Shown one piece after another: positions 1 through 64,000 of a stretch of 64,000 nucleotides of DNA. A program made the position numbers and the translations under genes. The DNA is from Pseudomonadota bacterium (GTDB lineage Bacteria; Pseudomonadota; Alphaproteobacteria; Rickettsiales; SXRF01), in assembly GCA_038043465.1 (NCBI GenBank), contig JBBTBX010000002.1, positions 110,944 to 174,943 of the forward strand, read 5' to 3'. Each line of letters starts with the position of its first letter. Within the stretch, counting starts at the first letter, position 1. The notes beneath the pieces are model-generated. The model worked only from the letters and a program-made list of their open reading frames with translations. It ran no database searches and was not told where the DNA came from.

Positions 1-955
1 CCACGCCAGCACGCAGACAGTCATGAATATGGATTATTCCTACAGGGCTTTCCGCATCAGTTACAAACAGGCTGGTAATTGAATGTTGGTTCATGATTGC
101 CAGTGCTTCCGCCGCCAGTGCTTGCGGACGGATGGTAAGCGGGCTGACTTTCATCACATTTTTTGCGAGGTTTTCCAGCAAATTCTGGTGCATATGCCTA
201 CGTAAATCACCATCGGTTATGATACCTGCTAATTTATTAGCCTTGCTAACAACGCCAGCACAGCCAAAGCGTTTGGAGGTCATGATGAGCAGCACGTCGC
301 GCATAACATCATCTTCCTGAACCAGCGGCAATTCGTCGCCACCATGCATTAAATCGGAAACACGGATAAATGCTTTGCCAAGTTTACCGCCCGGGTGAAA
401 AACCGAGAAATCCTGTTTGCTGAAACCACGCCTTTTCACCAGCGCAACGCTTATTGCATCACCAATAGCCATCATCATGGTGGTGGAGGTGGTTGGTGCG
501 CCAGTGTCACACGCTTCTGGAATTTCAGGCAGAACCACGGCAATATCAGCAGCCTCAACCAACATAGAACCTTGCCGTCTTACCACTCCCACCAAAGGTA
601 TTGAAAAACGCTTACAGTAAGCTATTACATCGGAAAGCTCAGCGGTTTCACCAGAATTCGATAATGCCAGAACAACATCATCTTTGGTGATCATTCCCAT
701 ATCGCCGTGACTTGCCTCGGCCGGATGGACAAAATGTGCAGGCGTGCCAGTGGAAGCCATGGTAGCGGCGATTTTTTTAGCAACATGCCCGCTCTTGCCC
801 ATGCCGGTTACAATAACCCTGCCTTTGATGCTGGCAATCAGGGATACTGTCGCAGCGAATTTATCACCAAGGCTGTCTGCCAGAGCTTCAAGACCCTTTA
901 TTTCCTGGCCTAAAACAGCCTTGCCGTGGCTTATATCCTGATTTTTATTTATCAT
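1..955 (-). CDS. kdsD: arabinose-5-phosphate isomerase, KpsF/GutQ/KdsD family (3' end runs off left edge)
   Basis: Absent from the ORF track because there is no stop inside the window. My reverse translation from ATG (955-953) reads MINKNQDISHGKAVLGQEIKGLEALADSLGDKF...GRVIVTGMGKSGHVAKKIAATMASTGTPAHFVHPAEASHGDMGMIT (SIS domain), then CBS-pair-like ...KLAGIITDGDLRRH...SITSLFVTD. The frame stays open to position 1. Confidence 0.85.
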   Translation of the reverse strand, partial: MINKNQDISHGKAVLGQEIKGLEALADSLGDKFAATVSLIASIKGRVIVTGMGKSGHVAKKIAATMASTGTPAHFVHPAEASHGDMGMITKDDVVLALSNSGETAELSDVIAYCKRFSIPLVGVVRRQGSMLVEAADIAVVLPEIPEACDTGAPTTSTTMMMAIGDAISVALVKRRGFSKQDFSVFHPGGKLGKAFIRVSDLMHGGDELPLVQEDDVMRDVLLIMTSKRFGCAGVVSKANKLAGIITDGDLRRHMHQNLLENLAKNVMKVSPLTIRPQALAAEALAIMNQHSITSLFVTDAESPVGIIHIHDCLRAGV

Positions 956-991
956 CCCTAAAGCCTAATCCCCAAAGCCTAATCCCTAAAT

Positions 992-1579
992 TCAACTATG
1001 GGCAAAAATATCCTCGTTTTCCCAACCTGCAAGATCCAGATCAGCGCGGTATGGAAGAAAATTAAAGATTGCTTTTGCCAATTCACTGCGTCCTTCACGC
1101 TCTAACATTTCGTCAAGTTTTGCTTTCAGCCTATGCAGATAGAGAACATCAGACGCGGCGTAATCAATTTGCTCGTTAGTTAGCGTCTGCCCGCCCCAAT
1201 ATGAGCTTTGTTGCTGCTTTGAAACATCAACGCCAAGAAGCTCCTTGCATATATCCTTATAGCCATGTTTGTCGCTATAGGTGCGAACAAGGCGTGAGGC
1301 GGTGCGGGTGCAATAAACATTATGAATGCTCAAACCCAGATAGTGCCGCATTATGGAAAGATCAAACCGGGCAAAGTGAAAAATCTTGGTATGGTTTTCA
1401 TCACTAAGCAATTTTATAAGATTTGGGGCAGCGTATTTATTCTGTTCAAACTGCACCAGATGCGCGTCGCCATTACCGTCGGAAATCTGCACCACGCAAA
1501 GGCGGTCGCGCTTGTTATTAAGCCCCATGGCTTCGGTATCAACGGCAATATCTCCGCCTAATTTAAGGCTTGATGGCAA
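992..1579 (-). CDS. rnd: ribonuclease D (short DEDD 3'-5' exonuclease form)
   Basis: 195 aa. Exonuclease motifs DTEAMGL, HFARFDL and YAASDVLYL occur in the expected order. Confidence 0.85.
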   Translation of the reverse strand: MPSSLKLGGDIAVDTEAMGLNNKRDRLCVVQISDGNGDAHLVQFEQNKYAAPNLIKLLSDENHTKIFHFARFDLSIMRHYLGLSIHNVYCTRTASRLVRTYSDKHGYKDICKELLGVDVSKQQQSSYWGGQTLTNEQIDYAASDVLYLHRLKAKLDEMLEREGRSELAKAIFNFLPYRADLDLAGWENEDIFAHS

Positions 1580-1694
1580 ATCACCAGTATATACAAAATT
1601 TGTGATAGGAATTCTCCTTTTGGTTATTTTTAGGTAGCTATTTTTATATTATTATCAAATGACAAATACAACATAAAGTAATTGTTTTGTTTCT

Positions 1695-1746
1695 GTCATC
1701 TCGAGCGAAGTCGAGGGATCTTTACAATATAAACAATTGCAAAGGT
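1695..1746. repeat. GTCAT-type palindromic repeat (partial copy), abutting the stop codon of the 1747-2190 ORF
   Basis: gtcatctcgagcgaagtcgagggatctttac...caaaggtc. It shares GTCATC...GAGCGAAG...GGATCTTT with the copies at 13234-13321 and 50018-50093. Confidence 0.6.
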
Positions 1747-2190
1747 CTAGCGAGTTGATGCCATATGGCTTAGGCGGTGGAATATTAAACCGGTCGCCAA
1801 TCCACATGCGGCAAAAAGCGCAGAAAACGATATCCTATCATCAAGTTGCCAATGTGTGGAGCCATAGAAGTGAATCCATAAGAGCATCTCTGCACTAATA
1901 AGGCCTACCAGAATGGTTCTACCGAGGCTGCTTAATAATTTCGGTGCACACCTCAAAACTATCAAGAAAACAGTGACTTCGAACAGATAATATCCAACCG
2001 TGATAGAAAACGCCTCAAGCGCGGGAAACAGTCCCAGAAACAAGAAAGCCCGTATGCTGCTGAAATCATTAATTGAGGAATCTCTTATAATTCCAAAAAC
2101 TAGGATAATCGGGAAGGCTGATAAAGGTGCGATGAATAATGCTCGTTTATAACTTATCCGACCGTTCTGGTCATTCTGATCGTGTAACAT
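1747..2190 (-). CDS. hypothetical integral membrane protein
   Basis: 147 aa with about 4 hydrophobic segments. No recognisable family motif. Confidence 0.5.
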   Translation of the reverse strand: MLHDQNDQNGRISYKRALFIAPLSAFPIILVFGIIRDSSINDFSSIRAFLFLGLFPALEAFSITVGYYLFEVTVFLIVLRCAPKLLSSLGRTILVGLISAEMLLWIHFYGSTHWQLDDRISFSALFAACGLATGLIFHRLSHMASTR

Positions 2191-2223
2191 AATTGCTTCC
2201 TTTGTCTATTCATTCGGTTAATT

Positions 2224-2892
2224 TTAGAAATCAGGATTCTCATAATAAACCGGCGGACGGAAGCCATGTACGCGCTCGATAAGGATATTACGCATACTAG
2301 GACGTGATTTGATAAGGGCGTACCAGCTTTGTGCCATTTTGTTATATTCCCAGTCTATATCCCCCAGATAATCAAGTGCCGATATATGGGAAGCGGCGGC
2401 AAGGTCAGCAAGAGTCAGAGAATCACCTGCCAGAAAATAGCGTTCATTGGCAAGGTAACCGATATAATCGAGATGATATAAAATATTATGCTTGCCAATG
2501 CGAATGGCTGCAGAGCTTGGTTCGCCATAGCCAAAATAATGTTTGAAAGCTTTTTCAAAAAGCACGTTTCTGGTTACTTCATAGTCAAATTTATGGTCAA
2601 ACCAGTCGATAATCCGCCTGACTTCGGCCCGCTCAGTTGCGCTACTACCAAGCATTGATATGGCCGGATAGGCTTCCTCCAGATATTCACTTATGGCATA
2701 AGCACCGGAAACAACAGTCCCGTTATCCTCAACCAGCACCGGAACTTCTCCGGCCGGATTAAGAGCAAAAAAATCCAGATTCTTATCCCATGGATTTTCC
2801 TGAACCAGTTCGAATTCCAGACCTTTTTCCTTAAGCATCATCCTGATTTTTCTACAGAATGGAGAAAGTGGCGTGTGGTAAAGAAGGCGCAT
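2224..2892 (-). CDS. glutathione S-transferase family protein
   Basis: 222 aa. Thioredoxin-like N-terminus MRLLYHTPLSPFCRKIRMMLKEKGLEFE...NPAGEVPVL and a helical C-terminal domain. Confidence 0.8.
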   Translation of the reverse strand: MRLLYHTPLSPFCRKIRMMLKEKGLEFELVQENPWDKNLDFFALNPAGEVPVLVEDNGTVVSGAYAISEYLEEAYPAISMLGSSATERAEVRRIIDWFDHKFDYEVTRNVLFEKAFKHYFGYGEPSSAAIRIGKHNILYHLDYIGYLANERYFLAGDSLTLADLAAASHISALDYLGDIDWEYNKMAQSWYALIKSRPSMRNILIERVHGFRPPVYYENPDF

Positions 2893-3128
2893 AATCGGTT
2901 TGATTTTGTTTAATAATATAACATTGGTGATAATTTAAGGTTATATTGTAATTCAACCGTTAATGCCATACGAAAAATAGCAAAATCAGCATATTCCAGC
3001 CCTGTGTATAACTTATTGGGTGTAATTATAGAAAGAACCTGATTGTAAGAGCGAATATTAACTAAAATATCAGCAAAATCAATGGTTGCAGCCATTATAA
3101 AAAAATACGATTTTATACTTAATTGCGC

Positions 3129-3157
3129 TTGACGAACGCTAAAAACGCCTCTAGATT
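3129..3157 (+). promoter_or_regulatory. candidate sigma-70 promoter for rpsT
   Basis: TTGACG (3129-3134), 17-nt spacer, TAGATT (3152-3157), about 120 nt upstream of the rpsT ATG. Confidence 0.4.
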
Positions 3158-3277
3158 GACTCTCCCATTACGGCAATACAGAGTCGACACGGTGGGACAC
3201 AGAAGTTTTACAGAAGAAGTTTTACAGAAGTTTTAAGTATATTCAAATTAAATAATTTTAGGTAACGGACATAACAC

Positions 3278-3544
3278 ATGGCTAATCATAAGTCGGCAGA
3301 GAAAAGAATTCGCCAAACGGCAGCACGTACTGAAGTAAATAAGGCGCGGGTAAGCCGTATTCGTACCTTTGTGAAAAAGGTTGAGCTTGCTATCGCTGAT
3401 GGCAAAAAATCTGAGGCGCAGCAGGCTTTTAAGGAAGCGCAGCCGGAATTGATGCGTGGTGTTAGTAAAGGTGTTATGAAAATGGGTTCTGTATCTCGCA
3501 AGCTCAGCCGACTATCTGCACGTATTAAAAACCTGGCCGCTTAA
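3278..3544 (+). CDS. rpsT: 30S ribosomal protein S20
   Basis: 88 aa, [36 protein letters not shown]. Typical S20, in the usual alphaproteobacterial position upstream of dnaA. Confidence 0.95.
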
Positions 3545-3645
3545 TTTATTACAGTTTCTTGTATTTTTGATGTTTCATACCGCTGATTAACAAGCGGACG
3601 CTATAGCTTTGTCTTCTTTTAACGGGTGATGGTGGTGCTGAATTT

Positions 3646-4146
3646 ATGGTATTTGAATCTGCTAAGTTGCAACCTGAAAGCCCTTTCTGCGCGCTTGTAG
3701 ATAAGGCTGGACAGGGTAAAATATCCGGACTCAGTTATGCTGGAGAAGTTTCTCCTGAAGAAGCTTTTGATTACATCAGTGTTAATCCGTCAATTTTAGT
3801 TGATGTTCGTACTGTTCCTGAGTGGCAGTTTACGGGAATGCCAAATTTAGCTGGTACACCAAGTAAACTCCTCACGGTCTCATGGAAGATATATCCATCT
3901 TTTGCACAGAATCCAAAATTTATTGAAGAATTGACTTCTGATTCATCAGTTCACATTGATACCCCATTATTTTTTATTTGCAGGTCAGGTGGGCGTTCGC
4001 TTGATGCTGCTGTGGCAATGACGAAAGTTGGGCATAGATATTGCTTTAATGTCACCGGCGGATTCGAGGGTGATGCCGATGAAATAGGGCATCGCAGTAA
4101 AAAAAGCGGTTGGAAATATAATAATCTTCCATGGATGCAGGGATAA
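3646..4146 (+). CDS. rhodanese-domain sulfurtransferase-like protein
   Basis: 166 aa. Active-site loop CRSGGRS and VDVRTVPEW-type rhodanese N-terminal motif. Ends 4 nt before dnaA. Confidence 0.75.
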   Translation: MVFESAKLQPESPFCALVDKAGQGKISGLSYAGEVSPEEAFDYISVNPSILVDVRTVPEWQFTGMPNLAGTPSKLLTVSWKIYPSFAQNPKFIEELTSDSSVHIDTPLFFICRSGGRSLDAAVAMTKVGHRYCFNVTGGFEGDADEIGHRSKKSGWKYNNLPWMQG

Positions 4147-4149
4147 AAT

Positions 4150-5592
4150 ATGGCACTGTTGCAACACCATCAGAACGAAACAATAGATGATCTTCTTGCT
4201 GCAGCCTGGCAGAATGTCAGTAGTAAATTGAACACACGTTTCGGTGATGCTGTATTTCGCAGTTGGTTAAAACCGCTATCATTTATCGGCAGCAAATCCG
4301 GTTATATACAAATAAATGTTCCCACGCGTTTTATGCGCGAATGGATAAATAAGAATTATATAAATGATATACATGCTTTATGGGCAGAAGAAGGAGTTGC
4401 AGAAGGCTATGCAATTGAGTTGGTCGTGGCTGTTGCATCAGCACCTGCTTCAACTGATAGTGCATCAGCTACTCCGCAAAAATTCAGCGTATTGACACCG
4501 CAAAGCTGGCAGCCGGTAGCACAGGCGGTTGAAGTTGCACCGCTTGATATTGATGTTCAGATGGGCGCACCCCTTGACCCGCGCTACACATTCGATAATT
4601 TTGTTGTCGGCAAACCTAATGAACTGGCGCATGCTGCGGCAAGGCGCGTTGCCGAATCAGCAAACGTTGTGCAGGGCTGCAATCCTTTGTTTCTGTATGG
4701 CGGGGTTGGGCTTGGCAAAACCCATTTGATGCATGCTATAGCCTGGCACATCCGCAAAAACAGTCCGGAAAGACGGGTTTTATATCTTTCTGCCGAAAAA
4801 TTTATGTATCAATTTATTCGTGCCTTACGGTTTAAAGAAGCTTTGGCTTTCAAAGAACATTTCCGTTCGGTAGATGTGTTGATGATTGATGATGTGCAGT
4901 TCATCAGCGGTAAAGACTCAACTCAGGAAGAATTTTTCCACACATTTAACGCCCTCGTTGACCAGAATAAACAGTTAGTTATTTCCGGCGATCGCTCGCC
5001 TTCTGATTTGGAAGGAATAGAAGAGCGTGTTCGCTCGCGCCTCGGCTGGGGCTTGGTTGCCGATATTCACAGCACCAGCTACGAGCTGCGCCTTGGTATT
5101 CTCCAGTCAAAAATCGAGCAGATGCAAGGCTTGTCGATTCCACAAAAAGTTATGGAGTTCCTTGCTCATAAAATAACATCTAATGTTCGCGAGCTGGAAG
5201 GCTCGTTGAACCGCGTAGTGGCGCATGCAACGCTGGTTGGTCGACCGATTACGCTTGAAAGCACGCAGGAAGTTCTGCATGATTTATTGCGCGCTAATGA
5301 CCGCCGCATTTCTATCGAAGATATACAAAAACAAGTCGCCAGCCATTATAATATCAAAGTATCCGATATGCATTCGGCAAGGCGCGCCCGCCAAGTTGCT
5401 CGTCCGCGTCAGGTGGCTATGTATCTATCGAAGAAATTTACCAGTAAAAGCTTACCGGAAATTGGTCGCCGTTTTGGTGGAAAAGATCATACTACAGTGA
5501 TGCACGCGGTTAAACGTGTTGAGGAGCTAAGTGCTTCCGACCACGAATTCATGCAGGACATCGAAATGCTGAGCAGGTTGTTGCAGAGTTAG
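4150..5592 (+). CDS. dnaA: chromosomal replication initiator DnaA
   Basis: 480 aa. Walker [15 protein letters not shown], box VII/sensor regions, and C-terminal DNA-binding helix [19 protein letters not shown]. Confidence 0.97.
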
Positions 5593-5607
5593 TTGATTAG
5601 ATTTTTT

Positions 5608-6621
5608 CTAATTGCTTCCATAAATCTGGTCAAAGCTGCCTTCATCGTCAAAATGCTCTTTCTGGACTTTTTTCCAACCGCCAAGGTCTGCAATTGTCAC
5701 AGTTTTAATTGCCGGAAATATTTCAGCATGTTTCTCTAAAACTTTTTTATCGTAAGGGCGGTAAAAATTCTGGGCAATTATTTCCTGAGCTTGCGGGCTA
5801 TATAAGAACGCCAGATATTCATTTGCCAACTCAAGGGTTTTTCTGCGGGTGGCATTCTTTTCCACCACAGCCACAGGTGGCTCAGCCAATATACTGATCA
5901 AAGGATACACTATCTCAAATTCTCCTTTGCCCAATTCTTTTTTAGCAAGATGCGCCTCATTTTCCCAACTAATCAGCACATCGCCTATTCCGCGCTGAAC
6001 AAATGTTGTGGTTGCACCACGCGCACCGGCATCAAGAACCGGAACACGCTTGAATAATTCGCTTATAAAGCCTTTAATTTTGCTTTCATCACCAGCGAAT
6101 TTTTCCTTGGCATATGCCCATGCCGCCAGATAATTCCAGCGTGCGCCACCACTGGTTTTGGGGTTCGGAGTTATCACCTTAATATTTTCCCGAACCAGAT
6201 CATCCCAATCTTTTATATTCTTTGGATTTCCTTTACGTACCAGAAACACAATGGTTGAGGTATAAGGCGAACTATTACCAGCAAGTTTGCTCTGCCAATC
6301 TGCTGGTAATAATTTTCTTTTATCAGCCATAACATCAATGTCATAGGCGAGGGCGAGAGTAACGACATCAGCCTGTAACCCGTCAATCACCGAGCGGGCC
6401 TGCTTGCCGGAGCCACCATGTGACTGGTTTATTTTTACATCCTGACCGGATTTTTCCTTCCAGTGCTGCACAAACAAATTATTATATTTATCATATAACT
6501 CGCGGGTTGGATCATAAGATACATTGAGCAGCTCAATAGTATCGGCTGCATGACCATATCCCGATGAAAATACAGAAGTCGCTGCAAATAGAACCGCACC
6601 TAATATTTTTACTAACTTCAT
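5608..6621 (-). CDS. sbp: sulfate/thiosulfate ABC transporter periplasmic binding protein (orphan, no cysTWA nearby)
   Basis: 337 aa. Signal peptide, then [11 protein letters not shown]...[30 protein letters not shown], typical of Sbp/CysP. Confidence 0.85.
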
Positions 6622-6764
6622 ATTTTTCTCCTTAAATTATTTAAATTTAGAGATAATAACTACCATAAAGAGTCAATAAGAATTGTTTTGCAACATTAAT
6701 TTGCAAAGTTAATTTTCACTGTTATATTCACTCCGTTATCAACCCATAATTATAAGAAAATCTT

Positions 6765-7880
6765 ATGCAGTTTGTTATTGAGCGTACGAATTTATTGAAA
6801 AGTCTTGGCCATGTGCAGTCAGTTGTTGAGAAACGTGGGACTATTGCGGTTCTTTCAAATATAAAAATTGACGCTAAAGGTAGCGAAGTGTCACTGACCG
6901 CCACTGACATGGATATAGCAGTTGTCGAAAAAGTTCCGGCGGAAGTAAGCAAATCCGGTTCAACCACAGTTCCGGCACATACGCTTTATGACATTGTCCG
7001 CAAGCTTCCTGAAGGATTGCAAATTGAGCTGACAACCAGTGATGACGGCAGTAAGATTGCCATTCGCGCTGGACAATCCCGCTTTTCGCTTGCTTGTCTT
7101 CCTATCGAGGATTTTCCAGTTATGGCGGATGGTGAATTCAGCCATAATTTTTCTCTTAAATCAGCAGAATGTTTGGCACTCATTGAAAAACCCAGCTTTG
7201 CTATTTCCAATGAGGAAACCCGTTATTATCTGAATGGTATATATGTGCACGTAGCTGGTAGTGGTGATGAAAAAGTCCTGCGGGCGGTTGCCACGGACGG
7301 GCATCGCCTTGCTCGTGTTGAAGTTGCTGTTCCTGCTGGTGCTGATGGAATGTCAGGAGTTATTGTGCCACGTAAGACTATTCAAGAACTGCGTAAATTG
7401 TTAGAAAATGGGGAAGGGGATGTTGAAATCTCCTTGTCTGAAACTAAAATCCGTTTTGTTTATGGCGATGCGGTGCTGGTTTCCAAGTTAATTGATGGTA
7501 ATTTCCCTGATTATGAAAGAGTAATTCCAGCCGCCAATGAAAAGCTCATGGAAGTAGACTGTAAAATATTTAAGGATGCGGTTGACCGCGTATCGGTTAT
7601 TTCTTCCGAAAAATCGCGTGCTATTAAGTTGCAATTGGAAAGTGGGAAGCTGACTCTGAACGCAGGAAGCGGGGATCAGGTGGCATCTGAGGAAATAGAG
7701 ATAAACTATTCATCTACCCCGATTGAGATTGGTTTTAATTCACGCTATTTGCTCGATATGATGACTCAGATTGATGGTGATACCGTCCAATTCCTGCTCA
7801 ATGATGGTAATTCTCCGGCATTGGTGCGCGATACTGCCGATGTCAGTTCACTATACGTGATAATGCCGATGCGGGTATGA
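6765..7880 (+). CDS. dnaN: DNA polymerase III beta sliding clamp
   Basis: 371 aa. MQFVIERTNLLKSLGHVQSVVEKR... and C-terminal ...LYVIMPMRV are typical of DnaN. Confidence 0.95.
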   Translation: MQFVIERTNLLKSLGHVQSVVEKRGTIAVLSNIKIDAKGSEVSLTATDMDIAVVEKVPAEVSKSGSTTVPAHTLYDIVRKLPEGLQIELTTSDDGSKIAIRAGQSRFSLACLPIEDFPVMADGEFSHNFSLKSAECLALIEKPSFAISNEETRYYLNGIYVHVAGSGDEKVLRAVATDGHRLARVEVAVPAGADGMSGVIVPRKTIQELRKLLENGEGDVEISLSETKIRFVYGDAVLVSKLIDGNFPDYERVIPAANEKLMEVDCKIFKDAVDRVSVISSEKSRAIKLQLESGKLTLNAGSGDQVASEEIEINYSSTPIEIGFNSRYLLDMMTQIDGDTVQFLLNDGNSPALVRDTADVSSLYVIMPMRV

Positions 7881-8431
7881 CTAATCTCCAGAGAATAAAA
7901 TGCTTTTTGGCGTTGCCTTTTTTGTGTCTGCTTCTGGTGTCATGTATCTACGTTACTGATATTGGCAAGTATTGGCAGAAGGGGATTATCGACCAATCTA
8001 TTGGTGGAGCATGGCTTAGCGGCGATGATGGCAAAGATTGCATGTCATTTGTTGTATCTGGTAAGAATTATCTGGCGATTGATAATGGAAAGAAAGATTC
8101 GTCTTTATATCGTACATTGCTTTTGGGCGATAAAAAATTCCTGATGGTAAAAGATCCGAATAATAAATATATGCTGATAAAATATACAGTGTCTGAGGAT
8201 AAATTTACGACCTATATGCCCGACGAAACCAAAAAAGAAGATTTTCTCCGTGATTACCCTGATTCCGGTATGATTTTCGGCGAGGGTGATTTTACAACTG
8301 CCACCATTCCTGTCTTAAATGAAAAATCAATTGAGATGCTAGAGAAAATCGCTGGCGATGAATCCTATTGGAAACCGGCTTCAGTGCAACAACGTGTGAA
8401 AAGCTGTAAAACTCCTGATGTCAAGCATTGA
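7877..8431 (+). CDS. hypothetical lipoprotein inserted between dnaN and recF
   Basis: 184 aa. Lipobox LLVSC near the N-terminus. The start overlaps the dnaN stop (ATGA) and the end overlaps the recF start by 14 nt. Confidence 0.55.
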   Translation: MTNLQRIKCFLALPFLCLLLVSCIYVTDIGKYWQKGIIDQSIGGAWLSGDDGKDCMSFVVSGKNYLAIDNGKKDSSLYRTLLLGDKKFLMVKDPNNKYMLIKYTVSEDKFTTYMPDETKKEDFLRDYPDSGMIFGEGDFTTATIPVLNEKSIEMLEKIAGDESYWKPASVQQRVKSCKTPDVKH

Positions 8432-9644
8432 TGATATTGCGATAAAGGAAGATAATTTATCAGGTACGGCTTCTGGTAACCAAAACTCTGATGTTAAAAA
8501 ACTTTCCATTTCTTCGCTTACCCTTTCCAATTTCCGTAATTATGAATATGCGCGGATAGAGACATCGTCTGTTCCAGTGGTGCTTACTGGCGAAAATGGT
8601 GCAGGAAAAACCAATATATTAGAGGCGATTTCATTGCTTAGTGTGGGGCGAGGGCTGCGTCGTGCCAAATTATCGGAGTTAGACTCATTACCGACCGCCG
8701 ACCGCCGACCGTTGACAACTTCTCCTTGGGCAATAGCTGCCAACATAAACGGACGCATGGGTGAGGTTAAAATAGGCACGGGCAGAGACACAGAAACCGT
8801 AGAAAATATTGATAAACGCATTGTCAAAATAGATGAAAAAATAGTGCGTGGGCAAGCAGAACTGGCGCGGCATGTTTCGCTTATCTGGCTTACTCCACAA
8901 ATGGAGCAGCTATTTAGCGAAGGATCGTCTGCAGGGCGCAAATTCCTTGACCGGTTGGTGTTTGGTTTTGACGCTGAACATGCCACGCGGGTTAATGACT
9001 ATGAATATGCCATGCGCGAACGCAATAAATTGCTGCAATATGGCAAAGCGGATACCGGCTGGCTTTGCGTACTGGAACAAAAAATGGCAGAATGTGCTTC
9101 TTCCATTGCTCTTGCCAGAATTTCAACCTGTGAGCATATTAATTATACCATTTCCGCGTCACCACTAAGTTTTCCCAAGGCTTATATAGATGTTTCCGGT
9201 TTTGCCGAGAATTTGCTGAAGAATGGCAAATCGGCAGTGGAATGCGAAAATTTGTTGAAAAATGCCTTTGCCAGTTACAGAAATCAGGATGCGGCGTCAG
9301 GCAGGACTTTAATTGGCACGCACCGCAGTGAGCTTAAAGTCACCCATCTTGGCAAAAACATGCAGGCGGAAAATTGCTCAATGGGCGAGCAAAAAGCTTT
9401 GATGCTATCGATTATATTGGCGCAGGCGCGTTCCGGTGCGTTGTGGCATGGGGTTGTTCCCATCATTTTGCTGGATGAAGTAGCAGGGCATCTTGATAGT
9501 ATAAAACGGACTGAGTTATTTGAAGAAATCTTTGATACCGGCGCGCAGGTGTGGATGACAGGCACAGATGCGGGATTATTTGCCGATTTAGCTGGAAAAG
9601 CTCAGTTTTTTGCAGTCGATAACGGCGATATTGTGCAATATTGA
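8418..9644 (+). CDS. recF: DNA replication and repair protein RecF
   Basis: 408 aa. LTLSNFRNY, Walker A GENGAGKTNILEAI, SMC-type signature SMGEQKAL and Walker B ILLDEV. Confidence 0.93.
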   Translation: MSSIDDIAIKEDNLSGTASGNQNSDVKKLSISSLTLSNFRNYEYARIETSSVPVVLTGENGAGKTNILEAISLLSVGRGLRRAKLSELDSLPTADRRPLTTSPWAIAANINGRMGEVKIGTGRDTETVENIDKRIVKIDEKIVRGQAELARHVSLIWLTPQMEQLFSEGSSAGRKFLDRLVFGFDAEHATRVNDYEYAMRERNKLLQYGKADTGWLCVLEQKMAECASSIALARISTCEHINYTISASPLSFPKAYIDVSGFAENLLKNGKSAVECENLLKNAFASYRNQDAASGRTLIGTHRSELKVTHLGKNMQAENCSMGEQKALMLSIILAQARSGALWHGVVPIILLDEVAGHLDSIKRTELFEEIFDTGAQVWMTGTDAGLFADLAGKAQFFAVDNGDIVQY

Positions 9645-9721
9645 AGCATTTTATCGCATCTATTGCACATTTAATATGAATATGGTATGATATTTGGTGT
9701 TAATTATGAAAGGAACTTAGT

Positions 9722-9985
9722 ATGGCTTCCACACCAGTAAAACGCCTTAATGCAACATTGCCGGAACCACTTGCACGCTTTGTTGGGGAAATAACAGGCG
9801 AAGGCGGTTTATATGAAACCCCTAGTGAATTTGTGCGTGATCTCATCCGCAGATATATGGAAAAAACTGAAACGAACGAACAAAGGGAAATAAACGCGCT
9901 ACTTACGCAAGCCATTGAAGAAAATGAGTATGTAGACTATAACCCCAACTTCGCACAAGAATTAATTGATTCACTAAACAAGTAA
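9722..9985 (+). CDS. parD: ParD/CC2985-type ribbon-helix-helix antitoxin
   Basis: 87 aa. ...LNATLPEPLARFVGEITGEGGLYETPSEFVRDLIRRYMEK. Immediately followed (2-nt gap) by a ParE-like ORF. Confidence 0.7.
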   Translation: MASTPVKRLNATLPEPLARFVGEITGEGGLYETPSEFVRDLIRRYMEKTETNEQREINALLTQAIEENEYVDYNPNFAQELIDSLNK

Positions 9986-9987
9986 AC

Positions 9988-10332
9988 ATGTTCAAAATAC
10001 GCCAAAGTGTCCTGTTTATACGTCAATGGCGGGAGCTTTCTAATTATTATAATGAAAATGCGGGCAGGGATGTTTCTATAAAATTCATACATTCGGTTGA
10101 TTCTGCTTTGTTATTTATTCAGAAATCGCCATACTCCTGCGCGGTTTATAATTCTGGAAAGAAATTCAGATACGCAAGCTCTCATCAATTTCGCAAATGG
10201 AATATTATAGGCTTTCCCTATTCAATATTTTTTCATATTTCTGTGGATAATATCATAATTGTTGATGCAATTTATGCGCACAAAATGAACATATCATCAC
10301 GCCTTACCAATAATGCGCAAAAACCAAAGTAA
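9988..10332 (+). CDS. parE: ParE/RelE-family toxin
   Basis: 114 aa. Size, position after the antitoxin, and C-terminal ...YSIFFHISVDNIIIVDAIYAHKMNI fit plasmid-stabilisation ParE toxins. Confidence 0.65.
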   Translation: MFKIRQSVLFIRQWRELSNYYNENAGRDVSIKFIHSVDSALLFIQKSPYSCAVYNSGKKFRYASSHQFRKWNIIGFPYSIFFHISVDNIIIVDAIYAHKMNISSRLTNNAQKPK

Positions 10333-10469
10333 ATCCCTGCATTTTTAGTTGAAAATATTAGTAAAAAAAGCTTTTAAAAACTTCCTGTTCTGCTAGTGTC
10401 CAGAATATAAAAGAATCAAGCTTATCATGTAAGGTAAAAGCAAAGCAATAGAACGTTGAGGAATAAAAT

Positions 10470-13231
<2,762 letters not shown>

Positions 13232-13233
13232 TC

Positions 13234-13321
13234 GTCATCCTGCGAATTGCATAGCAATTGCGCAGGATCTTTATCAATTTTGCGAGATCCTGTGCTGCGC
13301 TTGCGCTTCGCTCAGGATGAC
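13234..13321. repeat. GTCAT-type palindromic (MITE/REP-like) element between convergent gyrB and meaB
   Basis: Terminal inverted repeats GTCATCCTG...CAGGATGAC. Internal hairpin atcctgcgaattgc-ata-gcaattgcgcaggat. The right arm contains the last codons and stop of meaB. Confidence 0.7.
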
Positions 13322-14274
13322 AACAACTCCAACGCCGCTTGCGTTGCTGGTTTTTTTCCAGCTTCTACATCTGTTTCCATTGCCTGTATTTTACCTTCCA
13401 TACCGGGCTGATTCAAAAATCTGCTGATGAGAGTTTCCTTTATTTCTTTCCACATCCATGACACTGCTTGCTGGCTGCGCTTTTTTTCCAGCTCGCCGGA
13501 TTCATGCATGATATTCCTGAATTCTTCGGCTTTTTGCCAGATTTCTAAAATGCCTTGATTGGTAAGGGCGGAGCAGGTGACAACCGGTGGATTCCAGTTA
13601 TTTGATGCTGGATGCAGCATCCGTAGTGCCGCTTTATAATCACCCTGCACGCGCTTTGCCCCAGCCACTAGATCACCATCGGCTTTATTAACAACCACCA
13701 TATCAGCCAGTTCAACTATGCCTTTTTTAATGCCTTGCAATTCATCTCCGCTGGCTGGGAGCAGTAGCAACATAAACATATCAACCATATCGGCAACTTC
13801 GATTTCCGACTGCCCAACCCCTACGGTTTCGACAATAATTACGTCATAGCCAGCCGCTTCACAAAGTAGCATTGCCTCACGCGTGCGCCGCGCCACACCT
13901 CCCAATGAGCCAGAAGTTGGTGATGGGCGGATGAAAGCCGATTCATGCTGGGCAAGGTTCGCCATGCGGGTTTTATCGCCAAGTATTGAGCCACCAGTTT
14001 TGGTGCTGGATGGGTCGATTGCCAGAACCGCGACTTTATGACCTTGTGAAATAAGGTATAGACCGAATGTTTCAATGAAGGTTGATTTGCCCACACCTGG
14101 CACGCCGGTAATGCCTATGCGCAGTGACTTTCCGGTTTTGGGCAATATTTTTGTTATTAATTCCTGAGCTTCCCGCTGGTGGTCTTCACGGGTGGATTCT
14201 ACAAGGGTAATCTCCCTAGCGAGTGTTGCACGGGCAACGGATGTGCTGTCGAGGCTCATGCCGCTACTCCGCAA
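13312..14274 (-). CDS. meaB: methylmalonyl-CoA mutase-associated GTPase MeaB/ArgK family
   Basis: P-loop GITGVPGVGKSTFIE, DVIIVETVGVGQSE and NKAD motif. The track start is TTG at 14274. ATG at 14259 (MSLDSTS...) is the more likely start. Confidence 0.85.
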   Translation of the reverse strand: MRSSGMSLDSTSVARATLAREITLVESTREDHQREAQELITKILPKTGKSLRIGITGVPGVGKSTFIETFGLYLISQGHKVAVLAIDPSSTKTGGSILGDKTRMANLAQHESAFIRPSPTSGSLGGVARRTREAMLLCEAAGYDVIIVETVGVGQSEIEVADMVDMFMLLLLPASGDELQGIKKGIVELADMVVVNKADGDLVAGAKRVQGDYKAALRMLHPASNNWNPPVVTCSALTNQGILEIWQKAEEFRNIMHESGELEKKRSQQAVSWMWKEIKETLISRFLNQPGMEGKIQAMETDVEAGKKPATQAALELLSS

Positions 14275-14554
14275 CTTGCGCCTTCAGCTTTTCCGGATCT
14301 GTCTGATACATTTCCGCAACTTTGATGGTTATTTCATCCGGCGGAGATTTACCAACTCCGGAAACTATGATTTCACCATATGTCTCAAATTGATAGAGGT
14401 TCAGAGTACCATTTTTCTGGGCGGTGATGAATGGTTGATACTGACTTGGCTTAACCGCAACAAACACCCAGAATGGGTTGCCATCTTCAAGCAAACCATA
14501 CACCAGAATTATGGTGCGCATTAAATCTGAATTATTGGTAGGTTTATCGGTCAT
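14264..14554 (-). CDS. hypothetical protein
   Basis: 96 aa, no recognisable motif. Sits directly upstream of meaB on the same strand. Confidence 0.45.
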   Translation of the reverse strand: MTDKPTNNSDLMRTIILVYGLLEDGNPFWVFVAVKPSQYQPFITAQKNGTLNLYQFETYGEIIVSGVGKSPPDEITIKVAEMYQTDPEKLKAQVAE

Positions 14555-14580
14555 TCAGTCTTTTTAATCTGTTTAATCTG

Positions 14581-17274
14581 TTACGCGGATTTTAGCAAAT
14601 TCTTAATAGTATATTGTAAAATACCACCATTTTTATAGTATTCCAGCTCATCCAAAGTGTCAATGCGACAGAGAAGAGGTACAGTTTCGCTACTACCATC
14701 CTTGCGTTTTATTAACATTTTAACCTGCATACGTGGCTTAATTCCTGCTTTCAAGCCAACTATGCTGATATTCTCATCGCCGGTCAGATTCAGACTTTTG
14801 CGTGTGGTATCGCCTTCAAAAGTAAGTGGTAAGATGCCCATTCCCACCAGATTGCTGCGGTGGATACGTTCAAAGCTTTCCGCAACAACGGCTTCTATAC
14901 CCAACAATTTAGTGCCTTTTGCTGCCCAATCACGCGATGAGCCGGTGCCATATTCCTTACCGGCAATAACTACCAGAGAGGTTTTGTCAGCTTTATATTT
15001 CATGGCGGCATCATAAATACTCATCTTTTCGCCGTTTGTCCCGATGTCGGCAGCGGGCGCATAATATAAAGTATTGCCACCTTCTTCGCCACCGAGCATT
15101 TCGTTTTTAATGCGGATATTAGCGAATGTTCCGCGCATCATTACGTCATGCCCACCACGTCTTGCTCCATAAGAGTTGAAGTCGGCAGCAGCAACTCCTT
15201 TTCCTGAGAGATATTTAGCTGCTGGCGAAGTTTTTGAGATATTGCCGGCAGGTGAAATATGGTCAGTAGTGATTGAATCACCGAACAATGCAAGAATTCT
15301 TGCGTTCTCTATGTCATGGGTCGCGTCTGTTGCATCAGCTTTCAAATCAACAAAATAAGGTGGATTTTGTATATAAGTGCTGTTTGCATCCCAATTATAA
15401 GTTTTGCCTTTACCAACTGGAATTGCCTGCCACGATGGCTCGCCCGCAAATACATCGGCATATTTTTTACGGTACATTTCAGCCGTTACACATTTCATGA
15501 CGGTATCTGCAACTTCCTTATTGCTCGGCCAGATATCTTTCAGATAAACCGGCTTGCCGTCACTACCAATTCCTATTGCTTCTTTGGTTATATCTATATT
15601 CATGCTGCCAGCCAATGCGTAAGCAACGACCAGCGGAGGAGAGGCAAGATAATTGGCTTTCACCAACTGGTGAACACGTCCTTCAAAGTTACGGTTACCA
15701 GAAAGAACAGAAGCAACCACAAGACCTTTATCTTTGATTTCAGCTTCTATTTCTTCCCGCAGAGGGCCTGAATTACCTATACAAGTAGTACATCCATATC
15801 CAACCAGATTGAAACCTATTGTATCAAGTGCTTTATTAAGCCCTGACTGCTCCAGATATTCAGTAACAACCTTAGAGCCTGGCGCGAGCGAGGTTTTGAC
15901 CCATGATTTAGGTTTAATTCCTTTGGCAACAGCATTACGGGCAACTAAACCGGCAGCAATCATGACATAAGGATTGCTGGTGTTGGTGCAGCTGGTGATA
16001 GCAGCTATAACCACGCTTCCATGTTCTAGGCGTTCGGTGCTAAGTGCAGAATTTGGAGTTTTATTATCTTTGTTGAGTTCTGGTAGAGATTCCAGAAATG
16101 AGCTGCTTGCTTTAGAAAGTAAAACTTTGTCTTGCGGGCGTTTCGGTCCGGCAAGGCACGGTTCAACACTTCCCATATCTAACTCTAAAACATCTGTAAA
16201 AATTGGATCGGCATAGGTAGCATCACGCCACATTCCCTGTGCTTTTGCATAAGCTTCAACCAATGCCACACGCTGTGGTTCACGGCTGGTGAGTTTCAGA
16301 TAGTTGATGGTTTCGGCATCAATCGGGAATATACCGCAAGTCGCACCATATTCCGGTGCCATATTGGCAATAGTCGCACGATCGGCAAGTGGCAGATTGT
16401 CCAGACCAGAACCAAAAAATTCAACGAATTTACCAACTACACCTTTTTTACGTAGCATCTGTGTAACTGTGAGTACAAGGTCAGTTGCGGTTGTGCCTTC
16501 TTTTAATTTTCCGGTTAGTTTAAAACCGACAACTTCAGGAATAAGCATTGAAACTGGTTGCCCAAGCATCGCTGCTTCCGCTTCAATACCACCAACACCC
16601 CAGCCAAGCACACCAAGACCGTTTATCATAACCGTGTGGCTGTCTGTACCAACCAGAGTATCAGGATAGGCAACATTCTCATCAACCCAAACAGTCTGCG
16701 CCAGATATTCTAAATTTACCTGATGGCAGATACCGGTACCAGGAGGAACAACGCGGAAATTATTGAAAGCATTTTGTCCCCAGCGCAGGAACTCATAACG
16801 CTCTTTATTGCGCTCCATTTCCAGATCCACATTCTTGGAATAGGCATTCGCATCACCATAATTATCCACCATAACTGAATGGTCAATAACCAGATCCACA
16901 GGCGAAAGCGGGTTAATTTTTTCGGCATTGCCACCTAGTTTCTGCATGGCATCACGCATCGCCGCTAAATCCACTACTGCTGGAACACCGGTAAAATCCT
17001 GCATAAGCACGCGGGCAGGGCGGAACGCTATCTCGCGGTCTGATGTTTTATTTTTAGTCCAATCGCCAAAAGCACGAATATCATCAGCACTGACGCTTAC
17101 ATCATCTTCATAACGCAATAAATTTTCCAGCAGCACCTTCAGGCTATAAGGAAGGCGGGAAACATCACCACCTAAAATCTTATAAGCAGCCGGCAAGCTA
17201 TAATATTCATACTGCTTGCCATCAACATTGAGTGATGATTTTGCGCCAAACGAATTCTTGCTCTTGTGTTTCAC
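14581..17274 (-). CDS. acnA: aconitate hydratase A
   Basis: About 897 aa. Fe-S ligand regions [10 protein letters not shown] and [13 protein letters not shown]-terminal swivel domain. The track start (GTG 17301) is trimmed to GTG 17274, which is preceded by AAGGAG (17286-17281). Confidence 0.96.
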
Positions 17275-17393
17275 ATTATTCTCCTTATTAAATACATACA
17301 CATGTTCATGTATAATATATAGCTGGTTGGTTTGCTACGACATTATAGCATTAATGAAAAGTATTAAATCTTCGTTAGTAGGTGGATAAAATA

Positions 17394-18026
17394 ATGTTAA
17401 TTTGTGAAAATTTACGCTGTATTCGTGGAGATCGTATCATTTTTGAGCATCTGGGTTTTTGCCTGCAGGAAGGCAGCCTGCTTTTGCTTAAGGGAGCGAA
17501 CGGTGTTGGAAAAACGACATTATTAAAAATTCTTTCCGGCCTATTACCAGCGGATGGTGGTGATATATTGTGGGACAATGTTCCGCTTAAAGACAATAAT
17601 TATTTCAAAAACGATTTGATGATGATCGGTCATAAGAGTGGCGTAAAAGGGGATGCCACAGTTTATGAGAATCTGGAATTCTGGGCAAAACTATATGATA
17701 CAGAAGTATTGATACAGGCAGCGCTATCATTTTACAATCTCCAGCGTTTTGCTGATGTTCCGGCTGCACAGCTATCGGCTGGTTGGCAACGGCGTATAGC
17801 CTTGGCACGGCTGATTGTTTCACCGTGCAAGCTCTGGCTGCTCGATGAACCGACTAATTTTCTGGATGAAGATGCCGTCACCCTTACGGCAAATCTTATC
17901 GAGTCGCGTGTAAAACAGGGTGGGATTGTGGTGGTTGCCTCGCATATTATGAATTCGGCTATTGCCACTCACACGTTATGGCTTGATGATTTCAGGGCAG
18001 AGAATAAAAGAGCGGGAGAAGGCTGA
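17394..18026 (+). CDS. ccmA: heme exporter ATP-binding protein CcmA
   Basis: Walker A GANGVGKTTLLK, signature LSAGWQRR and Walker B LWLLDEP. ATG at 17394 is preferred over the track GTG at 17382. Confidence 0.85.
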   Translation: MLICENLRCIRGDRIIFEHLGFCLQEGSLLLLKGANGVGKTTLLKILSGLLPADGGDILWDNVPLKDNNYFKNDLMMIGHKSGVKGDATVYENLEFWAKLYDTEVLIQAALSFYNLQRFADVPAAQLSAGWQRRIALARLIVSPCKLWLLDEPTNFLDEDAVTLTANLIESRVKQGGIVVVASHIMNSAIATHTLWLDDFRAENKRAGEG

Positions 18027-18673
18027 TGAGAATCTTTTTCCTTATCCTTAGCCAGGTTATCAGCCTTTCTTTTCGCAAGGGAGGAGGGGCGTTTGGTGCA
18101 TGTGCATTCTATGTGATTGTGGTGACGCTTTTTACTTTTGCCATAGGGCCCGAAGCAATGACCAAATATGCTGCCGCTATTATGTGTGTAAGCACATTGC
18201 TTGCGATTATAACTACTTTGCCATTGTTGTTTGAACGTGACCATGAAGATGGAACTCTGGAGCAACTACTGTTGCAGCCGGTGTTATTGGAATTATTAGT
18301 ATTTGCCAAAATATGTGGGCAGTGGTGTTCGCATATTATTCCTATTCTGCTAGTATCACCCTTGTTGGCAATAATGGCAGGTTTCTCATTAGAACAGGCA
18401 ATATATGCAATATTAATATTATTGCTGGCATCGCCGACAATGGTTGCGCTGGGAGCGATAGGAGCCGCCCTTACCATCGGCAGTAAACGTGGTGGTTTAT
18501 TGCAGGCATTGGTGGTTATGCCACTTTATATCCCGGTGCTGATTTTTGCAGCAGCAAGTGGGCAAGACGCAGGAGGGCAGGGCGGAATATTGTTCCTGAC
18601 AGGTATGGCTTGCGTCATTTTACCTCTTTCTTGTTACGTATGCTCGGCTTTGATTAGGATAAATGCAGATTGA
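18026..18673 (+). CDS. ccmB: heme exporter membrane protein CcmB
   Basis: 215 aa polytopic membrane protein. The start overlaps the ccmA stop. ...FERDHEDGTLEQLLL... is typical of CcmB. Confidence 0.85.
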   Translation: MRIFFLILSQVISLSFRKGGGAFGACAFYVIVVTLFTFAIGPEAMTKYAAAIMCVSTLLAIITTLPLLFERDHEDGTLEQLLLQPVLLELLVFAKICGQWCSHIIPILLVSPLLAIMAGFSLEQAIYAILILLLASPTMVALGAIGAALTIGSKRGGLLQALVVMPLYIPVLIFAAASGQDAGGQGGILFLTGMACVILPLSCYVCSALIRINAD

Positions 18674-18686
18674 TTAATTTGAATCC

Positions 18687-18835
18687 TTTCCCCTCCCTCC
18701 TTGCGGGGGAGGGTTAGGGTGGGGGGTGCTACGTAAGTCGTAGTTCGTAATTCGTATACCCCTCACCAAGTTTTTGTAACCCACGCATTAAGTATGCGCG
18801 GTAACAAAAACTATCCTCTCCCGCAGGAGGAGAGG
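18687..18835. repeat. composite GC-rich hairpin repeat, copy 1
   Basis: cccctccctccttgcgggggagggttagggtgggg ... atacccctcaccaag ... cctctcccgcaggaggagagg. Matches the reverse complement of 24208-24326. Confidence 0.7.
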
Positions 18836-18848
18836 ATGAACAAGAAGT

Positions 18849-20078
18849 TTACTCAACATCTAAAAATGTAAAGCGGTCACGGGTGAAGCGGGCAGTATCA
18901 CAAGCTACTTGATAATCTTTATCATACCAGCCTAATTGTTCCGGTATAGCTAGTAATTCCGCCTTCTTTATGATATTTTCTATCTTTCCTGCCGGTAAAA
19001 TTATTTCCTGTATTTTGTCGCTAATCTCTTCCCATTTTGTTTTGTTTATACTTTCTATTTGCAGGGACAAAATTGATTTCTGTTTTTTACCAAATTCAGT
19101 TTCAAATTCCGTTATTAACTCATCGGCAAAAAATTCTGCTAAATAGTTTTTATCAAAAATTCCGCTACATAATTTAGGCAGAGAATTGAGTAAATTTTCC
19201 TGCCGCTTTGCCATAAATAAACTGGTGACGGCTATTTCTTCACCGTGCAATGGCTTCATTTTATTATTAGCTTTTCCCAGCATATTATAAGTATGGGCAA
19301 TCATATGTTCACCCTGGCTTGCCGGATAACTGCCACCGGATATAGTCATTCCTATTCCCGAAAGCAGCAGTAATTCCACCAGTTTCCTGACCATATGCGG
19401 ATCATTTTTAGCAATGCCTGCCGCGCTATCAAATAATTCTGCCTCAGTATCAGTGAGCAGTTTAAATGGCGTTTCATCATAAGAACTCCCTAACAACAAA
19501 TGTGAAAGTAACCAGTCTGCCTGCGCTGTTGGTCTTGCCAGTGAATCTCCAAGCCCGCTCTTGGCAAGGAGCAGTGGCGCACTTGAAATTACAGAAAAAT
19601 CACAAAGCACTGCTTCTGGTAATTTCCCTTTTTTAGTGGTTTTATGCCCGTGAATGGTTATTGAGGCATTGACTGAAAGATAGCCATTCATTGAAGCCGC
19701 CGTAGGAAACACAATATAAGGCTTGCCCGTAAGATAGGCTGTATATTTGCACAAATCGTTGATTGTGCCACTGCCCACGGCAATCAGAGCGTCACAGGAT
19801 AATATTTCGCCTTTGATGTAATTTATAGTGTTTTCATCGGCTTCAACTCCGTTTGCCAGTATCAGGTTTTTACAATTAAAACGTCCTTTGAGTGCCTCAT
19901 ATATTTGTTTGCCAAAAGCAAAATTTGTGTTTACATCACTAACTATGGCAAGGGATTGGACAGGCAGAAACATTGCTGCCAGCTCGTCAATATCATGGCG
20001 CAACGAATTTTCGCCGATGATAGGCGGCAACTCCGGGATTATAACACTTAATTGTTCGCGGGTTTTGTTATCAAACAT
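18849..20078 (-). CDS. glycerol-1-phosphate dehydrogenase-like protein (AraM/EgsA branch of the iron-containing alcohol dehydrogenase superfamily)
   Basis: 409 aa. AVGSGTINDLCKY (dinucleotide site), FPTAASMNGYLSVNASI, VLCDFSVISSAP, GLGDSLARPTAQADWLLSH, GEHMIAH and HGEEIAV (metal ligand positions). Confidence 0.6.
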   Translation of the reverse strand: MFDNKTREQLSVIIPELPPIIGENSLRHDIDELAAMFLPVQSLAIVSDVNTNFAFGKQIYEALKGRFNCKNLILANGVEADENTINYIKGEILSCDALIAVGSGTINDLCKYTAYLTGKPYIVFPTAASMNGYLSVNASITIHGHKTTKKGKLPEAVLCDFSVISSAPLLLAKSGLGDSLARPTAQADWLLSHLLLGSSYDETPFKLLTDTEAELFDSAAGIAKNDPHMVRKLVELLLLSGIGMTISGGSYPASQGEHMIAHTYNMLGKANNKMKPLHGEEIAVTSLFMAKRQENLLNSLPKLCSGIFDKNYLAEFFADELITEFETEFGKKQKSILSLQIESINKTKWEEISDKIQEIILPAGKIENIIKKAELLAIPEQLGWYDKDYQVACDTARFTRDRFTFLDVE

Positions 20079-20172
20079 AAATATCTTGTATAGTGCCTGT
20101 GGCGTATTTATAGTCCATTATTGAAATTTGTTATACCACTTATTTAACTATAAGATATACAAGGATAATTAT

Positions 20173-20592
20173 ATGAATAAATTGAACCCCATAATAGCTT
20201 TTCTTGTAATCTCCGTTATTTCATCTGCTTCCGTGGCTGGCGATAAATACAAACCGCTACGGGAAATTTCCCCTTATGCAACAATATCAACTATTCCTAC
20301 AATTGCTTCTACTACCAATGAAACCGGTGATCCCATAGTGTTACCGGAGGATGTTATAGATAAGGCAATAAAAACACCTGCTAAGGATAAAGACGTAGAA
20401 TTACAAAAGATTCCAACTGTGCAGGAAGAACAATTGGCGCGGGAGATTGATAATATTTTTGCAGATAAAAAGGTGGAAGTTAAAAAACCTTCTACTCATA
20501 AAGAGAGGGAACGTGCGAAAAAGCTCAAAAAACGCCAGACTCAAGTTAAAACTGTGAGAGATAACGTATATGTTATCCCTGAAAAGCAATAG
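20173..20592 (+). CDS. hypothetical secreted protein with Lys-rich C-terminus
   Basis: ATG at 20173 is preceded by AAGGA. Signal peptide MNKLNPIIAFLVISVISSASVAG. The track start TTG 20128 is probably an over-extension. Confidence 0.5.
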   Translation: MNKLNPIIAFLVISVISSASVAGDKYKPLREISPYATISTIPTIASTTNETGDPIVLPEDVIDKAIKTPAKDKDVELQKIPTVQEEQLAREIDNIFADKKVEVKKPSTHKERERAKKLKKRQTQVKTVRDNVYVIPEKQ

Positions 20593-20597
20593 TTCCT

Positions 20598-21422
20598 ATG
20601 AGAATTGCTTTTCTTGTAATATTATGTTTCTTCCAGCAGGGTCTGCTAACCGGTTGCTCTCCTTCTGCTAATGCTGAAGGAAATATCCCGAAAAATGCTA
20701 AATCATTTTCCGAATGGGTATCCGAGTTTCGTACGGAAGCCAGCTCTCAAGGCATATCCGAACAGACGCTTAATTCCGCATTGTCTGATATAAAACCCAT
20801 TAATTCAGTAATAACTCTGGATCGCAAGCAGCCGGAAAATAAAATTACGCTGGAAGAATATATTGCAAAAACAGTTGCAGATTCACGAATTAAGAATGGA
20901 AAATATGAACTATCTGCCAATAAAGAATTGTTGGATAATATTTCCAAAAAATATTCTGTTCCATCAAATGTAATTGTTGCTTTATGGGGCATGGAAACCA
21001 GCTATGGTGAGAATGTTGGAAGCTTCAGTATAATCCGCGCCCTTGCCACTCTTGCTTATGATGGGCGTCGCAGCGCATTTTTTAGAGGTGAGCTTATTAA
21101 TGCCCTAAAAATTATGGATGCTGAGAAAATATCTGTTGAGGATTTCCAAGGTTCATGGGCTGGGGCTTTTGGTCAGTGTCAATTTATGCCTAGCAGTTTC
21201 CTGAAATATGCGGTAGATTCCGATGGCGATGGTAAGCGCGATATATGGTACACGGAGGCGGATATATTTGCCTCGATTGCTAACTATCTGCAATCTGAGG
21301 GTTGGAAAGATGGCGAAGGGATAGAAGAAGGTAACAATAATTTTAAAGTCTTACTTAAATGGAATCGTTCACGTTATTTTGCAACAGCTGTAGGTAAGAT
21401 AGCTGCAGCTTTTGAGGAGTAG
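20598..21422 (+). CDS. mltB: lytic murein transglycosylase (MltB-like) lipoprotein
   Basis: Lipobox LLTGC, WGMETSYG motif, GAFGQCQFMPSSF and DGDGKRDIW. Confidence 0.8.
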   Translation: MRIAFLVILCFFQQGLLTGCSPSANAEGNIPKNAKSFSEWVSEFRTEASSQGISEQTLNSALSDIKPINSVITLDRKQPENKITLEEYIAKTVADSRIKNGKYELSANKELLDNISKKYSVPSNVIVALWGMETSYGENVGSFSIIRALATLAYDGRRSAFFRGELINALKIMDAEKISVEDFQGSWAGAFGQCQFMPSSFLKYAVDSDGDGKRDIWYTEADIFASIANYLQSEGWKDGEGIEEGNNNFKVLLKWNRSRYFATAVGKIAAAFEE

Positions 21423-21424
21423 AT

Positions 21425-22507
21425 ATGTTGTTATGTAACTTTAAAAATATTCAAACCTTAGCGGTGTTTTCCACTCTGATTTTAATTTCTGCCTGCAGCG
21501 AATCAACGCCACCTTTTTCCTCTCAGAAAATCGGCAAGCCATATACAATAAATGGCAAAACCTATCGTCCGGCTCCGGATAATACATATGATAAAATTGG
21601 TGATGCCTCATGGTATGGCCCGGGATTTCATGGTAAGCGTACAGCTAATGGTGAAATTTTTGATCAGGATGATTTAACAGCGGCGCACCCGACTCTTCCC
21701 ATGCCTTCTTTAGTGAAAGTAACGAATCCGGCTAATAATAAAAGCTTGGTTGTGCGTGTTAATGACCGCGGCCCTTTCCATAAAAACCGTATAATTGATT
21801 TATCAAAAAAATCAGCGCAGATGATTGATATATTGAGCGTTAAGCCGGTAAGAGTACAATTTTTAGCGCAGGAAACAGAAGAATATATTGCCTCAATTAA
21901 AGGCAAATCGCCACGAATTGATATGGTTGAGTATAATGAAAATTATAATAAAAAGATTCTTGCCGGAGAAGACAGTAACATTATCAAGTATGAGAATAAT
22001 GAAATACAGGATTATGCACCGGTTCAATCAGTAAGCAGCAATGACCTTGAAGAACCTGAGAGGCCAGCGGGCAGAGGTGGCAACCTGTTAATAAGTGAGG
22101 CAATGGCAGATGAGAATAACCCTGCTGCTCAGGAGGAGCTTTACAAGCAGGCTATAGGAGAATCATTCAGAGGTAAAAAACAAGTGCAAAAGCCTGTGTC
22201 TGAAGTTTATCTTGCTGGTAAACCTGTTGAAAGCGCACCTCCTGCATCAAATGTAGAATCAGGAGAGAAATATATTATATTGGCTGGTTCTTACTCATCA
22301 AAGGAAAATGCCCAGAAGCTGGCAAAATCTGTTGATTCTATTGATGGTACAAAAGGATTTGCTAAAGTTGATAGCGTTGAAGTTTTTGGAAAAAAATGGT
22401 GGCGGGTGAATGTTGGGCCGTTTTCAAATATGGATAAGGCAGAAAATGCGCTGGGATTAGTACGTGAAAAAGGCGTTCATGATGCGCGTATCAGTCGCCA
22501 GAAATAA
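21425..22507 (+). CDS. rlpA: septal-ring lytic transglycosylase RlpA (DPBB + SPOR domains)
   Basis: Lipobox LISAC. DPBB core ASWYGPGFHGKRTANGEIFDQDDLTAAHPTLPMPSLVKVTN...VVRVNDRGPF. C-terminal SPOR-like YIILAGSYSSKENAQKLA...WWRVNVGPF. Confidence 0.85.
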   Translation: MLLCNFKNIQTLAVFSTLILISACSESTPPFSSQKIGKPYTINGKTYRPAPDNTYDKIGDASWYGPGFHGKRTANGEIFDQDDLTAAHPTLPMPSLVKVTNPANNKSLVVRVNDRGPFHKNRIIDLSKKSAQMIDILSVKPVRVQFLAQETEEYIASIKGKSPRIDMVEYNENYNKKILAGEDSNIIKYENNEIQDYAPVQSVSSNDLEEPERPAGRGGNLLISEAMADENNPAAQEELYKQAIGESFRGKKQVQKPVSEVYLAGKPVESAPPASNVESGEKYIILAGSYSSKENAQKLAKSVDSIDGTKGFAKVDSVEVFGKKWWRVNVGPFSNMDKAENALGLVREKGVHDARISRQK

Positions 22508-22516
22508 TAATTACCA

Positions 22517-23149
22517 ATGAGCGGAAAGTTTATCAGTTTTGAAGGAGGTGAGGGGAGTGGCAAATCAACCCAGCTTCGTTTACTTGCATCCGCTTTTGAA
22601 AAAGCTGGTCTGCTGTTTTTAGCAACGCGTGAGCCGGGCGGTTCCGCTGGCGCGGAAAGAATTCGTTCATTATTGGTTTCTGGTGAAGTTAATTCTTGGG
22701 ATTCACTTACTGAAACATTATTATTTAATGCCGCCCGATCCGACCATATAAATAAATTTATCAAGCCAGCTATGATGCATGGAAAAACTGTAATCTGCGA
22801 CCGTTTTCTGGATTCAACTATGGTTTATCAGGGAATAGGGAAGGGGCTAGGAACGGCCTATATCAAAAGCCTGCACCATATGCTGTTTGGTGGTTTTATG
22901 CCTAATTTAACCATCATACTGGATATTGCTCCAGAAGAAGGGCTGAAGAGGGCAGGGACGCGCTCTGACAATGAAAACCGCTTTGAAAAATTAGGCATTG
23001 AGTTTCATAAAAAAATCCGCGCTGGTTTTTTAGAAATAGCAGAAATGGAAACTGAGCGTTGCGTAGTTCTTGATGCTAATCAGGATGCGGAAAAGTTGCA
23101 TAAGCAGATAGTGGAAACCATTAAAACTCGCTGTGGGATAGAGTTGTGA
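22517..23149 (+). CDS. tmk: thymidylate kinase
   Basis: FISFEGGEGSGKSTQ P-loop, TREPGG and DRF motif. Confidence 0.93.
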   Translation: MSGKFISFEGGEGSGKSTQLRLLASAFEKAGLLFLATREPGGSAGAERIRSLLVSGEVNSWDSLTETLLFNAARSDHINKFIKPAMMHGKTVICDRFLDSTMVYQGIGKGLGTAYIKSLHHMLFGGFMPNLTIILDIAPEEGLKRAGTRSDNENRFEKLGIEFHKKIRAGFLEIAEMETERCVVLDANQDAEKLHKQIVETIKTRCGIEL

Positions 23150-24201
23150 TCAGCGAAATAACTCCACGTACTAATACAAGATTATTCGGGCATGAACAGG
23201 TTGAAGCGATGCTGCTGCGTGATTTAGCATCCGGCAAGCTGGCGCATGGTATTATTCTGTCGGGAGCGCAAGGAATTGGCAAAGCAACTCTAGCATATAG
23301 ATTCGCAAGAGCATTACTTTCTGGGCAGTTGGATATGGAGATTTCAGAAGATAATCCGGTTTTTAAGCGCGTTGCTGCCCGCTCACATACGGATTTGCTG
23401 GTTATCGAACCGCTCTATGACGCTAAAAAAGATGAATATGCTACTGAAATAACTATCGAGCAATCGCGCACCATAGCCCAGTCACTATCGCTTACACCGG
23501 CTGAAGGGCAGTGGCGGGTGGTGATTATAGACAGTGCCGATGTGCTGAATAATAAATCAGCGAATGCTATACTGAAAATTCTCGAAGAGCCACCGCCACA
23601 AACGGTTATAATACTTATCGCCCATAATGTTGGAGGGCTGCTCCCAACCATTCGTTCACGCTGTCGTCTTATTAGTTTGCGACCATTGTCGCAGCAAGAT
23701 TTTATGCTGGCAATGAACCATATAGCTCCAGAAATAAACGAAAATGACCTAAATGCTCTTGGCGTTATATCTGGCTTCAGTCCAGGAATATCTATGCAAA
23801 TGCGCCAACATAATGTTCTTTCCGCTTATGATGAGATAATTTCTTTGCTTGGTTCACTGCCAAATCTTGATAATCAAGCAATTCAAAGCTTTTGCGAGAA
23901 GATAGGCAGCGGGAAAAAAGCACATGCCAACTGGAATATATTTATGCATGTGATGCTCTGCATTCTTGAAAGAATTACCGGAAAATCCGCAGGAACGAGC
24001 ATTATTCCCATAAATAAAGAAGATGAAGAGGCTCTAGTCAGATTATCTGCCACCCACAATGCAGCAGTATGGGCGACGAAATGGCAGGAGGCTTTGAATC
24101 AATTTTTATTGGCACAACGCCTGCATTTGGATTACAAACAGGTCGCGCTCGCATTTTTCCATTCATTAGCGGGGGTTGAAGAATTTACGTTAGCTAGTTA
24201 A
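23146..24201 (+). CDS. holB: DNA polymerase III delta-prime subunit
   Basis: GAQGIGKATLAYRFARALL, IIDSADVLNNKSANAILKILEEPP and SRC motif. Overlaps the tmk stop. Confidence 0.85.
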   Translation: MISEITPRTNTRLFGHEQVEAMLLRDLASGKLAHGIILSGAQGIGKATLAYRFARALLSGQLDMEISEDNPVFKRVAARSHTDLLVIEPLYDAKKDEYATEITIEQSRTIAQSLSLTPAEGQWRVVIIDSADVLNNKSANAILKILEEPPPQTVIILIAHNVGGLLPTIRSRCRLISLRPLSQQDFMLAMNHIAPEINENDLNALGVISGFSPGISMQMRQHNVLSAYDEIISLLGSLPNLDNQAIQSFCEKIGSGKKAHANWNIFMHVMLCILERITGKSAGTSIIPINKEDEEALVRLSATHNAAVWATKWQEALNQFLLAQRLHLDYKQVALAFFHSLAGVEEFTLAS

Positions 24202-24207
24202 TCTTTC

Positions 24208-24326
24208 GCCTCTCCCCTTGCGGGAGAGGCAAGATTTTGTTAGTTAACGCAGTTAGCTTATAAAATCTGGTGAGGGGTATTTGTTTATATACCCCACACC
24301 CAACCCTCCCCCGCAGGTGGGGAGGG
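24208..24326. repeat. composite GC-rich hairpin repeat, copy 2 (inverted relative to copy 1)
   Basis: gcctctccccttgcgggagaggc ... ggtgaggggtat-ttgtttat-ataccccac ... ccctcccccgcaggtggggaggg. Confidence 0.7.
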
Positions 24327-24343
24327 CTAAAAAGGATAGTAAC

Positions 24344-25894
24344 TTGAATAATTTTTATATAACTACACCGATTTATTACGTTAATGACCGCCCGCATATC
24401 GGGCATGCTTATACCTCTGTCGCCTGCGATGTTCTGGCGCGGTTTAACCGCTTGTGCGGTAAAAATGTAAAGTTTCTTACAGGAACTGACGAGCACGGGC
24501 AGAAGGTTGAAAAATCAGCGGAAAATGCTGGAATTCCACCGCAGGATTTTGTCGATAATGTTTCGCAGTATTTCCGCGAATTAGCCAAGCTTATGAACAT
24601 AAGCAATGATGATTTTATCCGAACCACCGAACCGCGTCATAAACAAGCAGCGCAAGCCTTATGGAAAAAAATGCAGGATAATGGGCATATTTATCTCGGT
24701 GCTTATTCCGGCTGGTATTCGGTGCGTGATGAGGCTTACTATCAGGAGAGCGAATTGGTGAGCGGAAAAGCTCCAACCGGCGCGGATGTTGAATGGGTGG
24801 AAGAGCCGAGCTATTTTTTTAATCTGTCAAAATGGCAGGATAAACTACTAAAATATTACGAAGAAAATCCGGATTTCATCGCTCCGGAATCACGGCGTAA
24901 TGAAATAATCAGTTTCGTGAAAGGCGGGCTTAAAGATTTGTCCATCTCACGCACCAGTTTTTCCTGGGGAATTCCTGTACCTGATGATGAAAAACATATC
25001 ATGTATGTCTGGCTGGACGCGCTTACTAATTATCTTTCTGCCCTTGGTTATCCTGACGAAAAATCACCTGACTATCAGAATTTCTGGCGTAACTCCTACT
25101 CAATGCACATGGTCGGCAAGGATATTATCCGTTTTCATGCGGTTTATTGGCCGGCATTCTTAATGGCAGCTGATTTGCCATTACCCAAAAGGATATTTGC
25201 CCATGGCTGGTGGACAGTAGAAGGCGAAAAGATGAGTAAATCACTGGGAAATGTGGTTGTCCCATCGGCTTTAGTTGAAGAATTTGGACTGGATCAGACT
25301 CGCTGGTTTTTAATGCGCGAAGTACCATTTGGTAATGATGGTAATTTCTCACGCGAACGCATGATTATTGTTATCAATAGCGAGCTGGCAAATAATATCG
25401 GGAATTTAGTACAGCGTACTTTAAGTATGGTAGCCAAGAATTGCGACGGCAAAGTTCCGGATGCCGGTGGAGTGGAAAAAGATGAGCTGGATATGTCTTT
25501 TCTTTATAAAATCTATGTGACTGAAAGCAATACGCCGCAGGACATTGAAAACCGTTATATGAATTGCCGGTTCAACGATATTATGGCGGATATTATTGCC
25601 ATTTCCAGCGAAGCTAACAATTATATTGATACCAAAGCCCCATGGAAGCAGAAAAAAACTGACGTGCGCCTTATGAATGCGACGCTTTATCATCTGCTGG
25701 AAGCAATACGCTGTATTGCTATTATGATTCAGCCATTTATCCCGCATTCTTCAGGTAAAATACTTGATTTATTATGTATTCCCATGGAAAATCGTTCATT
25801 TTCCTGCCTTTCTACCAATTTTTCTATACAATCAGGGACTCCTCTTCCCCCCCCTGAGCCAGTATTTCCACGCTTTGTGGAGAAGGGGGCATAG
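24344..25894 (+). CDS. metG: methionyl-tRNA synthetase
   Basis: FYITTPIYYVNDRPHIGHAY (HIGH) and KMSKSLGN (KMSKS). I place the start at TTG 24344, preceded by AAGGA at about 24331. The track start at 24281 lies inside the repeat element. Confidence 0.93.
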   Translation: MNNFYITTPIYYVNDRPHIGHAYTSVACDVLARFNRLCGKNVKFLTGTDEHGQKVEKSAENAGIPPQDFVDNVSQYFRELAKLMNISNDDFIRTTEPRHKQAAQALWKKMQDNGHIYLGAYSGWYSVRDEAYYQESELVSGKAPTGADVEWVEEPSYFFNLSKWQDKLLKYYEENPDFIAPESRRNEIISFVKGGLKDLSISRTSFSWGIPVPDDEKHIMYVWLDALTNYLSALGYPDEKSPDYQNFWRNSYSMHMVGKDIIRFHAVYWPAFLMAADLPLPKRIFAHGWWTVEGEKMSKSLGNVVVPSALVEEFGLDQTRWFLMREVPFGNDGNFSRERMIIVINSELANNIGNLVQRTLSMVAKNCDGKVPDAGGVEKDELDMSFLYKIYVTESNTPQDIENRYMNCRFNDIMADIIAISSEANNYIDTKAPWKQKKTDVRLMNATLYHLLEAIRCIAIMIQPFIPHSSGKILDLLCIPMENRSFSCLSTNFSIQSGTPLPPPEPVFPRFVEKGA

Positions 25895-26673
25895 TGCTGG
25901 TCGATAGTCATTGTCACCTCAATTTCCCTGATTTTAAGGACGATTTGGATGATATTATAGCGCGTGCAAAAGCAGCAGGGGTAGGGGTGATGCAGACAAT
26001 CTGCACAGAAATGGCAGAATTTGACGAGATTTATGCAATTTCTGAGAAATATCCTGGTATTTTTTGTTCAGTGGGTGTTCATCCTAATGATTCCGCAAAA
26101 CAGGAAATTGTTATAGCGCAGGAGCTTATAGAGAAAACTTCACGCGGGAGAGTCATAGGAATTGGTGAAACCGGACTGGATTATTATTACGAATATAGTG
26201 ACAAAAGACTGCAAATAGACAGTTTTCTTGAACATATAAAAGCCGCAAGGGAAACCGGACTGCCGCTTATAATTCACACACGTGACGCTGAAGACGACAC
26301 AATTAATATACTAAAAGATGAAATAGCAAAAGGTTCATTCAAGTTTTTAATCCATTGTTTTACATCAACAAAAGAACTTGCTGATATATCGGTAAAGCTT
26401 GGCGGGTATATTTCTGTTTCCGGCATTATAACTTTTAAAAATGCTCAGGAAATACGTGATGCTTTGCTTGATGTGCCACTGAATCGCTTGCTAATAGAGA
26501 CTGATTCACCGTTTCTTGCGCCAGTTCCACATCGAGGAAAACGTAATGAACCATCTTATGTGGTGCAGGTAAATAAAACATTGGCGGATTTGAAGAACAT
26601 AAGCGAAGAAGAATGTGCAAAAATAACCACGGATAACTTTTTCCGTTTGTTTGATAAGGCCGTGATGCCATGA
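25894..26673 (+). CDS. tatD: TatD-family metal-dependent hydrolase
   Basis: LVDSHCHLNF, GETGLDYYY, IHTRDA and ETDSPFLAP. Confidence 0.9.
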   Translation: MLVDSHCHLNFPDFKDDLDDIIARAKAAGVGVMQTICTEMAEFDEIYAISEKYPGIFCSVGVHPNDSAKQEIVIAQELIEKTSRGRVIGIGETGLDYYYEYSDKRLQIDSFLEHIKAARETGLPLIIHTRDAEDDTINILKDEIAKGSFKFLIHCFTSTKELADISVKLGGYISVSGIITFKNAQEIRDALLDVPLNRLLIETDSPFLAPVPHRGKRNEPSYVVQVNKTLADLKNISEEECAKITTDNFFRLFDKAVMP

Positions 26674-27446
26674 AAGTGACGATATTAGGTTGCGGGCATT
26701 CTCTCGGTGTGCCGGTGATTGGCTGTGAGTGCGCGGTATGCGCTTCTGATAACCCAAAAAACAAGCGTTTGCGCGTTTCTGTTTTGGTGCAAGTTGACGG
26801 GAAAAACATAGTTATTGATACATCTCCGGATTTCCGGCAACAGGTGTTATCCGCTAATATCAATAGATTAGACGCCGTTCTTTATACACATGATCACGCT
26901 GATCACACACACGGAATAGATGATTTGCGTAGTTTCAATATCTTACATAATGATGTTATACCAGTTTACAGTAATGCTGAGATAATAGAGTCTCTTAAAA
27001 AGCGTTTTTCGTATGTATTTCTGCCAAAACCTGCCGAAAATGCTACATTCAGACCGAGTTTGAGCGCGAATATACTGCCGGATATGCCGATCTATGAATT
27101 TATGCTCGGCGAAACTAGGATTACTGCTTTTGAACAACAACATGGAAAGAGTATAACACTTGGTTACCGGATTGGTGATTTTGCATATTCAACCGATGTA
27201 AATTCTCTGTCGGATTCAGCTTTTGAGGCTCTGTCTGGTGTAAAATGTTGGATTGTTGATTGTTTGCGTTATACGCCATCATATAGCCATTCACATTTAT
27301 CCCAAACGTTAGAGTGGATTTCCCGTGTAAACCCGAATCAGGCTATACTGACCCATATGGCGCATGAATTTGACTATGATAAGCTTTTAACCGAACTTCC
27401 GGCTGGCGTTTTGCCCGCTTATGATGGTATGGTTATCGAAATATGA
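26670..27446 (+). CDS. MBL-fold metallo-hydrolase (PhnP/GPMBL-like)
   Basis: CGHSLGVP...CxxC, THDHADHTHGIDDL metallo-beta-lactamase motif. Overlaps the tatD stop. Confidence 0.75.
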   Translation: MKVTILGCGHSLGVPVIGCECAVCASDNPKNKRLRVSVLVQVDGKNIVIDTSPDFRQQVLSANINRLDAVLYTHDHADHTHGIDDLRSFNILHNDVIPVYSNAEIIESLKKRFSYVFLPKPAENATFRPSLSANILPDMPIYEFMLGETRITAFEQQHGKSITLGYRIGDFAYSTDVNSLSDSAFEALSGVKCWIVDCLRYTPSYSHSHLSQTLEWISRVNPNQAILTHMAHEFDYDKLLTELPAGVLPAYDGMVIEI

Positions 27447-27489
27447 CGTATTTTTTCCATAATATATATTATACGACAATTGGATTGTT

Positions 27490-29526
27490 ATGAGCGAAGA
27501 TAGAAAACACGATGATAATGCTGTGATAAAGCCCCTGATTTCCAAGCTGGCTTCTGGGATTAAGGGTGAATGTACGGTTGCGGGTGATAAATCAATCTCC
27601 CACCGCGCCCTGATGCTCGGCTCACAGGTTCTTGGTACAACCAGAATTCACGGGCTTCTTGAAGGTGAAGATGTATTGCGTACAGCATCTGCCCTGCAAT
27701 CTCTCGGTGTTAGTATCAACCGTGATTCACAAGGAATTTGGACTGTAACTGGCGTTGGTGTTGGCGGCTTGGCTGAAAGCACAGACGTTCTGGATATGGG
27801 AAATTCCGGCACAAGCACCCGCCTGCTTATGGGGCTGGTTTCGCCTTACGATTTTACCACTTTTTTTACCGGTGATAACAGCCTTCGCGGTCGCCCCATG
27901 GGTAGGGTAATTACCCCCCTGACCCAGATGGGTGCTGGGTTTAATGCTCGTGAGGGAGGTAAGCTTCCTCTCGCGGTAAAAGGCACAAAAAACCCCATGC
28001 CGATCACTTATACCCTGCCTGTACCATCGGCGCAGGTTAAGTCCGCTATATTGCTTGCGGGACTTAATACGCCCGGAATTACTACAGTTATTGAAAAAGA
28101 GGCTACTCGTGATCATAGCGAGAATATGCTTCGTTATTTTGGGTTTGATGTTAAAAATCAAAAGCTTGAAGACGGTTCTTCATCTATTTCTGTTGTCGGA
28201 CAGCCCGCACAGAAGCTGGGTGAATATGAGATATATGTTCCGGCAGACCCTTCTTCTGCTGCATTCTTGGTAGTTTCCGCCCTCATTTGCCCTAATTCCG
28301 ACCTGCTTATCCGTAATGTTTGCATAAATCCGCTGCGAACCGGATTATTCACCACCCTCAAGGAAATGGGCGCAAAGCTTGAGTTTGTTAATGAGCGCAG
28401 CGTTGCCGGTGAAGCTGTTGCTGATATTCACGTCAAACACAGAAAATTAAAAGCTGTTACCGTCCCTGCTTCCCGCGCTCCTTCGATGATTGATGAATAT
28501 CCGGTTCTAGCGGTTGCCGCCGCCTTTGCTGCCGGTGAAAGCATTATGCATGGTCTTTCTGAGCTGCGCGTCAAAGAAAGTGACCGCTTGAGCGCGATAG
28601 TCGCTGCCCTGACTGCCTGTGGCGTTTCCGCCAGAGCTGATGGCGATAGTTTGTATGTAAAAGGTTCAGCCGCTCCCAAAGGTGGCGCAACCGTTACCAC
28701 TAATTTCGACCACAGGATCGCCATGGCATTTCTGGTTATGGGAATGGCGAGCAAAGAGCCTGTAACCGTTGATGATGCTGCAGCAATCGCAACAAGTTTC
28801 CCTAATTTTTCCGAGTTATGCAACAGCTTAGGCGCGCGCATTGCTCCCCCTCGCCCCACCCCCTCTTCTGTTAAGGCTTCTTTAGTGATTGCCATTGATG
28901 GGCCAGCGGCATCAGGAAAAGGTACTCTTGCCAGAAGGTTAGCAGAACATTTTAACATGGATTATCTGGATACTGGCAGCCTTTACCGCGCTGTTGGTAT
29001 GAAAATTATATATTCTGGCAAAGACCCTAATAATATGCAGGATGCTCTGGAAGCTGCAAAAACCATTGATGCTGAAGATTTGGCAAACCCACGCCTACGC
29101 CAGGAACGCATCGGTCAAGCAGCATCCGTAATTTCAGCATTTCCGGAAGTGCGTGTGGCACTGCTTGAATTCCAACGTGAATTTGCCAAAAAATCCATAA
29201 TTTCCGGGCGTGGCGCGGTTCTTGATGGGCGCGATATAGGTACTGTGGTTTGTCCGGAAGCAGATTTTAAGTTTTTTATTACCGCTACCTTGTTTGCCCG
29301 TGCCAAACGCCGCCATAAAGAGTTGGAAGGTGAAGGTATTCAGGTTATTTTTGAATCAGTTCTGGAAGATCTGCGCGAACGTGACGAACGCGATGAAAAA
29401 CGCGCTGTTGCGCCATTGCGTCCGGCTGATGATGCCTATATCATAGATAGCTCAAAGCTTGATGCCAGCGAGGTTTTTAAGACTTCCAGTGACTTAGTAT
29501 TGAAGAAAATTGACTTATTGCCGTAA
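27490..29526 (+). CDS. aroA: bifunctional 3-phosphoshikimate 1-carboxyvinyltransferase / cytidylate kinase (AroA-Cmk fusion)
   Basis: 678 aa. N-terminal EPSP synthase (GDKSISHRALML, LDMGNSGTSTRLL, RVKESDRL, DHRIAMAF). A short Pro-rich linker (APPRPTPSS) joins it in frame to Cmk (IAIDGPAASGKGTLARRLA...LDTGSLYRAVG...DGRDIGTVV). Confidence 0.9.
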   Translation: MSEDRKHDDNAVIKPLISKLASGIKGECTVAGDKSISHRALMLGSQVLGTTRIHGLLEGEDVLRTASALQSLGVSINRDSQGIWTVTGVGVGGLAESTDVLDMGNSGTSTRLLMGLVSPYDFTTFFTGDNSLRGRPMGRVITPLTQMGAGFNAREGGKLPLAVKGTKNPMPITYTLPVPSAQVKSAILLAGLNTPGITTVIEKEATRDHSENMLRYFGFDVKNQKLEDGSSSISVVGQPAQKLGEYEIYVPADPSSAAFLVVSALICPNSDLLIRNVCINPLRTGLFTTLKEMGAKLEFVNERSVAGEAVADIHVKHRKLKAVTVPASRAPSMIDEYPVLAVAAAFAAGESIMHGLSELRVKESDRLSAIVAALTACGVSARADGDSLYVKGSAAPKGGATVTTNFDHRIAMAFLVMGMASKEPVTVDDAAAIATSFPNFSELCNSLGARIAPPRPTPSSVKASLVIAIDGPAASGKGTLARRLAEHFNMDYLDTGSLYRAVGMKIIYSGKDPNNMQDALEAAKTIDAEDLANPRLRQERIGQAASVISAFPEVRVALLEFQREFAKKSIISGRGAVLDGRDIGTVVCPEADFKFFITATLFARAKRRHKELEGEGIQVIFESVLEDLRERDERDEKRAVAPLRPADDAYIIDSSKLDASEVFKTSSDLVLKKIDLLP

Positions 29527-29574
29527 TAAAACTTTAATATATATCGGTTTGACCATATATTATGGTAGTTTATA

Positions 29575-30498
29575 ATGGTTATTATGGTCGAGCAGAAAAT
29601 AGAATCTGAATCATTAAAAAAAATCGCCTTCAAAGAAGCGTGGAAGGGTCGTACGCGTGCGCTGTGGTCTATTGCTGCAATGGGCGTTGTCGCCGGTGCA
29701 TTGATTGGTTTAGCTGTACCCTTTATACCTGCAATTGTTGGGATGCTAATGCCTAGCTTAGGCATAACAAGCACTTTTTCTTCGGCTTTAAGCGCGGTTC
29801 CAGCATCGATGGCTATTTTTTCTGCCCATGGCATGGGAATTGGGGCATTGGTAGGCGGTATACTTGGAGGGCCATCCGGGTGTGTTGGTGCTGTTGCTGA
29901 AGAATTACAAAAACGCAAGGCCTCTAAAGAAAAATCTTGTGATAAAACTACTAGTGCTAACATTCCCGTTGAGCATAAAGAAAAACCTAAACATAGATAT
30001 ATTAATCCAAAAGTAATGGCACTATTTGCCGGATTAGGAGCTATAGGCGGTGCAATTATGGTTGCAAGTCTAGCGGCAACTGGTGGGCTAACAGTGGCTG
30101 CTGCCAGTGCTTTGATGCCAGGTGTTGAAACTGCACTCGGTGCAGGAGCTACCGCAGGTGCTGTTGGAACTTACGTTATTGGGGTTATGACATCTTTTGG
30201 TGCAATATTTGGATTTAATGGTCCTGAGATTGCTACAGGTATGCAAAATTTTACCGGAAGATTATTTAGCGGAGAGTTATTAGGCACAAGCTGGGAAAAG
30301 AAAAAATCTAATGGAATACAAAATACAGAGACATTAGTGGCATCAGTTAATGCACCGAAAATCTCTTTGGTTGAAGAGCATTCCACTTCTTCTCACGTTT
30401 CTAAATTAGGTAATCGTGAGACATTCAGTTCATATAGCGATATGATCATAAAATCTGCATACGATACCAAAACAAGCGAACAAGTTCACCATAAGTGA
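29575..30498 (+). CDS. hypothetical membrane protein with two Gly/Ala-rich hydrophobic blocks
   Basis: 307 aa. Hydrophobic blocks at about aa 30-110 and 140-215 are separated by a Lys-rich linker, followed by a polar C-terminal tail. Inserted between cmk and rpsA. No family recognised. Confidence 0.55.
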   Translation: MVIMVEQKIESESLKKIAFKEAWKGRTRALWSIAAMGVVAGALIGLAVPFIPAIVGMLMPSLGITSTFSSALSAVPASMAIFSAHGMGIGALVGGILGGPSGCVGAVAEELQKRKASKEKSCDKTTSANIPVEHKEKPKHRYINPKVMALFAGLGAIGGAIMVASLAATGGLTVAAASALMPGVETALGAGATAGAVGTYVIGVMTSFGAIFGFNGPEIATGMQNFTGRLFSGELLGTSWEKKKSNGIQNTETLVASVNAPKISLVEEHSTSSHVSKLGNRETFSSYSDMIIKSAYDTKTSEQVHHK

Positions 30499-30730
30499 TA
30501 TAAGTACTGTTAACAGGTCATATAAGGCAAAAATGCCATAGCTAAACCTAAAAAATCTCTTGCATTTCCTTATTTTGTAGATAAAAATCACTGTCTCTTT
30601 AAACGATGTCAGGGCATGTTCAGCGACGCTCCCTCAGAAATTATTGTTTTTGGATTAACCCAGAGGTGGACGCTGGCACTTCGCAACAATAAATTATCAT
30701 GAAAGATCATGGTAATGTTAGGAATAAATT

Positions 30731-32464
30731 ATGTCACAAGCTGCACACGCATATGCAAATGTTGAAATAGAAGATTTTGCTGCGTTATTTGAAGAATCAC
30801 AAACTGTAGGCGGAAAAAGCGAAGGCTCTGTTGTTAAGGGCATCATCGTCGCTATTGAAAAAGACGTTGTTATTATCGACGTAGGAATGAAATCAGAAGG
30901 TCGTGTCCCTCTTCGCGAATTCATGGTAAATAATGTTCCTGCTGAACTGCGCGTTGGCGATGAAGTTGAAGTTTACCTGGAAAAAATTGAAAATAAGAAT
31001 GGCGAAGCTATCTTGTCACGCGAAAAAGCACTGCGTGAAGAAGCATGGGTTAAGCTGGAGAAAGCCTGCGCTAATTCTGAGCGCGTTGATGGTGTTATTT
31101 TCGGTCGCGTTAAGGGTGGATTTACCGTTGACATCCAAGGCGCAGTTGCCTTCCTTCCTGGCAGTCAGGTTGACATTCGCCCTATCCGCGATGTCACCCC
31201 GCTTATGCACATCACTCAACCATTCTTGATTTTAAAAATGGATCGTAAACGTGGAAATATCGTTGTTTCCCGTCGTGCGATTCTTGAAGAGTCACGTGTT
31301 GAAGCTCGTAACGACCTGCTTGGCAAAATTGTTGAGGGTCAGGTTCTTGATGGTATCGTTAAAAATATCACCGATTACGGTGCGTTTATCGATATGGGCG
31401 GAATTGACGGCTTGCTACACGTTACCGATATTTCCTGGAGACGCATCAGCCATCCGACCGAAATACTGTCTGTCGGTCAGACAATCAAAGTTATGGTGAC
31501 TAAATTTGATCAAGGCACCAAGCGCGTTTCCCTCGGTATGAAACAGCTTGAATCCAACCCTTGGCAGGAAGCGGCTGATAAATACAGCGTTGGCACTAAG
31601 CTAAGCGGTAAGATCACGAACATCACCGATTACGGTGCGTTTGTTGAGCTGGAGCCAGGCATTGAAGGACTTGTTCACGTATCTGAAATTTCATGGGTTA
31701 AAAAGAGCTCACATCCTTCCAAACTAGTTTCTGTAAGTCAGGAAGTGAATGTTGTTGTTCTGGATATCGATGTTTCCAAACATCGCATCAGCCTTGGTAT
31801 GAAACAATGTGAAGAAAATCCTTGGGCTGTTTATGCTGATAAGATGAAGGTTGGCAATGTAATCGAAGGTGAAATCCGTAATATAACCGACTTTGGCCTG
31901 TTTGTAGGTCTTGGAGGCGATATTGACGGTCTTGTTCATCACTCCGATTTAAGCTGGTCTGAATCTGGTGATGCTGCCATAAAGAATTATAAAAAAGGCG
32001 AAGTAATCAAAGCGAAAATTCTAGCTATTGATATTGAAAAAGAACGTATCAGCCTTGGCGTAAAACAACTTACTGATGCACCTGAATCACAAGAAAAATC
32101 TGGTGATTCTTCCAGTGATATTCAGAAAGGTTCTACTATTACCTGTGCTGTTTCTGAGATTCATGATGATGGTATTACCGTAAAAATCAATGACACGGTA
32201 AGCAGCTTCATTAAGAAAGGGGACATTGCGCGTGAACGTCAGGATCAACGTCCGGATCGTTTCGCAGTTGGTGACCGTGTTGACGTGAAAGTTGTTTCTG
32301 TTGATAAAGCCGGCAAGGTTGGCGTATCTATCAAAGCTCTGGAAATGGATGACCATAAAAAAGCTATCAGCGAATATGGTTCTGAAAACAGCGGTGCGTC
32401 CCTTGGTGATATTCTGGGAGCTGCCCTAAGTGCTGCCAATGAAGGTAAGAAAAGTAAGAAGTAA
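30731..32464 (+). CDS. rpsA: 30S ribosomal protein S1
   Basis: 577 aa with six S1 (OB-fold) repeats, e.g. GIVKNITDYGAFIDMGGIDGLLHVTDISW. Confidence 0.97.
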   Translation: MSQAAHAYANVEIEDFAALFEESQTVGGKSEGSVVKGIIVAIEKDVVIIDVGMKSEGRVPLREFMVNNVPAELRVGDEVEVYLEKIENKNGEAILSREKALREEAWVKLEKACANSERVDGVIFGRVKGGFTVDIQGAVAFLPGSQVDIRPIRDVTPLMHITQPFLILKMDRKRGNIVVSRRAILEESRVEARNDLLGKIVEGQVLDGIVKNITDYGAFIDMGGIDGLLHVTDISWRRISHPTEILSVGQTIKVMVTKFDQGTKRVSLGMKQLESNPWQEAADKYSVGTKLSGKITNITDYGAFVELEPGIEGLVHVSEISWVKKSSHPSKLVSVSQEVNVVVLDIDVSKHRISLGMKQCEENPWAVYADKMKVGNVIEGEIRNITDFGLFVGLGGDIDGLVHHSDLSWSESGDAAIKNYKKGEVIKAKILAIDIEKERISLGVKQLTDAPESQEKSGDSSSDIQKGSTITCAVSEIHDDGITVKINDTVSSFIKKGDIARERQDQRPDRFAVGDRVDVKVVSVDKAGKVGVSIKALEMDDHKKAISEYGSENSGASLGDILGAALSAANEGKKSKK

Positions 32465-32560
32465 TTTGGTGAATGGTGGATAGTGATTGGTGGTTAGTAA
32501 ATAATTGCTTATCACTATTCACCGTCCACTATCACTATCTACCGTACGCAGGAGAATAAA

Positions 32561-33478
32561 ATGAGCTTAAACGCTGACTCGCTTATTGATAGACTTTATC
32601 TAAAAGGGCAAATTAATAAGTGGCGGGCTTTAGCTATAGTTTTTGCCGTTTTGGTGCTTTTAATCAGCGTCCGTGGCTCGCTTACGGCAAAAATGGTAGA
32701 TGGTGATTATATCGCTCGTTTTACTGTCAGCGGTATTGTTGGCGATGACCAGAAAATTTATGATCTTATTTCGAGCCTGGAAGATGATAAAAAAGCGAAA
32801 GCCGTCATTGTCTGGCTGGATACGCCGGGCGGTAGTGCTGTTGGCGGTGAAGAAATATATTTAAGACTACGCAAATTATCTGAAAAGAAACCGGTTGTAG
32901 CGGTTATGCGTTCAATAAGCGCATCGGCTGGCTATATGATTGCCCTTGGAACTGATTATATTTTTGCTCGCTCAGGAAGTATAACCGGGTCCATTGGGGT
33001 ACTGATAGAAACGGCAGAAATAACAGAGCTAGCCGAAAAATTGGGTATAAAACCTATTGCTATCAAATCCTCACCTCTGAAAGCCGCCCCTTCTCCGTTC
33101 GAAAAATCGTCACCTGAGGCGGAAAAGGTTATAAAAGACATGATTATGGACTTTTATTCCCACTTTGTTGATATTACGGCAGAAAGGCGCAAATTAACCC
33201 GTGAAAAGGCTCTAAACCTTGCTGATGGGCGGGTTTATAGCGGAAAACAAGCTGTTGATAATAAATTAATTGATGCTATCGGTGGCGAGACAGAAGCCAA
33301 GAATTGGTTGGTTAAAAACCGTAATATTCCTGAAAAACTATCGATTGTTGATGTGGAAATAGAACAGGAAGACAAGCTCTTAGACCGTATTATGAATGGT
33401 TTAGTAGGACAATTTTGGCAAAAAAGCAGAGTTGGACTTGACGGATTGCTTGCATTGTGGCATCATGAACTCAAGTAA
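32561..33478 (+). CDS. sppA: signal peptide peptidase SppA (36K type)
   Basis: N-terminal TM helix, LDTPGGSAVG and SISASAGYMIA catalytic serine region. Confidence 0.88.
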   Translation: MSLNADSLIDRLYLKGQINKWRALAIVFAVLVLLISVRGSLTAKMVDGDYIARFTVSGIVGDDQKIYDLISSLEDDKKAKAVIVWLDTPGGSAVGGEEIYLRLRKLSEKKPVVAVMRSISASAGYMIALGTDYIFARSGSITGSIGVLIETAEITELAEKLGIKPIAIKSSPLKAAPSPFEKSSPEAEKVIKDMIMDFYSHFVDITAERRKLTREKALNLADGRVYSGKQAVDNKLIDAIGGETEAKNWLVKNRNIPEKLSIVDVEIEQEDKLLDRIMNGLVGQFWQKSRVGLDGLLALWHHELK

Positions 33479-33512
33479 CTTATTATAGTTTAATAGTTTA
33501 TTGGGGATATAA

Positions 33513-33809
33513 ATGACAAAATCTGAACTCATTCTTCGCCTTTCCAAGCGTTATCCGCATCTTTACCAGCGTGATATTGAAACTCTGGTTTCTACCGTGT
33601 TTGACGATATATCAAATACACTTGTTGATGGCGGTCGTGTTGAACTCCGTGGCTTTGGTGCTTTTTCCATACGTCGTCGTGATTCACGCAAAGCACGCAA
33701 TCCTAAGAATGGTAAAGAGGTAAATATCGGCGAACGTTACGCCATTTATTTCCGCACCGGTAAGGATCTGCGCGAGCGCATTAATAAAGCTCCGGTGATA
33801 ATTAATTAG
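33513..33809 (+). CDS. ihfB: integration host factor beta subunit
   Basis: MTKSELILRLS...VELRGFGAFSIRRRDSRKARNPKNGKEV. HU/IHF fold with IHF-beta features. Confidence 0.9.
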   Translation: MTKSELILRLSKRYPHLYQRDIETLVSTVFDDISNTLVDGGRVELRGFGAFSIRRRDSRKARNPKNGKEVNIGERYAIYFRTGKDLRERINKAPVIIN

Positions 33810-33897
33810 ACTTCTTCACTAACTTATTTTATCTTCAAACCTGTCCGCTATACGCGCTGGTTTTTCCGGTCGCTGTCCGTGTTTTTTGTATAAATAA

Positions 33898-34224
33898 GTG
33901 AAGAGCCTAAACGTGAAATTGATAAAATTTTTTCTTATCTTCGTACTGGCTGTAGTTTTTATTGTTCTCTGCGTGGCTAACCGCGAGATGATAACTCTAT
34001 CCCTCTTCCCGTTCCCCTACTCTGTCAGCATCCCTGTTTTTATTTTGTTTCTGCTTTCTATGGCAGTTGGCGCGGTTATAACTGGCTTTATGCTGAATAT
34101 TCAGATTTTCAGAATGCGGCATCTGGTAAAAAACACCAAACAAAGAATGCAGGCTGTGGAGGATGAAAACAAGTCTTTGCGTAGTGAGCGTGAGTTTATC
34201 TTGCCTGCTCTTACCGATAAATAA
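33898..34224 (+). CDS. LapA/DUF1049-like inner membrane protein
   Basis: 108 aa, two TM helices then a coiled C-terminus. Conserved position after ihfB in alphaproteobacteria. Confidence 0.6.
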   Translation: MKSLNVKLIKFFLIFVLAVVFIVLCVANREMITLSLFPFPYSVSIPVFILFLLSMAVGAVITGFMLNIQIFRMRHLVKNTKQRMQAVEDENKSLRSEREFILPALTDK

Positions 34225-34235
34225 ACATAGTCAAC

Positions 34236-34883
34236 ATGACCATCGCTGTAAAAATTTGCGGTCTATCTGATGAGATTTCAGTACGAGCCGTAATAGAATC
34301 TGGAGCAGATTTTGTTGGTTTTGTGCATTATCCAAAATCCCCACGTCATGTTTCGATTGAAAAGGCGGCACAACTTAAATCATTGCTACCAGAATCTATA
34401 AAATCGGTTATGGTTGTGGTAGATCCAAACGACGAATTGCTTGTGGAAATAGCCAGTGAAATGCAGCCAGATTATTTACAGTTGCATGGAAATGAAACGC
34501 CAGAAAGACTAACCGAAATCCGCAAAAAATTTCCACAAATAAAAATAATAAAAGCCGTATCAGTGTACAATTCAGTGGATATAAAAAAGGCAGAAGATTT
34601 TTATGATGTTTGCGATTTTTTGTTGTTCGATGCCAAACCAACAAGTGGCAAGATGATGCATGGCGGTAATGGCATAGCCTTTGATTGGAATATATTGGCT
34701 GAAAGACAAATTGCTCTTCCTTGGTTTTTATCAGGCGGTCTTAATTCAGAAAATATTGCGCAGGCTATAAAAATATCAGGCGCAAAAATGGTTGATGTCT
34801 CTTCTGGTGTTGAAAGTTCTCCTGGTGTAAAAGATGCTGGGCTTATCGAAAATTTTGTAAAGGTCGTGCGCGGATGCAATTAA
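34236..34883 (+). CDS. trpF: phosphoribosylanthranilate isomerase
   Basis: VKICGLS..., LQLHGNE and [10 protein letters not shown] motifs. Confidence 0.88.
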
Positions 34884-36076
34884 ACAACACACAGCCGGAT
34901 ATAAACGGTCATTTCGGGATTTTTGGCGGAAGATATGTCGCTGAAACACTGATGCCGCTTATTCTGGAAGTTGATAAGGCTTATGAAGCAGCAAAATCTG
35001 ACCCAACCTTCCAACAGGAAATTGATTATTATTTCACTCATTACGTTGGTCGCCCTTCCCCTCTTTATTTTGCTCCGCGTTTTACCGAGCATTGTGGTGG
35101 CGCAAAGATTTATTTCAAACGTGATGAGCTGAATCACACAGGCGCACATAAAATAAATAACTGCATCGGGCAAATTTTACTGGCGAAACGACTCGGGCGT
35201 AAACGTATCATCGCTGAAACTGGTGCTGGGCAACACGGCGTGGCAACCGCCACTGTTTGCGCGTTATTCGGGCTTAAATGCGTTATTTACATGGGTGCTA
35301 AGGATATTGAACGGCAAGCACCCAATGTGTTCCGTATGAAGCTGCTTGGTGCGGAAGTTGTTCCGGTTGAATCGGGAACTAAAACATTGAAAGATGCGAT
35401 GAATGAGGCATTGCGCGATTGGGTGACAAATGTGCATGATACTTTTTACCTGATTGGCACTGCGGCTGGCCCCCACCCCTACCCTGCCATGGTGCGGGAT
35501 TTTCAGGCAATCATAGGACGGGAAGTACGCACGCAAATGCAGGCTGCGGAAGGTCGCCTGCCTGATACTCTGGTGGCGGCGATTGGCGGTGGCAGCAACG
35601 CTATTGGTTTGTTTCATCCTTTTATTGCCGATGAAAGCGTAAAAATGATTGGGGTGGAAGCGGCAGGGCATGGACTTGATTCAGGCGCACACGCTGCCTC
35701 TATAGCCCGTGGTAAAGCGGGCGTGCTGCATGGTAGCCGAACATATCTGTTGCAGGATGACGATGGTCAGATTCTCGATGCTCATTCCATATCGGCGGGG
35801 CTGGATTACCCGGGAATTGGTCCGGAACATTCATGGCTGCATGAAAGCGGGCGGGTGGAATATGTAGCGGTTACCGATGATGAAGCACTTGCCGCCTTTC
35901 AGCTGGTTTCAAAACTGGAGGGCATAATCCCTGCCCTTGAGCCATCCCACGCACTGGCGTATGTGCAGAAAATAGCTCCTACATTACCTAAAAATCATTT
36001 GCTGGTAGTGAATGTATGCGGTCGTGGTGATAAGGATATTTTTACCGTGGCTAAGGCTTTGGGGGTTGAGTTGTGA
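34874..36076 (+). CDS. trpB: tryptophan synthase beta chain
   Basis: [22 protein letters not shown] (PLP lysine) and GGGSNAIG. Confidence 0.97.
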
Positions 36077-36864
36077 AAACACGTATTGAAAAAACCTTCG
36101 CTAAATTAAAAGAACAAAAGCGCACTGCCCTTATTCCATTCATCATGGGATATGATCCAGATATGCAAACATCGGCTGAAATACTCGCTGCTTTGCCCGC
36201 TGCTGGCGCGGATATTATTGAAATCGGCATGCCATTTTCTGACCCTATGGCTGATGGTCCTGTTATTCAGGCGGCAGGTTTGCGCGCTCTTAAAGCTGGA
36301 GCGACTGTTACTGGAATTATCGAAATGGTACGGGATTTTCGTAAAACTAATAACGAAACACCAATAATTTTGATGGGTTATTTCAATCCTGTCTATCGCT
36401 ATGGATTGGACAAATTCTGCAAAGATGCTGTTATTGCTGGTGTAGACGGTATGATTATTGTTGACCTACCACCTGAGGAAGAGCAGGAAATCCGCCCGCA
36501 TTTAACTGCTACTGGACTCAATCTAATCCGCCTGATTGCACCAACCAGCGATAATGAAAGATTGAAACTGCTCACTGCCTCTGCCAGCGGATTTGTGTAT
36601 TATATATCTATAGCGGGAATTACTGGAGCGAAAACTGCTGATAGCGGAGCTTTAGAAAAACAAATTGATAATCTGCGTGGCTTTACTCAGCTTCCTGTAG
36701 CAGTTGGATTTGGAATCAAAAACCCCAGACAGGCAAATGATGTTTCCAGATTTTCTGATGCCGTGGTGGTTGGTTCAGCACTTGTGGACGCTATACACAA
36801 AGCCGATGACAAAATAAAAGCAGCAAAAGATTTTATCAGCTCTCTGAAATCCGCGCTTAGCTAA
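36073..36864 (+). CDS. trpA: tryptophan synthase alpha chain
   Basis: [18 protein letters not shown] and [13 protein letters not shown]. Overlaps the trpB stop. Confidence 0.93.
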
Positions 36865-36870
36865 CAGTGC

Positions 36871-39036
36871 CTAGGCAGTTTTCTTGGATTTATTATCTTG
36901 CAGAATACTGTTAATAAATTCGCGCCCGTTCTGATTATCAACGTAATGAATCAGTGTTATCACCACTCTCTGGTCAAAATAATTACCTGAATTATCCAAA
37001 AGGAATTTGTTAGCTGCCTCAATCGACATAGCATCACGCCATGAACGCGGGCTTATCATGCCGATGAAGGAATTGGCAACTGCTATAATACGTGCAGGCA
37101 TAAGAATTTTTTCTCCTTTTAACCCAAGCGGCCCCGCTCCATTCCATCTTTCCTGCCATTGTTTAAGAATTTCTGCAACTGGACCATCAAAGGAAACTTT
37201 TTCCAATAAAGATGACGCTGTATCCATCGAATGCCGTATTATATTCTTTTCATCTTCATTTAACTGACCGGTTTTAGTTAGAAGCTCCGTCGGAACTACT
37301 ATTTTTCCTATATTCATAAGGCTGGCAGCAGTTCTTGTAGCTTCTACTGTCACGCTATCCAATTCCATATCGCTTGCGATCTGATAAGAAATTTTTGATA
37401 CCAGAAGTGAATGATTAGCTGCAAATGGGTCACGCTTATCAACCAGATTAAGTAGAGTTTGCACCAGTTGCTTCTGTGTTGAAAGCCTGCGTTCACGTTC
37501 GTAATAAACCTCACTGATATCCTGCTCTACTATCAGCACCCCAGATGTTTTTGGAGGCAGGTTAGATACCGGTATTTCCTTGATAGGTACGTATCCGGAA
37601 CGAATGACAACTTCTCCTCCACCGGTATTTTTATGATAGACATCATACGTTGAATAGCCATTTTTCATAACTGTGGAGCATTTTTCTTCAATCCGTTCAG
37701 CATGGATTGTGCCTTGCACGTCAAAAACAGTTTTACCAGCTATGCTTTCTACAGACATTCCTGATTCTTCAGAAACTTTTTTATTGGCGAACCAATATCT
37801 TTGATTGGCATCAAGTATATATATGGCTTCCGGTTGGTAATCCGTAACCAGACGCAACAGATTTTCCTGTGCCTGAGCCTGAATCGCCACCTTTTTGAAG
37901 TAGCTCGATGCCATAAGTGCATGACGTGAATAAGCATACCACCACATAGCGATAATTATCAGAACTATAACGGCAATAATAAGGGTAAAGGATGTGACGA
38001 GAGCGGCGCGATGCGCACCACTATCAGAAAAAGCTTCATCCTTATCCACCTTCGTAATTAATTTCCAGTTAGTGCCACTTATATCACGAGATGTCGCCAA
38101 AACTGCCTGTTCACGATAGTCGCCAAGTTCAGAAGAAAAATTATCCTTGCCACTTGTAACATAAGCCTCAGCATTTTCTTTGGGATTAAGCTGATTTTTT
38201 TTTACCAAGGCTTCACTTCCATCCAGCAGAGGTGAAATATATTCCATTTTATCCTTGGTATCTTCAACCATACGGAGCAGCAATGTCTCAAGAGTTTTCT
38301 CAGTAGCACCCGGTTGTTTCAATAGACCAAATAAATTATCGCCTATTGTTTTTATGGCGACAATTCTACCTATCTGCCCTGCTGCATTATGCTCTCCCTG
38401 AATTGAATAAATTGGCACTGAAAAACCCATATACAGAGTCCCGTCAGAATCCTTCTGCAGTTCAATAAGACCTTCTGTTCCTGCCCCCTGTTTTTTTGCA
38501 TGTTCCAGAACTTTAGTTACGGAGGAATTTATAATCTGCGTACTAACAACTATCTGGTTGTCATCATCTATAATAGCAAGACCGCTTTTGCTATCAGCTA
38601 CCACATTCGCAGGAATGGAATCAATGCTGTTAGTTCCTATAAAACCTGCGCGTTGCGCGGTAAATACCAGTAAATTCCTTAAATAGGATTTTTGTGATAG
38701 TTCGGAATCACCACCTTTATTTACCGCTTGCGGAATCATCTGCAGTTCAGTCAGATATAGCTTAAGAGATGGATTATCCGCCAGCGTACGTAATTCAGCA
38801 AAGTTACCGGATATAAAACGGCTGACATCTTCTTTCCGGTTTTCCGCAATTAAGTTCAGCTTTTCCTTCCACGACTGCACATCGCGCACATAATCATTAT
38901 TATTAAAACGGGATATAAGCAGAAGACCAACTATAATAATACCAAACACCATTAAAACTATGGCATAAGTCCATGGTGTTTTATATTCTTTTGCTGCTTG
39001 AGAAAATTCCTCATGTGAGGGGAGTATCTCTGTCAT
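36871..39036 (-). CDS. membrane receptor: TM - periplasmic Cache-like domain - TM - PAS-like - degenerate HD-GYP domain
   Basis: 721 aa. TM1 at about aa 22-44, about 300 aa extracytoplasmic, TM2 at about aa 345-368, PAS-like aa 390-510. The C-terminus aligns by eye to HD-GYP, but it has LMNIGK for (L)HDIGK, WQERWNGAGPLG for HHERxDGxGYP, and AVANSF for AVADxxDA. AAGGAG-like RBS upstream of ATG 39036. Confidence 0.7.
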   Translation of the reverse strand: MTEILPSHEEFSQAAKEYKTPWTYAIVLMVFGIIIVGLLLISRFNNNDYVRDVQSWKEKLNLIAENRKEDVSRFISGNFAELRTLADNPSLKLYLTELQMIPQAVNKGGDSELSQKSYLRNLLVFTAQRAGFIGTNSIDSIPANVVADSKSGLAIIDDDNQIVVSTQIINSSVTKVLEHAKKQGAGTEGLIELQKDSDGTLYMGFSVPIYSIQGEHNAAGQIGRIVAIKTIGDNLFGLLKQPGATEKTLETLLLRMVEDTKDKMEYISPLLDGSEALVKKNQLNPKENAEAYVTSGKDNFSSELGDYREQAVLATSRDISGTNWKLITKVDKDEAFSDSGAHRAALVTSFTLIIAVIVLIIIAMWWYAYSRHALMASSYFKKVAIQAQAQENLLRLVTDYQPEAIYILDANQRYWFANKKVSEESGMSVESIAGKTVFDVQGTIHAERIEEKCSTVMKNGYSTYDVYHKNTGGGEVVIRSGYVPIKEIPVSNLPPKTSGVLIVEQDISEVYYERERRLSTQKQLVQTLLNLVDKRDPFAANHSLLVSKISYQIASDMELDSVTVEATRTAASLMNIGKIVVPTELLTKTGQLNEDEKNIIRHSMDTASSLLEKVSFDGPVAEILKQWQERWNGAGPLGLKGEKILMPARIIAVANSFIGMISPRSWRDAMSIEAANKFLLDNSGNYFDQRVVITLIHYVDNQNGREFINSILQDNKSKKTA

Positions 39037-39095
39037 TTTATTTCTCCTTTATAATGTCTTATGTAGCAAATTTATTTAGCAATATGAAGAAAAAT

Positions 39096-39737
39096 CTACA
39101 TTCTCGGGCGATATGTCCACCAGTAATCCTCATTTACTCCATATATTGGCCGGTAGTGGTATATATTCATTGCCGGAATAACATGCTTAATTTGATTATC
39201 GAGAATTATCATATTACTATCATCATCATATACGCCAAGTATAGCGTGAATGATGCCGCCAAGATTTAAGTCCTGGACTATAATAATCCGCATCCTATCC
39301 TCTGAAATGCCAAGTGCGCGCAAGGAATAATACTTGGAAATAGCATAATCTTCGCAATCGCCACTCACTTCCATAAATTCGTAAGGTGTTTCCCAATAGT
39401 CATTAATCCCCCAATTTAATTGATCAACTATATATGGATGAGAATTAGACCAGTCATTCACTTTATCTAATTGCTCCTTTAGGGGCTTGCCTTTTAATTC
39501 ATCAAGCATCTGCCCCCACCCTTTTATCGCGCAAGGATGATAACGGACAGTTCCACAATCATCATCTGCAATCCCCTGCTGATTTTCAAAGCGGGTCATC
39601 ACGCCTGTCCATTTAGGAAATGGAGTAAGATTCCCAAACCTCAATTCACTCATATCAAAATAGGAATTTCTGGATGCGTATGATCGCGCGGAATACAATG
39701 TAACCGACATAAAAATGCAAAGCAGGATTACACCCAT
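39096..39737 (-). CDS. bacterial transglutaminase-like cysteine proteinase (BTLCP, LapG family), periplasmic
   Basis: Signal peptide MGVILLCIFMSVTLYSARSYA. Cys-His-Asp triad context GDCEDYAISKY ... IHAILGV ... ILDNQ with family-typical spacing. The track start at 39884 would translate through a repeat element, so I trimmed to ATG 39737. Confidence 0.75.
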   Translation of the reverse strand: MGVILLCIFMSVTLYSARSYASRNSYFDMSELRFGNLTPFPKWTGVMTRFENQQGIADDDCGTVRYHPCAIKGWGQMLDELKGKPLKEQLDKVNDWSNSHPYIVDQLNWGINDYWETPYEFMEVSGDCEDYAISKYYSLRALGISEDRMRIIIVQDLNLGGIIHAILGVYDDDSNMIILDNQIKHVIPAMNIYHYRPIYGVNEDYWWTYRPRM

Positions 39738-39765
39738 TCCAACTGAAAAGTTGGGATGGGTATAC

Positions 39766-39811
39766 GAAAATCGAGGCCGAAAGCCCGATTTTTCGACGCG
39801 TAGCAGGCGTA
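39766..39811. repeat. short hairpin repeat (copy 1 of 2)
   Basis: gaaaatcgaggccgaaagcccgatttttcgacgcgtagcaggcgta. A near-identical copy lies at 41214-41258 in the same orientation. Confidence 0.65.
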
Positions 39812-40268
39812 CGAACTTTAAGAATTCCCAATTCTTGAAGTGCAAAAAATATACTATAGAATTTTTTTTATAAGGATGATTCATAATGTGGCTTTATACT
39901 ATATAAATTGAGCTATACCTCAAACTTTTCTTCTTTGCCATTGTGTTTTTTTTATCACACCAAGAACATAAATATATGCCAAAGAAGTTTTTCTTTTACA
40001 ACAAACATTAACTGATATTCTGAGCATATATTTCGGATACGTAACAAATAAACTCTAGAATAATTAAGGGTTGCAGAGAGTTATTATATATTCCATATGC
40101 GAAATGAACATGCTGTTATTTTATTTATAAAGCTGTAATCTATATTGTTTTTGCGAATAAGTGGTTTTTCTCATTAATGGAAAATTAATTATTAATGCGT
40201 ATAGAATGGAGCTATATTCATTTGCATGGTGTAACTGGATATATGTAATTACATTAATGGAGTATATT

Positions 40269-40580
40269 ATGACTATTGCAAAAAAATCTGCTAAAAAGCC
40301 AGCTGCTAAAAAAGCTGCTGCTAAAAAACCAGCCGCTAAAAAATCTGCTGCTAAGAAGCCAGCTGCTAAAAAGTCTGCTGCTAAAAAACCAGCTGCTAAA
40401 AAAGCTGCTGCTAAAAAACCAGCTGCTAAAAAAGCCGTTGCTAAAAAAGCCGTTGCTAAGAAACCAGCTGCTAAAAAAGCTGCTGCTAGAAAACCAGCTA
40501 AAGTTTCTAAACCAAAAGCTAGCTTGAGCTTAGCTGCTAAGTCTCTTTCTGGTAAAAAAGTAACTCCAATCCGCCTCTAA
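40269..40580 (+). CDS. histone H1-like Lys/Ala-rich nucleoid-associated protein
   Basis: ATG 40269 preceded by [34 protein letters not shown]... is low-complexity AKKPAAKK repeats. Followed by a strong terminator. Confidence 0.65.
40290..40500 (+). repeat. about 30-bp tandem coding repeats (KKPAAKKxAA units)
   Basis: About five well-conserved 30-bp units gctgctaaaaaaccagctgctaaaaa(a/g)(g/t)ct, then degenerate units. Confidence 0.8.
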
Positions 40581-40610
40581 TTGACGGAAGGGTTAGTTTA
40601 TAATAAAATA

Positions 40611-40639
40611 GGGGGTCTCAATTGAGACTCCCTTTTTTT
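40611..40639. terminator. bidirectional rho-independent terminator
   Basis: gggggtctc-aatt-gagactccc followed by ttttttt on the plus strand. An A/T-rich tract also follows on the minus strand. Lies between convergent ORFs ending at 40580 and 40671. Confidence 0.8.
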
Positions 40640-40670
40640 ATTTGTATTTGTATGATCACAGGCGCAGATA

Positions 40671-41066
40671 TTAAAAGTTAAGCCTGTAATTCATCATAGC
40701 AGCATTTTTGCGTACACTATACTGCATGTTAGAATTTTCAGGAGCATAGTGCAATTCGAGCTGTTTTATCCCTATTTTCCCTTCTGTTACATAACGCAGA
40801 GATAAATTGCCGCCTGTTATTTGCTCTTCATGCAGCAGGAAATAGCCGTCACCGCGACGATTCCCAATTTCATTCGCCAGTTTAGTTATTTCCGGATCGG
40901 ATATGCCGATAGATCTCAGCATCTCCAAAATTTTATCTACTTTTTTTTGTTTGAGGTTGGCATTCGCATATTTGCTTTTATGCTCTAGGTTTTCTGCGGC
41001 CACTGCCACGTGATTTTCTATCATAACGAGTAGGAGTGCCGCAACAACTACTGATATTATTCTCAT
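40671..41066 (-). CDS. hypothetical secreted protein
   Basis: 131 aa. Signal peptide MRIISVVVAALLLVMIENHVAVAA. C-terminus ...MMNYRLNF ends in Phe. Confidence 0.45.
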   Translation of the reverse strand: MRIISVVVAALLLVMIENHVAVAAENLEHKSKYANANLKQKKVDKILEMLRSIGISDPEITKLANEIGNRRGDGYFLLHEEQITGGNLSLRYVTEGKIGIKQLELHYAPENSNMQYSVRKNAAMMNYRLNF

Positions 41067-41181
41067 ATTTTAAATCTATCATAAAAATGCAAGAAAAACA
41101 ATAAAATTTTACCGTTATTTAACTATATATTAATTTATGCTGCGGTGCAAAAAGCTACATGCTTACCCCCTCGTCTATTGT

Positions 41182-41208
41182 CGTTATGTATAAGAATTAT
41201 ACATAACG
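41182..41208. repeat. perfect 11-bp-stem hairpin
   Basis: cgttatgtata-agaat-tatacataacg. Confidence 0.6.
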
Positions 41209-41213
41209 GCTAT

Positions 41214-41258
41214 GAAAATCGAGACCGAAAGCCCGATTTTTCACGCGTAGGCAGCGTA
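41214..41258. repeat. short hairpin repeat (copy 2 of 2)
   Basis: gaaaatcgagaccgaaagcccgatttttcacgcgtaggcagcgta. Compare 39766-39811. Confidence 0.65.
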
Positions 41259-41303
41259 TCTTCAAATAAGATGCTGTACAGTTCTTATTTGGAATTACTA
41301 TAG

Positions 41304-41438
41304 TAAAGACCTCTGCATAATGCGTTTTTCGTCATTGCGAGGAGGCGAAGCCGACGTGGCAATCCAGTAAAATTAAGCATCATAGAAAGATGGATTGCTT
41401 CGTTTCACTCGCAATGACGCATTATGCAGAGGTCTTTA
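41304..41438. repeat. about 135-bp long-hairpin palindromic element (MITE/REP-like, GTCATTGCGAG type)
   Basis: Outer perfect 21-bp arms taaagacctctgcataatgcg / cgcattatgcagaggtcttta. Inner arms cgtcattgcgag / ctcgcaatgacg and gcaatcc / ggattgc. Confidence 0.8.
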
Positions 41439-41445
41439 GTATTAA

Positions 41446-41730
41446 TTATATGTCCATATTGTCCACAGCCTTAGCTAACATGGTTTTACGCCGGAAATAA
41501 GCATTTACAGCATTTTCCAGTTGTGGCCAGCATAAACCTGTCTGCCCTTCAAACTGCTCATTAGCAATTATAAATACCTCCATTGCTTCCCTATTGGTAA
41601 GATTAGGCAGGTTATTTTGCTCACAGATGAAGTGAATATCATCAATATGCCACAAATTATCCACAAAATAACCATGAGATTTAAGTAATTCTCTAGCAAA
41701 TTCAACAATTTTTACGTCTAATCCATTCAT
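41446..41730 (-). CDS. hypothetical protein
   Basis: 94 aa, no motif recognised. Divergent from dnaK. Confidence 0.45.
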   Translation of the reverse strand: MNGLDVKIVEFARELLKSHGYFVDNLWHIDDIHFICEQNNLPNLTNREAMEVFIIANEQFEGQTGLCWPQLENAVNAYFRRKTMLAKAVDNMDI

Positions 41731-41887
41731 ATAATTTTAATCCCTTATTAATAATAATTGCGGATATCTTAATAAAGATTAATTATTAATATTTAGTTAA
41801 TATTTCTTAAGAAAATACATTTTTTTGCATATTTTTCTATTTTTTTTCTATTTTAAGGGTTTTTTCAAAAAATATTTCAAACAGGGT

Positions 41888-41917
41888 GTTGTCATTCCAT
41901 TTTTATTTCCTATATCT
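41888..41917 (+). promoter_or_regulatory. candidate RpoH (sigma-32)-type heat-shock promoter for dnaK
   Basis: gTTG (41889-41891), 17 nt, CCTATAT (41909-41915). Resembles the alphaproteobacterial CTTG-N17-CCTATNT heat-shock consensus. About 60 nt upstream of the dnaK ATG. Confidence 0.3.
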
Positions 41918-41978
41918 CGTTCATCAGTCAATATGAACAAAACAATTTATAATAAATCAATTCTAAGGAGAGTCTCTC

Positions 41979-43907
41979 ATGAGTAAAATTATCGGTATAG
42001 ATCTTGGAACAACAAACAGTTGCGTGGCAATTATGGAAGGAAGCCAGATAAAGGTTATTCATTCCCAGGAAGGACGTAATGTGGTTCCATCGGTTGTGGC
42101 ACTCACTGAAAATGGCGAACGCCTGGTCGGTGATGGCGCGCGCAGACAGGCGGTTACTAACCCGGAAAATACACTATTTGCTATTAAACGCCTTATAGGT
42201 CGTAATTTCTCTGACCCAATAGTGGCTAAGGATATGGCTCTTGTACCTTATAAAATAGTAAAGGGCGATAATGGCGATGCATGGGTGGAAGCGCGTGGTG
42301 ATAAATATTCTCCAAGCCAGGTTTCGGCATTCATCCTTACCAAAATGAAAGACGTTGCTGAAAATTACCTTGGCGAAAAAGTAACTCAGGCAGTTATTAC
42401 CGTTCCTGCTTATTTTAATGACGCACAACGTCAGGCGACCAAGGATGCCGGACGCATCGCCGGTCTGGAAGTTTTGCGTATTATCAACGAACCGACAGCT
42501 GCTGCCCTTGCTTATGGCTTGGATAAAGATAAGAAAGATGGAAAGACCGTTGCGGTTTATGATCTTGGCGGCGGAACTTTCGACGTGTCCGTTCTAGAAA
42601 TTGATGATGGTGTTTTTGAAGTTAAAGCAACCAATGGCGACACTTTCCTTGGCGGTGAAGATTTTGATAAGAGGATTATAGATTTCCTGGCTGATGAATT
42701 TAAGCGTGATCAGGGAATCGATCTGCGTAATGACAAGCTCGCGCTGCAACGCCTGAAGGAAGCTGCGGAAAAAGCTAAGATTGAGCTTTCTAATTCAATG
42801 CAGACTGATGTTAATCTGCCGTTTATCACTGCCGATGCTTCTGGCCCTAAACACATGAACATCAAGCTAACGCGTGCTAAACTCGAAGGTCTGGTTGACG
42901 ATCTGATCCAGAAAACCATCGCTCCTTGCAAAGCAGCCTTAAAAGATGCCGGACTAACTTCTAAGGACATTGATGAAGTAATTCTGGTTGGCGGTATGAC
43001 TCGTATGCCAAAAGTTATCGAAGTGGTGAAAGAATTTTTTGGTCGTGAACCTCATAAAGGTGTAAACCCTGATGAAGTAGTGGCTATGGGCGCAGCTATT
43101 CAGGGAGCAGTGCTAAAGGGTGATGTTAAGGACGTGTTGTTGCTTGACGTGACTCCTCTATCTCTTGGTATCGAAACATTGGGCGGTGTATTTACGCGCC
43201 TTATTGATCGCAATACCACTATCCCAACCAAAAAATCGCAAGTGTTCTCAACTGCCGATGATAACCAGACTGCTGTTACCATTCGTGTTTTCCAAGGTGA
43301 ACGTGAAATGGCATCGGATAATAAATTGCTAGGGCAGTTTGATCTAGTGGGTATTCCTAATTCTCCGCGCGGTGTGCCACAAATTGAAGTTACCTTCGAT
43401 ATTGACGCTAATGGTATAGTGAATGTATCGGCAAAAGATAAGGCAACCGGCAAGGAACAGCAAATCCGCATTCAGGCTTCCGGCGGACTTTCTGACGCTG
43501 ACATCGACAAGATGGTAAAAGATGCACAAGCGCATGCCGAGGAAGATAAAAAACGCCGCGTGCTGGTTGATGCAAAGAACCATGCTGACGGGCTTGTCCA
43601 TTCCGCTGAGAAAAACCTCAAGGAACATGGCGATAAAATTCCGGCAGCCGACAAGGAGACAATTGAAAAAGATATAGCAGCTTTGAAGGAAGCTTTATCC
43701 AGTGACGATGCTGAAAAAATTGAAAAACAGACAGAAGCCCTCACCCAGTCTTCAATGAAAATCGGTGAGATAATCTATAAAGCTGAGCAGGAAAAGGCTG
43801 CTGCTGGTGGTAACGCTACTGGTGATGCATCTTCAGAAGGTGGCGATAACGGCACAGTAGTTGACGCTACTTATGAAGAAGTTGATAAGGATAAAAAGGC
43901 TGGCTAA
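41979..43907 (+). CDS. dnaK: molecular chaperone DnaK
   Basis: [23 protein letters not shown] and [11 protein letters not shown]. 642 aa. Confidence 0.98.
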
Positions 43908-43917
43908 AAATGGATAG

Positions 43918-43961
43918 ATAGTGGCTGGAAAATGGTATAAAATGCTGTAACCAGCCACTAT
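43918..43961 (+). terminator. hairpin downstream of dnaK (possible attenuator, no clear T-tract)
   Basis: Perfect 11-bp arms atagtggctgg / ccagccactat separated by a 22-nt loop. Confidence 0.3.
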
Positions 43962-43976
43962 TATTAGGAGTGTTTT

Positions 43977-44201
43977 ATGAAGCCAATTGATATAGAAAAT
44001 TTTGATTTTTCACATCTTAGTCTTAATGAAAGAGTTATGCTTGCAGAAAGATTATGGGATAGCATCGAAGAGCATGTTAAGCAAAAACCTCTTACTGACG
44101 AGCAAATGGATGAAGTGGAAAACCGTATAAAATCTTATAAAGCAGGAGAAATGGAGACTTCTACATGGGATGAAGTAAAAAGCCGATGGGACTCTTTATA
44201 A
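43977..44201 (+). CDS. addiction-module antitoxin (short helical 'addiction module component' type)
   Basis: 74 aa. ...LSLNERVMLAERLWDSIEE...EVENRIKSYKAGEMETSTWDEVKSRW. AGGAG RBS. Followed after 6 nt by a RelE/ParE ORF. Confidence 0.65.
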   Translation: MKPIDIENFDFSHLSLNERVMLAERLWDSIEEHVKQKPLTDEQMDEVENRIKSYKAGEMETSTWDEVKSRWDSL

Positions 44202-44207
44202 GTTAAT

Positions 44208-44516
44208 TTGATGAAATATAAAATTGTAATAACAAAAGCTGCTGACCGTGACTTTATAAAAGATTTTTTGTGGTACGCTAAAGAAAACTCTGATTTAGCA
44301 AAAAGATTTAGAGAAAGTATCAAAAAAGAGATAAAGTTTTTATCGGATGCGCCTTTTGCTTGTGCATTAATTTCAAAAGAAGCAAGACAAGTCATATCTC
44401 ATAAATTTCCCTATCGTATAATTTTCATAATTGAAGATAATAATGTTGTAATAATTGCAATACTGCATGTAAAACGCTCTCCAAGCATTTGGAAAAAACG
44501 AATCACTAACCATTAA
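44208..44516 (+). CDS. RelE/ParE-family toxin
   Basis: 102 aa. ...HKFPYRIIFIIEDNNVVIIAILHVKRSP is a typical C-terminal toxin core. Confidence 0.7.
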   Translation: MMKYKIVITKAADRDFIKDFLWYAKENSDLAKRFRESIKKEIKFLSDAPFACALISKEARQVISHKFPYRIIFIIEDNNVVIIAILHVKRSPSIWKKRITNH

Positions 44517-44533
44517 GAAAATTATCATAAGCC

Positions 44534-45676
44534 ATGACAAAAAATTACTACGAAATACTCGGTGTTTCCAAAAGCGCATCACAGGATGAATTGAAAAAAG
44601 CTTACCGCAAATTGGCGATGCAATATCATCCGGATAAAAATGCCGGCAATAAGGAAGCAGAGGAAAAATTCAAAGAAATCAGCCATGCTTACGACATACT
44701 TTCTGACGAGCAGAAACGCGCGGCTTATGACCGCTATGGTCATGAAGCCTTCAATCAGGGAGGAATGGGTGGCGCGTCTGGTGGAGCTGGTATGGGAGGT
44801 TTTGATTTCTCTTCCGGATTTGCCGATATATTTGAAGATTTATTCGGGATGGGCGGTGGCAGACGTGGCGGTGGTGAGTCGCAATCTACTGCCCGCGGGG
44901 CTGACCTGCGCTATAATCTAAGCATATCGCTGGAAGAAGCTTTCACTGGCAAATCCGAAACTATTAAAATAACTACGGCTGCATCATGTGATACCTGCAG
45001 CGGTAGCGGTGGTGCAAATGGCAGCAAACCTGTTATCTGTACAACTTGTAACGGCAGCGGAAGAGTCCGTGCAACTCAAGGGTTCTTTACAGTGGAACGC
45101 ACCTGTAGCAGTTGTGGTGGAATGGGAAAGATTATTAAAGACCCATGTAAAACCTGTGCAGGAAGCGGGCGGGTACGCAAAGAAAAAACATTGTCAGTCA
45201 ATATTCCTGCCGGAGTTGAGGAAGGCACGCGCATACGTTTAAGTGGTGAAGGTGAAGTTGGTGTAAGGGGTGGTCCTGTTGGTGATTTATATATTTTCGT
45301 CAGCATAAAACAACATGGCTTGTTTGCGCGTGATGGTGCGGATATTCACTGCAATATCCCTATAAAAATGACAACTGCGGCTCTGGGCGGCTCAATCGAA
45401 GTTCCTACTATTGACGGAACGCGTATAAAAGTTACGATACCGGAAGGAACACAGCACGGTCACCAGATGCGCCTGCGCGGTAAAGGTATGTCGATTTTGC
45501 GAGCTGGCAGCCGTGGCGATATGTATATCCATACTCTCGTTGAAACACCGGTTAGACTAAGTAAAAAGCAAAAAGAATTGCTAAAGGAATTCGACAAAGG
45601 CAGCGAGAATGTCAGCCCGCAATCAGAAAGTTTCTTTAATAAAATTAAGGATTTCTGGTCGGATTTGAAGGAATAG
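44534..45676 (+). CDS. dnaJ: molecular chaperone DnaJ
   Basis: J domain YYEILGV...HPDKN, G/F-rich region, and four CxxCxGxG zinc-finger repeats. Confidence 0.97.
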
Positions 45677-45859
45677 GATTATCCATAATATAAATTATCC
45701 ATGAATATCAATGCATTAACTCTGTAACTTGCTTAAATTTCATTAAAAATGTCATGAAACTGTAACTTTACCTTAATTACTCACGAAGTATATTATAGTA
45801 AGAACCTTAATTTCTGAAATAATATAAGTTTATGGGAATATTAGAAAAGTTATTTAGAC

Positions 45860-47674
45860 ATGCCTCGTAGAGAAGAATCTCCTATACATTACTCCCCATA
45901 TGATCCTGAGGCTGGAGCAGCAGGATCTAACCATCTTGCTGAATATGGTCATGTACGTCCAGATAGAGAACTTGGTTATAGATTCCAAGATGCTGGTCGT
46001 GGTGCTAAGTTCGATGCTGAAGGGAACATACTAACTAATGCAAATAGAGAAATTATTGTTGTAAGCCCCGATAGGGATCCTGTTCTTAAAAAAGCAATTG
46101 AAGAAGCTAAAACTTCACTATCTCAAATACCCTCACATGAAGAAAAAGTTAAGTATATTGCTGATTACGTTGATAGTTTGATGAAGGAAAAAAACGCTGC
46201 AAAAAATGAGCAAATTTTAGAGAGTATAGTCGGCGGACCGACTGAAGGGAAAAAAGTATCACTAGGTCAGCTAATTGAGAACGGAACAGGTGTTTGCCGT
46301 CATAGGTCATTATTGTTCAAAGCAATTGCTGATGAAATAGGGATACCAAGTTCTGTTGATAAAGGCAGTTATGTAAATGCAGATGGCACTAAACAAAATC
46401 ATCAATGGAATAAAGTTGAGCTGCCAAATGGAAAAGATCTTATTGTTGACACAATGAGCAAGAGTGAAAAAGTTATTGGCATGGGTCACCCCAGAGTCAA
46501 TATTTATAGGGATATTAATGGCAAGCCACTATATCAAGATGCGTATTCAATACAAAATGCACTTACAAGTAAATCTAAAAGTGGTGACGTAATAACTTAT
46601 AAAGTAAGTGAAAATGGAGTTGATTTTGGGGCTATTGCGATTAGAGGAAGTGCCGAAGAATTAGGAGATTTAAAGAAAGCTTTAAACAAAGAGGGTATCA
46701 AAACAGCAGAAGTTAGAACAGATAGTACTATCGGTAATTATCTTAGTATAAGCAATAGGCGTGATTTCAGAGAAAGATTTGAATTTGAAAGTGTTTCTGT
46801 CTATCCTCAAGTGCGTACGTTACAAGAAAAAATTACAAATAAATCTGCTTCTGGCGATGTCGTATCTTATAATACCAATAAAGGCACTACGTTATTGATT
46901 AGAGGTAATACAAAGGAATTAAAAGGTTTTGAAGATCAGTTTGCAAAAATTGGAATTAAAACAGAGATAGGAAGTGATGCCAGGCTTGGTGAATATATAC
47001 GTCTAAAAAGTGATAGTGTACGTGAATTCCACATATTATTTGATGTTAAACCTGTACCAATAACTGAAGCAATATCTAAAGCTGAAGCAATGTCTAAAAA
47101 TCCTGATGCCACTCCTAACAAAGGCGGCATTAAAGCAGCAATAGAAGATGGCAAAGGTCTTCTTAAAAAAGCTTTTAAATTATTCCCCGGTGTTGCAATT
47201 GTTGCTGTTGCCCCTGAAGTTTTTGCTAAAACCACTGAGATTGCTGATGACAGAACAGCGAGTGTGCAGGAAAAGTTGGTTTCATTTGGACATAACTTTC
47301 TTAGGGGTGGAGCTGATATCACTTTGGGAGCTATTGGTGGTACAGCAGCACAAGAAGGCTTAGAGAAAGCTGCAATGGCAATGGGTGCCAAAAAGGAACT
47401 TCTTATACCGCTTGATAGAGAAGGACTAGGGATTAAAAACAGGGATGATGTGGCCCAGCTTAAGCAAGACGCTGGCAATTACAGGGAAAATTTCGGTAAA
47501 CCAAAAGAAATAATGTCAGATGTCAAATTCGCTAAGGCTATGCAGGAGGCAAAAGATAAAGGTTTAACTGGTAAAGACTATAAACCTGTTGAATCTGATC
47601 AAAACATGAAGCCCGTAGTAATAGCGCAAAAAGCTCCGCAAGTCTCTTCTGATAAAAGCATGCTAATTAATTAA
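45860..47674 (+). CDS. hypothetical protein with CTR1/EDR1-like transglutaminase/papain-fold domain plus two internal about 80-aa repeats (effector candidate)
   Basis: 604 aa. [58 protein letters not shown] carries Cys146, His181 and Asp197 in triad order. Repeats at aa 231-312 and 321-397. Confidence 0.55.
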
Positions 47675-48690
47675 GCCGCTAAATTTTCTTCTGCTATGGA
47701 ATTACTAACGCCAGCAACATAAGCGGTACGCTCATAAAAATCTATCACTTCCTGTTTAACTGCGACTGGGTCGTGCATCGTGTTAATTCTTTGGCGGTAT
47801 TCGGCAGAGCCATAAAGCCCGCTGGAATACCAGCCTAGATGTTTGCGGGCGATCATAACGCCATTGGCTGCGCCATAATGCTCGAGCATTTCATCGTAAT
47901 GCGCCAGCACGATTTCGCGCTGTTCGGCAAGGCTTGGCGGCGCAATTTTCTCTCCGGTTTTCAAATAATGGCAAACCTGCGCCGGAAACCATGGGCGACC
48001 ATAACTGCCACGCCCGATCATCACTCCATCCGCGCCTGACTCAGCCAGAGCCATCTCCACATCATCAAAATTATTGATGTCACCATTCACCACCACCGGC
48101 AGTTTCACCGCTTCTTTAACACTCCTGACAAAGCTCCAGTCGGCATGACCTTTATACATCTGGCAGCGTGTGCGCCCATGCACGGTGAGCAGTTTAATCC
48201 CTACATCTTCAGCAATTCTGGCAATTTTTGGCGCATTGCGGTTGCTATCATCCCAACCTGTCCGCATTTTAAGGGTTACTGGAATTTTAACAGCCTTAAC
48301 CGTTGCTTCCAGAATTTTCGCGGCAAGTGGCTCATCGCGCAGCAAGGCTGAGCCGGCATTGCCACCCACAACTTTTTTAACCGGACAACCGAAATTGATG
48401 TCGATCATATGCGCGCCGCGATCTTCATTCAGTTTTGCCGCCTCACCCATCACTTCCGGATCACACCCGGCAAGTTGCACGGCAAAAGGAAACTCAAGCG
48501 GTGAAAAACTAGCCATGCGCATAGTATTTTTTGTCTCGAGTATCATTGCGCGTGAGGCAATCATTTCTGAAACCACCATCCCTACCCCGAAACGCTTAAC
48601 CAGTTTGCGGAATGGCAGGTCGGAAACTCCGGTCATCGGCGCGAGCCATACCGGATTTTCAATATTTATGTTGTCTATCGTTATAGTCAT
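47671..48690 (-). CDS. dusB: tRNA-dihydrouridine synthase B (NifR3 family)
   Basis: [24 protein letters not shown] and TVHGRTR motifs. Confidence 0.92.
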
Positions 48691-48695
48691 AAAAT

Positions 48696-48735
48696 GTTAC
48701 TAGTTACTGGTTACTAGCAACTGGTTACTAGTAAC
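48696..48735. promoter_or_regulatory. 40-bp imperfect palindrome with three GTTACTAG words (candidate operator) in the dusB / ispDF divergent region
   Basis: gttactagttactggttactagcaactggttactagtaac. 32 of 40 positions are self-complementary, and the outer GTTACTAGT arms are perfect. Confidence 0.35.
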
Positions 48736-48814
48736 AAAAAATGTTTATTGTGTTTTTAAAGAAAAGTACGATAAAGTATTTCCTAAACAATTTCAAGGAT
48801 TTCAGCCTATTATT

Positions 48815-50008
48815 ATGCCGGAAAACAGGAAAAAACCAAAAACCATAGCCTTGCTGGTCGCTGCCGGACACAGCGAAAGGATGGGGGGTGGCGTACCAAA
48901 ACCCTATATAAACCTTGGTTCTGAGAGCATTTTGCAGCGTACGGTAAAGGCATTCCTTGCCCATCCGGATATTGACGGGGTGCGGGTGGTTATCCGCCGT
49001 GAACACCATCCATATTACCGCAAAGCCATAGGCGGGCTAGCAATTATACCCTGCGTTATAGGTGGTAGTTCCCGTCAGGAATCGGTGCGACTGGGGCTGG
49101 AAAGTCTTGCCGAGCATAAACCTGACCGCGTTTTGGTGCATGACATCGCCCGCCCATTTGTAAACCGAGCTCTTATTTCCAGAGTTCTGGCTGGTCTTAA
49201 TGAGCATCAGGCGGTTATTCCGGTTATTGCAATAAATGATACGATAAAGCGCGTGGAAGATGGTGTGGTAACTGGTACTATTGAGCGCGCCGGTGCTGTG
49301 CAGGTGCAGACACCGCAGGGATTTGATTATAAAATGCTAGTAGACGCGCATAAACAGGCGATTGGTAAAGAGTTGACCGATGACGCAGCGGTTTGTGAGC
49401 TGGCGAATATAAAGGTTTTTACGGTTGATGGTGAAAATGAAAATTTTAAAATCACCAATGCAGAGGATTTAAAACGTATGGAAAATAATCTGATTCTGAA
49501 TTCAGAAACCCGCGTTGGCATAGGTTATGATGTGCATGTTCTGGCTGAGCATGATTTGGAAACTCCGATTATCCAGCAGAATATAAAACTGTGCGGGGTA
49601 CGCATTCCTTTCAGCCATTATCTGGTTGGGCATTCAGACGCAGATGTTGGGCTGCATGCTATTGTCGATGCTATACTCGGCGCAATCAGCGCGCAGGATA
49701 TTGGCGCGCATTTCCCGCCTACTGACCCAAAATGGCAGGGCGCAGACTCGGAGCGTTTTTTATTGCATGCCTACGGATTGCTGAAAAATCGCGGTGGTGA
49801 ACTGGTAAATATCGATGTGACGCTGATTTGCGAACGTCCGAAAATTTCTGTACACCGCGAAACCATGATTGAGCATATTGCAAATATACTAAAAATAGAA
49901 AAGCACCGTATCAGCGTTAAAGCTACAACCACTGAGAAATTAGGCTTTGCAGGGCGTGGCGAAGGGGTTGCAGCACAGGCAGTTGCGACTGTGAGGTTGC
50001 CGCGATGA
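48815..50008 (+). CDS. ispDF: bifunctional IspD/IspF (MEP cytidylyltransferase / MEcPP synthase)
   Basis: 397 aa. N-terminal AAGHSERMG... (IspD). C-terminal RVGIGYDVH...GHSDADVGLHAIVDA (IspF). Confidence 0.93.
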   Translation: MPENRKKPKTIALLVAAGHSERMGGGVPKPYINLGSESILQRTVKAFLAHPDIDGVRVVIRREHHPYYRKAIGGLAIIPCVIGGSSRQESVRLGLESLAEHKPDRVLVHDIARPFVNRALISRVLAGLNEHQAVIPVIAINDTIKRVEDGVVTGTIERAGAVQVQTPQGFDYKMLVDAHKQAIGKELTDDAAVCELANIKVFTVDGENENFKITNAEDLKRMENNLILNSETRVGIGYDVHVLAEHDLETPIIQQNIKLCGVRIPFSHYLVGHSDADVGLHAIVDAILGAISAQDIGAHFPPTDPKWQGADSERFLLHAYGLLKNRGGELVNIDVTLICERPKISVHRETMIEHIANILKIEKHRISVKATTTEKLGFAGRGEGVAAQAVATVRLPR

Positions 50009-50017
50009 TTTTTTCTT

Positions 50018-50093
50018 GTCATTCCGAATGTAATGAGGAATCTTTGCTTTATAATTCATTTTACAAAGATCCTTCGGCTACGCTCAGGATGAC
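50018..50093. repeat. GTCAT-type palindromic (MITE/REP-like) element after ispDF
   Basis: gtcattccgaatgtaatgaggaatctttg...caaagatccttcggctacgctcaggatgac. Same termini as 13234-13321. Confidence 0.7.
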
Positions 50094-50112
50094 AAAACTT
50101 AAAGGCTGAATA

Positions 50113-50607
50113 ATGACAGAAGAAAAGCAAAAGCTTCCAATGGGCAAAATCTGGTGGTGGGTGGCGACGTGGTTTGGATCAGGACTTGCGCCGAAAGCCA
50201 GCGGCACTGCCGGTTCACTAGCCGCCCTTCCCTTCGCCTGGGTTATCCAACAATATTATGGCAATTTCTGGCTTTTTGTAGCTTCTATTATTTTATTTTT
50301 TGTTGGCTGGTGGGCTTCTAATCAATATATGAAATATTATCCGGAAAAGCACGACCCAAAGCAAATTGTTGTCGATGAAGTGGCGGGGATATGGCTGCTG
50401 CTTGCCACTCATCCGGTCACATGGGAAGGATATGCTTCCGCCTTTATTTTATTCCGCTTTTTTGATGTTTTGAAGCCATGGCCGATCTCGGTTGCTGACC
50501 GCAAGATCAAAGGCGGATTTGGGGTTATGTTTGACGATCTTCTAGCAGCGATTTATCCTATGTTTTTTGTTGTTATGTATTTCATTCTTAGATCTTATGT
50601 TTCCTGA
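50113..50607 (+). CDS. pgpA: phosphatidylglycerophosphatase A
   Basis: GSGLAPKASGTAGSLAALP and DEVAGIW, FRFFDVLKPWPI motifs. Confidence 0.85.
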   Translation: MTEEKQKLPMGKIWWWVATWFGSGLAPKASGTAGSLAALPFAWVIQQYYGNFWLFVASIILFFVGWWASNQYMKYYPEKHDPKQIVVDEVAGIWLLLATHPVTWEGYASAFILFRFFDVLKPWPISVADRKIKGGFGVMFDDLLAAIYPMFFVVMYFILRSYVS

Positions 50608-51076
50608 TTCACAAATAAACCAAGCAACTGCTTTGCTAAATGCTTACAAAAGCAGAGGGCTGAAACTCGTAACTGCCGAATCCTGCACCGGTGGTTTGAT
50701 TTCAGCGTTGCTAACGGAAATTTCCGGTTCGTCAGATGTGTTTGAATGTGGGTTTGTGACTTATTCCAATGAATCAAAAATTAAACTCCTGGAAGTTGAT
50801 GAAAAGCTTATTGAACAACACGGCGCAGTCAGCGAACAGGTTGCATCTGCAATGGCGCAGGGAGCAATTGCAAAGACTGGGGCGGATGTTGCGGTTGCGG
50901 TAACAGGAATTGCAGGGCCAAGCGGAGGTACAACAGAAAAACCTGTTGGCTTGGTTTATATTGCCGTTGCTACGAAAAATAAAATCACTTGCGTAAAAAA
51001 TATTTTTAGTGGTAGTCGTGATGATGTTAGGCTACAAAGCGTCGGCAAAGCATTAGAGATGCTATCAGATATTTAG
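50597..51076 (+). CDS. CinA C-terminal domain protein (nicotinamide-nucleotide amidase PncC-like)
   Basis: TAESCTGGLISALLTEISGSS, GFVTYSNESK, GIAGPSGG. ATG 50597 preferred over the track start 50567. Confidence 0.85.
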   Translation: MFPDSQINQATALLNAYKSRGLKLVTAESCTGGLISALLTEISGSSDVFECGFVTYSNESKIKLLEVDEKLIEQHGAVSEQVASAMAQGAIAKTGADVAVAVTGIAGPSGGTTEKPVGLVYIAVATKNKITCVKNIFSGSRDDVRLQSVGKALEMLSDI

Positions 51077-51085
51077 CCATATATC

Positions 51086-51113
51086 TTGACATGATAAAAA
51101 ACCTATATACTAT
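51086..51113 (+). promoter_or_regulatory. candidate sigma-70 promoter driving the nrd riboswitch leader
   Basis: TTGACA (51086-51091), 16 nt, TACTAT (51108-51113). Confidence 0.35.
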
Positions 51114-51119
51114 ATGTTG

Positions 51120-51405
51120 TGTTTTACGGTGCATTGCTGGCATCCAGCTCGCAATGCTTAAAAGGGAATCCGGTGTGAGGTTTTATTCAATTCCGGAGCT
51201 GCCCCCGCAACTGTAAGCGGCGAGTTTTTATTCATCACGCCACTGGAGCGCAAGCTCTGGGAAGGCAGGATAAAATACGGCGACCCGCGAGCCAGGAGAC
51301 CTGCCGGAAGACATATTGCTAACCATCGGACGGGGTGCGCCGAGTGAGGGCCGTGACAAGATAATTGTCTGCGCTTGTCACCGTCGCCCTTTCCAGGAAC
51401 GGAGG
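51120..51405 (+). promoter_or_regulatory. cobalamin (B12) riboswitch, leader of nrdA-nrdB
   Basis: Conserved core aaagggaatccggtg ... ccggagctgcccccgcaactgtaagcgg ... gccactgg ... gggaaggc ... and B12 box agccaggagacctgcc (about 51290-51305). A hairpin gtgacaag/cttgtcac (51353-51381) lies before the GGAGGG RBS. Confidence 0.85.
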
Positions 51406-51409
51406 GTTC

Positions 51410-53332
51410 ATGCTTGCTAATGCCTATGATTTTGACCGCAATGGTAATCTTATTACCTTTGATCCGACACGTAAAATAGTCCGCTTTCCAGAAACACAGG
51501 AAGAAAAAAAATTATACCGCAAAGCGGCAGAAGATCCGCAATTGCAAAAGGTATATCCGTCTTCAGTGAAGCTTGATTATTCGCGTGACGCCTTGCTTAC
51601 CGATTTTGGCAAAGCTACGCTTGATGACCGTTATTTGCTAGAAGGTGAAAACTATCAGCAGATGTTTGCCCGTGTTGCCTGCGCTTATGCTGATGATGCA
51701 GCGCATGCTCAGCGGCTTTATGATTATATTTCTCAGCTTTGGTTTATGCCATCCACCCCTATTCTCTCCAATGGCGGTGCAAAACGCGGTTTACCAATTT
51801 CCTGCTTCCTGAATACTGTAAGTGATTCACTGGACGGGATTGTTTCCACTTGGAATGAAAACGTGCTGCTTGCCTCCAATGGTGGTGGCATTGGTACTTA
51901 TTGGGGATTTGTGCGCGGTGTGGGCGAGCCTGTCGGGCGCGCCGGAAAAACTTCCGGTATCATTCCTTTTGTGCGTGTTATGGATTCACTGACATTGGCA
52001 ATTGCTCAGGGCAGTTTGCGTCGTGGTTCGGCGGCTGTTTATCTGGATATTCATCATCCAGAGATTGAAGAATTCCTTGAAATCCGCAAGCCCAGCGGTG
52101 ACTTTAACCGTAAAAGCCTGAACCTGCATCATGGCATTAACATTACTGATGAATTCATGGAAGCGGTACGGAGGGATGCAGAATTCGGTCTGCGTTCGCC
52201 AAAAACCAATAAAATTCTTAAGCATGTAAATGCCCGCCAGCTATTCCAGAAAATTCTGGAAATGCGCCTGCAAACTGGTGAGCCGTATTTGATTTATATT
52301 GATACTGCCAATAAATCCCTGCCCAAGCACCAGCGCGAACTTGGCTTAAAAGTACGCATGTCGAATTTATGCAGTGAAATCCTGCTGACAACCGGTCCTG
52401 ACCATCTTGGTAAAGACCGCACTGCTGTTTGCTGCCTTAGTTCGCTCAATGCCGAGACCTGGGACGAATGGCATGATAATCCGCGCATAGTAGAAGATGT
52501 TCTACGCTTTCTTGATAATGTATTGCAGGAATTTATTGATACTGCACCTGATGGCATGGCGCGTGCCAAATACGCCGCTATGCGTGAACGCTCGGTTGGA
52601 CTGGGGTTGATGGGCTTTCATTCTTTCCTGCAACAGAAAGGCGTGCCGTTTGAAAGCGCGATGGCAAAATCATGGAACATGAAAATGTTCCGACAGATCC
52701 GCCGCGCCGCTGACGCAGCTTCTGTTGCCTTGGCTGAGGAACGTGGTTCTTGTCCGGACGCTGAGGAACGCGGCATAAAAGCACGCTTCAGTCACAAGCT
52801 TGCAATTGCTCCCACCGCCAGCATCAGTATTATCTGTGGCGGAACTTCCGCCTGCATAGAGCCGATCCCTGCCAATATTTATAATCACAAAACCCTTTCC
52901 GGAAACTTTGCAGTAAAGAATATTTACCTCGAAAAACTTCTGGAAGAAAAAGGCATTAATAGTGAATCCACCTGGCAATCTATTGTCGAGCATGAAGGAT
53001 CGGTGCAGCATTTGCCACAACTTTCGCAGGATGAAAAAGATACGTTCAAAACTGCTTTTGAAATTGACCAGCGTTGGATTGTCGAATTTGCTGGTGACCG
53101 TGCGCCTTATGTCTGTCAGGGGCAGTCTATCAATTTGTTTCTGCCAGCCGACGCTGATAAATGGGATTTATTCATGCTGCATTGGACGGCTTGGGAAAAA
53201 GGTGTGAAGTCGCTTTATTACTGCCGTTCAAAATCTATCCAGCGCGCTGAATATGCTGGCGGCGGTGAAAAAGAAATCAAAACCCTGAAAACTGAAAAAA
53301 CCGATTATGAGGAGTGTTTGGCATGTCAGTAA
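51410..53332 (+). CDS. nrdA: class I ribonucleotide reductase alpha subunit (no ATP-cone evident)
   Basis: ATG 51410 after GGAGGG. ...LPISCFLN..., SNLCSEI and C-terminal ...EECLACQ redox tail. The track start 51365 lies inside the riboswitch. Confidence 0.92.
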   Translation: MLANAYDFDRNGNLITFDPTRKIVRFPETQEEKKLYRKAAEDPQLQKVYPSSVKLDYSRDALLTDFGKATLDDRYLLEGENYQQMFARVACAYADDAAHAQRLYDYISQLWFMPSTPILSNGGAKRGLPISCFLNTVSDSLDGIVSTWNENVLLASNGGGIGTYWGFVRGVGEPVGRAGKTSGIIPFVRVMDSLTLAIAQGSLRRGSAAVYLDIHHPEIEEFLEIRKPSGDFNRKSLNLHHGINITDEFMEAVRRDAEFGLRSPKTNKILKHVNARQLFQKILEMRLQTGEPYLIYIDTANKSLPKHQRELGLKVRMSNLCSEILLTTGPDHLGKDRTAVCCLSSLNAETWDEWHDNPRIVEDVLRFLDNVLQEFIDTAPDGMARAKYAAMRERSVGLGLMGFHSFLQQKGVPFESAMAKSWNMKMFRQIRRAADAASVALAEERGSCPDAEERGIKARFSHKLAIAPTASISIICGGTSACIEPIPANIYNHKTLSGNFAVKNIYLEKLLEEKGINSESTWQSIVEHEGSVQHLPQLSQDEKDTFKTAFEIDQRWIVEFAGDRAPYVCQGQSINLFLPADADKWDLFMLHWTAWEKGVKSLYYCRSKSIQRAEYAGGGEKEIKTLKTEKTDYEECLACQ

Positions 53333-54414
53333 TTTACGCAAAACAAAATCCTCTCGAGCTGCAGGGCAAAGGCAAAATCGGTCTGCTTGAAACTTCCGGC
53401 AGTTATAATGTTGACCGCTATCCGTGGGCTTATCAGGCATGGAAACGCCAGCAGCAGATTCACTGGATGGGTGAAGAAGTGCCACTTGGTGAAGACATCA
53501 AGGATTGGAACGGAAAAGCACTCAGTGAAAGTGAACGCAATTTGCTTACGCAGATTTTCCGTTTCTTTACGCAGTCGGATGTAGAAGTCAGCGATAATTA
53601 TTTCAAGCGTTATATTCCCATTTTCCAGCCACTCGAAATCCAGATGATGATGGCGGCATTTACCAACATGGAAACGGTGCATATCGACGCTTACGCGTTG
53701 TTACTGAAAACACTCGGTATGCCCAACACTGAGTTCAAAGCATTCCATTCTTACGCTTCCATGCGTGCAAAAACCGATTATATGCACAGCTTCGGCACTT
53801 CCACCTGCTCCGATGTTGCACGTACGCTGGCTATGTTTGGCGCATTCACCGAGGGTATGGCTCTTTTTGCCAGTTTCGCGATGCTGATGAATTTCCCACG
53901 CTTCAATAAAATGAAAGGCATGGGGCAAATTGTTAGCTGGTCAGTACGCGATGAATCATTGCACTGCGAGAGCATTATCCGTCTTTATCATGAATGGGCG
54001 CAGGAGACTGGCGCGGTGACCAAAGCAGTTGCCGATGATATTATAGATGTTGGTAAAACTATGGTGGGACTCGAAGATAAATTCATTGAGCTGGCTTTTG
54101 AATTTGGTGAAGTGCAAGGGATGAAGCCGGATGATATAAAAAACTATGTTCGTTACATTGCCGACTGGCGACTTACCCAACTCAAACTCACCCCGGTTTA
54201 TGGCTATTTCACCGGAACATCTGGCGAGTATAAACAAACCAGAGAACATCCTCTGCCGTGGCTTTCCGCCATGCTTAATGGGGTTGAACATGCCAATTTC
54301 TTTGAAGCCCGCTCCACCGAATATTCCAAAGCAGCAACGCGCGGCGATTGGCACGGCGAAGGCGGGGTATGGGCAGCTTTTGATAATATGAAAAAACAAC
54401 TGGAGGTTGCGTAA
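53323..54414 (+). CDS. nrdB: class I ribonucleotide reductase beta subunit
   Basis: Di-metal/tyrosyl motifs FFTQSDVEV, NMETVHIDAY (E-x2-H-x3-Y), FTEGMALFASF and VRDESLHCE. Its ATG overlaps the nrdA stop (ATGTCAGTAA). Confidence 0.92.
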   Translation: MSVIYAKQNPLELQGKGKIGLLETSGSYNVDRYPWAYQAWKRQQQIHWMGEEVPLGEDIKDWNGKALSESERNLLTQIFRFFTQSDVEVSDNYFKRYIPIFQPLEIQMMMAAFTNMETVHIDAYALLLKTLGMPNTEFKAFHSYASMRAKTDYMHSFGTSTCSDVARTLAMFGAFTEGMALFASFAMLMNFPRFNKMKGMGQIVSWSVRDESLHCESIIRLYHEWAQETGAVTKAVADDIIDVGKTMVGLEDKFIELAFEFGEVQGMKPDDIKNYVRYIADWRLTQLKLTPVYGYFTGTSGEYKQTREHPLPWLSAMLNGVEHANFFEARSTEYSKAATRGDWHGEGGVWAAFDNMKKQLEVA

Positions 54415-54782
54415 TGTACGAAAAAGAACTGGTTATCAAAGTAGTTGCTATGCCCTGCGACACTAACCCCGATGGCGATATGTTCGGCGGATGGATTTTA
54501 AGTCAGATGGATTTGGCGGCATATCTCCATGCTCGCAAGCTGGCGCATCACAAGATCGTTACCGTTGCCATCGACAATATCGTATTTCATCGCCCGGTTC
54601 TGGTTGGTGATTGCCTGATTTGTTATGCCACAATCGAAAAAGTCGGGCGCACCAGCATTGCGGTAAAAATTGACGCGATGGTCGAGCGCAAAGAAGGTCA
54701 CAAACAGGAAGAGGTGACTGAAGGTCGCTTTACGTTCGTTGCCATTGGCGAAGATAGAAAGCCAGTGCCAGTTAAAGTATAA
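54414..54782 (+). CDS. YciA-like acyl-CoA thioesterase (hotdog fold)
   Basis: AMPCDTNPDGDMFGGWILSQMDLAA. The start overlaps the nrdB stop (TAATG). Confidence 0.8.
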   Translation: MYEKELVIKVVAMPCDTNPDGDMFGGWILSQMDLAAYLHARKLAHHKIVTVAIDNIVFHRPVLVGDCLICYATIEKVGRTSIAVKIDAMVERKEGHKQEEVTEGRFTFVAIGEDRKPVPVKV

Positions 54783-55337
54783 CTACGCCCTGAGCATCCT
54801 GTTATTATATGGTGGCATAAGTTGTAGCGTTGAACCGATGTGGTTTAAGGCAAATAAACCTATTAGCGCGCCAACATTAAGAACAAAAATTCGTGACTGA
54901 ATGGCAAGCGTATAATTTTCTACACCACCAAGCACCAGTGAGGCAATATAACCGCTTGCTTCATAAGCCACAAAAGCTACCATAAAAGCTAAAGTGATGC
55001 TCAGTACAGGACTTGAATTGCTAAAACGTGCTACTATCCAGCGTGCAGATAGCAGTGAAATAAGCGCGACCGCGCCAAGTGCCGCTCCCCATGCGAAGGT
55101 ATTTGCATCCCACGGGTAATCCATGAACAGGAAGCCAGTGAGTTGATTGGCGAGCCATACACCAAGCATAAGGAGTACTGCATCACGGCGAGGTAATGTA
55201 AGCGCAGTTGCAGCAGCAAAAGCGGCAAACGGAACGGCGCATTCAAACCAGAAGGTAAAGGCAACGCTGGAAACAATAAGCAGCGTTAGCCAGAGGGGAC
55301 GACGCCAGTCTTGAGCCGGTGAAAGTGATGATTGCAT
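54783..55337 (-). CDS. hypothetical about 6-TM membrane protein, distal gene of the B12-riboswitch operon (candidate small-molecule/B12 transporter)
   Basis: 184 aa with six hydrophobic helices. AAGGAG RBS 5 nt upstream of ATG 55337. Single Cys (FWFECAVPF). Confidence 0.6.
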   Translation of the reverse strand: MQSSLSPAQDWRRPLWLTLLIVSSVAFTFWFECAVPFAAFAAATALTLPRRDAVLLMLGVWLANQLTGFLFMDYPWDANTFAWGAALGAVALISLLSARWIVARFSNSSPVLSITLAFMVAFVAYEASGYIASLVLGGVENYTLAIQSRIFVLNVGALIGLFALNHIGSTLQLMPPYNNRMLRA

Positions 55338-55367
55338 AGTAACTCCTTTAGGTTGATGATTATAGTT

Positions 55368-55898
55368 TTAACGTGGCAAACGAGTGACTAAACGCTTAGT
55401 GTTTGCCTGCACTGCAGATGCCCATTTCTTGGATTCCCGCGTAGGTTTATCACTAACGGCATCTTTATCCGATGTTTGCGCCTCTTTTTCGGCAATATTA
55501 GCTTTTCGTTGCAGTTTTCCAGCACCAAGCTGCCATTCAGTAACAACTTTTTTGCTTTCCAGATAGTTGGAAACACCCATGCACGCTGCACCAAAAGCCG
55601 TCATGACAACAGCAATACGGTTGAATTGCTTATTGCCCATAACTGCTTCAGTGCCTTTAGCCGATTTGAAAAGCGGTTTCCCCTGTTCGGCAGCACTCAG
55701 GATTTTTGATGACAGCACGCTTAGAACGCCGATATTGGTCGCACCCGCTATGGCAAACAGCCATGATGATATGGCTGAATAAGTCGTATGATCACGCATG
55801 AATTTTTTTTCAGATATAGTTGCCGCTTCCTCATGGGCAGGGGCAGAAGATGTTTGTGGTTTCTTTTCTGAAGTTTTTTGTTCTATTACTTCGCTCAT
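55368..55898 (-). CDS. hypothetical membrane protein (two central TM helices, polar charged termini)
   Basis: 176 aa. The start lies 4 nt after the stop of the upstream ORF, which suggests coupling. No family recognised. Confidence 0.5.
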   Translation of the reverse strand: MSEVIEQKTSEKKPQTSSAPAHEEAATISEKKFMRDHTTYSAISSWLFAIAGATNIGVLSVLSSKILSAAEQGKPLFKSAKGTEAVMGNKQFNRIAVVMTAFGAACMGVSNYLESKKVVTEWQLGAGKLQRKANIAEKEAQTSDKDAVSDKPTRESKKWASAVQANTKRLVTRLPR

Positions 55899-55902
55899 AT
55901 GC

Positions 55903-56403
55903 TTACTCTTTACTTGAGAAATTATTTAAAGATTTCTGTATATTATTAGTATTGGCGTTAGAAGCAACCACCGTTTCTTCCATTTGCAAAGGCATGACAT
56001 ATGCGTTCTGGAAATCCATGCGGTAATCAGTCATGGCATAATAACAAATCAGATTTCCCGCTTCATCACCGGACTTGTCAGTAACAGAAGCGGTGAACAA
56101 CAGCCCACGCTGCAGATTCCCATCTCCTTTCCAGAATAGCTTATCATAAGTATCCAGCGATAATTGCTCATTGAAAGACAGGGAGTCATTCAAGGCATAT
56201 TTAGACCCGTAACGCGAATTAAATGCTTCGATGCAGGATTTTTTTTGCGCGCTATCAAAATTGGTAAGCGCGGCGGCTTTATCCATTTCAAATAATTGTT
56301 GCCGCAAATTGCTTTGATTGCCCGCCCAGGATACCGAGCTGATACATATAATACATAAAATTGTGCAAATAATTACTTGAAGATTTAAATTAAAACCAGT
56401 CAT
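55903..56403 (-). CDS. hypothetical exported protein, first gene after the B12 riboswitch
   Basis: ATG 56403 is preceded by GGAG (8-nt spacing). Signal peptide MTGFNLNLQVIICTILCIICISSVSWA. The track start is GTG 56412. Confidence 0.5.
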   Translation of the reverse strand: MTGFNLNLQVIICTILCIICISSVSWAGNQSNLRQQLFEMDKAAALTNFDSAQKKSCIEAFNSRYGSKYALNDSLSFNEQLSLDTYDKLFWKGDGNLQRGLLFTASVTDKSGDEAGNLICYYAMTDYRMDFQNAYVMPLQMEETVVASNANTNNIQKSLNNFSSKE

Positions 56404-56449
56404 AAAATACACTCCATAAACAGTTATACATACGCTATTGCCAAATGGC

Positions 56450-56715
56450 TTTAGCGCGTGTCACTGCATAAAGAGTTGGGCTCACCCCAATCATCACTCC
56501 TAGAAAACACCCCGTTTCCTGAGTATGCGTGACACCTGATAGTAGGTCTCCTGACTTGCGGGTCATCACCTTCGGCTGTCTTCCCAAGTATCGCTACTCA
56601 GTGACGGTGTATCATTGCCTAAGGCTTGCCGCTTACAGTTGCGGGGGCAGTTCCGGATTACACAAATAATTGTGGCACCAGATTCCCTATTAATCCCTTG
56701 CGGGAACTATCAAGG
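56450..56715 (-). promoter_or_regulatory. cobalamin (B12) riboswitch (minus strand)
   Basis: Reverse complement reads ...aatagggaatctggtgcc...ccggaactgcccccgcaactgtaagcgg...gtcactgag...gggaagac...B12 box agtcaggagacctact (56541-56556). It shares the ctgcccccgcaactgtaagcgg core with the nrd riboswitch. Confidence 0.85.
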
Positions 56716-56718
56716 AGT

Positions 56719-56746
56719 AACATAACGCAAAATTGGATAAGGTCAA
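56719..56746 (-). promoter_or_regulatory. candidate sigma-70 promoter for the minus-strand riboswitch operon
   Basis: On the minus strand: TTGACC (56746-56741), 16 nt, TATGTT (56724-56719), just upstream of the riboswitch 5' end. Confidence 0.4.
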
Positions 56747-57021
56747 TCTGATAGTTATAAGGTGTAATTTTATGCGAGCTGGATTGATAAATGACCTTCT
56801 GGTCATTTGCCCTATAGGCTGGCATCCAAAATTTCTGCTGAAATTTTGTCGAACCATATGGTTCGCATACCAACTCGTAGAAACACGAAAAGGAAATATA
56901 GATTTTCATATTGATGGTGTGGTGGTGAAAATTTTGAGAAATTTGTAGCTATTACGCATCCCCCATTCATCTACCTCTAGTGAGGGATGAATGAAGGATA
57001 CGAAGTGGATAAAATTCTTAA

Positions 57022-60000
57022 CTACAACAAGAAATCGCTCGCTGCCAGGGTATGCAGTCCGGTTAGTTCGATTTGCATATCGAGCGTGCCGTTACTATCA
57101 GCGTCTATGCCGATAATAGTGTTGCCGGAAACTTGTGCATAATTAACCCCAGCTACTGAACCACCCAAAGCACCTGTGCCTTTAAAAGTGAAGCTTCCGG
57201 CGAAATCAGTAAGGTCGATTTTATCAGTGCCTTTAACGAAATCAGTGATAATGTCACGTACACCTGTCGCTTTTCCAGAATCAGTTATTGCGCTGAATTT
57301 AAACACATCAGCACCAGCACCGCCAGTCATGGTGTCTTTTCCAGTCCCGCCAGTTATAATATTGGCAAGGGTATTTCCCAGCAATGTATCGTTGTAAGTA
57401 GAACCAGTTAGATTTTCGATATTAGTGAGTATATCGCCGGCAGCAAAGCCACCAGATTGCGCGGTGGTAACAGCCAGATTTACATTCACTGCCGCTGTGG
57501 AGTTAGCGTATGAAACTGTATCAATCCCTGCCCCACCATTGATGTTATTAGCAACTGAGCTGCCTGTAAATGTGTCGTTCAAAGGTGAACCAATAATGTT
57601 TTCAATGCTGATTAGCGTATCGTCCTGAGCATGACCGCCAGATTGAGCGGTGGTGATTCCGAGATTTACATTAACTGCGGCAGTAGAAGCTGCGTAGGAC
57701 ACAGTATCAGTTCCCACCCCTCCATCAAGTATATCAACTCCGGTGCTTCCGGAAATTGTATCATTACCATCAAGGGCATAAATTACTTCATTACCGGCGA
57801 TTCCAGCCAGGATGTTATCCGCTGTGGTTCCGGAGATTATTTTAGCGACATTAATTTTGGCAGTGGCAGTGTTTGAAATAATACCGTTAGAATCTTTAAC
57901 GCTATAGGTAAAACTATCCATACCGTTATATCCTGCGGTCGGGGTATAAAGGATTGTGCCATCGGTAGCATTAATGCTCACTGTGCCGTGTGCAGGAGTG
58001 GTCAAACCAGTTATACTGCTAGCAAAGAGAACTGTCTCAACATCATTATCATTAGCCAGAACATTAAGTTTAGTCGCGGTGTTTTCGACAACCACAAAGC
58101 TGTCGTTAGTCGCCACAGGAATATCGTTTACCGGTGTCACCGTAGCATCAACAATCAGAGTGCTGGTTGCGCCGAATGAATCGGTTAGTTTTATGGTGAT
58201 TTTATCAATCCCGTTGTAATTAGGCTTTGGAGTATAAGTTATCATATTGCCGGCAAAGCTGATACTGGCATTAGGTGAGGAGACGGAATTGATGGTAAAA
58301 GCATTGCCGTCCGGATCATAAAAATAGCTATTCACATCAAAAGTTGCTGGAGTATCTTCAGTAAATGTAATGGTGCTGCCTGTCTTAAATTTAGGAGAGT
58401 CATTAATTAGAGTTACATTTATTGTAGCTGTAGCAATGTTGGAAACCAACCCCTGCGAATCAGTAACTGTATATTTAAAACTATCCTGTCCGTAGAAATC
58501 AGCTTTTGGTGTGTATAACACCTTGCCATCACTTTGGATTGCAACTGTACCATTTGTCGGCTGGGTAGTTATTTTAATATTAGCTGCCGGGAAGAAACCA
58601 TCTTCCACATCCGAATCATTGCTCAGAATAGTTATAAGGGCGGTGCTATCTTCACTGATTGTGATGACATCATTAGTTGCCACAGGCGCATCATTTACCG
58701 AAATAATCGTGGCATTTACCGTTTTGGTATCAAAACCACCATTGCCATCAGAAATCGTGTAGGTGAATGAATCAGTGCCGAAATAGTTTTTGGAAGGAGT
58801 ATAAAATAACTTACCACCGGAAATGCTGGTAGAGCCATGCGCCGCACCGCCAGCAGAATATATAGTCATGGTATTATTTTCTATATCAGTCGCACCAACC
58901 AGAGCCAGCACTTCAACTGGTGTATCCTCATTGGTTGTTATAGTTTTGTTCAGTCCCACCGGAGCATCATTAACCGGTGCCACATTAACACTGATAGTTT
59001 TGCTCTGGCTTACACCGGCTGCGTCTTTATAGGAAATAGTAAAACTATCAGTGCCAAAATAATTAGCTTTTGAGGTGTAAATTATATCACCGCTGGTATT
59101 TACAGAAGCTGTGCCATTCACGGCAGCCCCTGAGATAATAATATTTTTATAATCAGCACTACCATCATTTTTATTAAGCAGTTTTATTTTTGTGGCTACA
59201 TCCTCATTAACTACCACATAACCATTCACAGAATAAACCGTGGATACAGGTTCAATAGAAGCCGCATTGGTCAGGTTGAATTTTGTTCCATCAGCAAATT
59301 GGATATATTCCATGCGGTTATTGTCGGTAGCGAAAAATTTGCTGACTAATATAGAATCGGTTTTCCCCTGAGTTACTATACGTAGATCATCACCAACCCG
59401 AATCATTGCCATAGTAGAAGATAAAATACCAGTACCCAGCACTATTTTATCGCCAACACCACCGGATTCGGTAAGAATATCACTACCATAACCAGCGTCA
59501 AAATTATAGGTATCAACTCCACCGCCACCTCTTAAAATATCATTACCGATGCCGCCATTGATAATATCAATATCTTCACTGCCATAGATATAGTCATTAC
59601 CCGCAGCTCCACTCAGATTGTCGGCAAAAGGTGTTCCGATTATTATATCATCTGCCGCACTGCCAGTCACAGTAATTGCCTTGGTGATATCAATGATTCT
59701 GCCATCGGCAAATTTAAGGGTTTCTACCCGGTAATTGGAGTTAGTGAAGAAATTATTGATAGTTACTCGGTCATTGGCACTGTAGCTTATAATTAGATTA
59801 GTTCCGGATGCCTCCATCAATATATCCTGCGGTACTATCCCAGCCCCAAATACTATCTGGTCAGCACCCGTATAATCAGAAAGCGTATCCTGTCCATCAC
59901 CAATGTTGAAGATATAGACATCGTTACCTGTGCTTCCATCAATAATATCATTGCCTTTGCCAGCGTTAATAGTGTCATTACCGCTATAGCCATAGATGGT

Positions 60001-63000
60001 GTCGTTGCCAATATTGCCAGTTAAATTATCATTAAAACTAGCCCCCACCAGAGTTTCACCGGTAGTTTTAGTGCCAAGTAAAGTAAGCCCACCTGATAAA
60101 TCTAATATGCTGCCATCAGCGAATTTAAGGCTTTCGATTTTATAGTTGCTTCCAGAATTACTAAAAAAGCTTTTTAGTGTTATCTGGTCGCCATTCGTTC
60201 CAACTTTAATAATCAGTGACTGGCTATTCGCATAATCGGAAATAAGCTGAATGCCAGCCTTGGCAATCCCCGTGCCAAACACTATCTGGTCGATTCCGGT
60301 GTAATCAGTAATCGTGTCCTGCCCGTCACCGACATTGAAGATATAAGTATCATTGCCGCTATAGAAACTGCTGTTATCAATAATATCATTACCTTTACCG
60401 CCGGTGATAATATCATTGCCTTCATTACCGTAAATTGTGTCAGCTCCTATATTTCCGGTCAGGGTATCATTGGAATATATACCGTACAAGGTTTCGCCTG
60501 TGGTTTTTGTCGCGCTTAAAGTTAAACCAGTTGTTAAATCCAATACACTGCCATCAGCGAATTTAAGGCTTTCGATTTTATAGTTGCTTCCAGAATTACT
60601 AAAAAAGCTTTTTAGTGTTATCTGGTCGCCATTCGTTCCCACTTTAATAATCAGTGACTGGTTATTAGCGTAATCCGAAATGAGCTGAATATTGGCTTTT
60701 GTTATCCCCGCGCCAAAAACTATCTGGTCAGTTCCGGTGTAATCAGTAATCGTGTCCTGCCCATCGCCGACATTGAAGATATAAGTATCGTTGCCGCTAT
60801 AGAAACTGCTGTTATCAATAATATCGTTGCCTTTTCCACCATTTATCGTGTCATTGCCTTCATTACCGTAAATGGTATCCGCCCCGATATTCCCGGTCAA
60901 CACGTCATTAGAGTATATACCGTACAAGGTTTCGCCTGTGGTTTTTGTCGCGCTTAAAGTTAAACCAGTTGTTAAATCCAATACACTGCCATCAGCGAAT
61001 TTAAGGCTTTCGATTTTATAGTTACTTCCAGAATTATTAAAAAAGCTTTTTAGAGTTATCTGATCGCCATTAGTACCAACCTTGATAATCAGCGACTGGC
61101 TATTAGTATAATCGGAAATGAGCTTGATAGATGCCTTGGTTATCCCCGCCCCGAACACAATCTGGTCAGTTCCGGTGTAATCATAAATAGTGTCTTGCCC
61201 ATCACCAATATTGAATATATAACTATCATTGCCTGAATAATAGGTGCTACCACCATCGATAATATCATTACCCTTACCACCAGTGATAGTGTCATTACCT
61301 TCATTGCCGTAAATTGTGTCATTACCGATATTGCCAGTCAGCACATCATTAGAGTATATCCCAAACAAAGTTTCGCCTGTGGTTTTTGTACCAACCAGCG
61401 TTAAACCAGTGGTTAAATCCAGCACACTGCCATCAGCAAATTTAAGAGTTTCGATTTTGTAATTACTGTCTTGCGTATAAAAGAAATTCTTTAAACTTAT
61501 CTGGTCGCCATTCGTGCCAATTTTTACAATCAGCGACTGGTTATTAGCATAATCAGAAATCAGTTGAATATTGGCCTTGGTAATCCCCGCACCGAACACA
61601 ATCTGGTCAGTTCCAGTGTAATCATAAATAGTATCCTGCCCGTCACCGACATTAAAGATATAGGTATCGTTACCCGAATAGAAACCACTTCCGCCATCGA
61701 TAACATCATTACCCTTACCGCCAGTGATAGTGTCATCGCCAGTACCACCAACGATATTATCATTCCCACCCAGCCCCTTTATCACATCATTTTTTGATGT
61801 TCCAGTTAAGGTTTCCGCCAAATCCGTGCCAGTCATGAGTGAGCCGATATTCGCAAGGCTGAGGCTGCTGCCATCGACAAACTCCAGCGTTTCCACGCGA
61901 TTGGTAGTAGCAACATAAAAATTCTTGATGCCTATCTTATCGCCAGCCGTACCAATATTAATCACCAAATCATTTCCCACCTGCGCGTATGACACATCCG
62001 CCGCGCTGATGCCGTCACCCAGCAAAATCTTATCCATCCCCGCATTATCATCAATCGAATCCTGCCCATCGCCACGGCTAAAACGATAAATATCATTACC
62101 AGCGTCGCCTTTCAGAATATCATTGCCCTTACCGCCCACAAAATAATCATTCCCAGCGAAGCCATAGAGTTCGTCGTTAGCGGCATCGCCATGCAGTATG
62201 TCATTTTTGGTTGTGCCGTAGAGTATGTCGATCTCCGATGTGCCATAATTAAGCCTGCCATCGAAGGTGAAGCCGGAAGGAATTGCCAGGGTTGCAATGC
62301 TGGCTGTCAGCGAATCAAGCTTACTGTCGAACGCAGCATCATTAAACTGGTCCTTGTTGAGTTTCAGGATATTTTCGGCGTAATAGATATAATTAGTGAA
62401 GCTGTCTGAGTTTATGGCTTTGGCTTTTATCGCAGCGATAGCTTCATCGAGCGTGCTGCCGATGGTGAGTTTGTCGCTGGCGAAGTCGTAACTGGCATTA
62501 GGGAATACATCATGCAGCACCGATTGCACCAGAAACTTATTCAGGAAATAATTATAGAACATGTCCCATGCCTGCTGCGCCAGCGGAACACCAGTTTGAG
62601 TGCGGTTGAAGAAATCACCACCGGTAATCTTCTCCATGAAGGCTGTCTTTTTGGCAGAGAATGGTATATAACCAAAGGCGGAATCATAAACATCAGCACT
62701 GGTGACATTCTGGACACCCGCCCAGCGGAAGAGGAACGCCTCGAACTTGTCGCCAAGCAGATAGAAGTCTTTAGGCTGGGTGGCTGCAAGGTCTTTCGCC
62801 ATCGCAAGTAAAGTCGGGTCGAGAGTCATTGCTGCCTGCCATGAATAGAGGCTGCCGTAACCACGGGAATAAGGAAGCAGTAAACTATCAACGCTAAGTT
62901 TGAATGTAGAAGGCAGGGTAAAGTCAGGATTGGTAAACACAGTCGGAGTTTCGAAGCCGAAATTAATCTCATGGATGTTTCTTACGTTGCCATTGGTAAA

Positions 63001-64000
63001 TTTAACAGTGGAAACGGCAGTCTGCATGTTTCCGGAGATTGTTTGTAAATTAGCATATTTAATAAGAGATATTTCTGTCACACCGTTAGCCGTCAGTGTG
63101 GTTAATTCTCCGGTGTCAACTGTTCCATCCGCATCTTTATCATTCCACAGTTTTAATAACGAGAATTGAGTATCGGTAGCATTAATTAAATTGTCTTTAT
63201 TGGAATCATATTTACTCAGTTCTGCAAAACCGTTGACGCTAGGATTGCCGAACATTTCATTAACATTATCAATATTGCCGTTGGAGTTTTTATCAACTAC
63301 TAAGAAAACATCGTCACCATTCGCCTTAGTCCATCCGGTATTCTCTTTCGTTCCATTACCATCGAGATCGAAGAGCGCGGTTGCAGTTTGCCACGAATTA
63401 AGAGCAATACCATTGCCATTTAGGTCAATAATGAGTGGATCGATTAAACTTGCCGCACCCGCCTTAGCGAAGACCTCATTCGCCTGCTTAATCAAAAGAT
63501 CAGCATTCGCAGCGTTTTTTTCTGCATTATCGTCAATCCCGTCACCATCCAAATCCACAAGCTTCGGTATCGTTATCCCCATGAACGTATAATCAGCCTT
63601 CGGATCGTAAGTCGATTTGAAGAAGTTTTTGATGATTGCGGCAGAATCAGAGTCGGAAGCGGCAACCAGATCATTACCCTGCTTCTGGAAAATGACATCA
63701 CCAAGCTGATAAAGATCCCTACCGACAGCTTTGGCAGTGCCAGTAACGGTGGTATTATTAAAGACGATTTTATCTCCATTTTCTGCATCGGTGATGGTGT
63801 CTATTCCTTCGCCACCAGCAGATAAAAATATGTCATTCCCTGCCCCACCAGTCAGCGTGTCCTTCCCACCACCGCCAATGATAATATCATTACCGCCACC
63901 ACCAGAGATAGTGCTGATTCCTTCGCCACCAATCAGCAAATCATTTCCACCTGAGCCATTAATTAAATTATCACCCTTACCATCAACAAACAGATTGACT
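57022..64000 (-). CDS. giant RTX / cadherin-like calcium-binding adhesin, type I secretion substrate (5' end beyond right edge)
   Basis: More than 2320 aa inside the window. The frame is still open at 64000 (I translated 63940-63999: ...VNLFVDGKGDNLINGSGGND...). Many GGxGxD nonapeptides, tandem modules, five VNDAP-bounded Ig/cadherin-like modules, and a C-terminus ...GGAGADVFKF...DFVKGTDKIDLTDF...ASDFLL typical of T1SS substrates. Confidence 0.9.
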   Translation of the reverse strand, partial: VNLFVDGKGDNLINGSGGNDLLIGGEGISTISGGGGNDIIIGGGGKDTLTGGAGNDIFLSAGGEGIDTITDAENGDKIVFNNTTVTGTAKAVGRDLYQLGDVIFQKQGNDLVAASDSDSAAIIKNFFKSTYDPKADYTFMGITIPKLVDLDGDGIDDNAEKNAANADLLIKQANEVFAKAGAASLIDPLIIDLNGNGIALNSWQTATALFDLDGNGTKENTGWTKANGDDVFLVVDKNSNGNIDNVNEMFGNPSVNGFAELSKYDSNKDNLINATDTQFSLLKLWNDKDADGTVDTGELTTLTANGVTEISLIKYANLQTISGNMQTAVSTVKFTNGNVRNIHEINFGFETPTVFTNPDFTLPSTFKLSVDSLLLPYSRGYGSLYSWQAAMTLDPTLLAMAKDLAATQPKDFYLLGDKFEAFLFRWAGVQNVTSADVYDSAFGYIPFSAKKTAFMEKITGGDFFNRTQTGVPLAQQAWDMFYNYFLNKFLVQSVLHDVFPNASYDFASDKLTIGSTLDEAIAAIKAKAINSDSFTNYIYYAENILKLNKDQFNDAAFDSKLDSLTASIATLAIPSGFTFDGRLNYGTSEIDILYGTTKNDILHGDAANDELYGFAGNDYFVGGKGNDILKGDAGNDIYRFSRGDGQDSIDDNAGMDKILLGDGISAADVSYAQVGNDLVINIGTAGDKIGIKNFYVATTNRVETLEFVDGSSLSLANIGSLMTGTDLAETLTGTSKNDVIKGLGGNDNIVGGTGDDTITGGKGNDVIDGGSGFYSGNDTYIFNVGDGQDTIYDYTGTDQIVFGAGITKANIQLISDYANNQSLIVKIGTNGDQISLKNFFYTQDSNYKIETLKFADGSVLDLTTGLTLVGTKTTGETLFGIYSNDVLTGNIGNDTIYGNEGNDTITGGKGNDIIDGGSTYYSGNDSYIFNIGDGQDTIYDYTGTDQIVFGAGITKASIKLISDYTNSQSLIIKVGTNGDQITLKSFFNNSGSNYKIESLKFADGSVLDLTTGLTLSATKTTGETLYGIYSNDVLTGNIGADTIYGNEGNDTINGGKGNDIIDNSSFYSGNDTYIFNVGDGQDTITDYTGTDQIVFGAGITKANIQLISDYANNQSLIIKVGTNGDQITLKSFFSNSGSNYKIESLKFADGSVLDLTTGLTLSATKTTGETLYGIYSNDTLTGNIGADTIYGNEGNDIITGGKGNDIIDNSSFYSGNDTYIFNVGDGQDTITDYTGIDQIVFGTGIAKAGIQLISDYANSQSLIIKVGTNGDQITLKSFFSNSGSNYKIESLKFADGSILDLSGGLTLLGTKTTGETLVGASFNDNLTGNIGNDTIYGYSGNDTINAGKGNDIIDGSTGNDVYIFNIGDGQDTLSDYTGADQIVFGAGIVPQDILMEASGTNLIISYSANDRVTINNFFTNSNYRVETLKFADGRIIDITKAITVTGSAADDIIIGTPFADNLSGAAGNDYIYGSEDIDIINGGIGNDILRGGGGVDTYNFDAGYGSDILTESGGVGDKIVLGTGILSSTMAMIRVGDDLRIVTQGKTDSILVSKFFATDNNRMEYIQFADGTKFNLTNAASIEPVSTVYSVNGYVVVNEDVATKIKLLNKNDGSADYKNIIISGAAVNGTASVNTSGDIIYTSKANYFGTDSFTISYKDAAGVSQSKTISVNVAPVNDAPVGLNKTITTNEDTPVEVLALVGATDIENNTMTIYSAGGAAHGSTSISGGKLFYTPSKNYFGTDSFTYTISDGNGGFDTKTVNATIISVNDAPVATNDVITISEDSTALITILSNDSDVEDGFFPAANIKITTQPTNGTVAIQSDGKVLYTPKADFYGQDSFKYTVTDSQGLVSNIATATINVTLINDSPKFKTGSTITFTEDTPATFDVNSYFYDPDGNAFTINSVSSPNASISFAGNMITYTPKPNYNGIDKITIKLTDSFGATSTLIVDATVTPVNDIPVATNDSFVVVENTATKLNVLANDNDVETVLFASSITGLTTPAHGTVSINATDGTILYTPTAGYNGMDSFTYSVKDSNGIISNTATAKINVAKIISGTTADNILAGIAGNEVIYALDGNDTISGSTGVDILDGGVGTDTVSYAASTAAVNVNLGITTAQSGGHAQDDTLISIENIIGSPLNDTFTGSSVANNINGGAGIDTVSYANSTAAVNVNLAVTTAQSGGFAAGDILTNIENLTGSTYNDTLLGNTLANIITGGTGKDTMTGGAGADVFKFSAITDSGKATGVRDIITDFVKGTDKIDLTDFAGSFTFKGTGALGGSVAGVNYAQVSGNTIIGIDADSNGTLDMQIELTGLHTLAASDFLL
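57850..59260 (-). repeat. five tandem about 95-100-aa cadherin/Ig-like coding modules
   Basis: Each module is bounded by VNDAPV / INDSPK / VNDIPV and contains ...YTP..(N/D)(Y/F)(F/Y/N)G.DSF.Y... Confidence 0.75.
59290..62300 (-). repeat. tandem coding repeats (RTX nonapeptides + about 100-aa beta module), period 411-441 bp, about 7 copies
   Basis: Anchor word tgccatc(a/g)(g/a)c recurs at 59700, 60111, 60549, 60987, 61428 and 61869. The copies starting at 60111 and 60549 share about 90 identical consecutive nt at one end and about 75 at the other. Confidence 0.85.

Follow-up and report, generated by a model that had tools for sequence, protein, structure and literature searches.

The window, a 64-kb stretch of DNA from a groundwater alphaproteobacterium labelled Rickettsiales, carries on its minus strand a protease ORF (39096..39884, 262 aa) followed by a receptor ORF (36871..39036, 721 aa), termed here dvhG-like and dvhD-like with reference to DvhG/DvhD (DVU1019/DVU1020) of Desulfovibrio (Nitratidesulfovibrio) vulgaris Hildenborough (Karbelkar et al., PNAS 2024, PMC10990149; Font et al., Nat Commun 2026, PMC13090378). 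Both ORFs are intact, and their coordinates agree with those of an earlier note on this DNA, which had described same-strand neighbours 59 bp apart. On its coding strand, the 59-bp spacer (39037..39095, minus strand) lacks any hairpin resembling a terminator. The identical receptor is present on 11 contigs from several samples. Within the window the pair is solitary and flanked by housekeeping genes (trpA, dnaK side).

The dvhG-like gene is predicted to encode a BTLCP (LapG/DvhG-type) calcium-dependent cysteine protease, based on a Pfam match to PF06035 (BTLCP, E 5e-15) and on matches to LapG and DvhG. The BTLCP context recognised in the earlier note (GDCEDYAISKY, IHAILGV and ILDNQ) is indeed found in the protease and supplies C177, H213 and D229, a triad that aligns with those of LapG and DvhG-like proteins. 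C177 is flanked (GDCEDY) by D176 and E178, the residues of the LapG/DvhG calcium site, which are equivalent to D316/E318 in DvhG. Desulfovibrionaceae DvhG-like ORFs match the protease with 106–132 bits, above the solved LapGs in the PDB (4fgo, 94 bits; 4u65_E, 73 bits). Assignment to the gammaproteobacterial LapG equivalog was rejected, the protease reaching 94.3 bits against NCBIfam NF045674, far under the cut-off of 320.

Comparison with relatives revealed a palindromic repeat element of ~130 nt (39735..39865, minus strand) inserted in-frame in the part of the protease gene coding for the signal-peptide n-region. The insertion separates the conserved N-terminal 'MNHPYKK' from the hydrophobic core of the signal peptide by ~42 extra codons; it is missing from two relatives (L006 and L009, 66–73% identical) and kept in a 93%-identical relative whose protease catalytic residues are intact. 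Other copies of the repeat, whose RNA fold has a z of -3.4, lie at 41211-41258 in the window and, inverted, in a further relative (L005:2364-2506). Rickettsia proteins are known to tolerate palindromic insertions that keep the reading frame. Of the signal peptide previously ascribed to the protease, the h-region and a cleavage-like site (aa 52-70, 'SYA|S') are present, separated from the ancestral start by the repeat. Because of the 42 additional codons, either the signal peptide is atypical or translation starts at the internal ATG M50 (39735-39737), which restores an h-region of normal form together with an A-x-A-like cleavage site; the functional start is likely one of these two, the ATG at 39884 or M50.

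Receptor architecture and HD-GYP degeneracy

The dvhD-like gene encodes an inner-membrane receptor with five parts, all on the minus strand: a first TM helix (aa ~22-44, 38905..38973; hydropathy and an AF2 helix at 22-86), a periplasmic dCache domain (aa ~45-343, 38008..38904; Foldseek, hhalign and invariant columns), a second TM helix (aa ~344-368, 37933..38007; hydropathy and AF2 model), a cytoplasmic PAS domain (aa ~390-506, 37519..37869) and a degenerate HD-GYP domain, presumably a c-di-GMP-binding pseudo-enzyme (aa ~528-700, 36937..37455). Hydropathy, Pfam and AF2 all agree with this layout, which had been proposed from the sequence earlier. Pfam identified PAS_4 (aa 401-487, E 9e-8) and HD_5 (aa 528-691, E 9e-31), and Pfam and NCBIfam scans of the receptor returned no LapD/MoxY periplasmic domain, HAMP, GGDEF or EAL.

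Structures of DvhD are available for a PAS/HD-GYP fragment (PDB 9rc0), the HD-GYP domain (9rbz) and the periplasmic domain (9rc2), and each of these three solved fragments is the closest structural match to its counterpart in the receptor. A phmmer search of PDB sequences with aa 390-710 retrieved 9rc0 (E 2e-34, 122 bits), to which the PAS domain aligns, together with 9rbz, whereas active HD-GYP enzymes were far weaker in the same search (4mcw, 63 bits; 5z7c; 4r8z). Foldseek comparison of the AF2 model (pLDDT 75) with the PDB ranked 9rc0 first and 9rbz second, and the best periplasmic match was 9rc2 (E 3e-8, TM 0.68). A periplasmic profile built from 65 alphaproteobacterial sequences (the window receptor and homologues) aligned by hhalign with a Desulfovibrionaceae DvhD profile over 255 columns (probability 98.3%, E 2.6e-14). 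The region described in the earlier note as Cache-like is therefore supported by fold and profile comparison, but not by Pfam, which returned no Cache match on the receptor sequence. Its helices 'LADNPSLxLYxTELQ' and 'QKSYLRNLLxFTAQRxGF' are strongly conserved.

The HD-GYP region contains the motifs LMNIGK (573), WQERWNGAGPLG (627) and AVANSF (652). Aligned with the active enzyme PmGH, the metal-ligand positions E185/H189/H221/D222/H250/H276/H277/D305 correspond to F538/H542/M574/N575/S603/W627/Q628/N655, so that seven of the eight ligands are lost and only one, H542 (for H189), is kept. This mapping, recommended in the earlier note, upholds its reading that most metal and catalytic ligands are replaced, and the HD and GYP ligands are not intact. 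The replacements M574, N575, W627, Q628 and N655 are invariant across 31 clade members, and the GYP motif is degenerate, reading GAG-PLG. Given the seven missing ligands and the degenerate GYP motif, no catalysis is expected.

The nucleotide contacts are largely kept. Every DvhD residue at which mutation impairs c-di-GMP-dependent stabilisation (R650, P567, Y652/R653, M646 and K520) is conserved or conservatively replaced in the receptor (R664, P582, W666/R667, M660 and R535), the aromatic at 652 being retained as tryptophan. The contacts L577 and K582 are found as L592 and K597, which like M660 and R664 are identical to DvhD; the conservative changes at c-di-GMP contacts are Y652 to W666 and Y523 to F538. 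Other positions differ from DvhD: the GYP tyrosine (Y621, a phosphate contact) is deleted throughout the Rickettsiales-type clade, the bridging-site R569 is E, and the guanine-specifying E668 is N in the window receptor and N/Q in the clade, a position that varies inside the Desulfovibrionaceae too (Q in 7/10). Since contact residues are invariant in the clade despite lost catalysis, selection appears to have acted on binding.

Comparison with characterised systems

Judged from sequence and model comparisons, the window pair is homologous to DvhG/DvhD over the full length, as an alphaproteobacterial copy, with low identity to DvhD (about 26–35% in the cytoplasmic and about 13–17% in the periplasmic part). 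DvhG/DvhD shares with it the protease-then-receptor order, a receptor of about 700–730 aa, the same five-part layout, and a protease with a C-H-D triad and a D-C-E calcium site. A signal peptide, not a TM anchor, is present in most DvhG orthologues, as predicted for the window protease. The HD, HH and second Asp are degenerate in both receptors and the change of D305 to N is common to them, but HD reads MN in the window receptor and SQ in DvhD, and HH reads WQ and MN, respectively. H250 is also lost in the window receptor, which lacks seven ligands against six in DvhD (DvhD keeps 2/8). The pairs further differ in that DvhG/DvhD belongs to Desulfovibrionia, sits inside a T1SS/adhesin operon and has no repeat element in the protease N-terminus.

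DvhD binds c-di-GMP with a Kd of about 0.1–0.3 uM and without hydrolysis, controls DvhG in a c-di-GMP-dependent manner in P. fluorescens, and DvhG cuts [T/A/P]AAG sites in a calcium-dependent reaction (PMC10990149; PMC13090378). The earlier note, which was not aware of a description of this architecture, had in fact outlined a system published in 2024 and 2026 (PMC10990149, PMC13090378). The inside-out switch that it proposed, with a dead HD-GYP sensor and a Cache domain facing a LapG-type protease, has been demonstrated for the homologous D. vulgaris proteins, and by homology the mechanism is probably right for the window pair.

In LapG/LapD of P. fluorescens and relatives, the BTLCP gene likewise precedes a membrane-receptor gene (PMC3032545, PMC3032553, PMC4359373), and the logic matches that proposed here, with a degenerate c-di-GMP-metabolising domain as receptor and inside-out control of periplasmic T1SS-adhesin proteolysis. 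The window protease is homologous to LapG, whereas the receptor, which lacks the LapD/MoxY periplasmic, HAMP and GGDEF-EAL domains of LapD, is analogous and not homologous to LapD. The active phosphodiesterases PmGH (4mcw), PA4781 (4r8z) and V-cGAP3 (5z7c) have the HD-GYP fold in common with the receptor, but seven of their eight metal ligands are missing from the receptor, whose GYP motif is degenerate. The receptor also matches weakly (E 1.6e-6, much below DvhD) Bd1817 of Bdellovibrio (3tm8), a degenerate protein whose non-canonical HD-GYP domain is without part of the GYP motif. Unlike the window receptor, Bd1817 is soluble, has another N-terminal domain and lacks both a Cache/PAS module and a linked BTLCP.

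Proposed mechanism, substrate and alternative readings

The architecture, the loss of catalytic ligands, the largely kept nucleotide contacts, the full-length homology to DvhD and the conserved pairing with a protease are established for the window pair, and we consider it likely to be a DvhG/DvhD-type (non-canonical Lap-like) adhesin-release system. The upstream gene would provide a periplasmic, calcium-dependent BTLCP cysteine protease and the downstream gene a dimeric inner-membrane receptor whose catalytically dead HD-GYP domain binds c-di-GMP. Binding would splay the stalk helices of PAS/HD-GYP; transmitted across the membrane, this change would reach the dCache domain in the periplasm, which would then restrain the protease. 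When c-di-GMP falls, the protease would be freed to cut the N-terminal anchor of at least one type 1-secreted surface protein, and the cell would detach. For this organism we infer nucleotide binding, protease-receptor interaction, proteolysis and substrate identity by homology.

As a substrate, the earlier note had put forward a giant RTX/cadherin-like T1SS-type protein 18 kb away (57022..64000, minus strand), of which more than 2,326 C-terminal aa with RTX, HCBP_related, Big_9 and cadherin-like domains lie in the window. Its ORF leaves the window and then, after 161 further residues, the source contig, its N-terminus lying beyond. Extending the sequence along the contig, as had been suggested, thus gained 161 residues and did not reach the N-terminus; these residues contain no [T/A/P]AAG site, and the recoverable N-proximal sequence contains neither a retention module nor a conserved di-alanine site. 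The closest relatives of the protein, likewise RTX proteins, carry varied enzyme N-termini rather than LapA-like retention modules, and the proposed role of the protein as substrate is unsupported. T1SS genes were found neither in the 64-kb window nor in the flanks (10 kb) of two relatives from the clade, and neither GGDEF/EAL genes nor an adhesin with a recognisable retention module was found in the window or in the clade relatives' flanks. In Oceanibacterium (L051), a T1SS/large-adhesin locus adjoins the protease-receptor pair. Embedding in a T1SS/adhesin locus is a contextual feature and not a property of the DvhD-type protein.

The same architecture could instead sense another ligand, such as 3'3'-cGAMP or pGpG, through a Rickettsiales-type pseudo-HD-GYP. 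DvhD itself binds 3'3'-cGAMP (Kd about 0.5 uM), the clade has the deleted GYP tyrosine and N/Q for the guanine-reading E668, and ~0.6 Mb of clade DNA, in small pieces of many genomes, contains no GGDEF gene; we nevertheless regard this as improbable, since the canonical c-di-GMP contacts are for the most part conserved, as is every residue validated by mutation, E668 is variable in Desulfovibrionaceae as well, and c-di-GMP signalling is widespread in Alphaproteobacteria. Similarly doubtful is an outside-in or ligand-gated control in which a small molecule from the periplasm, bound by the dCache domain, governs protease sequestration and HD-GYP/PAS acts only as a dimerisation scaffold: the invariance of the HD-GYP nucleotide contacts across the clade, though catalysis is lost, and the response of DvhD to c-di-GMP in vivo both argue against it. 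In its favour, domains of the dCache type commonly sense extracytoplasmic ligands, a periplasmic ligand could not be excluded by the authors of the DvhD work, and LapD is known to signal both ways (PMC5231407).

A receptor that works as an active HD-GYP phosphodiesterase of c-di-GMP and merely neighbours the protease would fit the significant HD_5 match and the automatic names of homologues, 'HD-GYP domain-containing protein (c-di-GMP phosphodiesterase class II)', but is hardly credible with seven of the eight PmGH metal ligands replaced by non-coordinating residues and with DvhD, which keeps two, unable to hydrolyse c-di-GMP. Equally remote is a decaying remnant in this lineage, left without a substrate and with protease export blocked by the repeat. 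The split signal peptide and the lack of a linked T1SS or adhesin locus would suit such decay, whereas the intact ORFs, the recurrence of the identical receptor across contigs and samples, the retention of the insertion beside intact catalytic residues in the 93%-identical relative, the normal h-region and cleavage-like site restored from M50 and the tolerance of such insertions in Rickettsia proteins speak against it. The adhesin-release reading could still take a modified form, the Rickettsiales-type clade being a functionally diverged DvhDG branch that reads another nucleotide or releases a non-LapA-like substrate, as three features suggest: the loss of the GYP tyrosine and of seven of the eight metal ligands, another residue in place of the guanine-reading glutamate, and the uncoupling of the pair from any T1SS/adhesin operon. 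We hold such divergence to be unlikely; if true, it could bear on attachment and detachment of poorly known, possibly host-associated bacteria.

Conservation of the pair and extent of the family

With this pair, the DvhDG adhesion switch, characterised by experiment, is extended to uncultured alphaproteobacteria from groundwater that carry the label Rickettsiales. Architecture and mechanism are already published, and the list of DvhD homologues in the 2026 supplement already names the alphaproteobacteria Oceanibacterium hippocampi and Sneathiella (PMC13090378), genera also retrieved with the window family in our scan, so that no new question is opened. For annotation, proteins now named 'HD-GYP c-di-GMP phosphodiesterase' or 'HD domain-containing phosphohydrolase' would be better treated as predicted c-di-GMP receptors.

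A survey of gene neighbourhoods, as the earlier note had advised, found the BTLCP/HD-GYP pairing to be conserved in 54 of the 66 related loci that were informative. At Rickettsiales-type loci the BTLCP gene adjoins the receptor in 29/32, lying directly upstream on the same strand in 28/32, and at Rhodospirillales-type loci it is adjacent in 25/34, of which 22 are divergent. Desulfovibrionaceae loci show the pairing in nine of ten, with the G-then-D order of the window. The family of dead HD-GYP receptors is sizeable and has retained its protease partner over deep divergence, in two gene arrangements; the periplasmic domain is common to 334 cluster representatives (50% identity) at E <= 1e-10.

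Kinship of the gene pair with DvhG and DvhD

Open reading frame calls bore out the two minus-strand genes as placed by an earlier note on this DNA, with a 262-aa protease (39096..39884) followed, after a 59-bp spacer, by a 721-aa receptor (36871..39036). The motifs quoted for them were all found, in the protease (GDCEDY at 175, IIHAIL at 211, ILDNQ at 227) and in the receptor (LMNIGK at 573, WQERWNGAGPLG at 627, AVANSF at 652). No terminator-like hairpin was found on the coding strand of the spacer, and promoter and terminator scans yielded counts at or below the shuffled-sequence level. Pfam matches in the receptor comprised PAS_4 (aa 401-487) and HD_5 (aa 528-691, E 9e-31), and its assignment to LapD was rejected on domain content.

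A phmmer search of the PDB placed at the top two structures of DvhD, the c-di-GMP receptor of Desulfovibrio vulgaris, namely its PAS/HD-GYP (9rc0; E 2e-34, 122 bits, receptor aa 390-710) and HD-GYP (9rbz) portions, with active HD-GYP enzymes scoring well below them (63 bits or less). The same structures ranked first and second in a Foldseek search of the PDB using an AlphaFold2 model of the receptor (27 homologues, mean pLDDT 75). Sequence searches of the PDB with the periplasmic segment returned nothing significant, and its dCache/DvhD relationship was visible only by fold and profile comparison. Among the periplasmic Foldseek matches, 9rc2, annotated as "DvhD, periplasmic domain", came first, with E 3e-8 and a target-based TM of 0.68 over 288 columns; 2p7j (TM 0.55) and other generic dCache structures ranked behind it. 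In addition, hhalign aligned 65 alphaproteobacterial periplasmic segments, including that of the window, with 10 Desulfovibrionaceae DvhD-like sequences at 98.3% probability (E 2.6e-14, 255 columns). A search of the genome collection for the D. vulgaris Hildenborough locus, queried with a piece of DvhD reconstructed from its PDB alignment, yielded only relatives of at most 62% identity, which served for gene order and profiles. The agreement of sequence, fold and profile evidence establishes the receptor as a full-length homologue of DvhD, rather than a protein sharing only a similar cytoplasmic domain.

The protease belongs to the Pfam BTLCP family (PF06035, E 5e-15). Its score of 94 bits against the NCBIfam LapG equivalog model, with a cut-off of 320, identifies it as LapG-like, yet not as an equivalog of gammaproteobacterial LapG. 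Residues C177, H213 and D229 align with the catalytic triads of Legionella pneumophila LapG, Pseudomonas fluorescens LapG and DvhG-like proteins, and D176 and E178 are the counterparts of the DvhG calcium-site residues D316 and E318. Bit scores to Desulfovibrionaceae DvhG-like reading frames (106-132) exceeded those to solved LapG proteins (73-94), and the protease shares with DvhG-like sequences a PKW motif on the N-terminal side of its core. Also N-terminal to the BTLCP core lies a C-x7-C cysteine pair (C110/C118; window 39531-39557, minus strand), which is kept in both alphaproteobacterial clades described below, is mostly absent from Desulfovibrionaceae DvhG-like proteins and may form a periplasmic disulfide.

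DvhD binds c-di-GMP with a Kd of 322 nM, and places the LapG-like protease DvhG under c-di-GMP-dependent control when reconstituted in P. fluorescens (Karbelkar et al., 2024; PMC10990149). The earlier note's reasoning towards a switch was sound, having arrived independently at this published mechanism, but its suggestion that the architecture was undescribed does not hold. The layout of the window receptor is described both in that study and in Font et al. (2026; PMC13090378), which reported structures. The main text of the latter treats only Desulfovibrionales, and its Supplementary Data 1 lists 78 DvhD homologues, among them Oceanibacterium hippocampi, eight Sneathiella species, Kiloniella, Pelagibius, Fodinicurvata and Denitrobaculum. 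Two of these genera are also among the loci that we retrieved (L051, L057), and the alphaproteobacterial branch thus already falls within the published DvhD family.

Distribution and pairing in the Alphaproteobacteria

A family-alignment scan covering a single genome for each species identified 74 loci, all of them alphaproteobacterial. They include a clade of Rickettsiales-labelled metagenome-assembled genomes, 47-93% identical to the window receptor, and a Rhodospirillales-type clade at 31-39% identity, with cultured members in Aestuariispira, Curvivirga, Oceanibacterium, Sneathiella, Roseospira, Tistlia and Paramagnetospirillum. The window pair differs from DvhDG in coming from the first, uncultured clade. 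Used alone, the periplasmic domain retrieved 334 cluster representatives (E <= 1e-10), and almost all of these proteins are about 700 aa in length.

Among loci with enough flanking DNA, 28 of the 32 Rickettsiales-type cases have a co-directional BTLCP gene directly upstream of the receptor, with one more separated by an intervening gene; in the Rickettsiales-type relatives L012, L016 and L028, no BTLCP gene was present out to 8 kb from the receptor. At L012, a small lipoprotein-like gene (L012:7502-7990, plus strand) and murA occupy the expected position. In the Rhodospirillales-type clade the two genes are directly adjacent at 25 of 34 loci (22 divergent, one same-strand and two more on opposite strands), and one further locus carries a BTLCP gene about 1 kb upstream, across a gap. 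Orientation hence varies by clade (L005-L078), being co-directional in the Rickettsiales-type clade and the Desulfovibrionaceae, which also share the window's order of protease then receptor, and divergent in most Rhodospirillales-type loci. The pairing is conserved in relatives, and its persistence despite changed orientation and deep divergence is good evidence that protease and receptor are functionally linked.

The HD-GYP domain, its nucleotide site and the proposed switch

To place metal ligands, the receptor was aligned with the active HD-GYP enzyme PmGH (PDB 4mcw), whose ligands we take to be E185, H189, H221, D222, H250, H276, H277 and D305, a numbering that fits the 4mcw chain given a six-residue offset. 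The corresponding receptor residues are F538, H542, M574, N575, S603, W627, Q628 and N655. Seven of the eight ligands are therefore replaced in this alignment, upholding the reported degeneracy, and the receptor has lost one more ligand than DvhD. With so few ligands left we rejected the possibility that the receptor is an active phosphodiesterase, which we consider very improbable. The replacements M574, N575, W627, Q628 and N655 are invariant across 31 members of the clade, indicating that ligand loss is a fixed state and not recent decay. We also regard it as most unlikely that the pair is a decaying remnant.

Using DvhD numbering from the published landmarks P567-S-R569 and M612-N613, the nucleotide-site residues L577, K582, M646 and R650 correspond to L592, K597, M660 and R664 in the window receptor, Y652 to W666 and Y523 to F538. 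At the bridging site, K520 corresponds to R535, P567 to P582 and R569 to E584. Mutation at R650, P567, Y652/R653, M646 or K520 impaired c-di-GMP-dependent stabilization of DvhD (PMC10990149; PMC13090378), and all five sites are kept or conservatively replaced here, making c-di-GMP binding by the window receptor plausible. Unlike in DvhD, the tyrosine of the GYP motif (Y621) is deleted, as it is throughout the Rickettsiales-type clade, and E668 is replaced by N682, at a position variable in the Desulfovibrionaceae too. These two losses may leave room for changed affinity or specificity, and DvhD itself also binds 3'3'-cGAMP (PMC10990149; PMC13090378). Given the conserved sites, we nonetheless assign little probability to the sensing of a different nucleotide, and as little to gating of the pair by a periplasmic ligand.

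By homology, the pair probably constitutes a DvhDG-type system working essentially as published. The analysis demonstrates the domain layout, the degeneracy, the conservation of the site and the gene pairing, and from these we infer ligand binding, protease-receptor contact and the substrate. The protease would be exported, and the receptor dimer would bind c-di-GMP at the dead HD-GYP site, splaying the stalk helices, upon which an altered dCache domain would hold the protease back. A fall in c-di-GMP would then free the protease to clip a T1SS-anchored surface protein. The most conserved dCache surface helices are LADNPSLxLYxTELQ and QKSYLRNLLxFTAQRxGF. No GGDEF or EAL domains were found in the window or in the loci scanned, within the extent of these pieces, apart from unrelated Burkholderiales and Paenibacillus loci.

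Genomic surroundings, RTX protein and palindromic repeat

The source of the window is a 287-kb contig from the Hainich groundwater metagenome, and an identical receptor is present on 11 contigs. The pair is flanked by trpA and the dnaK-side region, in a window that also contains dnaA, dnaN, recF and gyrB. No T1SS components were found in these 64 kb, setting the pair apart from DvhDG, and two clade relatives likewise carry it as an isolated two-gene unit. In Oceanibacterium hippocampi (L051), unlike in the window, the pair adjoins a T1SS ABC transporter (L051:2860-5319), an HlyD protein (L051:1548-2966) and a second BTLCP (L051:808-1551, minus strand) located about 5.5 kb from the receptor-linked one.

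The earlier note had proposed as substrate the giant RTX reading frame at 57022-64000 (minus strand), which encodes RTX, HCBP-related, Big_9 and cadherin-like domains. This frame runs off the window and, as a look-up of neighbouring genes revealed, off the source contig 161 residues further on; no [T/A/P]AAG site occurs in these added residues. Protein searches retrieved only proteins of <1,000 aa with unrelated N-termini, and a metagenome scan for the N-terminus yielded a lipase-headed relative and a 74%-identical paralogue, the latter in a sample where the identical receptor is present too. The paralogue reaches its start after only some 42 more residues upstream and reads KAAG versus KALPS in the window protein. 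Neither a retention module nor a conserved [T/A/P]AAG site was found in the contig extension or in the protein-search and metagenome relatives. In a comparison that took in L100:3-7466, L106:2-1100, L107:9041-11779, P0122 and P0123, the N-proximal region proved common to shorter RTX proteins with differing heads. At the N-terminus, more distant relatives have a class-3 lipase (GHSLGG), a GH19 chitinase-like or some other enzyme domain, and a hydrophobic helical region is also among the heads; the homologue P0181 carries an M23 peptidase (Pfam), and PF26745 recurs on many homologues. This suggests a family of T1SS cargo with varied heads, not LapA-type adhesins with a retention plug, and leaves the substrate proposal unsupported and mildly disfavoured. 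The outcome has no bearing on the switch, whose substrate may be encoded elsewhere.

A further difference from DvhG is a palindromic repeat of about 130 nt (39735-39865, minus strand) inserted in frame at the 5' end of the protease gene. In relatives, MN(H/S)xY(K/R) leads straight into a normal signal peptide; about 42 codons added by the repeat intervene in the window protease between the ancestral start, MNHPYKK, and the hydrophobic signal-peptide core. The insertion is absent from relatives at 66-73% identity; a 93%-identical relative has it, and between the protease and receptor genes of that relative lies a further, inverted copy, which translates, on the other strand, to a similar peptide. 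Copies lie at 1582-1707 and 2364-2506 (inverted) in L005, and a second, partial copy at window 41211-41258. The repeat contains a terminator-like hairpin, and its RNA fold is more stable than shuffled sequences (z = -3.4). Rickettsia palindromic elements insert in frame into genes, and the window repeat recalls them.

Other features of the window include a ParE toxin/antitoxin pair between dnaK and dnaJ (~43977-44516, plus strand; converted from source-contig gene calls) and a 604-aa protein (45860-47674, plus strand) containing a domain of the EDR1/CTR1/ARMC3 peptidase-like family (PF14381, E 9e-17), which is known chiefly from eukaryotes. The plus strand at 40161-40580, just upstream of the protease gene and opposite to it, encodes a lysine/alanine-rich, histone-H1-like protein of AAKKP repeats, with tandem 15-nt repeats at 40250-40519.

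What the first reader, a model, noticed from the sequence alone, without database searches (positions are those of the whole stretch)
45860..47674. Eukaryote-like CTR1/EDR1-type transglutaminase-fold domain protein with an internal duplicated module: effector candidate
Seen in the sequence:
- A 604-aa ORF sits in an AT-rich stretch between dnaJ and dusB.
- Residues about 140-200 read [58 protein letters not shown].
- Two about 80-aa repeats follow: ...[13 protein letters not shown]...[25 protein letters not shown]...IGNYLSIS... and ...[12 protein letters not shown]...[24 protein letters not shown]...LGEYIRLK...
- A Gly/Ala/Lys-rich tail ends the protein.

Established knowledge, from my recollection: the N-terminal regulatory domain of plant Raf-like kinases CTR1/EDR1 carries the signature G-x-C-RHRA-LLFK-x-LAD...G...Y...D-LM. 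It has been classified as a papain/transglutaminase-like Cys-His-Asp fold, with scattered bacterial homologues in intracellular bacteria.

Inference: Cys146, His181 and Asp197 form a catalytic triad. The protein may be a secreted host-targeting peptidase, deamidase or transglutaminase.
Basis: partly seen in the sequence, partly recalled or inferred. Interest (0 to 1): 0.6.

Follow-up and report, generated by a model that had tools for sequence, protein, structure and literature searches.

The report
Acquired EDR1-type cysteine peptidase-like gene
An uncultured water bacterium picked up a gene for a probably active enzyme of the poorly understood EDR1/CTR1 cysteine-peptidase-like family, joined to two copies of an undescribed accessory module; it is a new variant of a known family.

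Summary
The 604-aa ORF (45860-47674, +) is real. It matches Pfam PF14381 (EDR1/CTR1/ARMC3 peptidase-like) at 62 bits against a cut-off of 27. The Cys146-His181-Asp197 triad is kept in 144, 149 and 147 of 150 relatives. Residues 10-225 fold with pLDDT above 90 into a transglutaminase-like domain (Z 11.7 to TglA, PDB 9CRN).

The two internal repeats are genuine (score 110; shuffles 28 ± 5). They are copies of a module with no Pfam model. Its predicted fold is alpha-beta-beta-alpha-beta-beta-alpha, like a degenerate LAGLIDADG/WhiA domain. The module marks a bacterial subfamily that carries 1-3 copies.

"Eukaryote-like" is true only of the family name. All close relatives found are bacterial-type, and none of 87 scanned carries a kinase or ARM domain.

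The gene is a clean 1,994-bp insertion between dnaJ and dusB, which lie 5 bp apart in a congener. PF14381 was found in 0 of 60 related genomes. The ORF's GC3 is the 6th lowest of 1,037 ORFs.

Secretion or host targeting is not shown. There is no signal peptide, no neighbouring secretion gene and no immunity gene.

The scan has met PF14381 domains before on other DNA (Peregrinibacteria, DPANN archaea).

Verdict: a new variant of a known kind, of moderate interest.

The parts
45677..47670 (+). Inserted segment of 1,994 bp between the stop codons of the convergent genes dnaJ and dusB
   Evidence: In congeners G001, G008 and G006, dnaJ and dusB are directly adjacent. In G001 only 5 bp separate the two stop codons. 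Neither the gene nor the segment has a counterpart there.
45677..45859 (+). AT-rich 183-bp leader. It holds a sigma-70-like match at 45767-45796, but such matches are not more frequent here than in shuffles.
   Evidence: Sequence. The promoter scan found 6 sites against a shuffle mean of 7.4. One contig from an RNA library begins at 45844.
45860..47674 (+). ORF of 604 aa (P0001). Its stop codon overlaps the stop codon of dusB on the other strand.
45947..46543 (+). EDR1/CTR1/ARMC3-type transglutaminase-fold cysteine peptidase-like domain, residues about 30-228
   Evidence: Pfam PF14381 covers residues 60-201, 62 bits. Relatives align over residues about 30-240. pLDDT is above 90 for residues 10-225. 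Z is 11.7 to TglA 9crn_A and 8.9-9.6 to TG3, factor XIII, TG2 and LapG.
46295..46297 (+). Codon of Cys146, the predicted nucleophile in the motif G-V-C-R-H-R
   Evidence: Cys in 144 of 150 aligned relatives. It aligns with the Cys of TglA.
46400..46402 (+). Codon of His181, the predicted general base in the motif H-x-W-N
   Evidence: His in 149 of 150 relatives. It aligns with the AHAWN motif of TglA.
46448..46450 (+). Codon of Asp197, the predicted third triad member
   Evidence: Asp in 147 of 150 relatives.
46535..46795 (+). Accessory module copy 1 (residues 226-312), predicted alpha-beta-beta-alpha-beta-beta-alpha
   Evidence: Secondary structure. Folded alone, 19 of the top 20 structural rows are LAGLIDADG endonuclease or WhiA domains; the best is I-DmoI at Z 8.8, rmsd 2.7, 77 of 87 residues. 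The module is shared with relatives.
46802..47059 (+). Accessory module copy 2 (residues 315-400), a diverged duplicate of copy 1
   Evidence: The self-alignment scores 110 against shuffles of 28 ± 5. It has the same secondary-structure order. Residues 313-400 match 1af5_A at Z 6.5.
47060..47671 (+). Lineage-specific C-terminal tail (residues 401-604). It is rich in Lys, Ala and Gly and is predicted helical or disordered at low confidence.
   Evidence: pLDDT is mostly below 50. No relative other than the near-identical strain variants appeared among 161 stored proteins or in the region search of the large collection.
47171..47227 (+). The only moderately hydrophobic stretch, residues 438-456 ([16 protein letters not shown]...)
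   Evidence: The highest Kyte-Doolittle 19-residue mean in the protein is 1.66, at residue 438. This is borderline for a membrane segment.

Best explanation
The ORF encodes a horizontally acquired, solitary protein. It is probably a catalytically competent member of the EDR1/CTR1/ARMC3 branch of transglutaminase/papain-fold cysteine enzymes.

Mechanism (inferred from the fold family): Asp197 orients His181, which activates Cys146. Cys146 then attacks an amide bond in a protein substrate, either a peptide bond or a Gln side chain, through a thioester intermediate. The outcome would be cleavage, deamidation or cross-linking.

Two tandem accessory modules follow the catalytic domain. They have a degenerate LAGLIDADG/WhiA-like fold and no nuclease motif. 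Most likely they form a beta-sheet platform that holds the substrate or a partner protein. This is inferred. Their near-neutral charge argues against general DNA binding.

The unique tail (residues 401-604) may carry localisation or export information, which is also inferred.

The protein is made without a Sec signal. I put the chance that it acts outside the producer, on a prey, host or competitor cell via a non-Sec route, at about 0.4. I put the chance that it acts inside the cell at about 0.35.
For: Family and catalytic residues:
- PF14381 scores 62 bits against a cut-off of 27. A whole-genome search gave the same match at 64.5 bits.
- Triad conservation is C 144/150, H 149/150 and D 147/150. 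Asp73, Gly136, Gly169 and Trp183 are each kept in 148/150.
- The profile alignment puts Cys146 and His181 on the Cys and His motifs of TglA.

Fold:
- pLDDT is above 90 for residues 10-225.
- Z is 11.7 to TglA with rmsd 3.4 over 169 residues. Z is 8.9-9.6 to TG3, factor XIII, TG2 and LapG. Foldseek gave the same group.

Module:
- The two copies are significantly similar.
- 36 non-redundant stored relatives carry the module: 25 with one copy, 5 with two and 6 with three.
- The module is clustered on the peptidase tree: 9 changes against a shuffled mean of 32.4, and 0 of 500 shuffles were as low.
- All 6 proteins found with the module profile in the large collection also carry PF14381.
- LAGLIDADG/WhiA domains fill 19 of the top 20 rows.
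- Mean module net charge is +0.26, sd 2.9, n = 53.

Acquisition:
- PF14381 is present in 0 of 60 relatives: 8 of the same genus, 28 of the same family and 24 of the same order.
- dnaJ and dusB are adjacent in 3 of 5 congeners examined.
- GC3 is 0.227, the 6th lowest of 1,037 ORFs.

Real gene kept by selection:
- A 7,216-nt DNA contig from another study carries the same dnaJ-ORF-dusB arrangement with 69 differences and no gaps. Of the 29 listed changes inside the ORF, 20 are synonymous.
- Contigs identical to the ORF, spanning 45844-47593, occur in two RNA libraries of one sample.

Hints of a conflict role:
- Relatives put the domain at the end of giant proteins with RHS, LysM, PA14 or NPCBM parts.
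- The closest named relatives come from Micavibrio and Bdellovibrionales MAGs.
- Amino-acid differences between strains cluster in the loop at residues 162-179 beside the active site (6 of 9 changes) and in module 1 at residues 270-300 (11 of 14 changes).
Against: - No enzymatic activity is known to me for any PF14381 member. The one review passage I read (PMC10318531) only classifies the family beside the C71 and C93 peptidases.
- The module models are only moderately confident: pLDDT 50-90 in the full model and a mean of 65.9 when folded alone. Z values of 7-9 can reflect a common arrangement (notes).
- Against export: there is no N-terminal hydrophobic region, and no close relative has a signal-like N-terminus among the 31 inspected. 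No secretion gene and no immunity-size ORF flanks the gene.
- FHA fusions in 14 of 87 scanned relatives point to cytoplasmic signalling roles for the domain.
- Only 2 of the 6 closest loci (L003, L005) show the atypically low GC3 seen here.
- RNA-library contigs do not prove transcription (tool warning).
Confidence: 0.6

Rival explanations
1. It is an intracellular regulatory or quality-control peptidase or transamidase that never leaves the producer. It would act on the bacterium's own proteins, with the modules serving as substrate adaptors.
For: There is no signal peptide. No secretion or immunity gene is adjacent. FHA domains, which are cytoplasmic phosphothreonine readers, are fused to the domain in 14 of 87 scanned relatives. 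The gene sits beside the chaperone genes dnaK and dnaJ.
Against: The position beside dnaJ is an insertion and not a conserved operon. PF14381 is present in 0 of 60 relatives, so it cannot be a core function. Its composition is foreign. Substitutions between strains cluster near the active site.
Confidence: 0.3
2. It is an antibacterial toxin of the polymorphic-toxin kind, with its immunity protein encoded elsewhere or not needed.
For: Relatives carry the domain at the C-terminal end of giant proteins with RHS repeats, LysM and similar parts, for example P0052, P0036 and P0066. Distribution is patchy. Some close relatives come from predatory lineages.
Against: Here the domain is N-terminal and the protein has no known delivery domain. 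There is no room for an immunity gene, because the ORF stop overlaps the dusB stop. No VipB (T6SS) match was found in the genome. In the six closest loci, ORF lists of at least 100 aa show no ORF starting right after the gene's stop. Neighbours there were listed but not annotated, and shorter ORFs were not listed.
Confidence: 0.07
3. It is a catalytically silent scaffold. The domain would serve only as a protein-binding unit, as is usually assumed for the N-terminal region of the plant kinases (recalled knowledge, not checked here).
For: No activity is documented for the family, to my knowledge. A minority of relatives lack the Cys (6 of 150).
Against: Cys146, His181 and Asp197 and the surrounding CRH and HxWN motifs are kept in 96-99% of 150 relatives across phyla. 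That level of conservation is hard to explain without catalysis.
Confidence: 0.08

Closest known systems
Pfam PF14381, EDR1/CTR1/ARMC3 peptidase-like domain (N-terminal region of plant Raf-like kinases EDR1 and CTR1; C-terminal region of ARMC3)
   Same: The match is above the gathering cut-off (62 bits against 27). It shares the G-x-C-R-H-R and H-x-W-N motifs and the Cys-His-Asp positions.
   Different: There is no kinase or armadillo partner. The domain is N-terminal and is followed by LAGLIDADG-like modules. The nearest relatives are bacterial. I could not align eukaryotic members, because none was available from a tool.
Hypothetical protein QQG35432.1 of a Micavibrio aeruginosavorus MAG (P0004, 827 aa), and proteins that NCBI names 'EDR1-related protein' in Pseudomonadota and Bdellovibrionales MAGs (P0005, P0012)
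   Same: The layout is the same: an N-terminal peptidase-like domain followed by 2-3 copies of the module. P0004 is 38% identical over residues 38-359, E 5e-54.
   Different: The C-terminal tails are unrelated in sequence; only one weak 50-residue match at E 0.03 was found. Copy number differs.
Streptococcus pyogenes TglA (PDB 9CRN) and other transglutaminase-fold enzymes: TG3, factor XIII, TG2, LapG, TgpA, PeiW/PeiP
   Same: The fold matches: Z 11.7 for TglA and Z 6.8-9.6 for the others. The Cys and His motifs align with TglA at the sequence-profile level, E 4.8e-4.
   Different: Sequence identity is 8-18%. The Pfam Transglut_core score is 20.9, below its cut-off of 23. I found no paper on TglA of S. 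pyogenes in two searches, so no function can be transferred.
LAGLIDADG homing endonuclease domains (I-DmoI, PI-PfuI, I-CreI) and their inactive derivative in WhiA
   Same: The predicted alpha-beta-beta-alpha-beta-beta-alpha topology matches. Z is 8.8 to I-DmoI, 8.6 to WhiA and 7.7 to PI-PfuI, covering 77-80 of 87 residues. Two tandem copies resemble single-chain enzymes (Foldseek I-DmoI E 4.7e-4).
   Different: None of the 16 modules matches any LAGLIDADG Pfam model at E up to 1. No conserved acidic residue ends helix 1: alignment A2 has no invariant column. Net charge is near neutral. This is a fold resemblance only.

Membership tests
PF14381 EDR1/CTR1/ARMC3 peptidase-like | Profile match above the curated gathering score | tested here: met
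   62 bits against 27, E 8.9e-17, residues 60-201 matching profile positions 58-198 of 203. The genome search gave 64.5 bits.
PF14381 EDR1/CTR1/ARMC3 peptidase-like | Conserved Cys, His and Asp at the papain/transglutaminase catalytic positions | tested here: met
   Cys146, His181 and Asp197 are present. They are conserved in 144, 149 and 147 of 150 relatives.
PF14381 EDR1/CTR1/ARMC3 peptidase-like | Transglutaminase/papain-like fold | tested here: met
   In the AlphaFold2 model, residues 10-225 have pLDDT above 90. Z is 11.7 to 9crn_A and 8.9-9.6 to TG3, factor XIII, TG2 and LapG. This rests on a prediction, not a solved structure.
PF14381 EDR1/CTR1/ARMC3 peptidase-like | Triad side chains within catalytic distance; enzymatic activity | not testable with these tools
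   Model coordinates are not returned.
PF01841 Transglut_core | Profile match above the gathering score | tested here: inconclusive
   20.9 bits against a cut-off of 23 for this protein. Close relatives pass, for example P0004 at 32.7 and P0007 at 35.3 bits.
LAGLIDADG homing endonucleases | alpha-beta-beta-alpha-beta-beta-alpha fold | tested here: met
   19 of the top 20 rows are LAGLIDADG or WhiA domains, best Z 8.8. The model's mean pLDDT is only 65.9.
LAGLIDADG homing endonucleases | LAGLIDADG sequence motif with a catalytic acidic residue at the end of helix 1; match to a family profile | tested here: not met
   0 of 16 modules match a LAGLIDADG Pfam model at E up to 1. Alignment A2 has no invariant column and none in helix 1.
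Polymorphic toxin systems | C-terminal toxin domain behind a delivery region, with an adjacent immunity gene | tested here: not met
   The domain is N-terminal with no delivery domain. The ORF stop overlaps the dusB stop, and the upstream neighbour is dnaJ.
Sec/Tat-exported proteins | N-terminal signal peptide | tested here: not met
   The N-terminus is polar. The eight most hydrophobic 19-residue windows all lie at residues 433-444. The 31 closest relatives inspected start directly with the conserved domain or a polar lead. No dedicated predictor was available.
Type IV secretion effectors | Translocation by a T4SS | not testable with these tools
   The genome has 2 VirB4 matches and 2 VirD4-type coupling-protein genes (3 match rows) on other contigs. 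Nothing links them to this gene.

The most novel reading that the evidence does not exclude
The module-bearing proteins are an undescribed class of exported effectors of predatory or epibiotic Alphaproteobacteria and Bdellovibrionota. In this reading, one or two LAGLIDADG-like modules form a saddle, by dimerising or in tandem, that recognises a specific macromolecule of the target cell. The EDR1-type Cys-His-Asp centre then cleaves or cross-links that target. This would give the first defined substrate and chemistry for the whole EDR1/CTR1/ARMC3 domain family, including the plant and animal proteins.
Probability: 0.15. Interest if true: 0.7.

Novelty: new variant of a known kind. Interest (0 to 1): 0.45.

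Why it matters
- The EDR1/CTR1/ARMC3 domain sits in well-studied plant signalling kinases and in an animal sperm and autophagy protein. No chemistry has been assigned to it, as far as I know and as far as the one review passage I read shows.
- This is a compact bacterial member with an intact triad, a confident model and a dedicated accessory module, so it is a tractable object for finding the family's reaction and substrate.
- The accessory module has no Pfam model and appears to be a new use of the LAGLIDADG-type fold outside nucleases and WhiA.
- The locus is also a clean example of single-gene gain between two housekeeping genes.

Tried and rejected
- PDB by sequence with the single protein gave only a chance-level hit (CigR, E 0.29).
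- NCBIfam, PADLOC and PHROGs gave nothing meaningful.
- The word-indexed homology search found only 2 proteins. The exhaustive search was needed.
- The ESM Atlas gave no usable hit for residues 226-400, and only scores of 0.83-0.86 to viral hypothetical proteins for residues 401-604. That is below the level the tool calls meaningful.
- The C-terminal tail has no relatives beyond strain variants among stored proteins or in the region search.
- My first module HMM, seeded only with the two copies of this protein, recovered few relatives: 6 proteins. A seed from alignment A1 was needed. That HMM still scores only copy 1 of this protein at E up to 1e-3.
- The promoter and terminator scan found no more sites than shuffles, and no terminator.
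- TLC (ATP/ADP translocase) gave no match, but the control genomes were also silent, so this says nothing. VipB gave no match. Only 3 ankyrin-repeat ORFs were found, which gives no sign of a symbiont-type effector arsenal.
- Literature: searches for 'EDR1-related protein', for TglA with S. pyogenes, and for EDR1 with transglutaminase-like and bacterial found nothing on bacterial members beyond one classification review. PMC11445079 mentions a different TglA.
- The RNA-library contigs cover only the ORF and not the laid dnaJ and dusB flanks.
- Run X11 laid nothing.
- Complex prediction was not used, because no specific partner is proposed.
Full report
**1. Observation**

The window holds an ATG-started ORF of 604 codons at 45860-47674 on the + strand. 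Upstream lies dnaJ (44534-45676). Downstream and convergent lies dusB (47671-48690). Both were confirmed with Pfam at E of 1e-15 or better.

The quoted motif is residues 142-199, and the numbering of Cys146, His181 and Asp197 is correct. The ORF is AT-rich: GC is 0.377 and GC3 is 0.227, against GC3 of 0.396 in dnaJ and 0.488 in dusB. Genome-wide it has the 6th lowest GC3 of 1,037 ORFs of at least 250 aa (mean 0.411, sd 0.072).

The two repeats (residues about 226-312 and 315-400) align with score 110. Across 300 shuffles the mean was 28.1, the sd 5.0 and the maximum 51. The tail is rich in Lys, Ala and Gly.

**2. The catalytic-type domain**

- *Family match.* Pfam places residues 60-201 in PF14381 (EDR1_CTR1_ARMC3_pept) at E 8.9e-17, 62 bits against a cut-off of 27. 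Transglut_core falls just below its cut-off, at 20.9 against 23.
- *Relatives.* An exhaustive HMMER search of 1.84 billion representatives found 388 relatives at E up to 1e-3 and 160 at E up to 1e-10. In all listed hits except the protein's own cluster, the best stretch lies within residues 5-298. So only the N-terminal half has relatives.
- *Conserved residues.* In an alignment of 150 domain sequences, Cys146 is kept in 144, His181 in 149 and Asp197 in 147. Asp73, Gly136, Gly169 and Trp183 are each kept in 148. Before that alignment I left out 7 near-duplicates or fragments and 4 partial matches from 161 stored proteins.
- *Link to a solved structure.* A profile of alignment A1 matches only one solved structure by sequence: the transglutaminase-like protein TglA of Streptococcus pyogenes (9CRN, E 4.8e-4). 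Cys146 aligns on its Cys and His181 on its AHAWN motif.
- *Predicted fold.* AlphaFold2 with 40 sequences gives pLDDT above 90 for residues 10-225. VIA-align gives Z 11.7 to TglA (rmsd 3.4, 169 residues) and Z 8.9-9.6 to TG3, factor XIII, TG2 and LapG. PeiW/PeiP, arylamine N-acetyltransferases, PNGase and vasohibin follow at Z 6-8. Foldseek agrees.
- *Limit.* I could not measure triad distances, because coordinates are not returned.

**3. The repeats are a shared, undescribed module**

- *Seen in relatives.* Alignment A1 showed that many relatives of about 320 aa carry one copy of the same segment of about 70-85 residues after the peptidase domain, and that longer relatives carry more.
- *Copy number.* An HMM built from those columns finds the module in 36 non-redundant stored proteins: 25 with one copy, 5 with two and 6 with three. 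In four proteins (P0003, P0013, P0014, P0017) a copy lies N-terminal of the peptidase domain. The HMM scores only copy 1 of this protein at E up to 1e-3. Copy 2 is recognised through the self-alignment.
- *Distribution.* Among 72 genome loci with a PF14381-type gene, only the six closest (L002-L007) have the module. They come from Micavibrio, Alphaproteobacteria, Pseudomonadota, Bdellovibrionales and Sphingomonas MAGs.
- *Clustering on the tree.* On a quick maximum-likelihood tree of the peptidase domain (150 rows), the module is clustered. It needs 9 changes against a shuffled mean of 32.4, and 0 of 500 shuffles were as low. The nearest row to this protein is P0004 of a Micavibrio MAG, 49% identical over 193 columns. 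No starred branch defines a clade around the query.
- *Exclusive to the family, on weak evidence.* A profile search of the 5.8-billion collection with module alignment A2 (longer proteins) returned 6 proteins, and all 6 carry PF14381. This is weak evidence because of the word index.
- *No Pfam model.* None of the 16 modules matches any Pfam family meaningfully; the best E is 0.043.
- *Predicted fold.* The module is predicted as alpha-beta-beta-alpha-beta-beta-alpha. Folded alone (mean pLDDT 65.9), 19 of the top 20 structural rows are LAGLIDADG homing-endonuclease or WhiA domains. The best are I-DmoI (Z 8.8, rmsd 2.7, 77 of 87 residues) and WhiA (Z 8.6).
- *Fold resemblance only.* There is no LAGLIDADG motif and no conserved acidic residue. 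The modules are on average uncharged: +0.26, sd 2.9, n = 53. I therefore read them as a degenerate, non-nuclease use of that fold, probably a binding platform. This is an inference.

**4. The tail**

Residues 401-604 have no relative other than near-identical strain variants. pLDDT is mostly below 50. There is one borderline hydrophobic stretch at residues 438-456, with a Kyte-Doolittle mean of 1.66. Its role is unknown.

**5. Origin**

- *Absent from relatives.* PF14381 occurs once in this 2.09-Mb genome. It occurs in 0 of 60 related genomes: 8 of the same genus, 28 of the same family and 24 of the same order. Among genomes at least 90% complete, including this one, 1 of 53 has a match.
- *Insertion site.* In congeners G001, G008 and G006 the order is dnaK-dnaJ-dusB-ispDF-pgpA, with dnaJ and dusB adjacent. 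In G001 only 5 bp separate the two stop codons, and the sequence resumes identically at the dusB stop (TAAGCCGC). So 45677-47670 is a 1,994-bp insertion carrying an AT-rich leader and the ORF. I examined no flanking repeats, tRNA genes or mobility genes.
- *A variable site in the genus.* At this site G003 has an unrelated 125-aa ORF. G005 has an unrelated 569-aa ORF followed by a 902-aa ORF that looks like gyrA by inspection only. Neither of the two small ORFs has a Pfam match.
- *Composition elsewhere.* Two of the six closest relatives also have lower GC3 than their neighbours: L005 at 0.42 against 0.54-0.86, and L003 at 0.29 against 0.33-0.46. The other four do not.

**6. Is it a live gene?**

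- The stretch is held by 20 listed runs from 8 studies of groundwater, drinking-water, wastewater and biofilter samples. Five of the runs may be the source.
- One wastewater DNA contig of 7,216 nt spans dnaJ-ORF-dusB with 69 differences and no gaps. The 29 listed differences inside the ORF give 9 amino-acid changes, so 20 are synonymous.
- Two RNA libraries of one aquifer sample hold contigs identical to the ORF between 45844 and 47593. The tool warns that this does not prove transcription.
- Strain variants differ in clusters. P0002 has 6 of its 9 changes in residues 162-179, the loop between the Cys helix and His181. P0153 has 11 of its 14 changes in residues 270-300, within module 1. This fits recombination or diversifying selection on surface patches, but three sequences cannot show it.

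**7. Where does it act?**

Against export:
- The N-terminus is polar. The 31 closest relatives inspected also lack a signal-like start.
- No secretion gene and no immunity-size gene is adjacent.
- The genome has 2 VirB4 matches and 2 VirD4-type coupling-protein genes on other contigs. It has a 2,305-aa RTX-type adhesin in the window and no VipB match. None of this links to the gene.
- FHA is fused to the domain in 14 of 87 scanned relatives, which suggests cytoplasmic roles.

For a conflict role:
- More distant relatives fuse the domain to RHS, LysM, PA14, NPCBM or EF-hand parts.
- Distribution is patchy.
- Some close relatives come from predatory lineages.
- Substitutions between strains are clustered.

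I put export at about 0.4 and an intracellular role at about 0.35.

**8. Comparison with the known, and novelty**

Membership of PF14381 is met by profile score, motif and predicted fold. Activity and triad geometry could not be tested.

The label 'eukaryote-like' describes the family's name, not this protein's ancestry. Of 87 relatives scanned, none has a kinase or ARM domain, and 83 match PF14381 at the thresholds used.

NCBI already names some relatives 'EDR1-related protein'. The scan has reported PF14381 domains in Peregrinibacteria and DPANN archaea (not re-tested by me).

What is new here:
- the LAGLIDADG-like accessory module and the architecture it defines;
- the clean, species-specific insertion.

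In the literature I found only a classification review that mentions the family beside the C71 and C93 peptidases; I read passages of PMC10318531. Searches for bacterial members found nothing.

Verdict: a new variant of a known kind, interest 0.45.

Noticed in passing
window 43977-44516 (+): A type II toxin-antitoxin pair lies between dnaK and dnaJ: Unstab_antitox (PF09720, E 2.4e-16) and ParE_toxin (PF05016, E 2.9e-10). It is absent at that place in G001, G008, G006 and G003. G005 has two such pairs there.
   Followed up: partly
L083 3937-5646 (-) and L082 5951-6328 (+): The site downstream of dnaJ varies within the genus. G005 has a 569-aa ORF and G003 a 125-aa ORF there. Neither has any Pfam match, and both are unrelated to the EDR1-type gene.
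   Followed up: partly
window 57022-63939 (-): A 2,305-aa ORF carries RTX nonapeptide repeats, HCBP_related, Big_9 and cadherin-like domains. It looks like a giant T1SS-type adhesin.
   Followed up: no
window 46343-46396 and 46667-46759 (residues 162-179 and 270-300 of the ORF): Near-identical strain variants differ in two tight clusters. P0002 has 6 of 9 changes in the loop beside the active site. P0153 has 11 of 14 changes in module 1. This may reflect recombination or diversifying selection.
   Followed up: partly
stored proteins P0131, P0141, P0052, P0054: Distant relatives combine the domain region with FHA plus annexin, or with EF-hand and RHS parts, in proteins of 1,200-1,800 aa. These are unusual architectures of unknown origin.
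   Followed up: no
G000 C5:123041-123652, C6:354996-355583, C3:18019-19338, C4:107278-108765: There are two VirB4 genes and two VirD4-type coupling-protein genes on four different contigs. I did not examine whether they belong to conjugative elements or to an effector-translocating system.
   Followed up: no

Follow-up and report, generated by a model that had tools for sequence, protein, structure and literature searches.

A cobalamin riboswitch upstream of three tightly spaced genes that probably encode undescribed components of vitamin B12 uptake

The riboswitch and the three-gene unit

The window analysed in this study is a stretch of 64,000 nucleotides from a Pseudomonadota assembly placed in the Rickettsiales (GCA_038043465.1, contig JBBTBX010000002.1). 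It carries, on the minus strand, a genuine vitamin B12-sensing switch upstream of three genes, here designated p166, p176 and p184 (Table 1). The switch matches the RF00174 model over its entire length (model positions 1-189 of 189, E = 5e-29, gathering score 31.5). It contains the B12 box AGUCAGGAGACCUACU and the core CUGCCCCCGCAACUGUAAGCGG, and the cmscan alignment displays a GCCACUG-type J6/3, CUGCCCCCGCAACUGUAA and AGUCAGGAGACCU, all three of which are invariant columns when the window riboswitch is aligned with 10 other riboswitches. The aptamer sequence found in locus L001 is 100% identical to that of the window. An earlier note on this DNA had placed a B12 riboswitch at 56450-56715 on the minus strand and had proposed covariance-model scoring as a check. 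The covariance score of the leader RNA for this riboswitch class is strong, and only the boundaries had to be shifted slightly. The TTGACC-16-TATGTT promoter that had been described before the riboswitch is present and correctly placed, at a position consistent with a transcription start a few nucleotides ahead of aptamer P1. However, such matches are no commoner than in shuffled sequence (3 matches of the 9-of-12 kind observed in the region, 4.8 expected), so this candidate counts as weak evidence.

Table 1. Features of the riboswitch-controlled unit (positions are those of the window)
Feature	Position	Strand	Evidence
Candidate sigma-70-like promoter, TTGACC-16-TATGTT	56719-56746	minus	motif match
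Cobalamin riboswitch aptamer, RF00174	56524-56726	minus	Rfam covariance-model match, 118.2 bits, B12 box included
Putative expression platform, long 66-nt hairpin with 3' arm on GGAG ribosome-binding site of p166	56411-56476	minus	RNA folding
p166, exported 166-aa protein	55903-56403	minus	ORF from ATG; hydropathy; homologues; AlphaFold2
p176, 176-aa protein with two membrane helices	55368-55898	minus	ORF; hydropathy; homologues
p184, six-helix inner-membrane protein, candidate corrinoid permease	54783-55337	minus	ORF; AlphaFold2; homologues; context

On the same strand, 120 nt separate the aptamer from the start codon of p166. Within this stretch, both the minimum free energy and the centroid structures pair ACUCU (56472-56476) with GGAGU (56411-56415), which covers the GGAG ribosome-binding site of p166 (56412-56415). 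This hairpin folds with a z-score of -3.2 relative to shuffled sequences, and between the aptamer and the start codon, terminator-like sites are limited to one weak stem of 5 bp at 56490-56476. The folding thus suggests that the riboswitch acts on p166 as a translational OFF switch. The window also holds a second cobalamin riboswitch, located on nrdAB. Such a placement is characteristic of cells that make use of B12 whenever they can obtain it. The other large open reading frames of the window are housekeeping genes only (dnaA, recF, gyrB, acnA, dnaK, metG, rpsA and aroA-cmk), with no further B12 genes among them.

The start codon of p166 is an ATG with GGAG 8 nt upstream; the alternative start in the list of open reading frames, a GTG giving 169 aa, overlaps this GGAG. 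The start of p176 lies 4 nt past the stop codon of p166, and p184 follows after a further 30 nt, preceded by AAGGAG 6 nt upstream of its start. We found no convincing terminator in either gap, and the tight spacing together with this lack is consistent with a single operon. The three tightly packed open reading frames, and the AAGGAG ahead of p184, had been described correctly beforehand. Each protein has conserved homologues, which indicates that the three are real genes. When p166, p176 and p184 were scanned against Pfam and NCBIfam, nothing was retrieved at E <= 1 except noise, and FecCD, Peripla_BP_2 and ABC_tran domains were not among the matches. The only hits, AveC_like (E = 0.54) and MalG (17 bits vs a cutoff of 261), were rejected as unusable. 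The scans are in line with the statement of the earlier note that none of the three is recognisable as a known B12 protein. An outer-membrane receptor gene is absent from the operon. The full three-gene arrangement with its riboswitch, detected by nhmmer, recurs in loci L082 and L083 at 68-83% protein identity.

The p166/p176 pair

Hydropathy scans and, for p184, AlphaFold2 bear out the description of the products as one exported protein and two membrane proteins, of two and six helices. In p166, residues 1-29 form a hydrophobic, signal-like segment. Only 11 homologues of this protein were found, and they share a WKG motif as well as two invariant Cys, C57 and C120. Its AlphaFold2 model is of moderate confidence overall (pLDDT 72.9), with values of about 80-93 for most of residues 31-140, and displays an alpha+beta core. 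Foldseek retrieved no significant match for this model in the PDB. The weak matches include many NTF2/SnoaL/VirB8-like folds, and the domain of about 110 residues is possibly NTF2-like. The assemblies of the window and of L001 are mosaics, about 95% identical overall, and p166 diverges from its L001 counterpart.

The membrane segments of p176 span residues 43-64 and 95-113, within a highly conserved core at residues 28-131. Across 69 sequences, the first membrane segment and the SNYLESKKVVTEWQLGAGKLQRK segment hardly vary. We found 76 homologues of p176, all of them unannotated. The p166/p176 pair is restricted to metagenome-assembled genomes (MAGs) labelled "Rickettsiales".

The earlier note had regarded these two proteins as accessory components of p184. 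This view needs revising, as p166 and p176 form an autonomous riboswitch-linked pair that also occurs without an adjacent p184 gene. Homologues of the pair in three loci (L085-L087), and of p176 alone in a fourth (L084), carry their own Rfam-confirmed cobalamin riboswitches (106-122 bits), and no p184 gene lies within 6 kb on either side in these four loci. Moreover, when 79 loci with distant homologues of p184 were searched by tblastn, p166 and p176 gave no match, which indicates that the pair is not a general partner of the p184 family.

The p184 family and its genomic context

The family of p184, as defined here, comprises 894 clusters at 50% identity (E <= 1e-3) and is unnamed in Pfam, NCBIfam and RefSeq. 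Our literature searches on DUF7676, BtuM, novel B12 transporters, RB-TnSeq and CbtC/D/G returned no description of it. Its members have about 190 residues, six helices and the signature A-C-A-x-P ... W-L-A-N-Q-x-x-G ... L-x-Y-P ... W-G ... Y-E ... N. The p184 protein of the window has all the signature residues but the first, with Glu32 at the position where 87% of members have Ala. Among 237 members, Q65, G68 and Y74 are conserved in 100%, P36 and N64 in 99%, N154 in 95% and E126 in 90%. The single Cys of p184, located near residue 33, had been pointed out previously without being counted as evidence. Cys33 is the only Cys of the protein and is conserved in 98% of these members.

The hydropathy scan indicates multiple membrane segments in p184, and the AlphaFold2 model is a bundle of six helices (pLDDT 86.9, pTM 0.81). 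Arg-rich segments are found at the N-terminus and at residues 48-52 and 99-105, and acidic loops at residues 31-36, 72-77 and 137-143. On the basis of the positive-inside rule, this distribution places C33 and Y74 in predicted periplasmic loops. In the model, the conserved Cys33, N64-Q65, Y74 and E126 would all fall in the half facing the periplasm. We found no internal repeat of three plus three helices when the two halves were compared with hhalign (probability 0.2%). A profile built from 27 sequences of the family matched no PDB chain at E <= 10, and Foldseek retrieved nothing from the PDB at E <= 1e-3. The top Foldseek match, the CcmC chain 7f02_C (E = 0.07, TM 0.29), was judged not meaningful. 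Hence, the Foldseek search gave no confident match of p184 to an unrelated family; such a match had been set out in advance as one that would speak against a role in B12 uptake.

In 45 of 80 reference-genome loci, a cobalamin riboswitch lies on the same strand 161-3610 nt upstream of the p184 homologue, and a further 10 have one elsewhere in the locus. Of the remaining 25, 11 have less than 3.5 kb of upstream sequence available, and 14 have enough upstream sequence and no riboswitch. With a few riboswitches per genome, one or two would be expected by chance in about 0.8 Mb. This linkage spans several phyla. In locus L037, 161 nt separate the riboswitch from the p184 homologue itself, which lies downstream of it. 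The commonest layouts are riboswitch, TonB-dependent receptor, DUF7676 and p184 homologue, or the same order minus DUF7676. Nine of 10 such receptors have their best, full-length matches to the BtuB models TIGR01779/NF007926, with scores for TIGR01779 of 204-311 bits that lie below the equivalog cutoff. Genes for corrinoid salvage are also found in the neighbourhood, including CbiZ (L027 and L046), a PduO-type adenosyltransferase in at least 7 loci, CobS immediately upstream of the p184 homologue (L038), and CobT and CobU. Most of these loci have no other inner-membrane transporter beside the BtuB-like receptor. Whether homologues sit behind B12 riboswitches in other genomes had been proposed as a check, and relatives of p184 prove to be heavily tied to such riboswitches and to B12 genes; the p166/p176 homologues, likewise examined, carry switches of their own.

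Function of the operon and comparison with known systems

The three genes probably encode undescribed components of B12 uptake. The reading that we favour, with somewhat more confidence than doubt, is that the region is a B12-repressed operon for corrinoid acquisition, in which two riboswitch-linked modules are joined and p184 serves as the inner-membrane permease. This reading is inferred from gene context. Two unrelated families, p184 on the one hand and p166/p176 on the other, each accompany cobalamin riboswitches, and they do so at different loci. The promoter, the riboswitch and the three genes would form one transcription unit, turned off when coenzyme B12 is sufficient, most likely through sequestration of the p166 ribosome-binding site. 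p184 would be the inner-membrane step, with six helices and both termini in the cytoplasm. Its polar residues Cys33, Asn64-Gln65, Tyr74-Pro75, Trp83, Glu126 and Asn154 may line a periplasm-facing pocket, which would accept a corrinoid brought across the outer membrane and hand it to the cytoplasm. By analogy with Cys80 of BtuM, Cys33 may be a cobalt ligand. In most other bacteria, the p184 family would be co-transcribed with a BtuB-like receptor and DUF7676, a putative cytoplasmic His/Cys protein. In the lineage of "Rickettsiales"-labelled MAGs, p166 and p176 would take the place of these two genes in the operon, p166 as a periplasmic alpha+beta protein and candidate ligand binder, and p176 as a two-helix membrane protein. 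The more general proposal of the earlier note, that new proteins here make up a module for cobalamin uptake or processing, is thus well supported by comparative genomics.

The best-surviving alternative, which we consider unlikely, is that p184 transports cobalt, another metal or a metallophore across the inner membrane for B12 biosynthesis. DUF7676 would then serve as a metallochaperone in the cytoplasm, with the riboswitch signalling that B12 is sufficient, as in the case of CbtAB or CbiMNQO. Cobalt transporters are also found under cobalamin riboswitches (PMC2667541), and the cobalt transporter CbtA is encoded immediately upstream of the p184 homologue in L063, although this adjacency would be redundant if p184 itself carried cobalt. 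On a cyanobacterial plasmid (L089), a BtuB-like receptor, DUF7676 and a p184 homologue occur without a riboswitch, next to COG0523/CobW-like GTPases, DUF1636, folE, thrS and cysS, a neighbourhood that resembles a metal-limitation regulon with paralogues of the zinc-limitation type. The conserved Cys, Asn, Gln and Glu of p184 and the HFHxC motif of DUF7676 could also bind a metal ion. Against this, p184 has no His-rich motif and no match to the Pfam cobalt or nickel transporter models, the co-operonic receptors are best matched by BtuB models in all but one of the 10 cases, and the p184 homologues have nucleotide-loop genes and CbiZ, whose substrate is cobinamide, as neighbours. Furthermore, classical Rickettsiales make no use of cobalt or B12 at all (PMC2667541), so that de novo synthesis seems unlikely in this lineage.

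Less likely again is that p184 is a membrane protein for corrinoid processing or hand-over and not a transporter, acting in thiol-dependent decyanation or dealkylation, in reduction, or in transfer from BtuB to an importer or to DUF7676. The near-invariant Cys would suit such chemistry, as Cys80 of BtuM catalyses decyanation (PMC6072759). Homologues of p184 are often coupled to DUF7676 or to Cys-rich DUF1289-DUF6925 proteins, and in L089 DUF7676 is fused to a [2Fe-2S]-like domain; both observations point in the same direction. So do the BtuF-like binding protein and FecCD permease co-operonic with the p184 homologue in L006 and the ABC ATPase downstream of it in L060, which indicate that members of the family do not always stand in for an ABC importer. 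Nevertheless, the lack of another inner-membrane transporter at most loci and a six-helix bundle with a predicted periplasm-facing polar pocket suit a small permease, and BtuM combines processing with transport, so that this alternative overlaps with corrinoid import by p184. Finally, it is very improbable that the genes have no part in B12 supply and are instead needed only when B12 is scarce (e.g., in an envelope function beside B12-independent metabolism), or that the riboswitch controls only p166: the three proteins have no recognisable domains and isozymes independent of B12, the adjacent nrdAB among them, can also be under riboswitch control, but both families are riboswitch-linked independently, that of p184 is embedded in operons with BtuB and salvage genes, and the short intergenic gaps point to co-transcription.

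If p184 is a corrinoid permease, the closest parallel is BtuM, the solitary S-component-like B12 transporter of Thiobacillus denitrificans (PDB 6FFV; Rempel et al., 2018; PMC6072759). Both are small (about 20-22 kDa) six-helix proteins of the inner membrane of Gram-negative bacteria, with no need for a recognisable ATPase partner and with a near-invariant Cys that faces the periplasm, as predicted for p184. Moreover, location beside btuB and behind B12 riboswitches, which p184 shares, was the original basis for predicting BtuM. However, the suggestion that p184 is a relative of BtuM or of the S-components is not supported. The family profile finds neither 6FFV nor any S-component chain in the PDB at E <= 10. 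Of the S-components, 5edl comes closest in the Foldseek search, with a weak match (TM 0.41, rmsd 6.7, E = 0.78); the 50 matches listed do not include 6FFV. p184 carries its conserved Cys in loop 1 (residue 33), BtuM in loop 3 (Cys80), and the WLANQ, YP and YE motifs of the family contrast with H28, D67, Y85 and R153 of BtuM. In addition, neither DUF7676 nor p166/p176 figures as a partner in the part of the BtuM description considered here (PMC6072759).

Other known systems are more distant. As with BtuB-BtuFCD of E. coli, uptake genes would be repressed by an AdoCbl riboswitch, and most relatives of p184 have a BtuB-like receptor right after it. Unlike in that system, the proteins of the window have no ABC-transporter domains and their operon has no receptor. 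CbtAB, CbiMN(QO) and CbtC, a predicted cobalt transporter of Alphaproteobacteria such as Rhodobacter, Roseobacter and S. meliloti, are also small multi-helix membrane proteins behind cobalamin riboswitches, and CbiN, the two-helix partner of a larger membrane subunit, offers a loose parallel to p176 with p184. Nonetheless, p166, p176 and p184 match none of the corresponding models in Pfam or NCBIfam at E <= 1 (CbtA is PF09490). For CbtA this negative result is informative, because the model does detect the neighbouring gene in L063. The context of p184 also differs, with BtuB and salvage genes and not the cob/cbi genes of ring synthesis. CbtD, CbtE and CbtG were compared and are clearly different proteins by sequence. 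On the side of p166, the Bacteroides proteins BtuG, BtuH and DUF4465 are reported to provide lineage-specific, exported corrinoid capture in riboswitch-controlled operons (e.g., PMC13398666, PMC12751083), the role proposed here for p166. In contrast to a surface lipoprotein, p166 is small, predicted to be soluble and periplasmic, and has no Pfam or NCBIfam match.

A wider proposal is conceivable, although we hold it with more doubt than confidence. The p184 family may constitute a new class of solitary inner-membrane B12 permeases, unrelated to BtuM, ECF or ABC transporters, with a fold not present in the PDB and cobalt ligated by the loop-1 Cys. In many BtuB-containing Alphaproteobacteria, Verrucomicrobiota, Planctomycetota and others, the class would supply the missing inner-membrane step, with DUF7676 as cytoplasmic acceptor, and p166/p176 would be a separate, new periplasmic device for B12 capture in environmental Rickettsiales-like bacteria.

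Roughly half of the B12-dependent bacteria lack BtuCDF, and their inner-membrane step is mostly unknown (PMC6072759). With its 894 clusters, strong linkage to BtuB and riboswitches and lack of a name, the p184 family is a directly testable candidate for this step. The same context evidence attaches a function to DUF7676. The presence of the family in cultured methanotrophs, namely Methylosinus (M. sporium), Methylocystis and Methylocella (M. tundrae, WP_197732049.1), makes genetics feasible. Should Cys33 be a ligand, p184 would provide an independent second example of thiol-corrinoid chemistry during uptake. Finally, p166 and p176 suggest that uncultured Rickettsiales-like bacteria scavenge B12 with components that have no known counterpart, which matters for the prediction of B12 auxotrophy and cross-feeding from metagenomes.

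Riboswitch, leader and surroundings of the operon

The earlier note placed a B12 riboswitch before three tightly packed ORFs. The Rfam covariance model confirms this element: the RF00174 match scores 118.2 bits (gathering score 31.5, E = 5e-29) and covers the full model, B12 box and CUGCCCCCGCAACUGUAA core included, although its position differs slightly from that first read. The promoter proposed for it is present and well placed, but matches of the TTGACC-16-TATGTT type are equally frequent in shuffled sequence. We found no strong terminator in the leader downstream of the aptamer, up to the p166 start codon, and RNA folding of this stretch pairs the 3' arm of a 66-nt hairpin (z-score -3.2) with the GGAG ribosome-binding site of p166. 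Hence, the leader would function as a translational OFF switch. The three genes, named p166, p176 and p184 after their length in amino acids, are packed as described, with spacings of 4 and 30 nt. None of their products matches Pfam or NCBIfam, which rejects BtuCDF, CbtAB and CbiMN as identities, and homologues of all three are 'hypothetical' wherever the source gives a name. They are unannotated yet real genes.

The p184 gene converges with a second unit, in which a stronger cobalamin riboswitch precedes nrdAB and a thioesterase gene; the stop codons of the two units abut. This neighbourhood recurs in three other loci (L082, L083 and L085). Riboswitch control of nrdAB implies that a B12-dependent ribonucleotide reductase is present elsewhere in the genome, and shows that this organism adjusts its metabolism to how much B12 is available. 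The gene next upstream of the riboswitch promoter encodes a 2305-aa protein that is probably a giant secreted adhesin, since it carries many RTX-like GG-x-G-x-D repeats and cadherin/VCBS-like repeats; no link to the B12 operon is obvious.

Coordinates of the features discussed (L numbers, our handles for regions of other genomes with p184-family or p166/p176 homologues)
Sequence	Feature	Position	Strand	Remarks
Window	Second cobalamin riboswitch	51110-51322	+	144.9 bits; precedes nrdA
Window	nrdA	51365-53332	+	
Window	nrdB	53314-54414	+	
Window	YciA-like acyl-CoA thioesterase	54414-54782	+	Unit 51110-54782
Window	p184	54783-55337	-	After 30-nt gap with AAGGAG
Window	p176	55368-55898	-	Starts 4 nt past p166 stop
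Window	p166	55903-56403	-	ATG start, properly spaced GGAG
Window	p166 segment most divergent from L001	55966-56365		
Window	66-nt hairpin	56476-56411	-	
Window	RF00174 match	56524-56726	-	
Window	Promoter-like TTGACC-16-TATGTT	56746-56719	-	Upstream of aptamer
Window	2305-aa protein	57022-63939	-	
L006	DUF7676 to FecCD permease	4952-8210		
L009	DUF7676	5373-5963		
L027	DUF7676	5248-5904		
L088	DUF7676	6335-6937		
L089	DUF7676	5986-6930		
L089	Cluster with receptor, DUF7676, p184 homologue	1899-14369		
L014	DUF1289-DUF6925	5049-5936		
L040	DUF1289-DUF6925	2414-3478		
L052	Oxygenase, reductase, p184 homologue	59-3024		
L065	Oxygenase, reductase, p184 homologue	3324-6546		
L081	Two small proteins, dienelactone-hydrolase protein	5522-7867		Small proteins 166 and 158 aa, with hydrophobic N-termini
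L084	tRNA gene	5471-5554		
L086	tRNA gene	4206-4278		
L086	Phage-type integrase	10559-12208		
L087	tRNA gene	5008-5081		

The p184 family and its genomic company

A word-indexed search returned 286 homologues of p184, and an exhaustive profile search 894 clusters (50% identity) at E <= 1e-3 and 666 at E <= 1e-10; nearly all of the best 150 of the 894 are single-domain proteins of ~190 aa. For Methylocella tundrae and Gloeocapsopsis dulcis, RefSeq likewise lists the family as 'hypothetical protein', and we found no paper describing it or its frequent neighbour DUF7676 (PF24724). The AlphaFold2 model of p184 (27-sequence alignment) is a confident six-helix bundle (pLDDT 86.9, pTM 0.81) with no detectable internal repeat. 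Over 237 diverse members, W16, C33 (98%), P36, W61, N64, P75, W83 and N154 are nearly invariant, Q65, G68 and Y74 are each conserved at 100%, and E126 at 90%. Arginines are placed around the N-terminus and at segments 48-52 and 99-105, and acidic loops at 31-36, 72-77 and 137-143. By the positive-inside rule, both termini would therefore be cytoplasmic and the conserved polar residues would all lie in the periplasmic half, which suggests a periplasm-facing pocket.

Scanning one genome per GTDB species yielded 80 loci with a p184 homologue. They derive from Alphaproteobacteria (Stellaceae, Beijerinckiaceae, Methylocystis, Methylosinus, Methylocapsa, Sphingomonas, Rhodobacteraceae), Gammaproteobacteria, Planctomycetota, Verrucomicrobiota, Rokubacteria/Methylomirabilota and one Alcaligenaceae MAG; L001, in a MAG labelled 'Rickettsiales bacterium', represents the same locus as the window. 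According to Rfam scans and an nhmmer model made from the Rfam matches, 45 of the 80 loci carry a same-strand cobalamin riboswitch 161-3610 nt upstream of the homologue, and a further 10 carry one elsewhere. None was detected in 14 loci whose upstream sequence spans 3.5 kb or more, nor in 11 with less than 3.5 kb to scan. The earlier proposal of a new B12 acquisition module is well supported by comparative evidence.

Between riboswitch and homologue lies a TonB-dependent receptor, then usually DUF7676, as on an annotated Methylocella tundrae plasmid (riboswitch at 123.6 bits). For 9 of 10 such receptors the best match is to BtuB models, full length and under the equivalog cutoff. Salvage genes recurrently adjoin (CbiZ, PduO-type adenosyltransferase, CobS, CobT, CobU). 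About half of the loci carry DUF7676 between receptor and p184 family. This cytoplasmic protein is ~200 aa long, conserves the motifs DGYLT.AFG..HFH.CIG and NPF, and in a cyanobacterium (L089) forms a fusion with a [2Fe-2S] thioredoxin-like domain; it is a candidate cytoplasmic acceptor or reductase of corrinoid (or metal). Where it is absent, fused DUF1289-DUF6925 proteins adjoin the family in L014 and L040; DUF1289 is Cys-rich, and among 111 neighbour proteins scanned DUF6925 occurs in 6 and DUF1289 in 5. In two Rhodobacteraceae MAGs (L065, L052) the genes of a Rieske ring-hydroxylating oxygenase and its FAD/NAD/[2Fe-2S] reductase precede the homologue. The oxygenase looks B12-repressed, with a riboswitch (93.9 bits) upstream of both genes in L065, and possibly serves a B12-independent alternative pathway.

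The p166/p176 pair as a separate module

The other two genes have a narrower distribution, with 76 homologues of p176 and only 11 of p166. p166 starts with a signal-peptide-like segment, contains two invariant cysteines and has an alpha+beta core modelled with moderate confidence; its fold search gave no significant match, and many of the weak ones were NTF2-like. p176 combines two membrane helices with an extremely conserved core. Close relatives of the window (L082, L083) keep the riboswitch and all three genes at 68-83% identity, and none of the 79 loci of the GTDB scan other than L001 has relatives of p166 or p176. In L081, two different small secreted proteins take the place of p166 and p176 ahead of the p184 homologue (63% identity), together with a dienelactone-hydrolase protein whose C-terminal part is cytochrome-c'-like (CSSCH). 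Nearby are metE and an nrdA with an ATP cone, the latter having a riboswitch of its own.

On four other contigs from similar MAGs, p166-like and p176-like genes (L085, L086, L087) or p176 alone (L084) stand directly downstream of their own cobalamin riboswitch (106-122 bits), with no p184 gene within the 6 kb fetched on each side. Hence, the window operon unites two modules, each linked to riboswitches independently. tRNA genes lie upstream of three of these modules. The distance is ~100 nt in both L084 and L087; in L086 it is ~770 nt, with the tRNA gene on the opposite strand, and a phage-type integrase is encoded ~4 kb past the module. Such a small module may be mobile as an islet. The window and the reference MAG contig (L001) share ~95% identity overall, distributed as a mosaic. 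Identity is 100% in the riboswitch, p176 and p184 and lowest in p166 (82.5-90% at the nucleotide and 87% at the protein level), which could reflect recombination, diversifying selection on an exported protein, or chimeric assembly.

Cargo and role of p184

The closest analogue of p184 is BtuM, a small, btuB-linked six-helix protein with an essential periplasm-facing cysteine (PMC6072759). The p184 family shares its size, helix number and btuB linkage, and has a near-invariant cysteine that is predicted to face the periplasm. However, the cysteine sits in a different loop and other residues are conserved, the family profile has no PDB match at E <= 10, and Foldseek returned one S-component at TM 0.41, with BtuM (6FFV) not among the matches listed. 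Kinship with BtuM or S-components, as first suggested, is therefore not supported.

On balance, we consider a B12/corrinoid acquisition operon with p184 as inner-membrane mover the probable reading. When B12 is scarce, the leader would permit translation; p166 in the periplasm and p176 in the inner membrane would capture or present the corrinoid, and p184 would carry it over the inner membrane, with Cys33 possibly a transient cobalt ligand. Plentiful AdoCbl would turn the operon off. In this reading the riboswitch, the genes and their associations are shown, and the substrate, transport, topology and OFF mechanism are inferred.

The cargo might instead be cobalt or another metal, since cobalt transporters are well-known targets of riboswitch control. 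CbtA adjoins the homologue in one locus (L063). Moreover, the trio of BtuB-like receptor, DUF7676 and p184 homologue on a Gloeocapsopsis dulcis plasmid (L089, NZ_CP119970.1) lacks a cobalamin riboswitch and lies amid two COG0523 GTPases, DUF1636, folE, hisI, thrS and cysS. Together these genes are reminiscent of a zinc-limitation (Zur) regulon, and the locus is the chief observation at odds with a pure B12 reading. The receptors are BtuB-like, however, CbiZ and nucleotide-loop genes adjoin, and no metal-transporter model matches, so that we regard a metal cargo as unlikely. Should the family be CbtC, a predicted cobalt transporter, it would already be named, as a prediction only.

Still less likely, p184 could process or hand over corrinoids rather than act as a permease. 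Its conserved cysteine and the Cys-rich partners DUF7676 and DUF1289-DUF6925 point this way, as do an ABC ATPase in L060 and the Alcaligenaceae locus (L006), where DUF7676, the homologue, a BtuF-like binding protein and a FecCD permease follow one another with no detected riboswitch. This order indicates that the family can share an operon with an ABC importer. Processing overlaps with transport, because BtuM does both (PMC6072759). An unrelated function repressed by B12 is very improbable.

The regulatory logic and the general function proposed for this operon are of a known kind, and its protein families are new. The p184 family, which is widespread, has no name and lends itself to experiments, is a candidate for the missing step that takes B12 across the inner membrane; alongside it, p166 and p176 form a lineage-specific pair.
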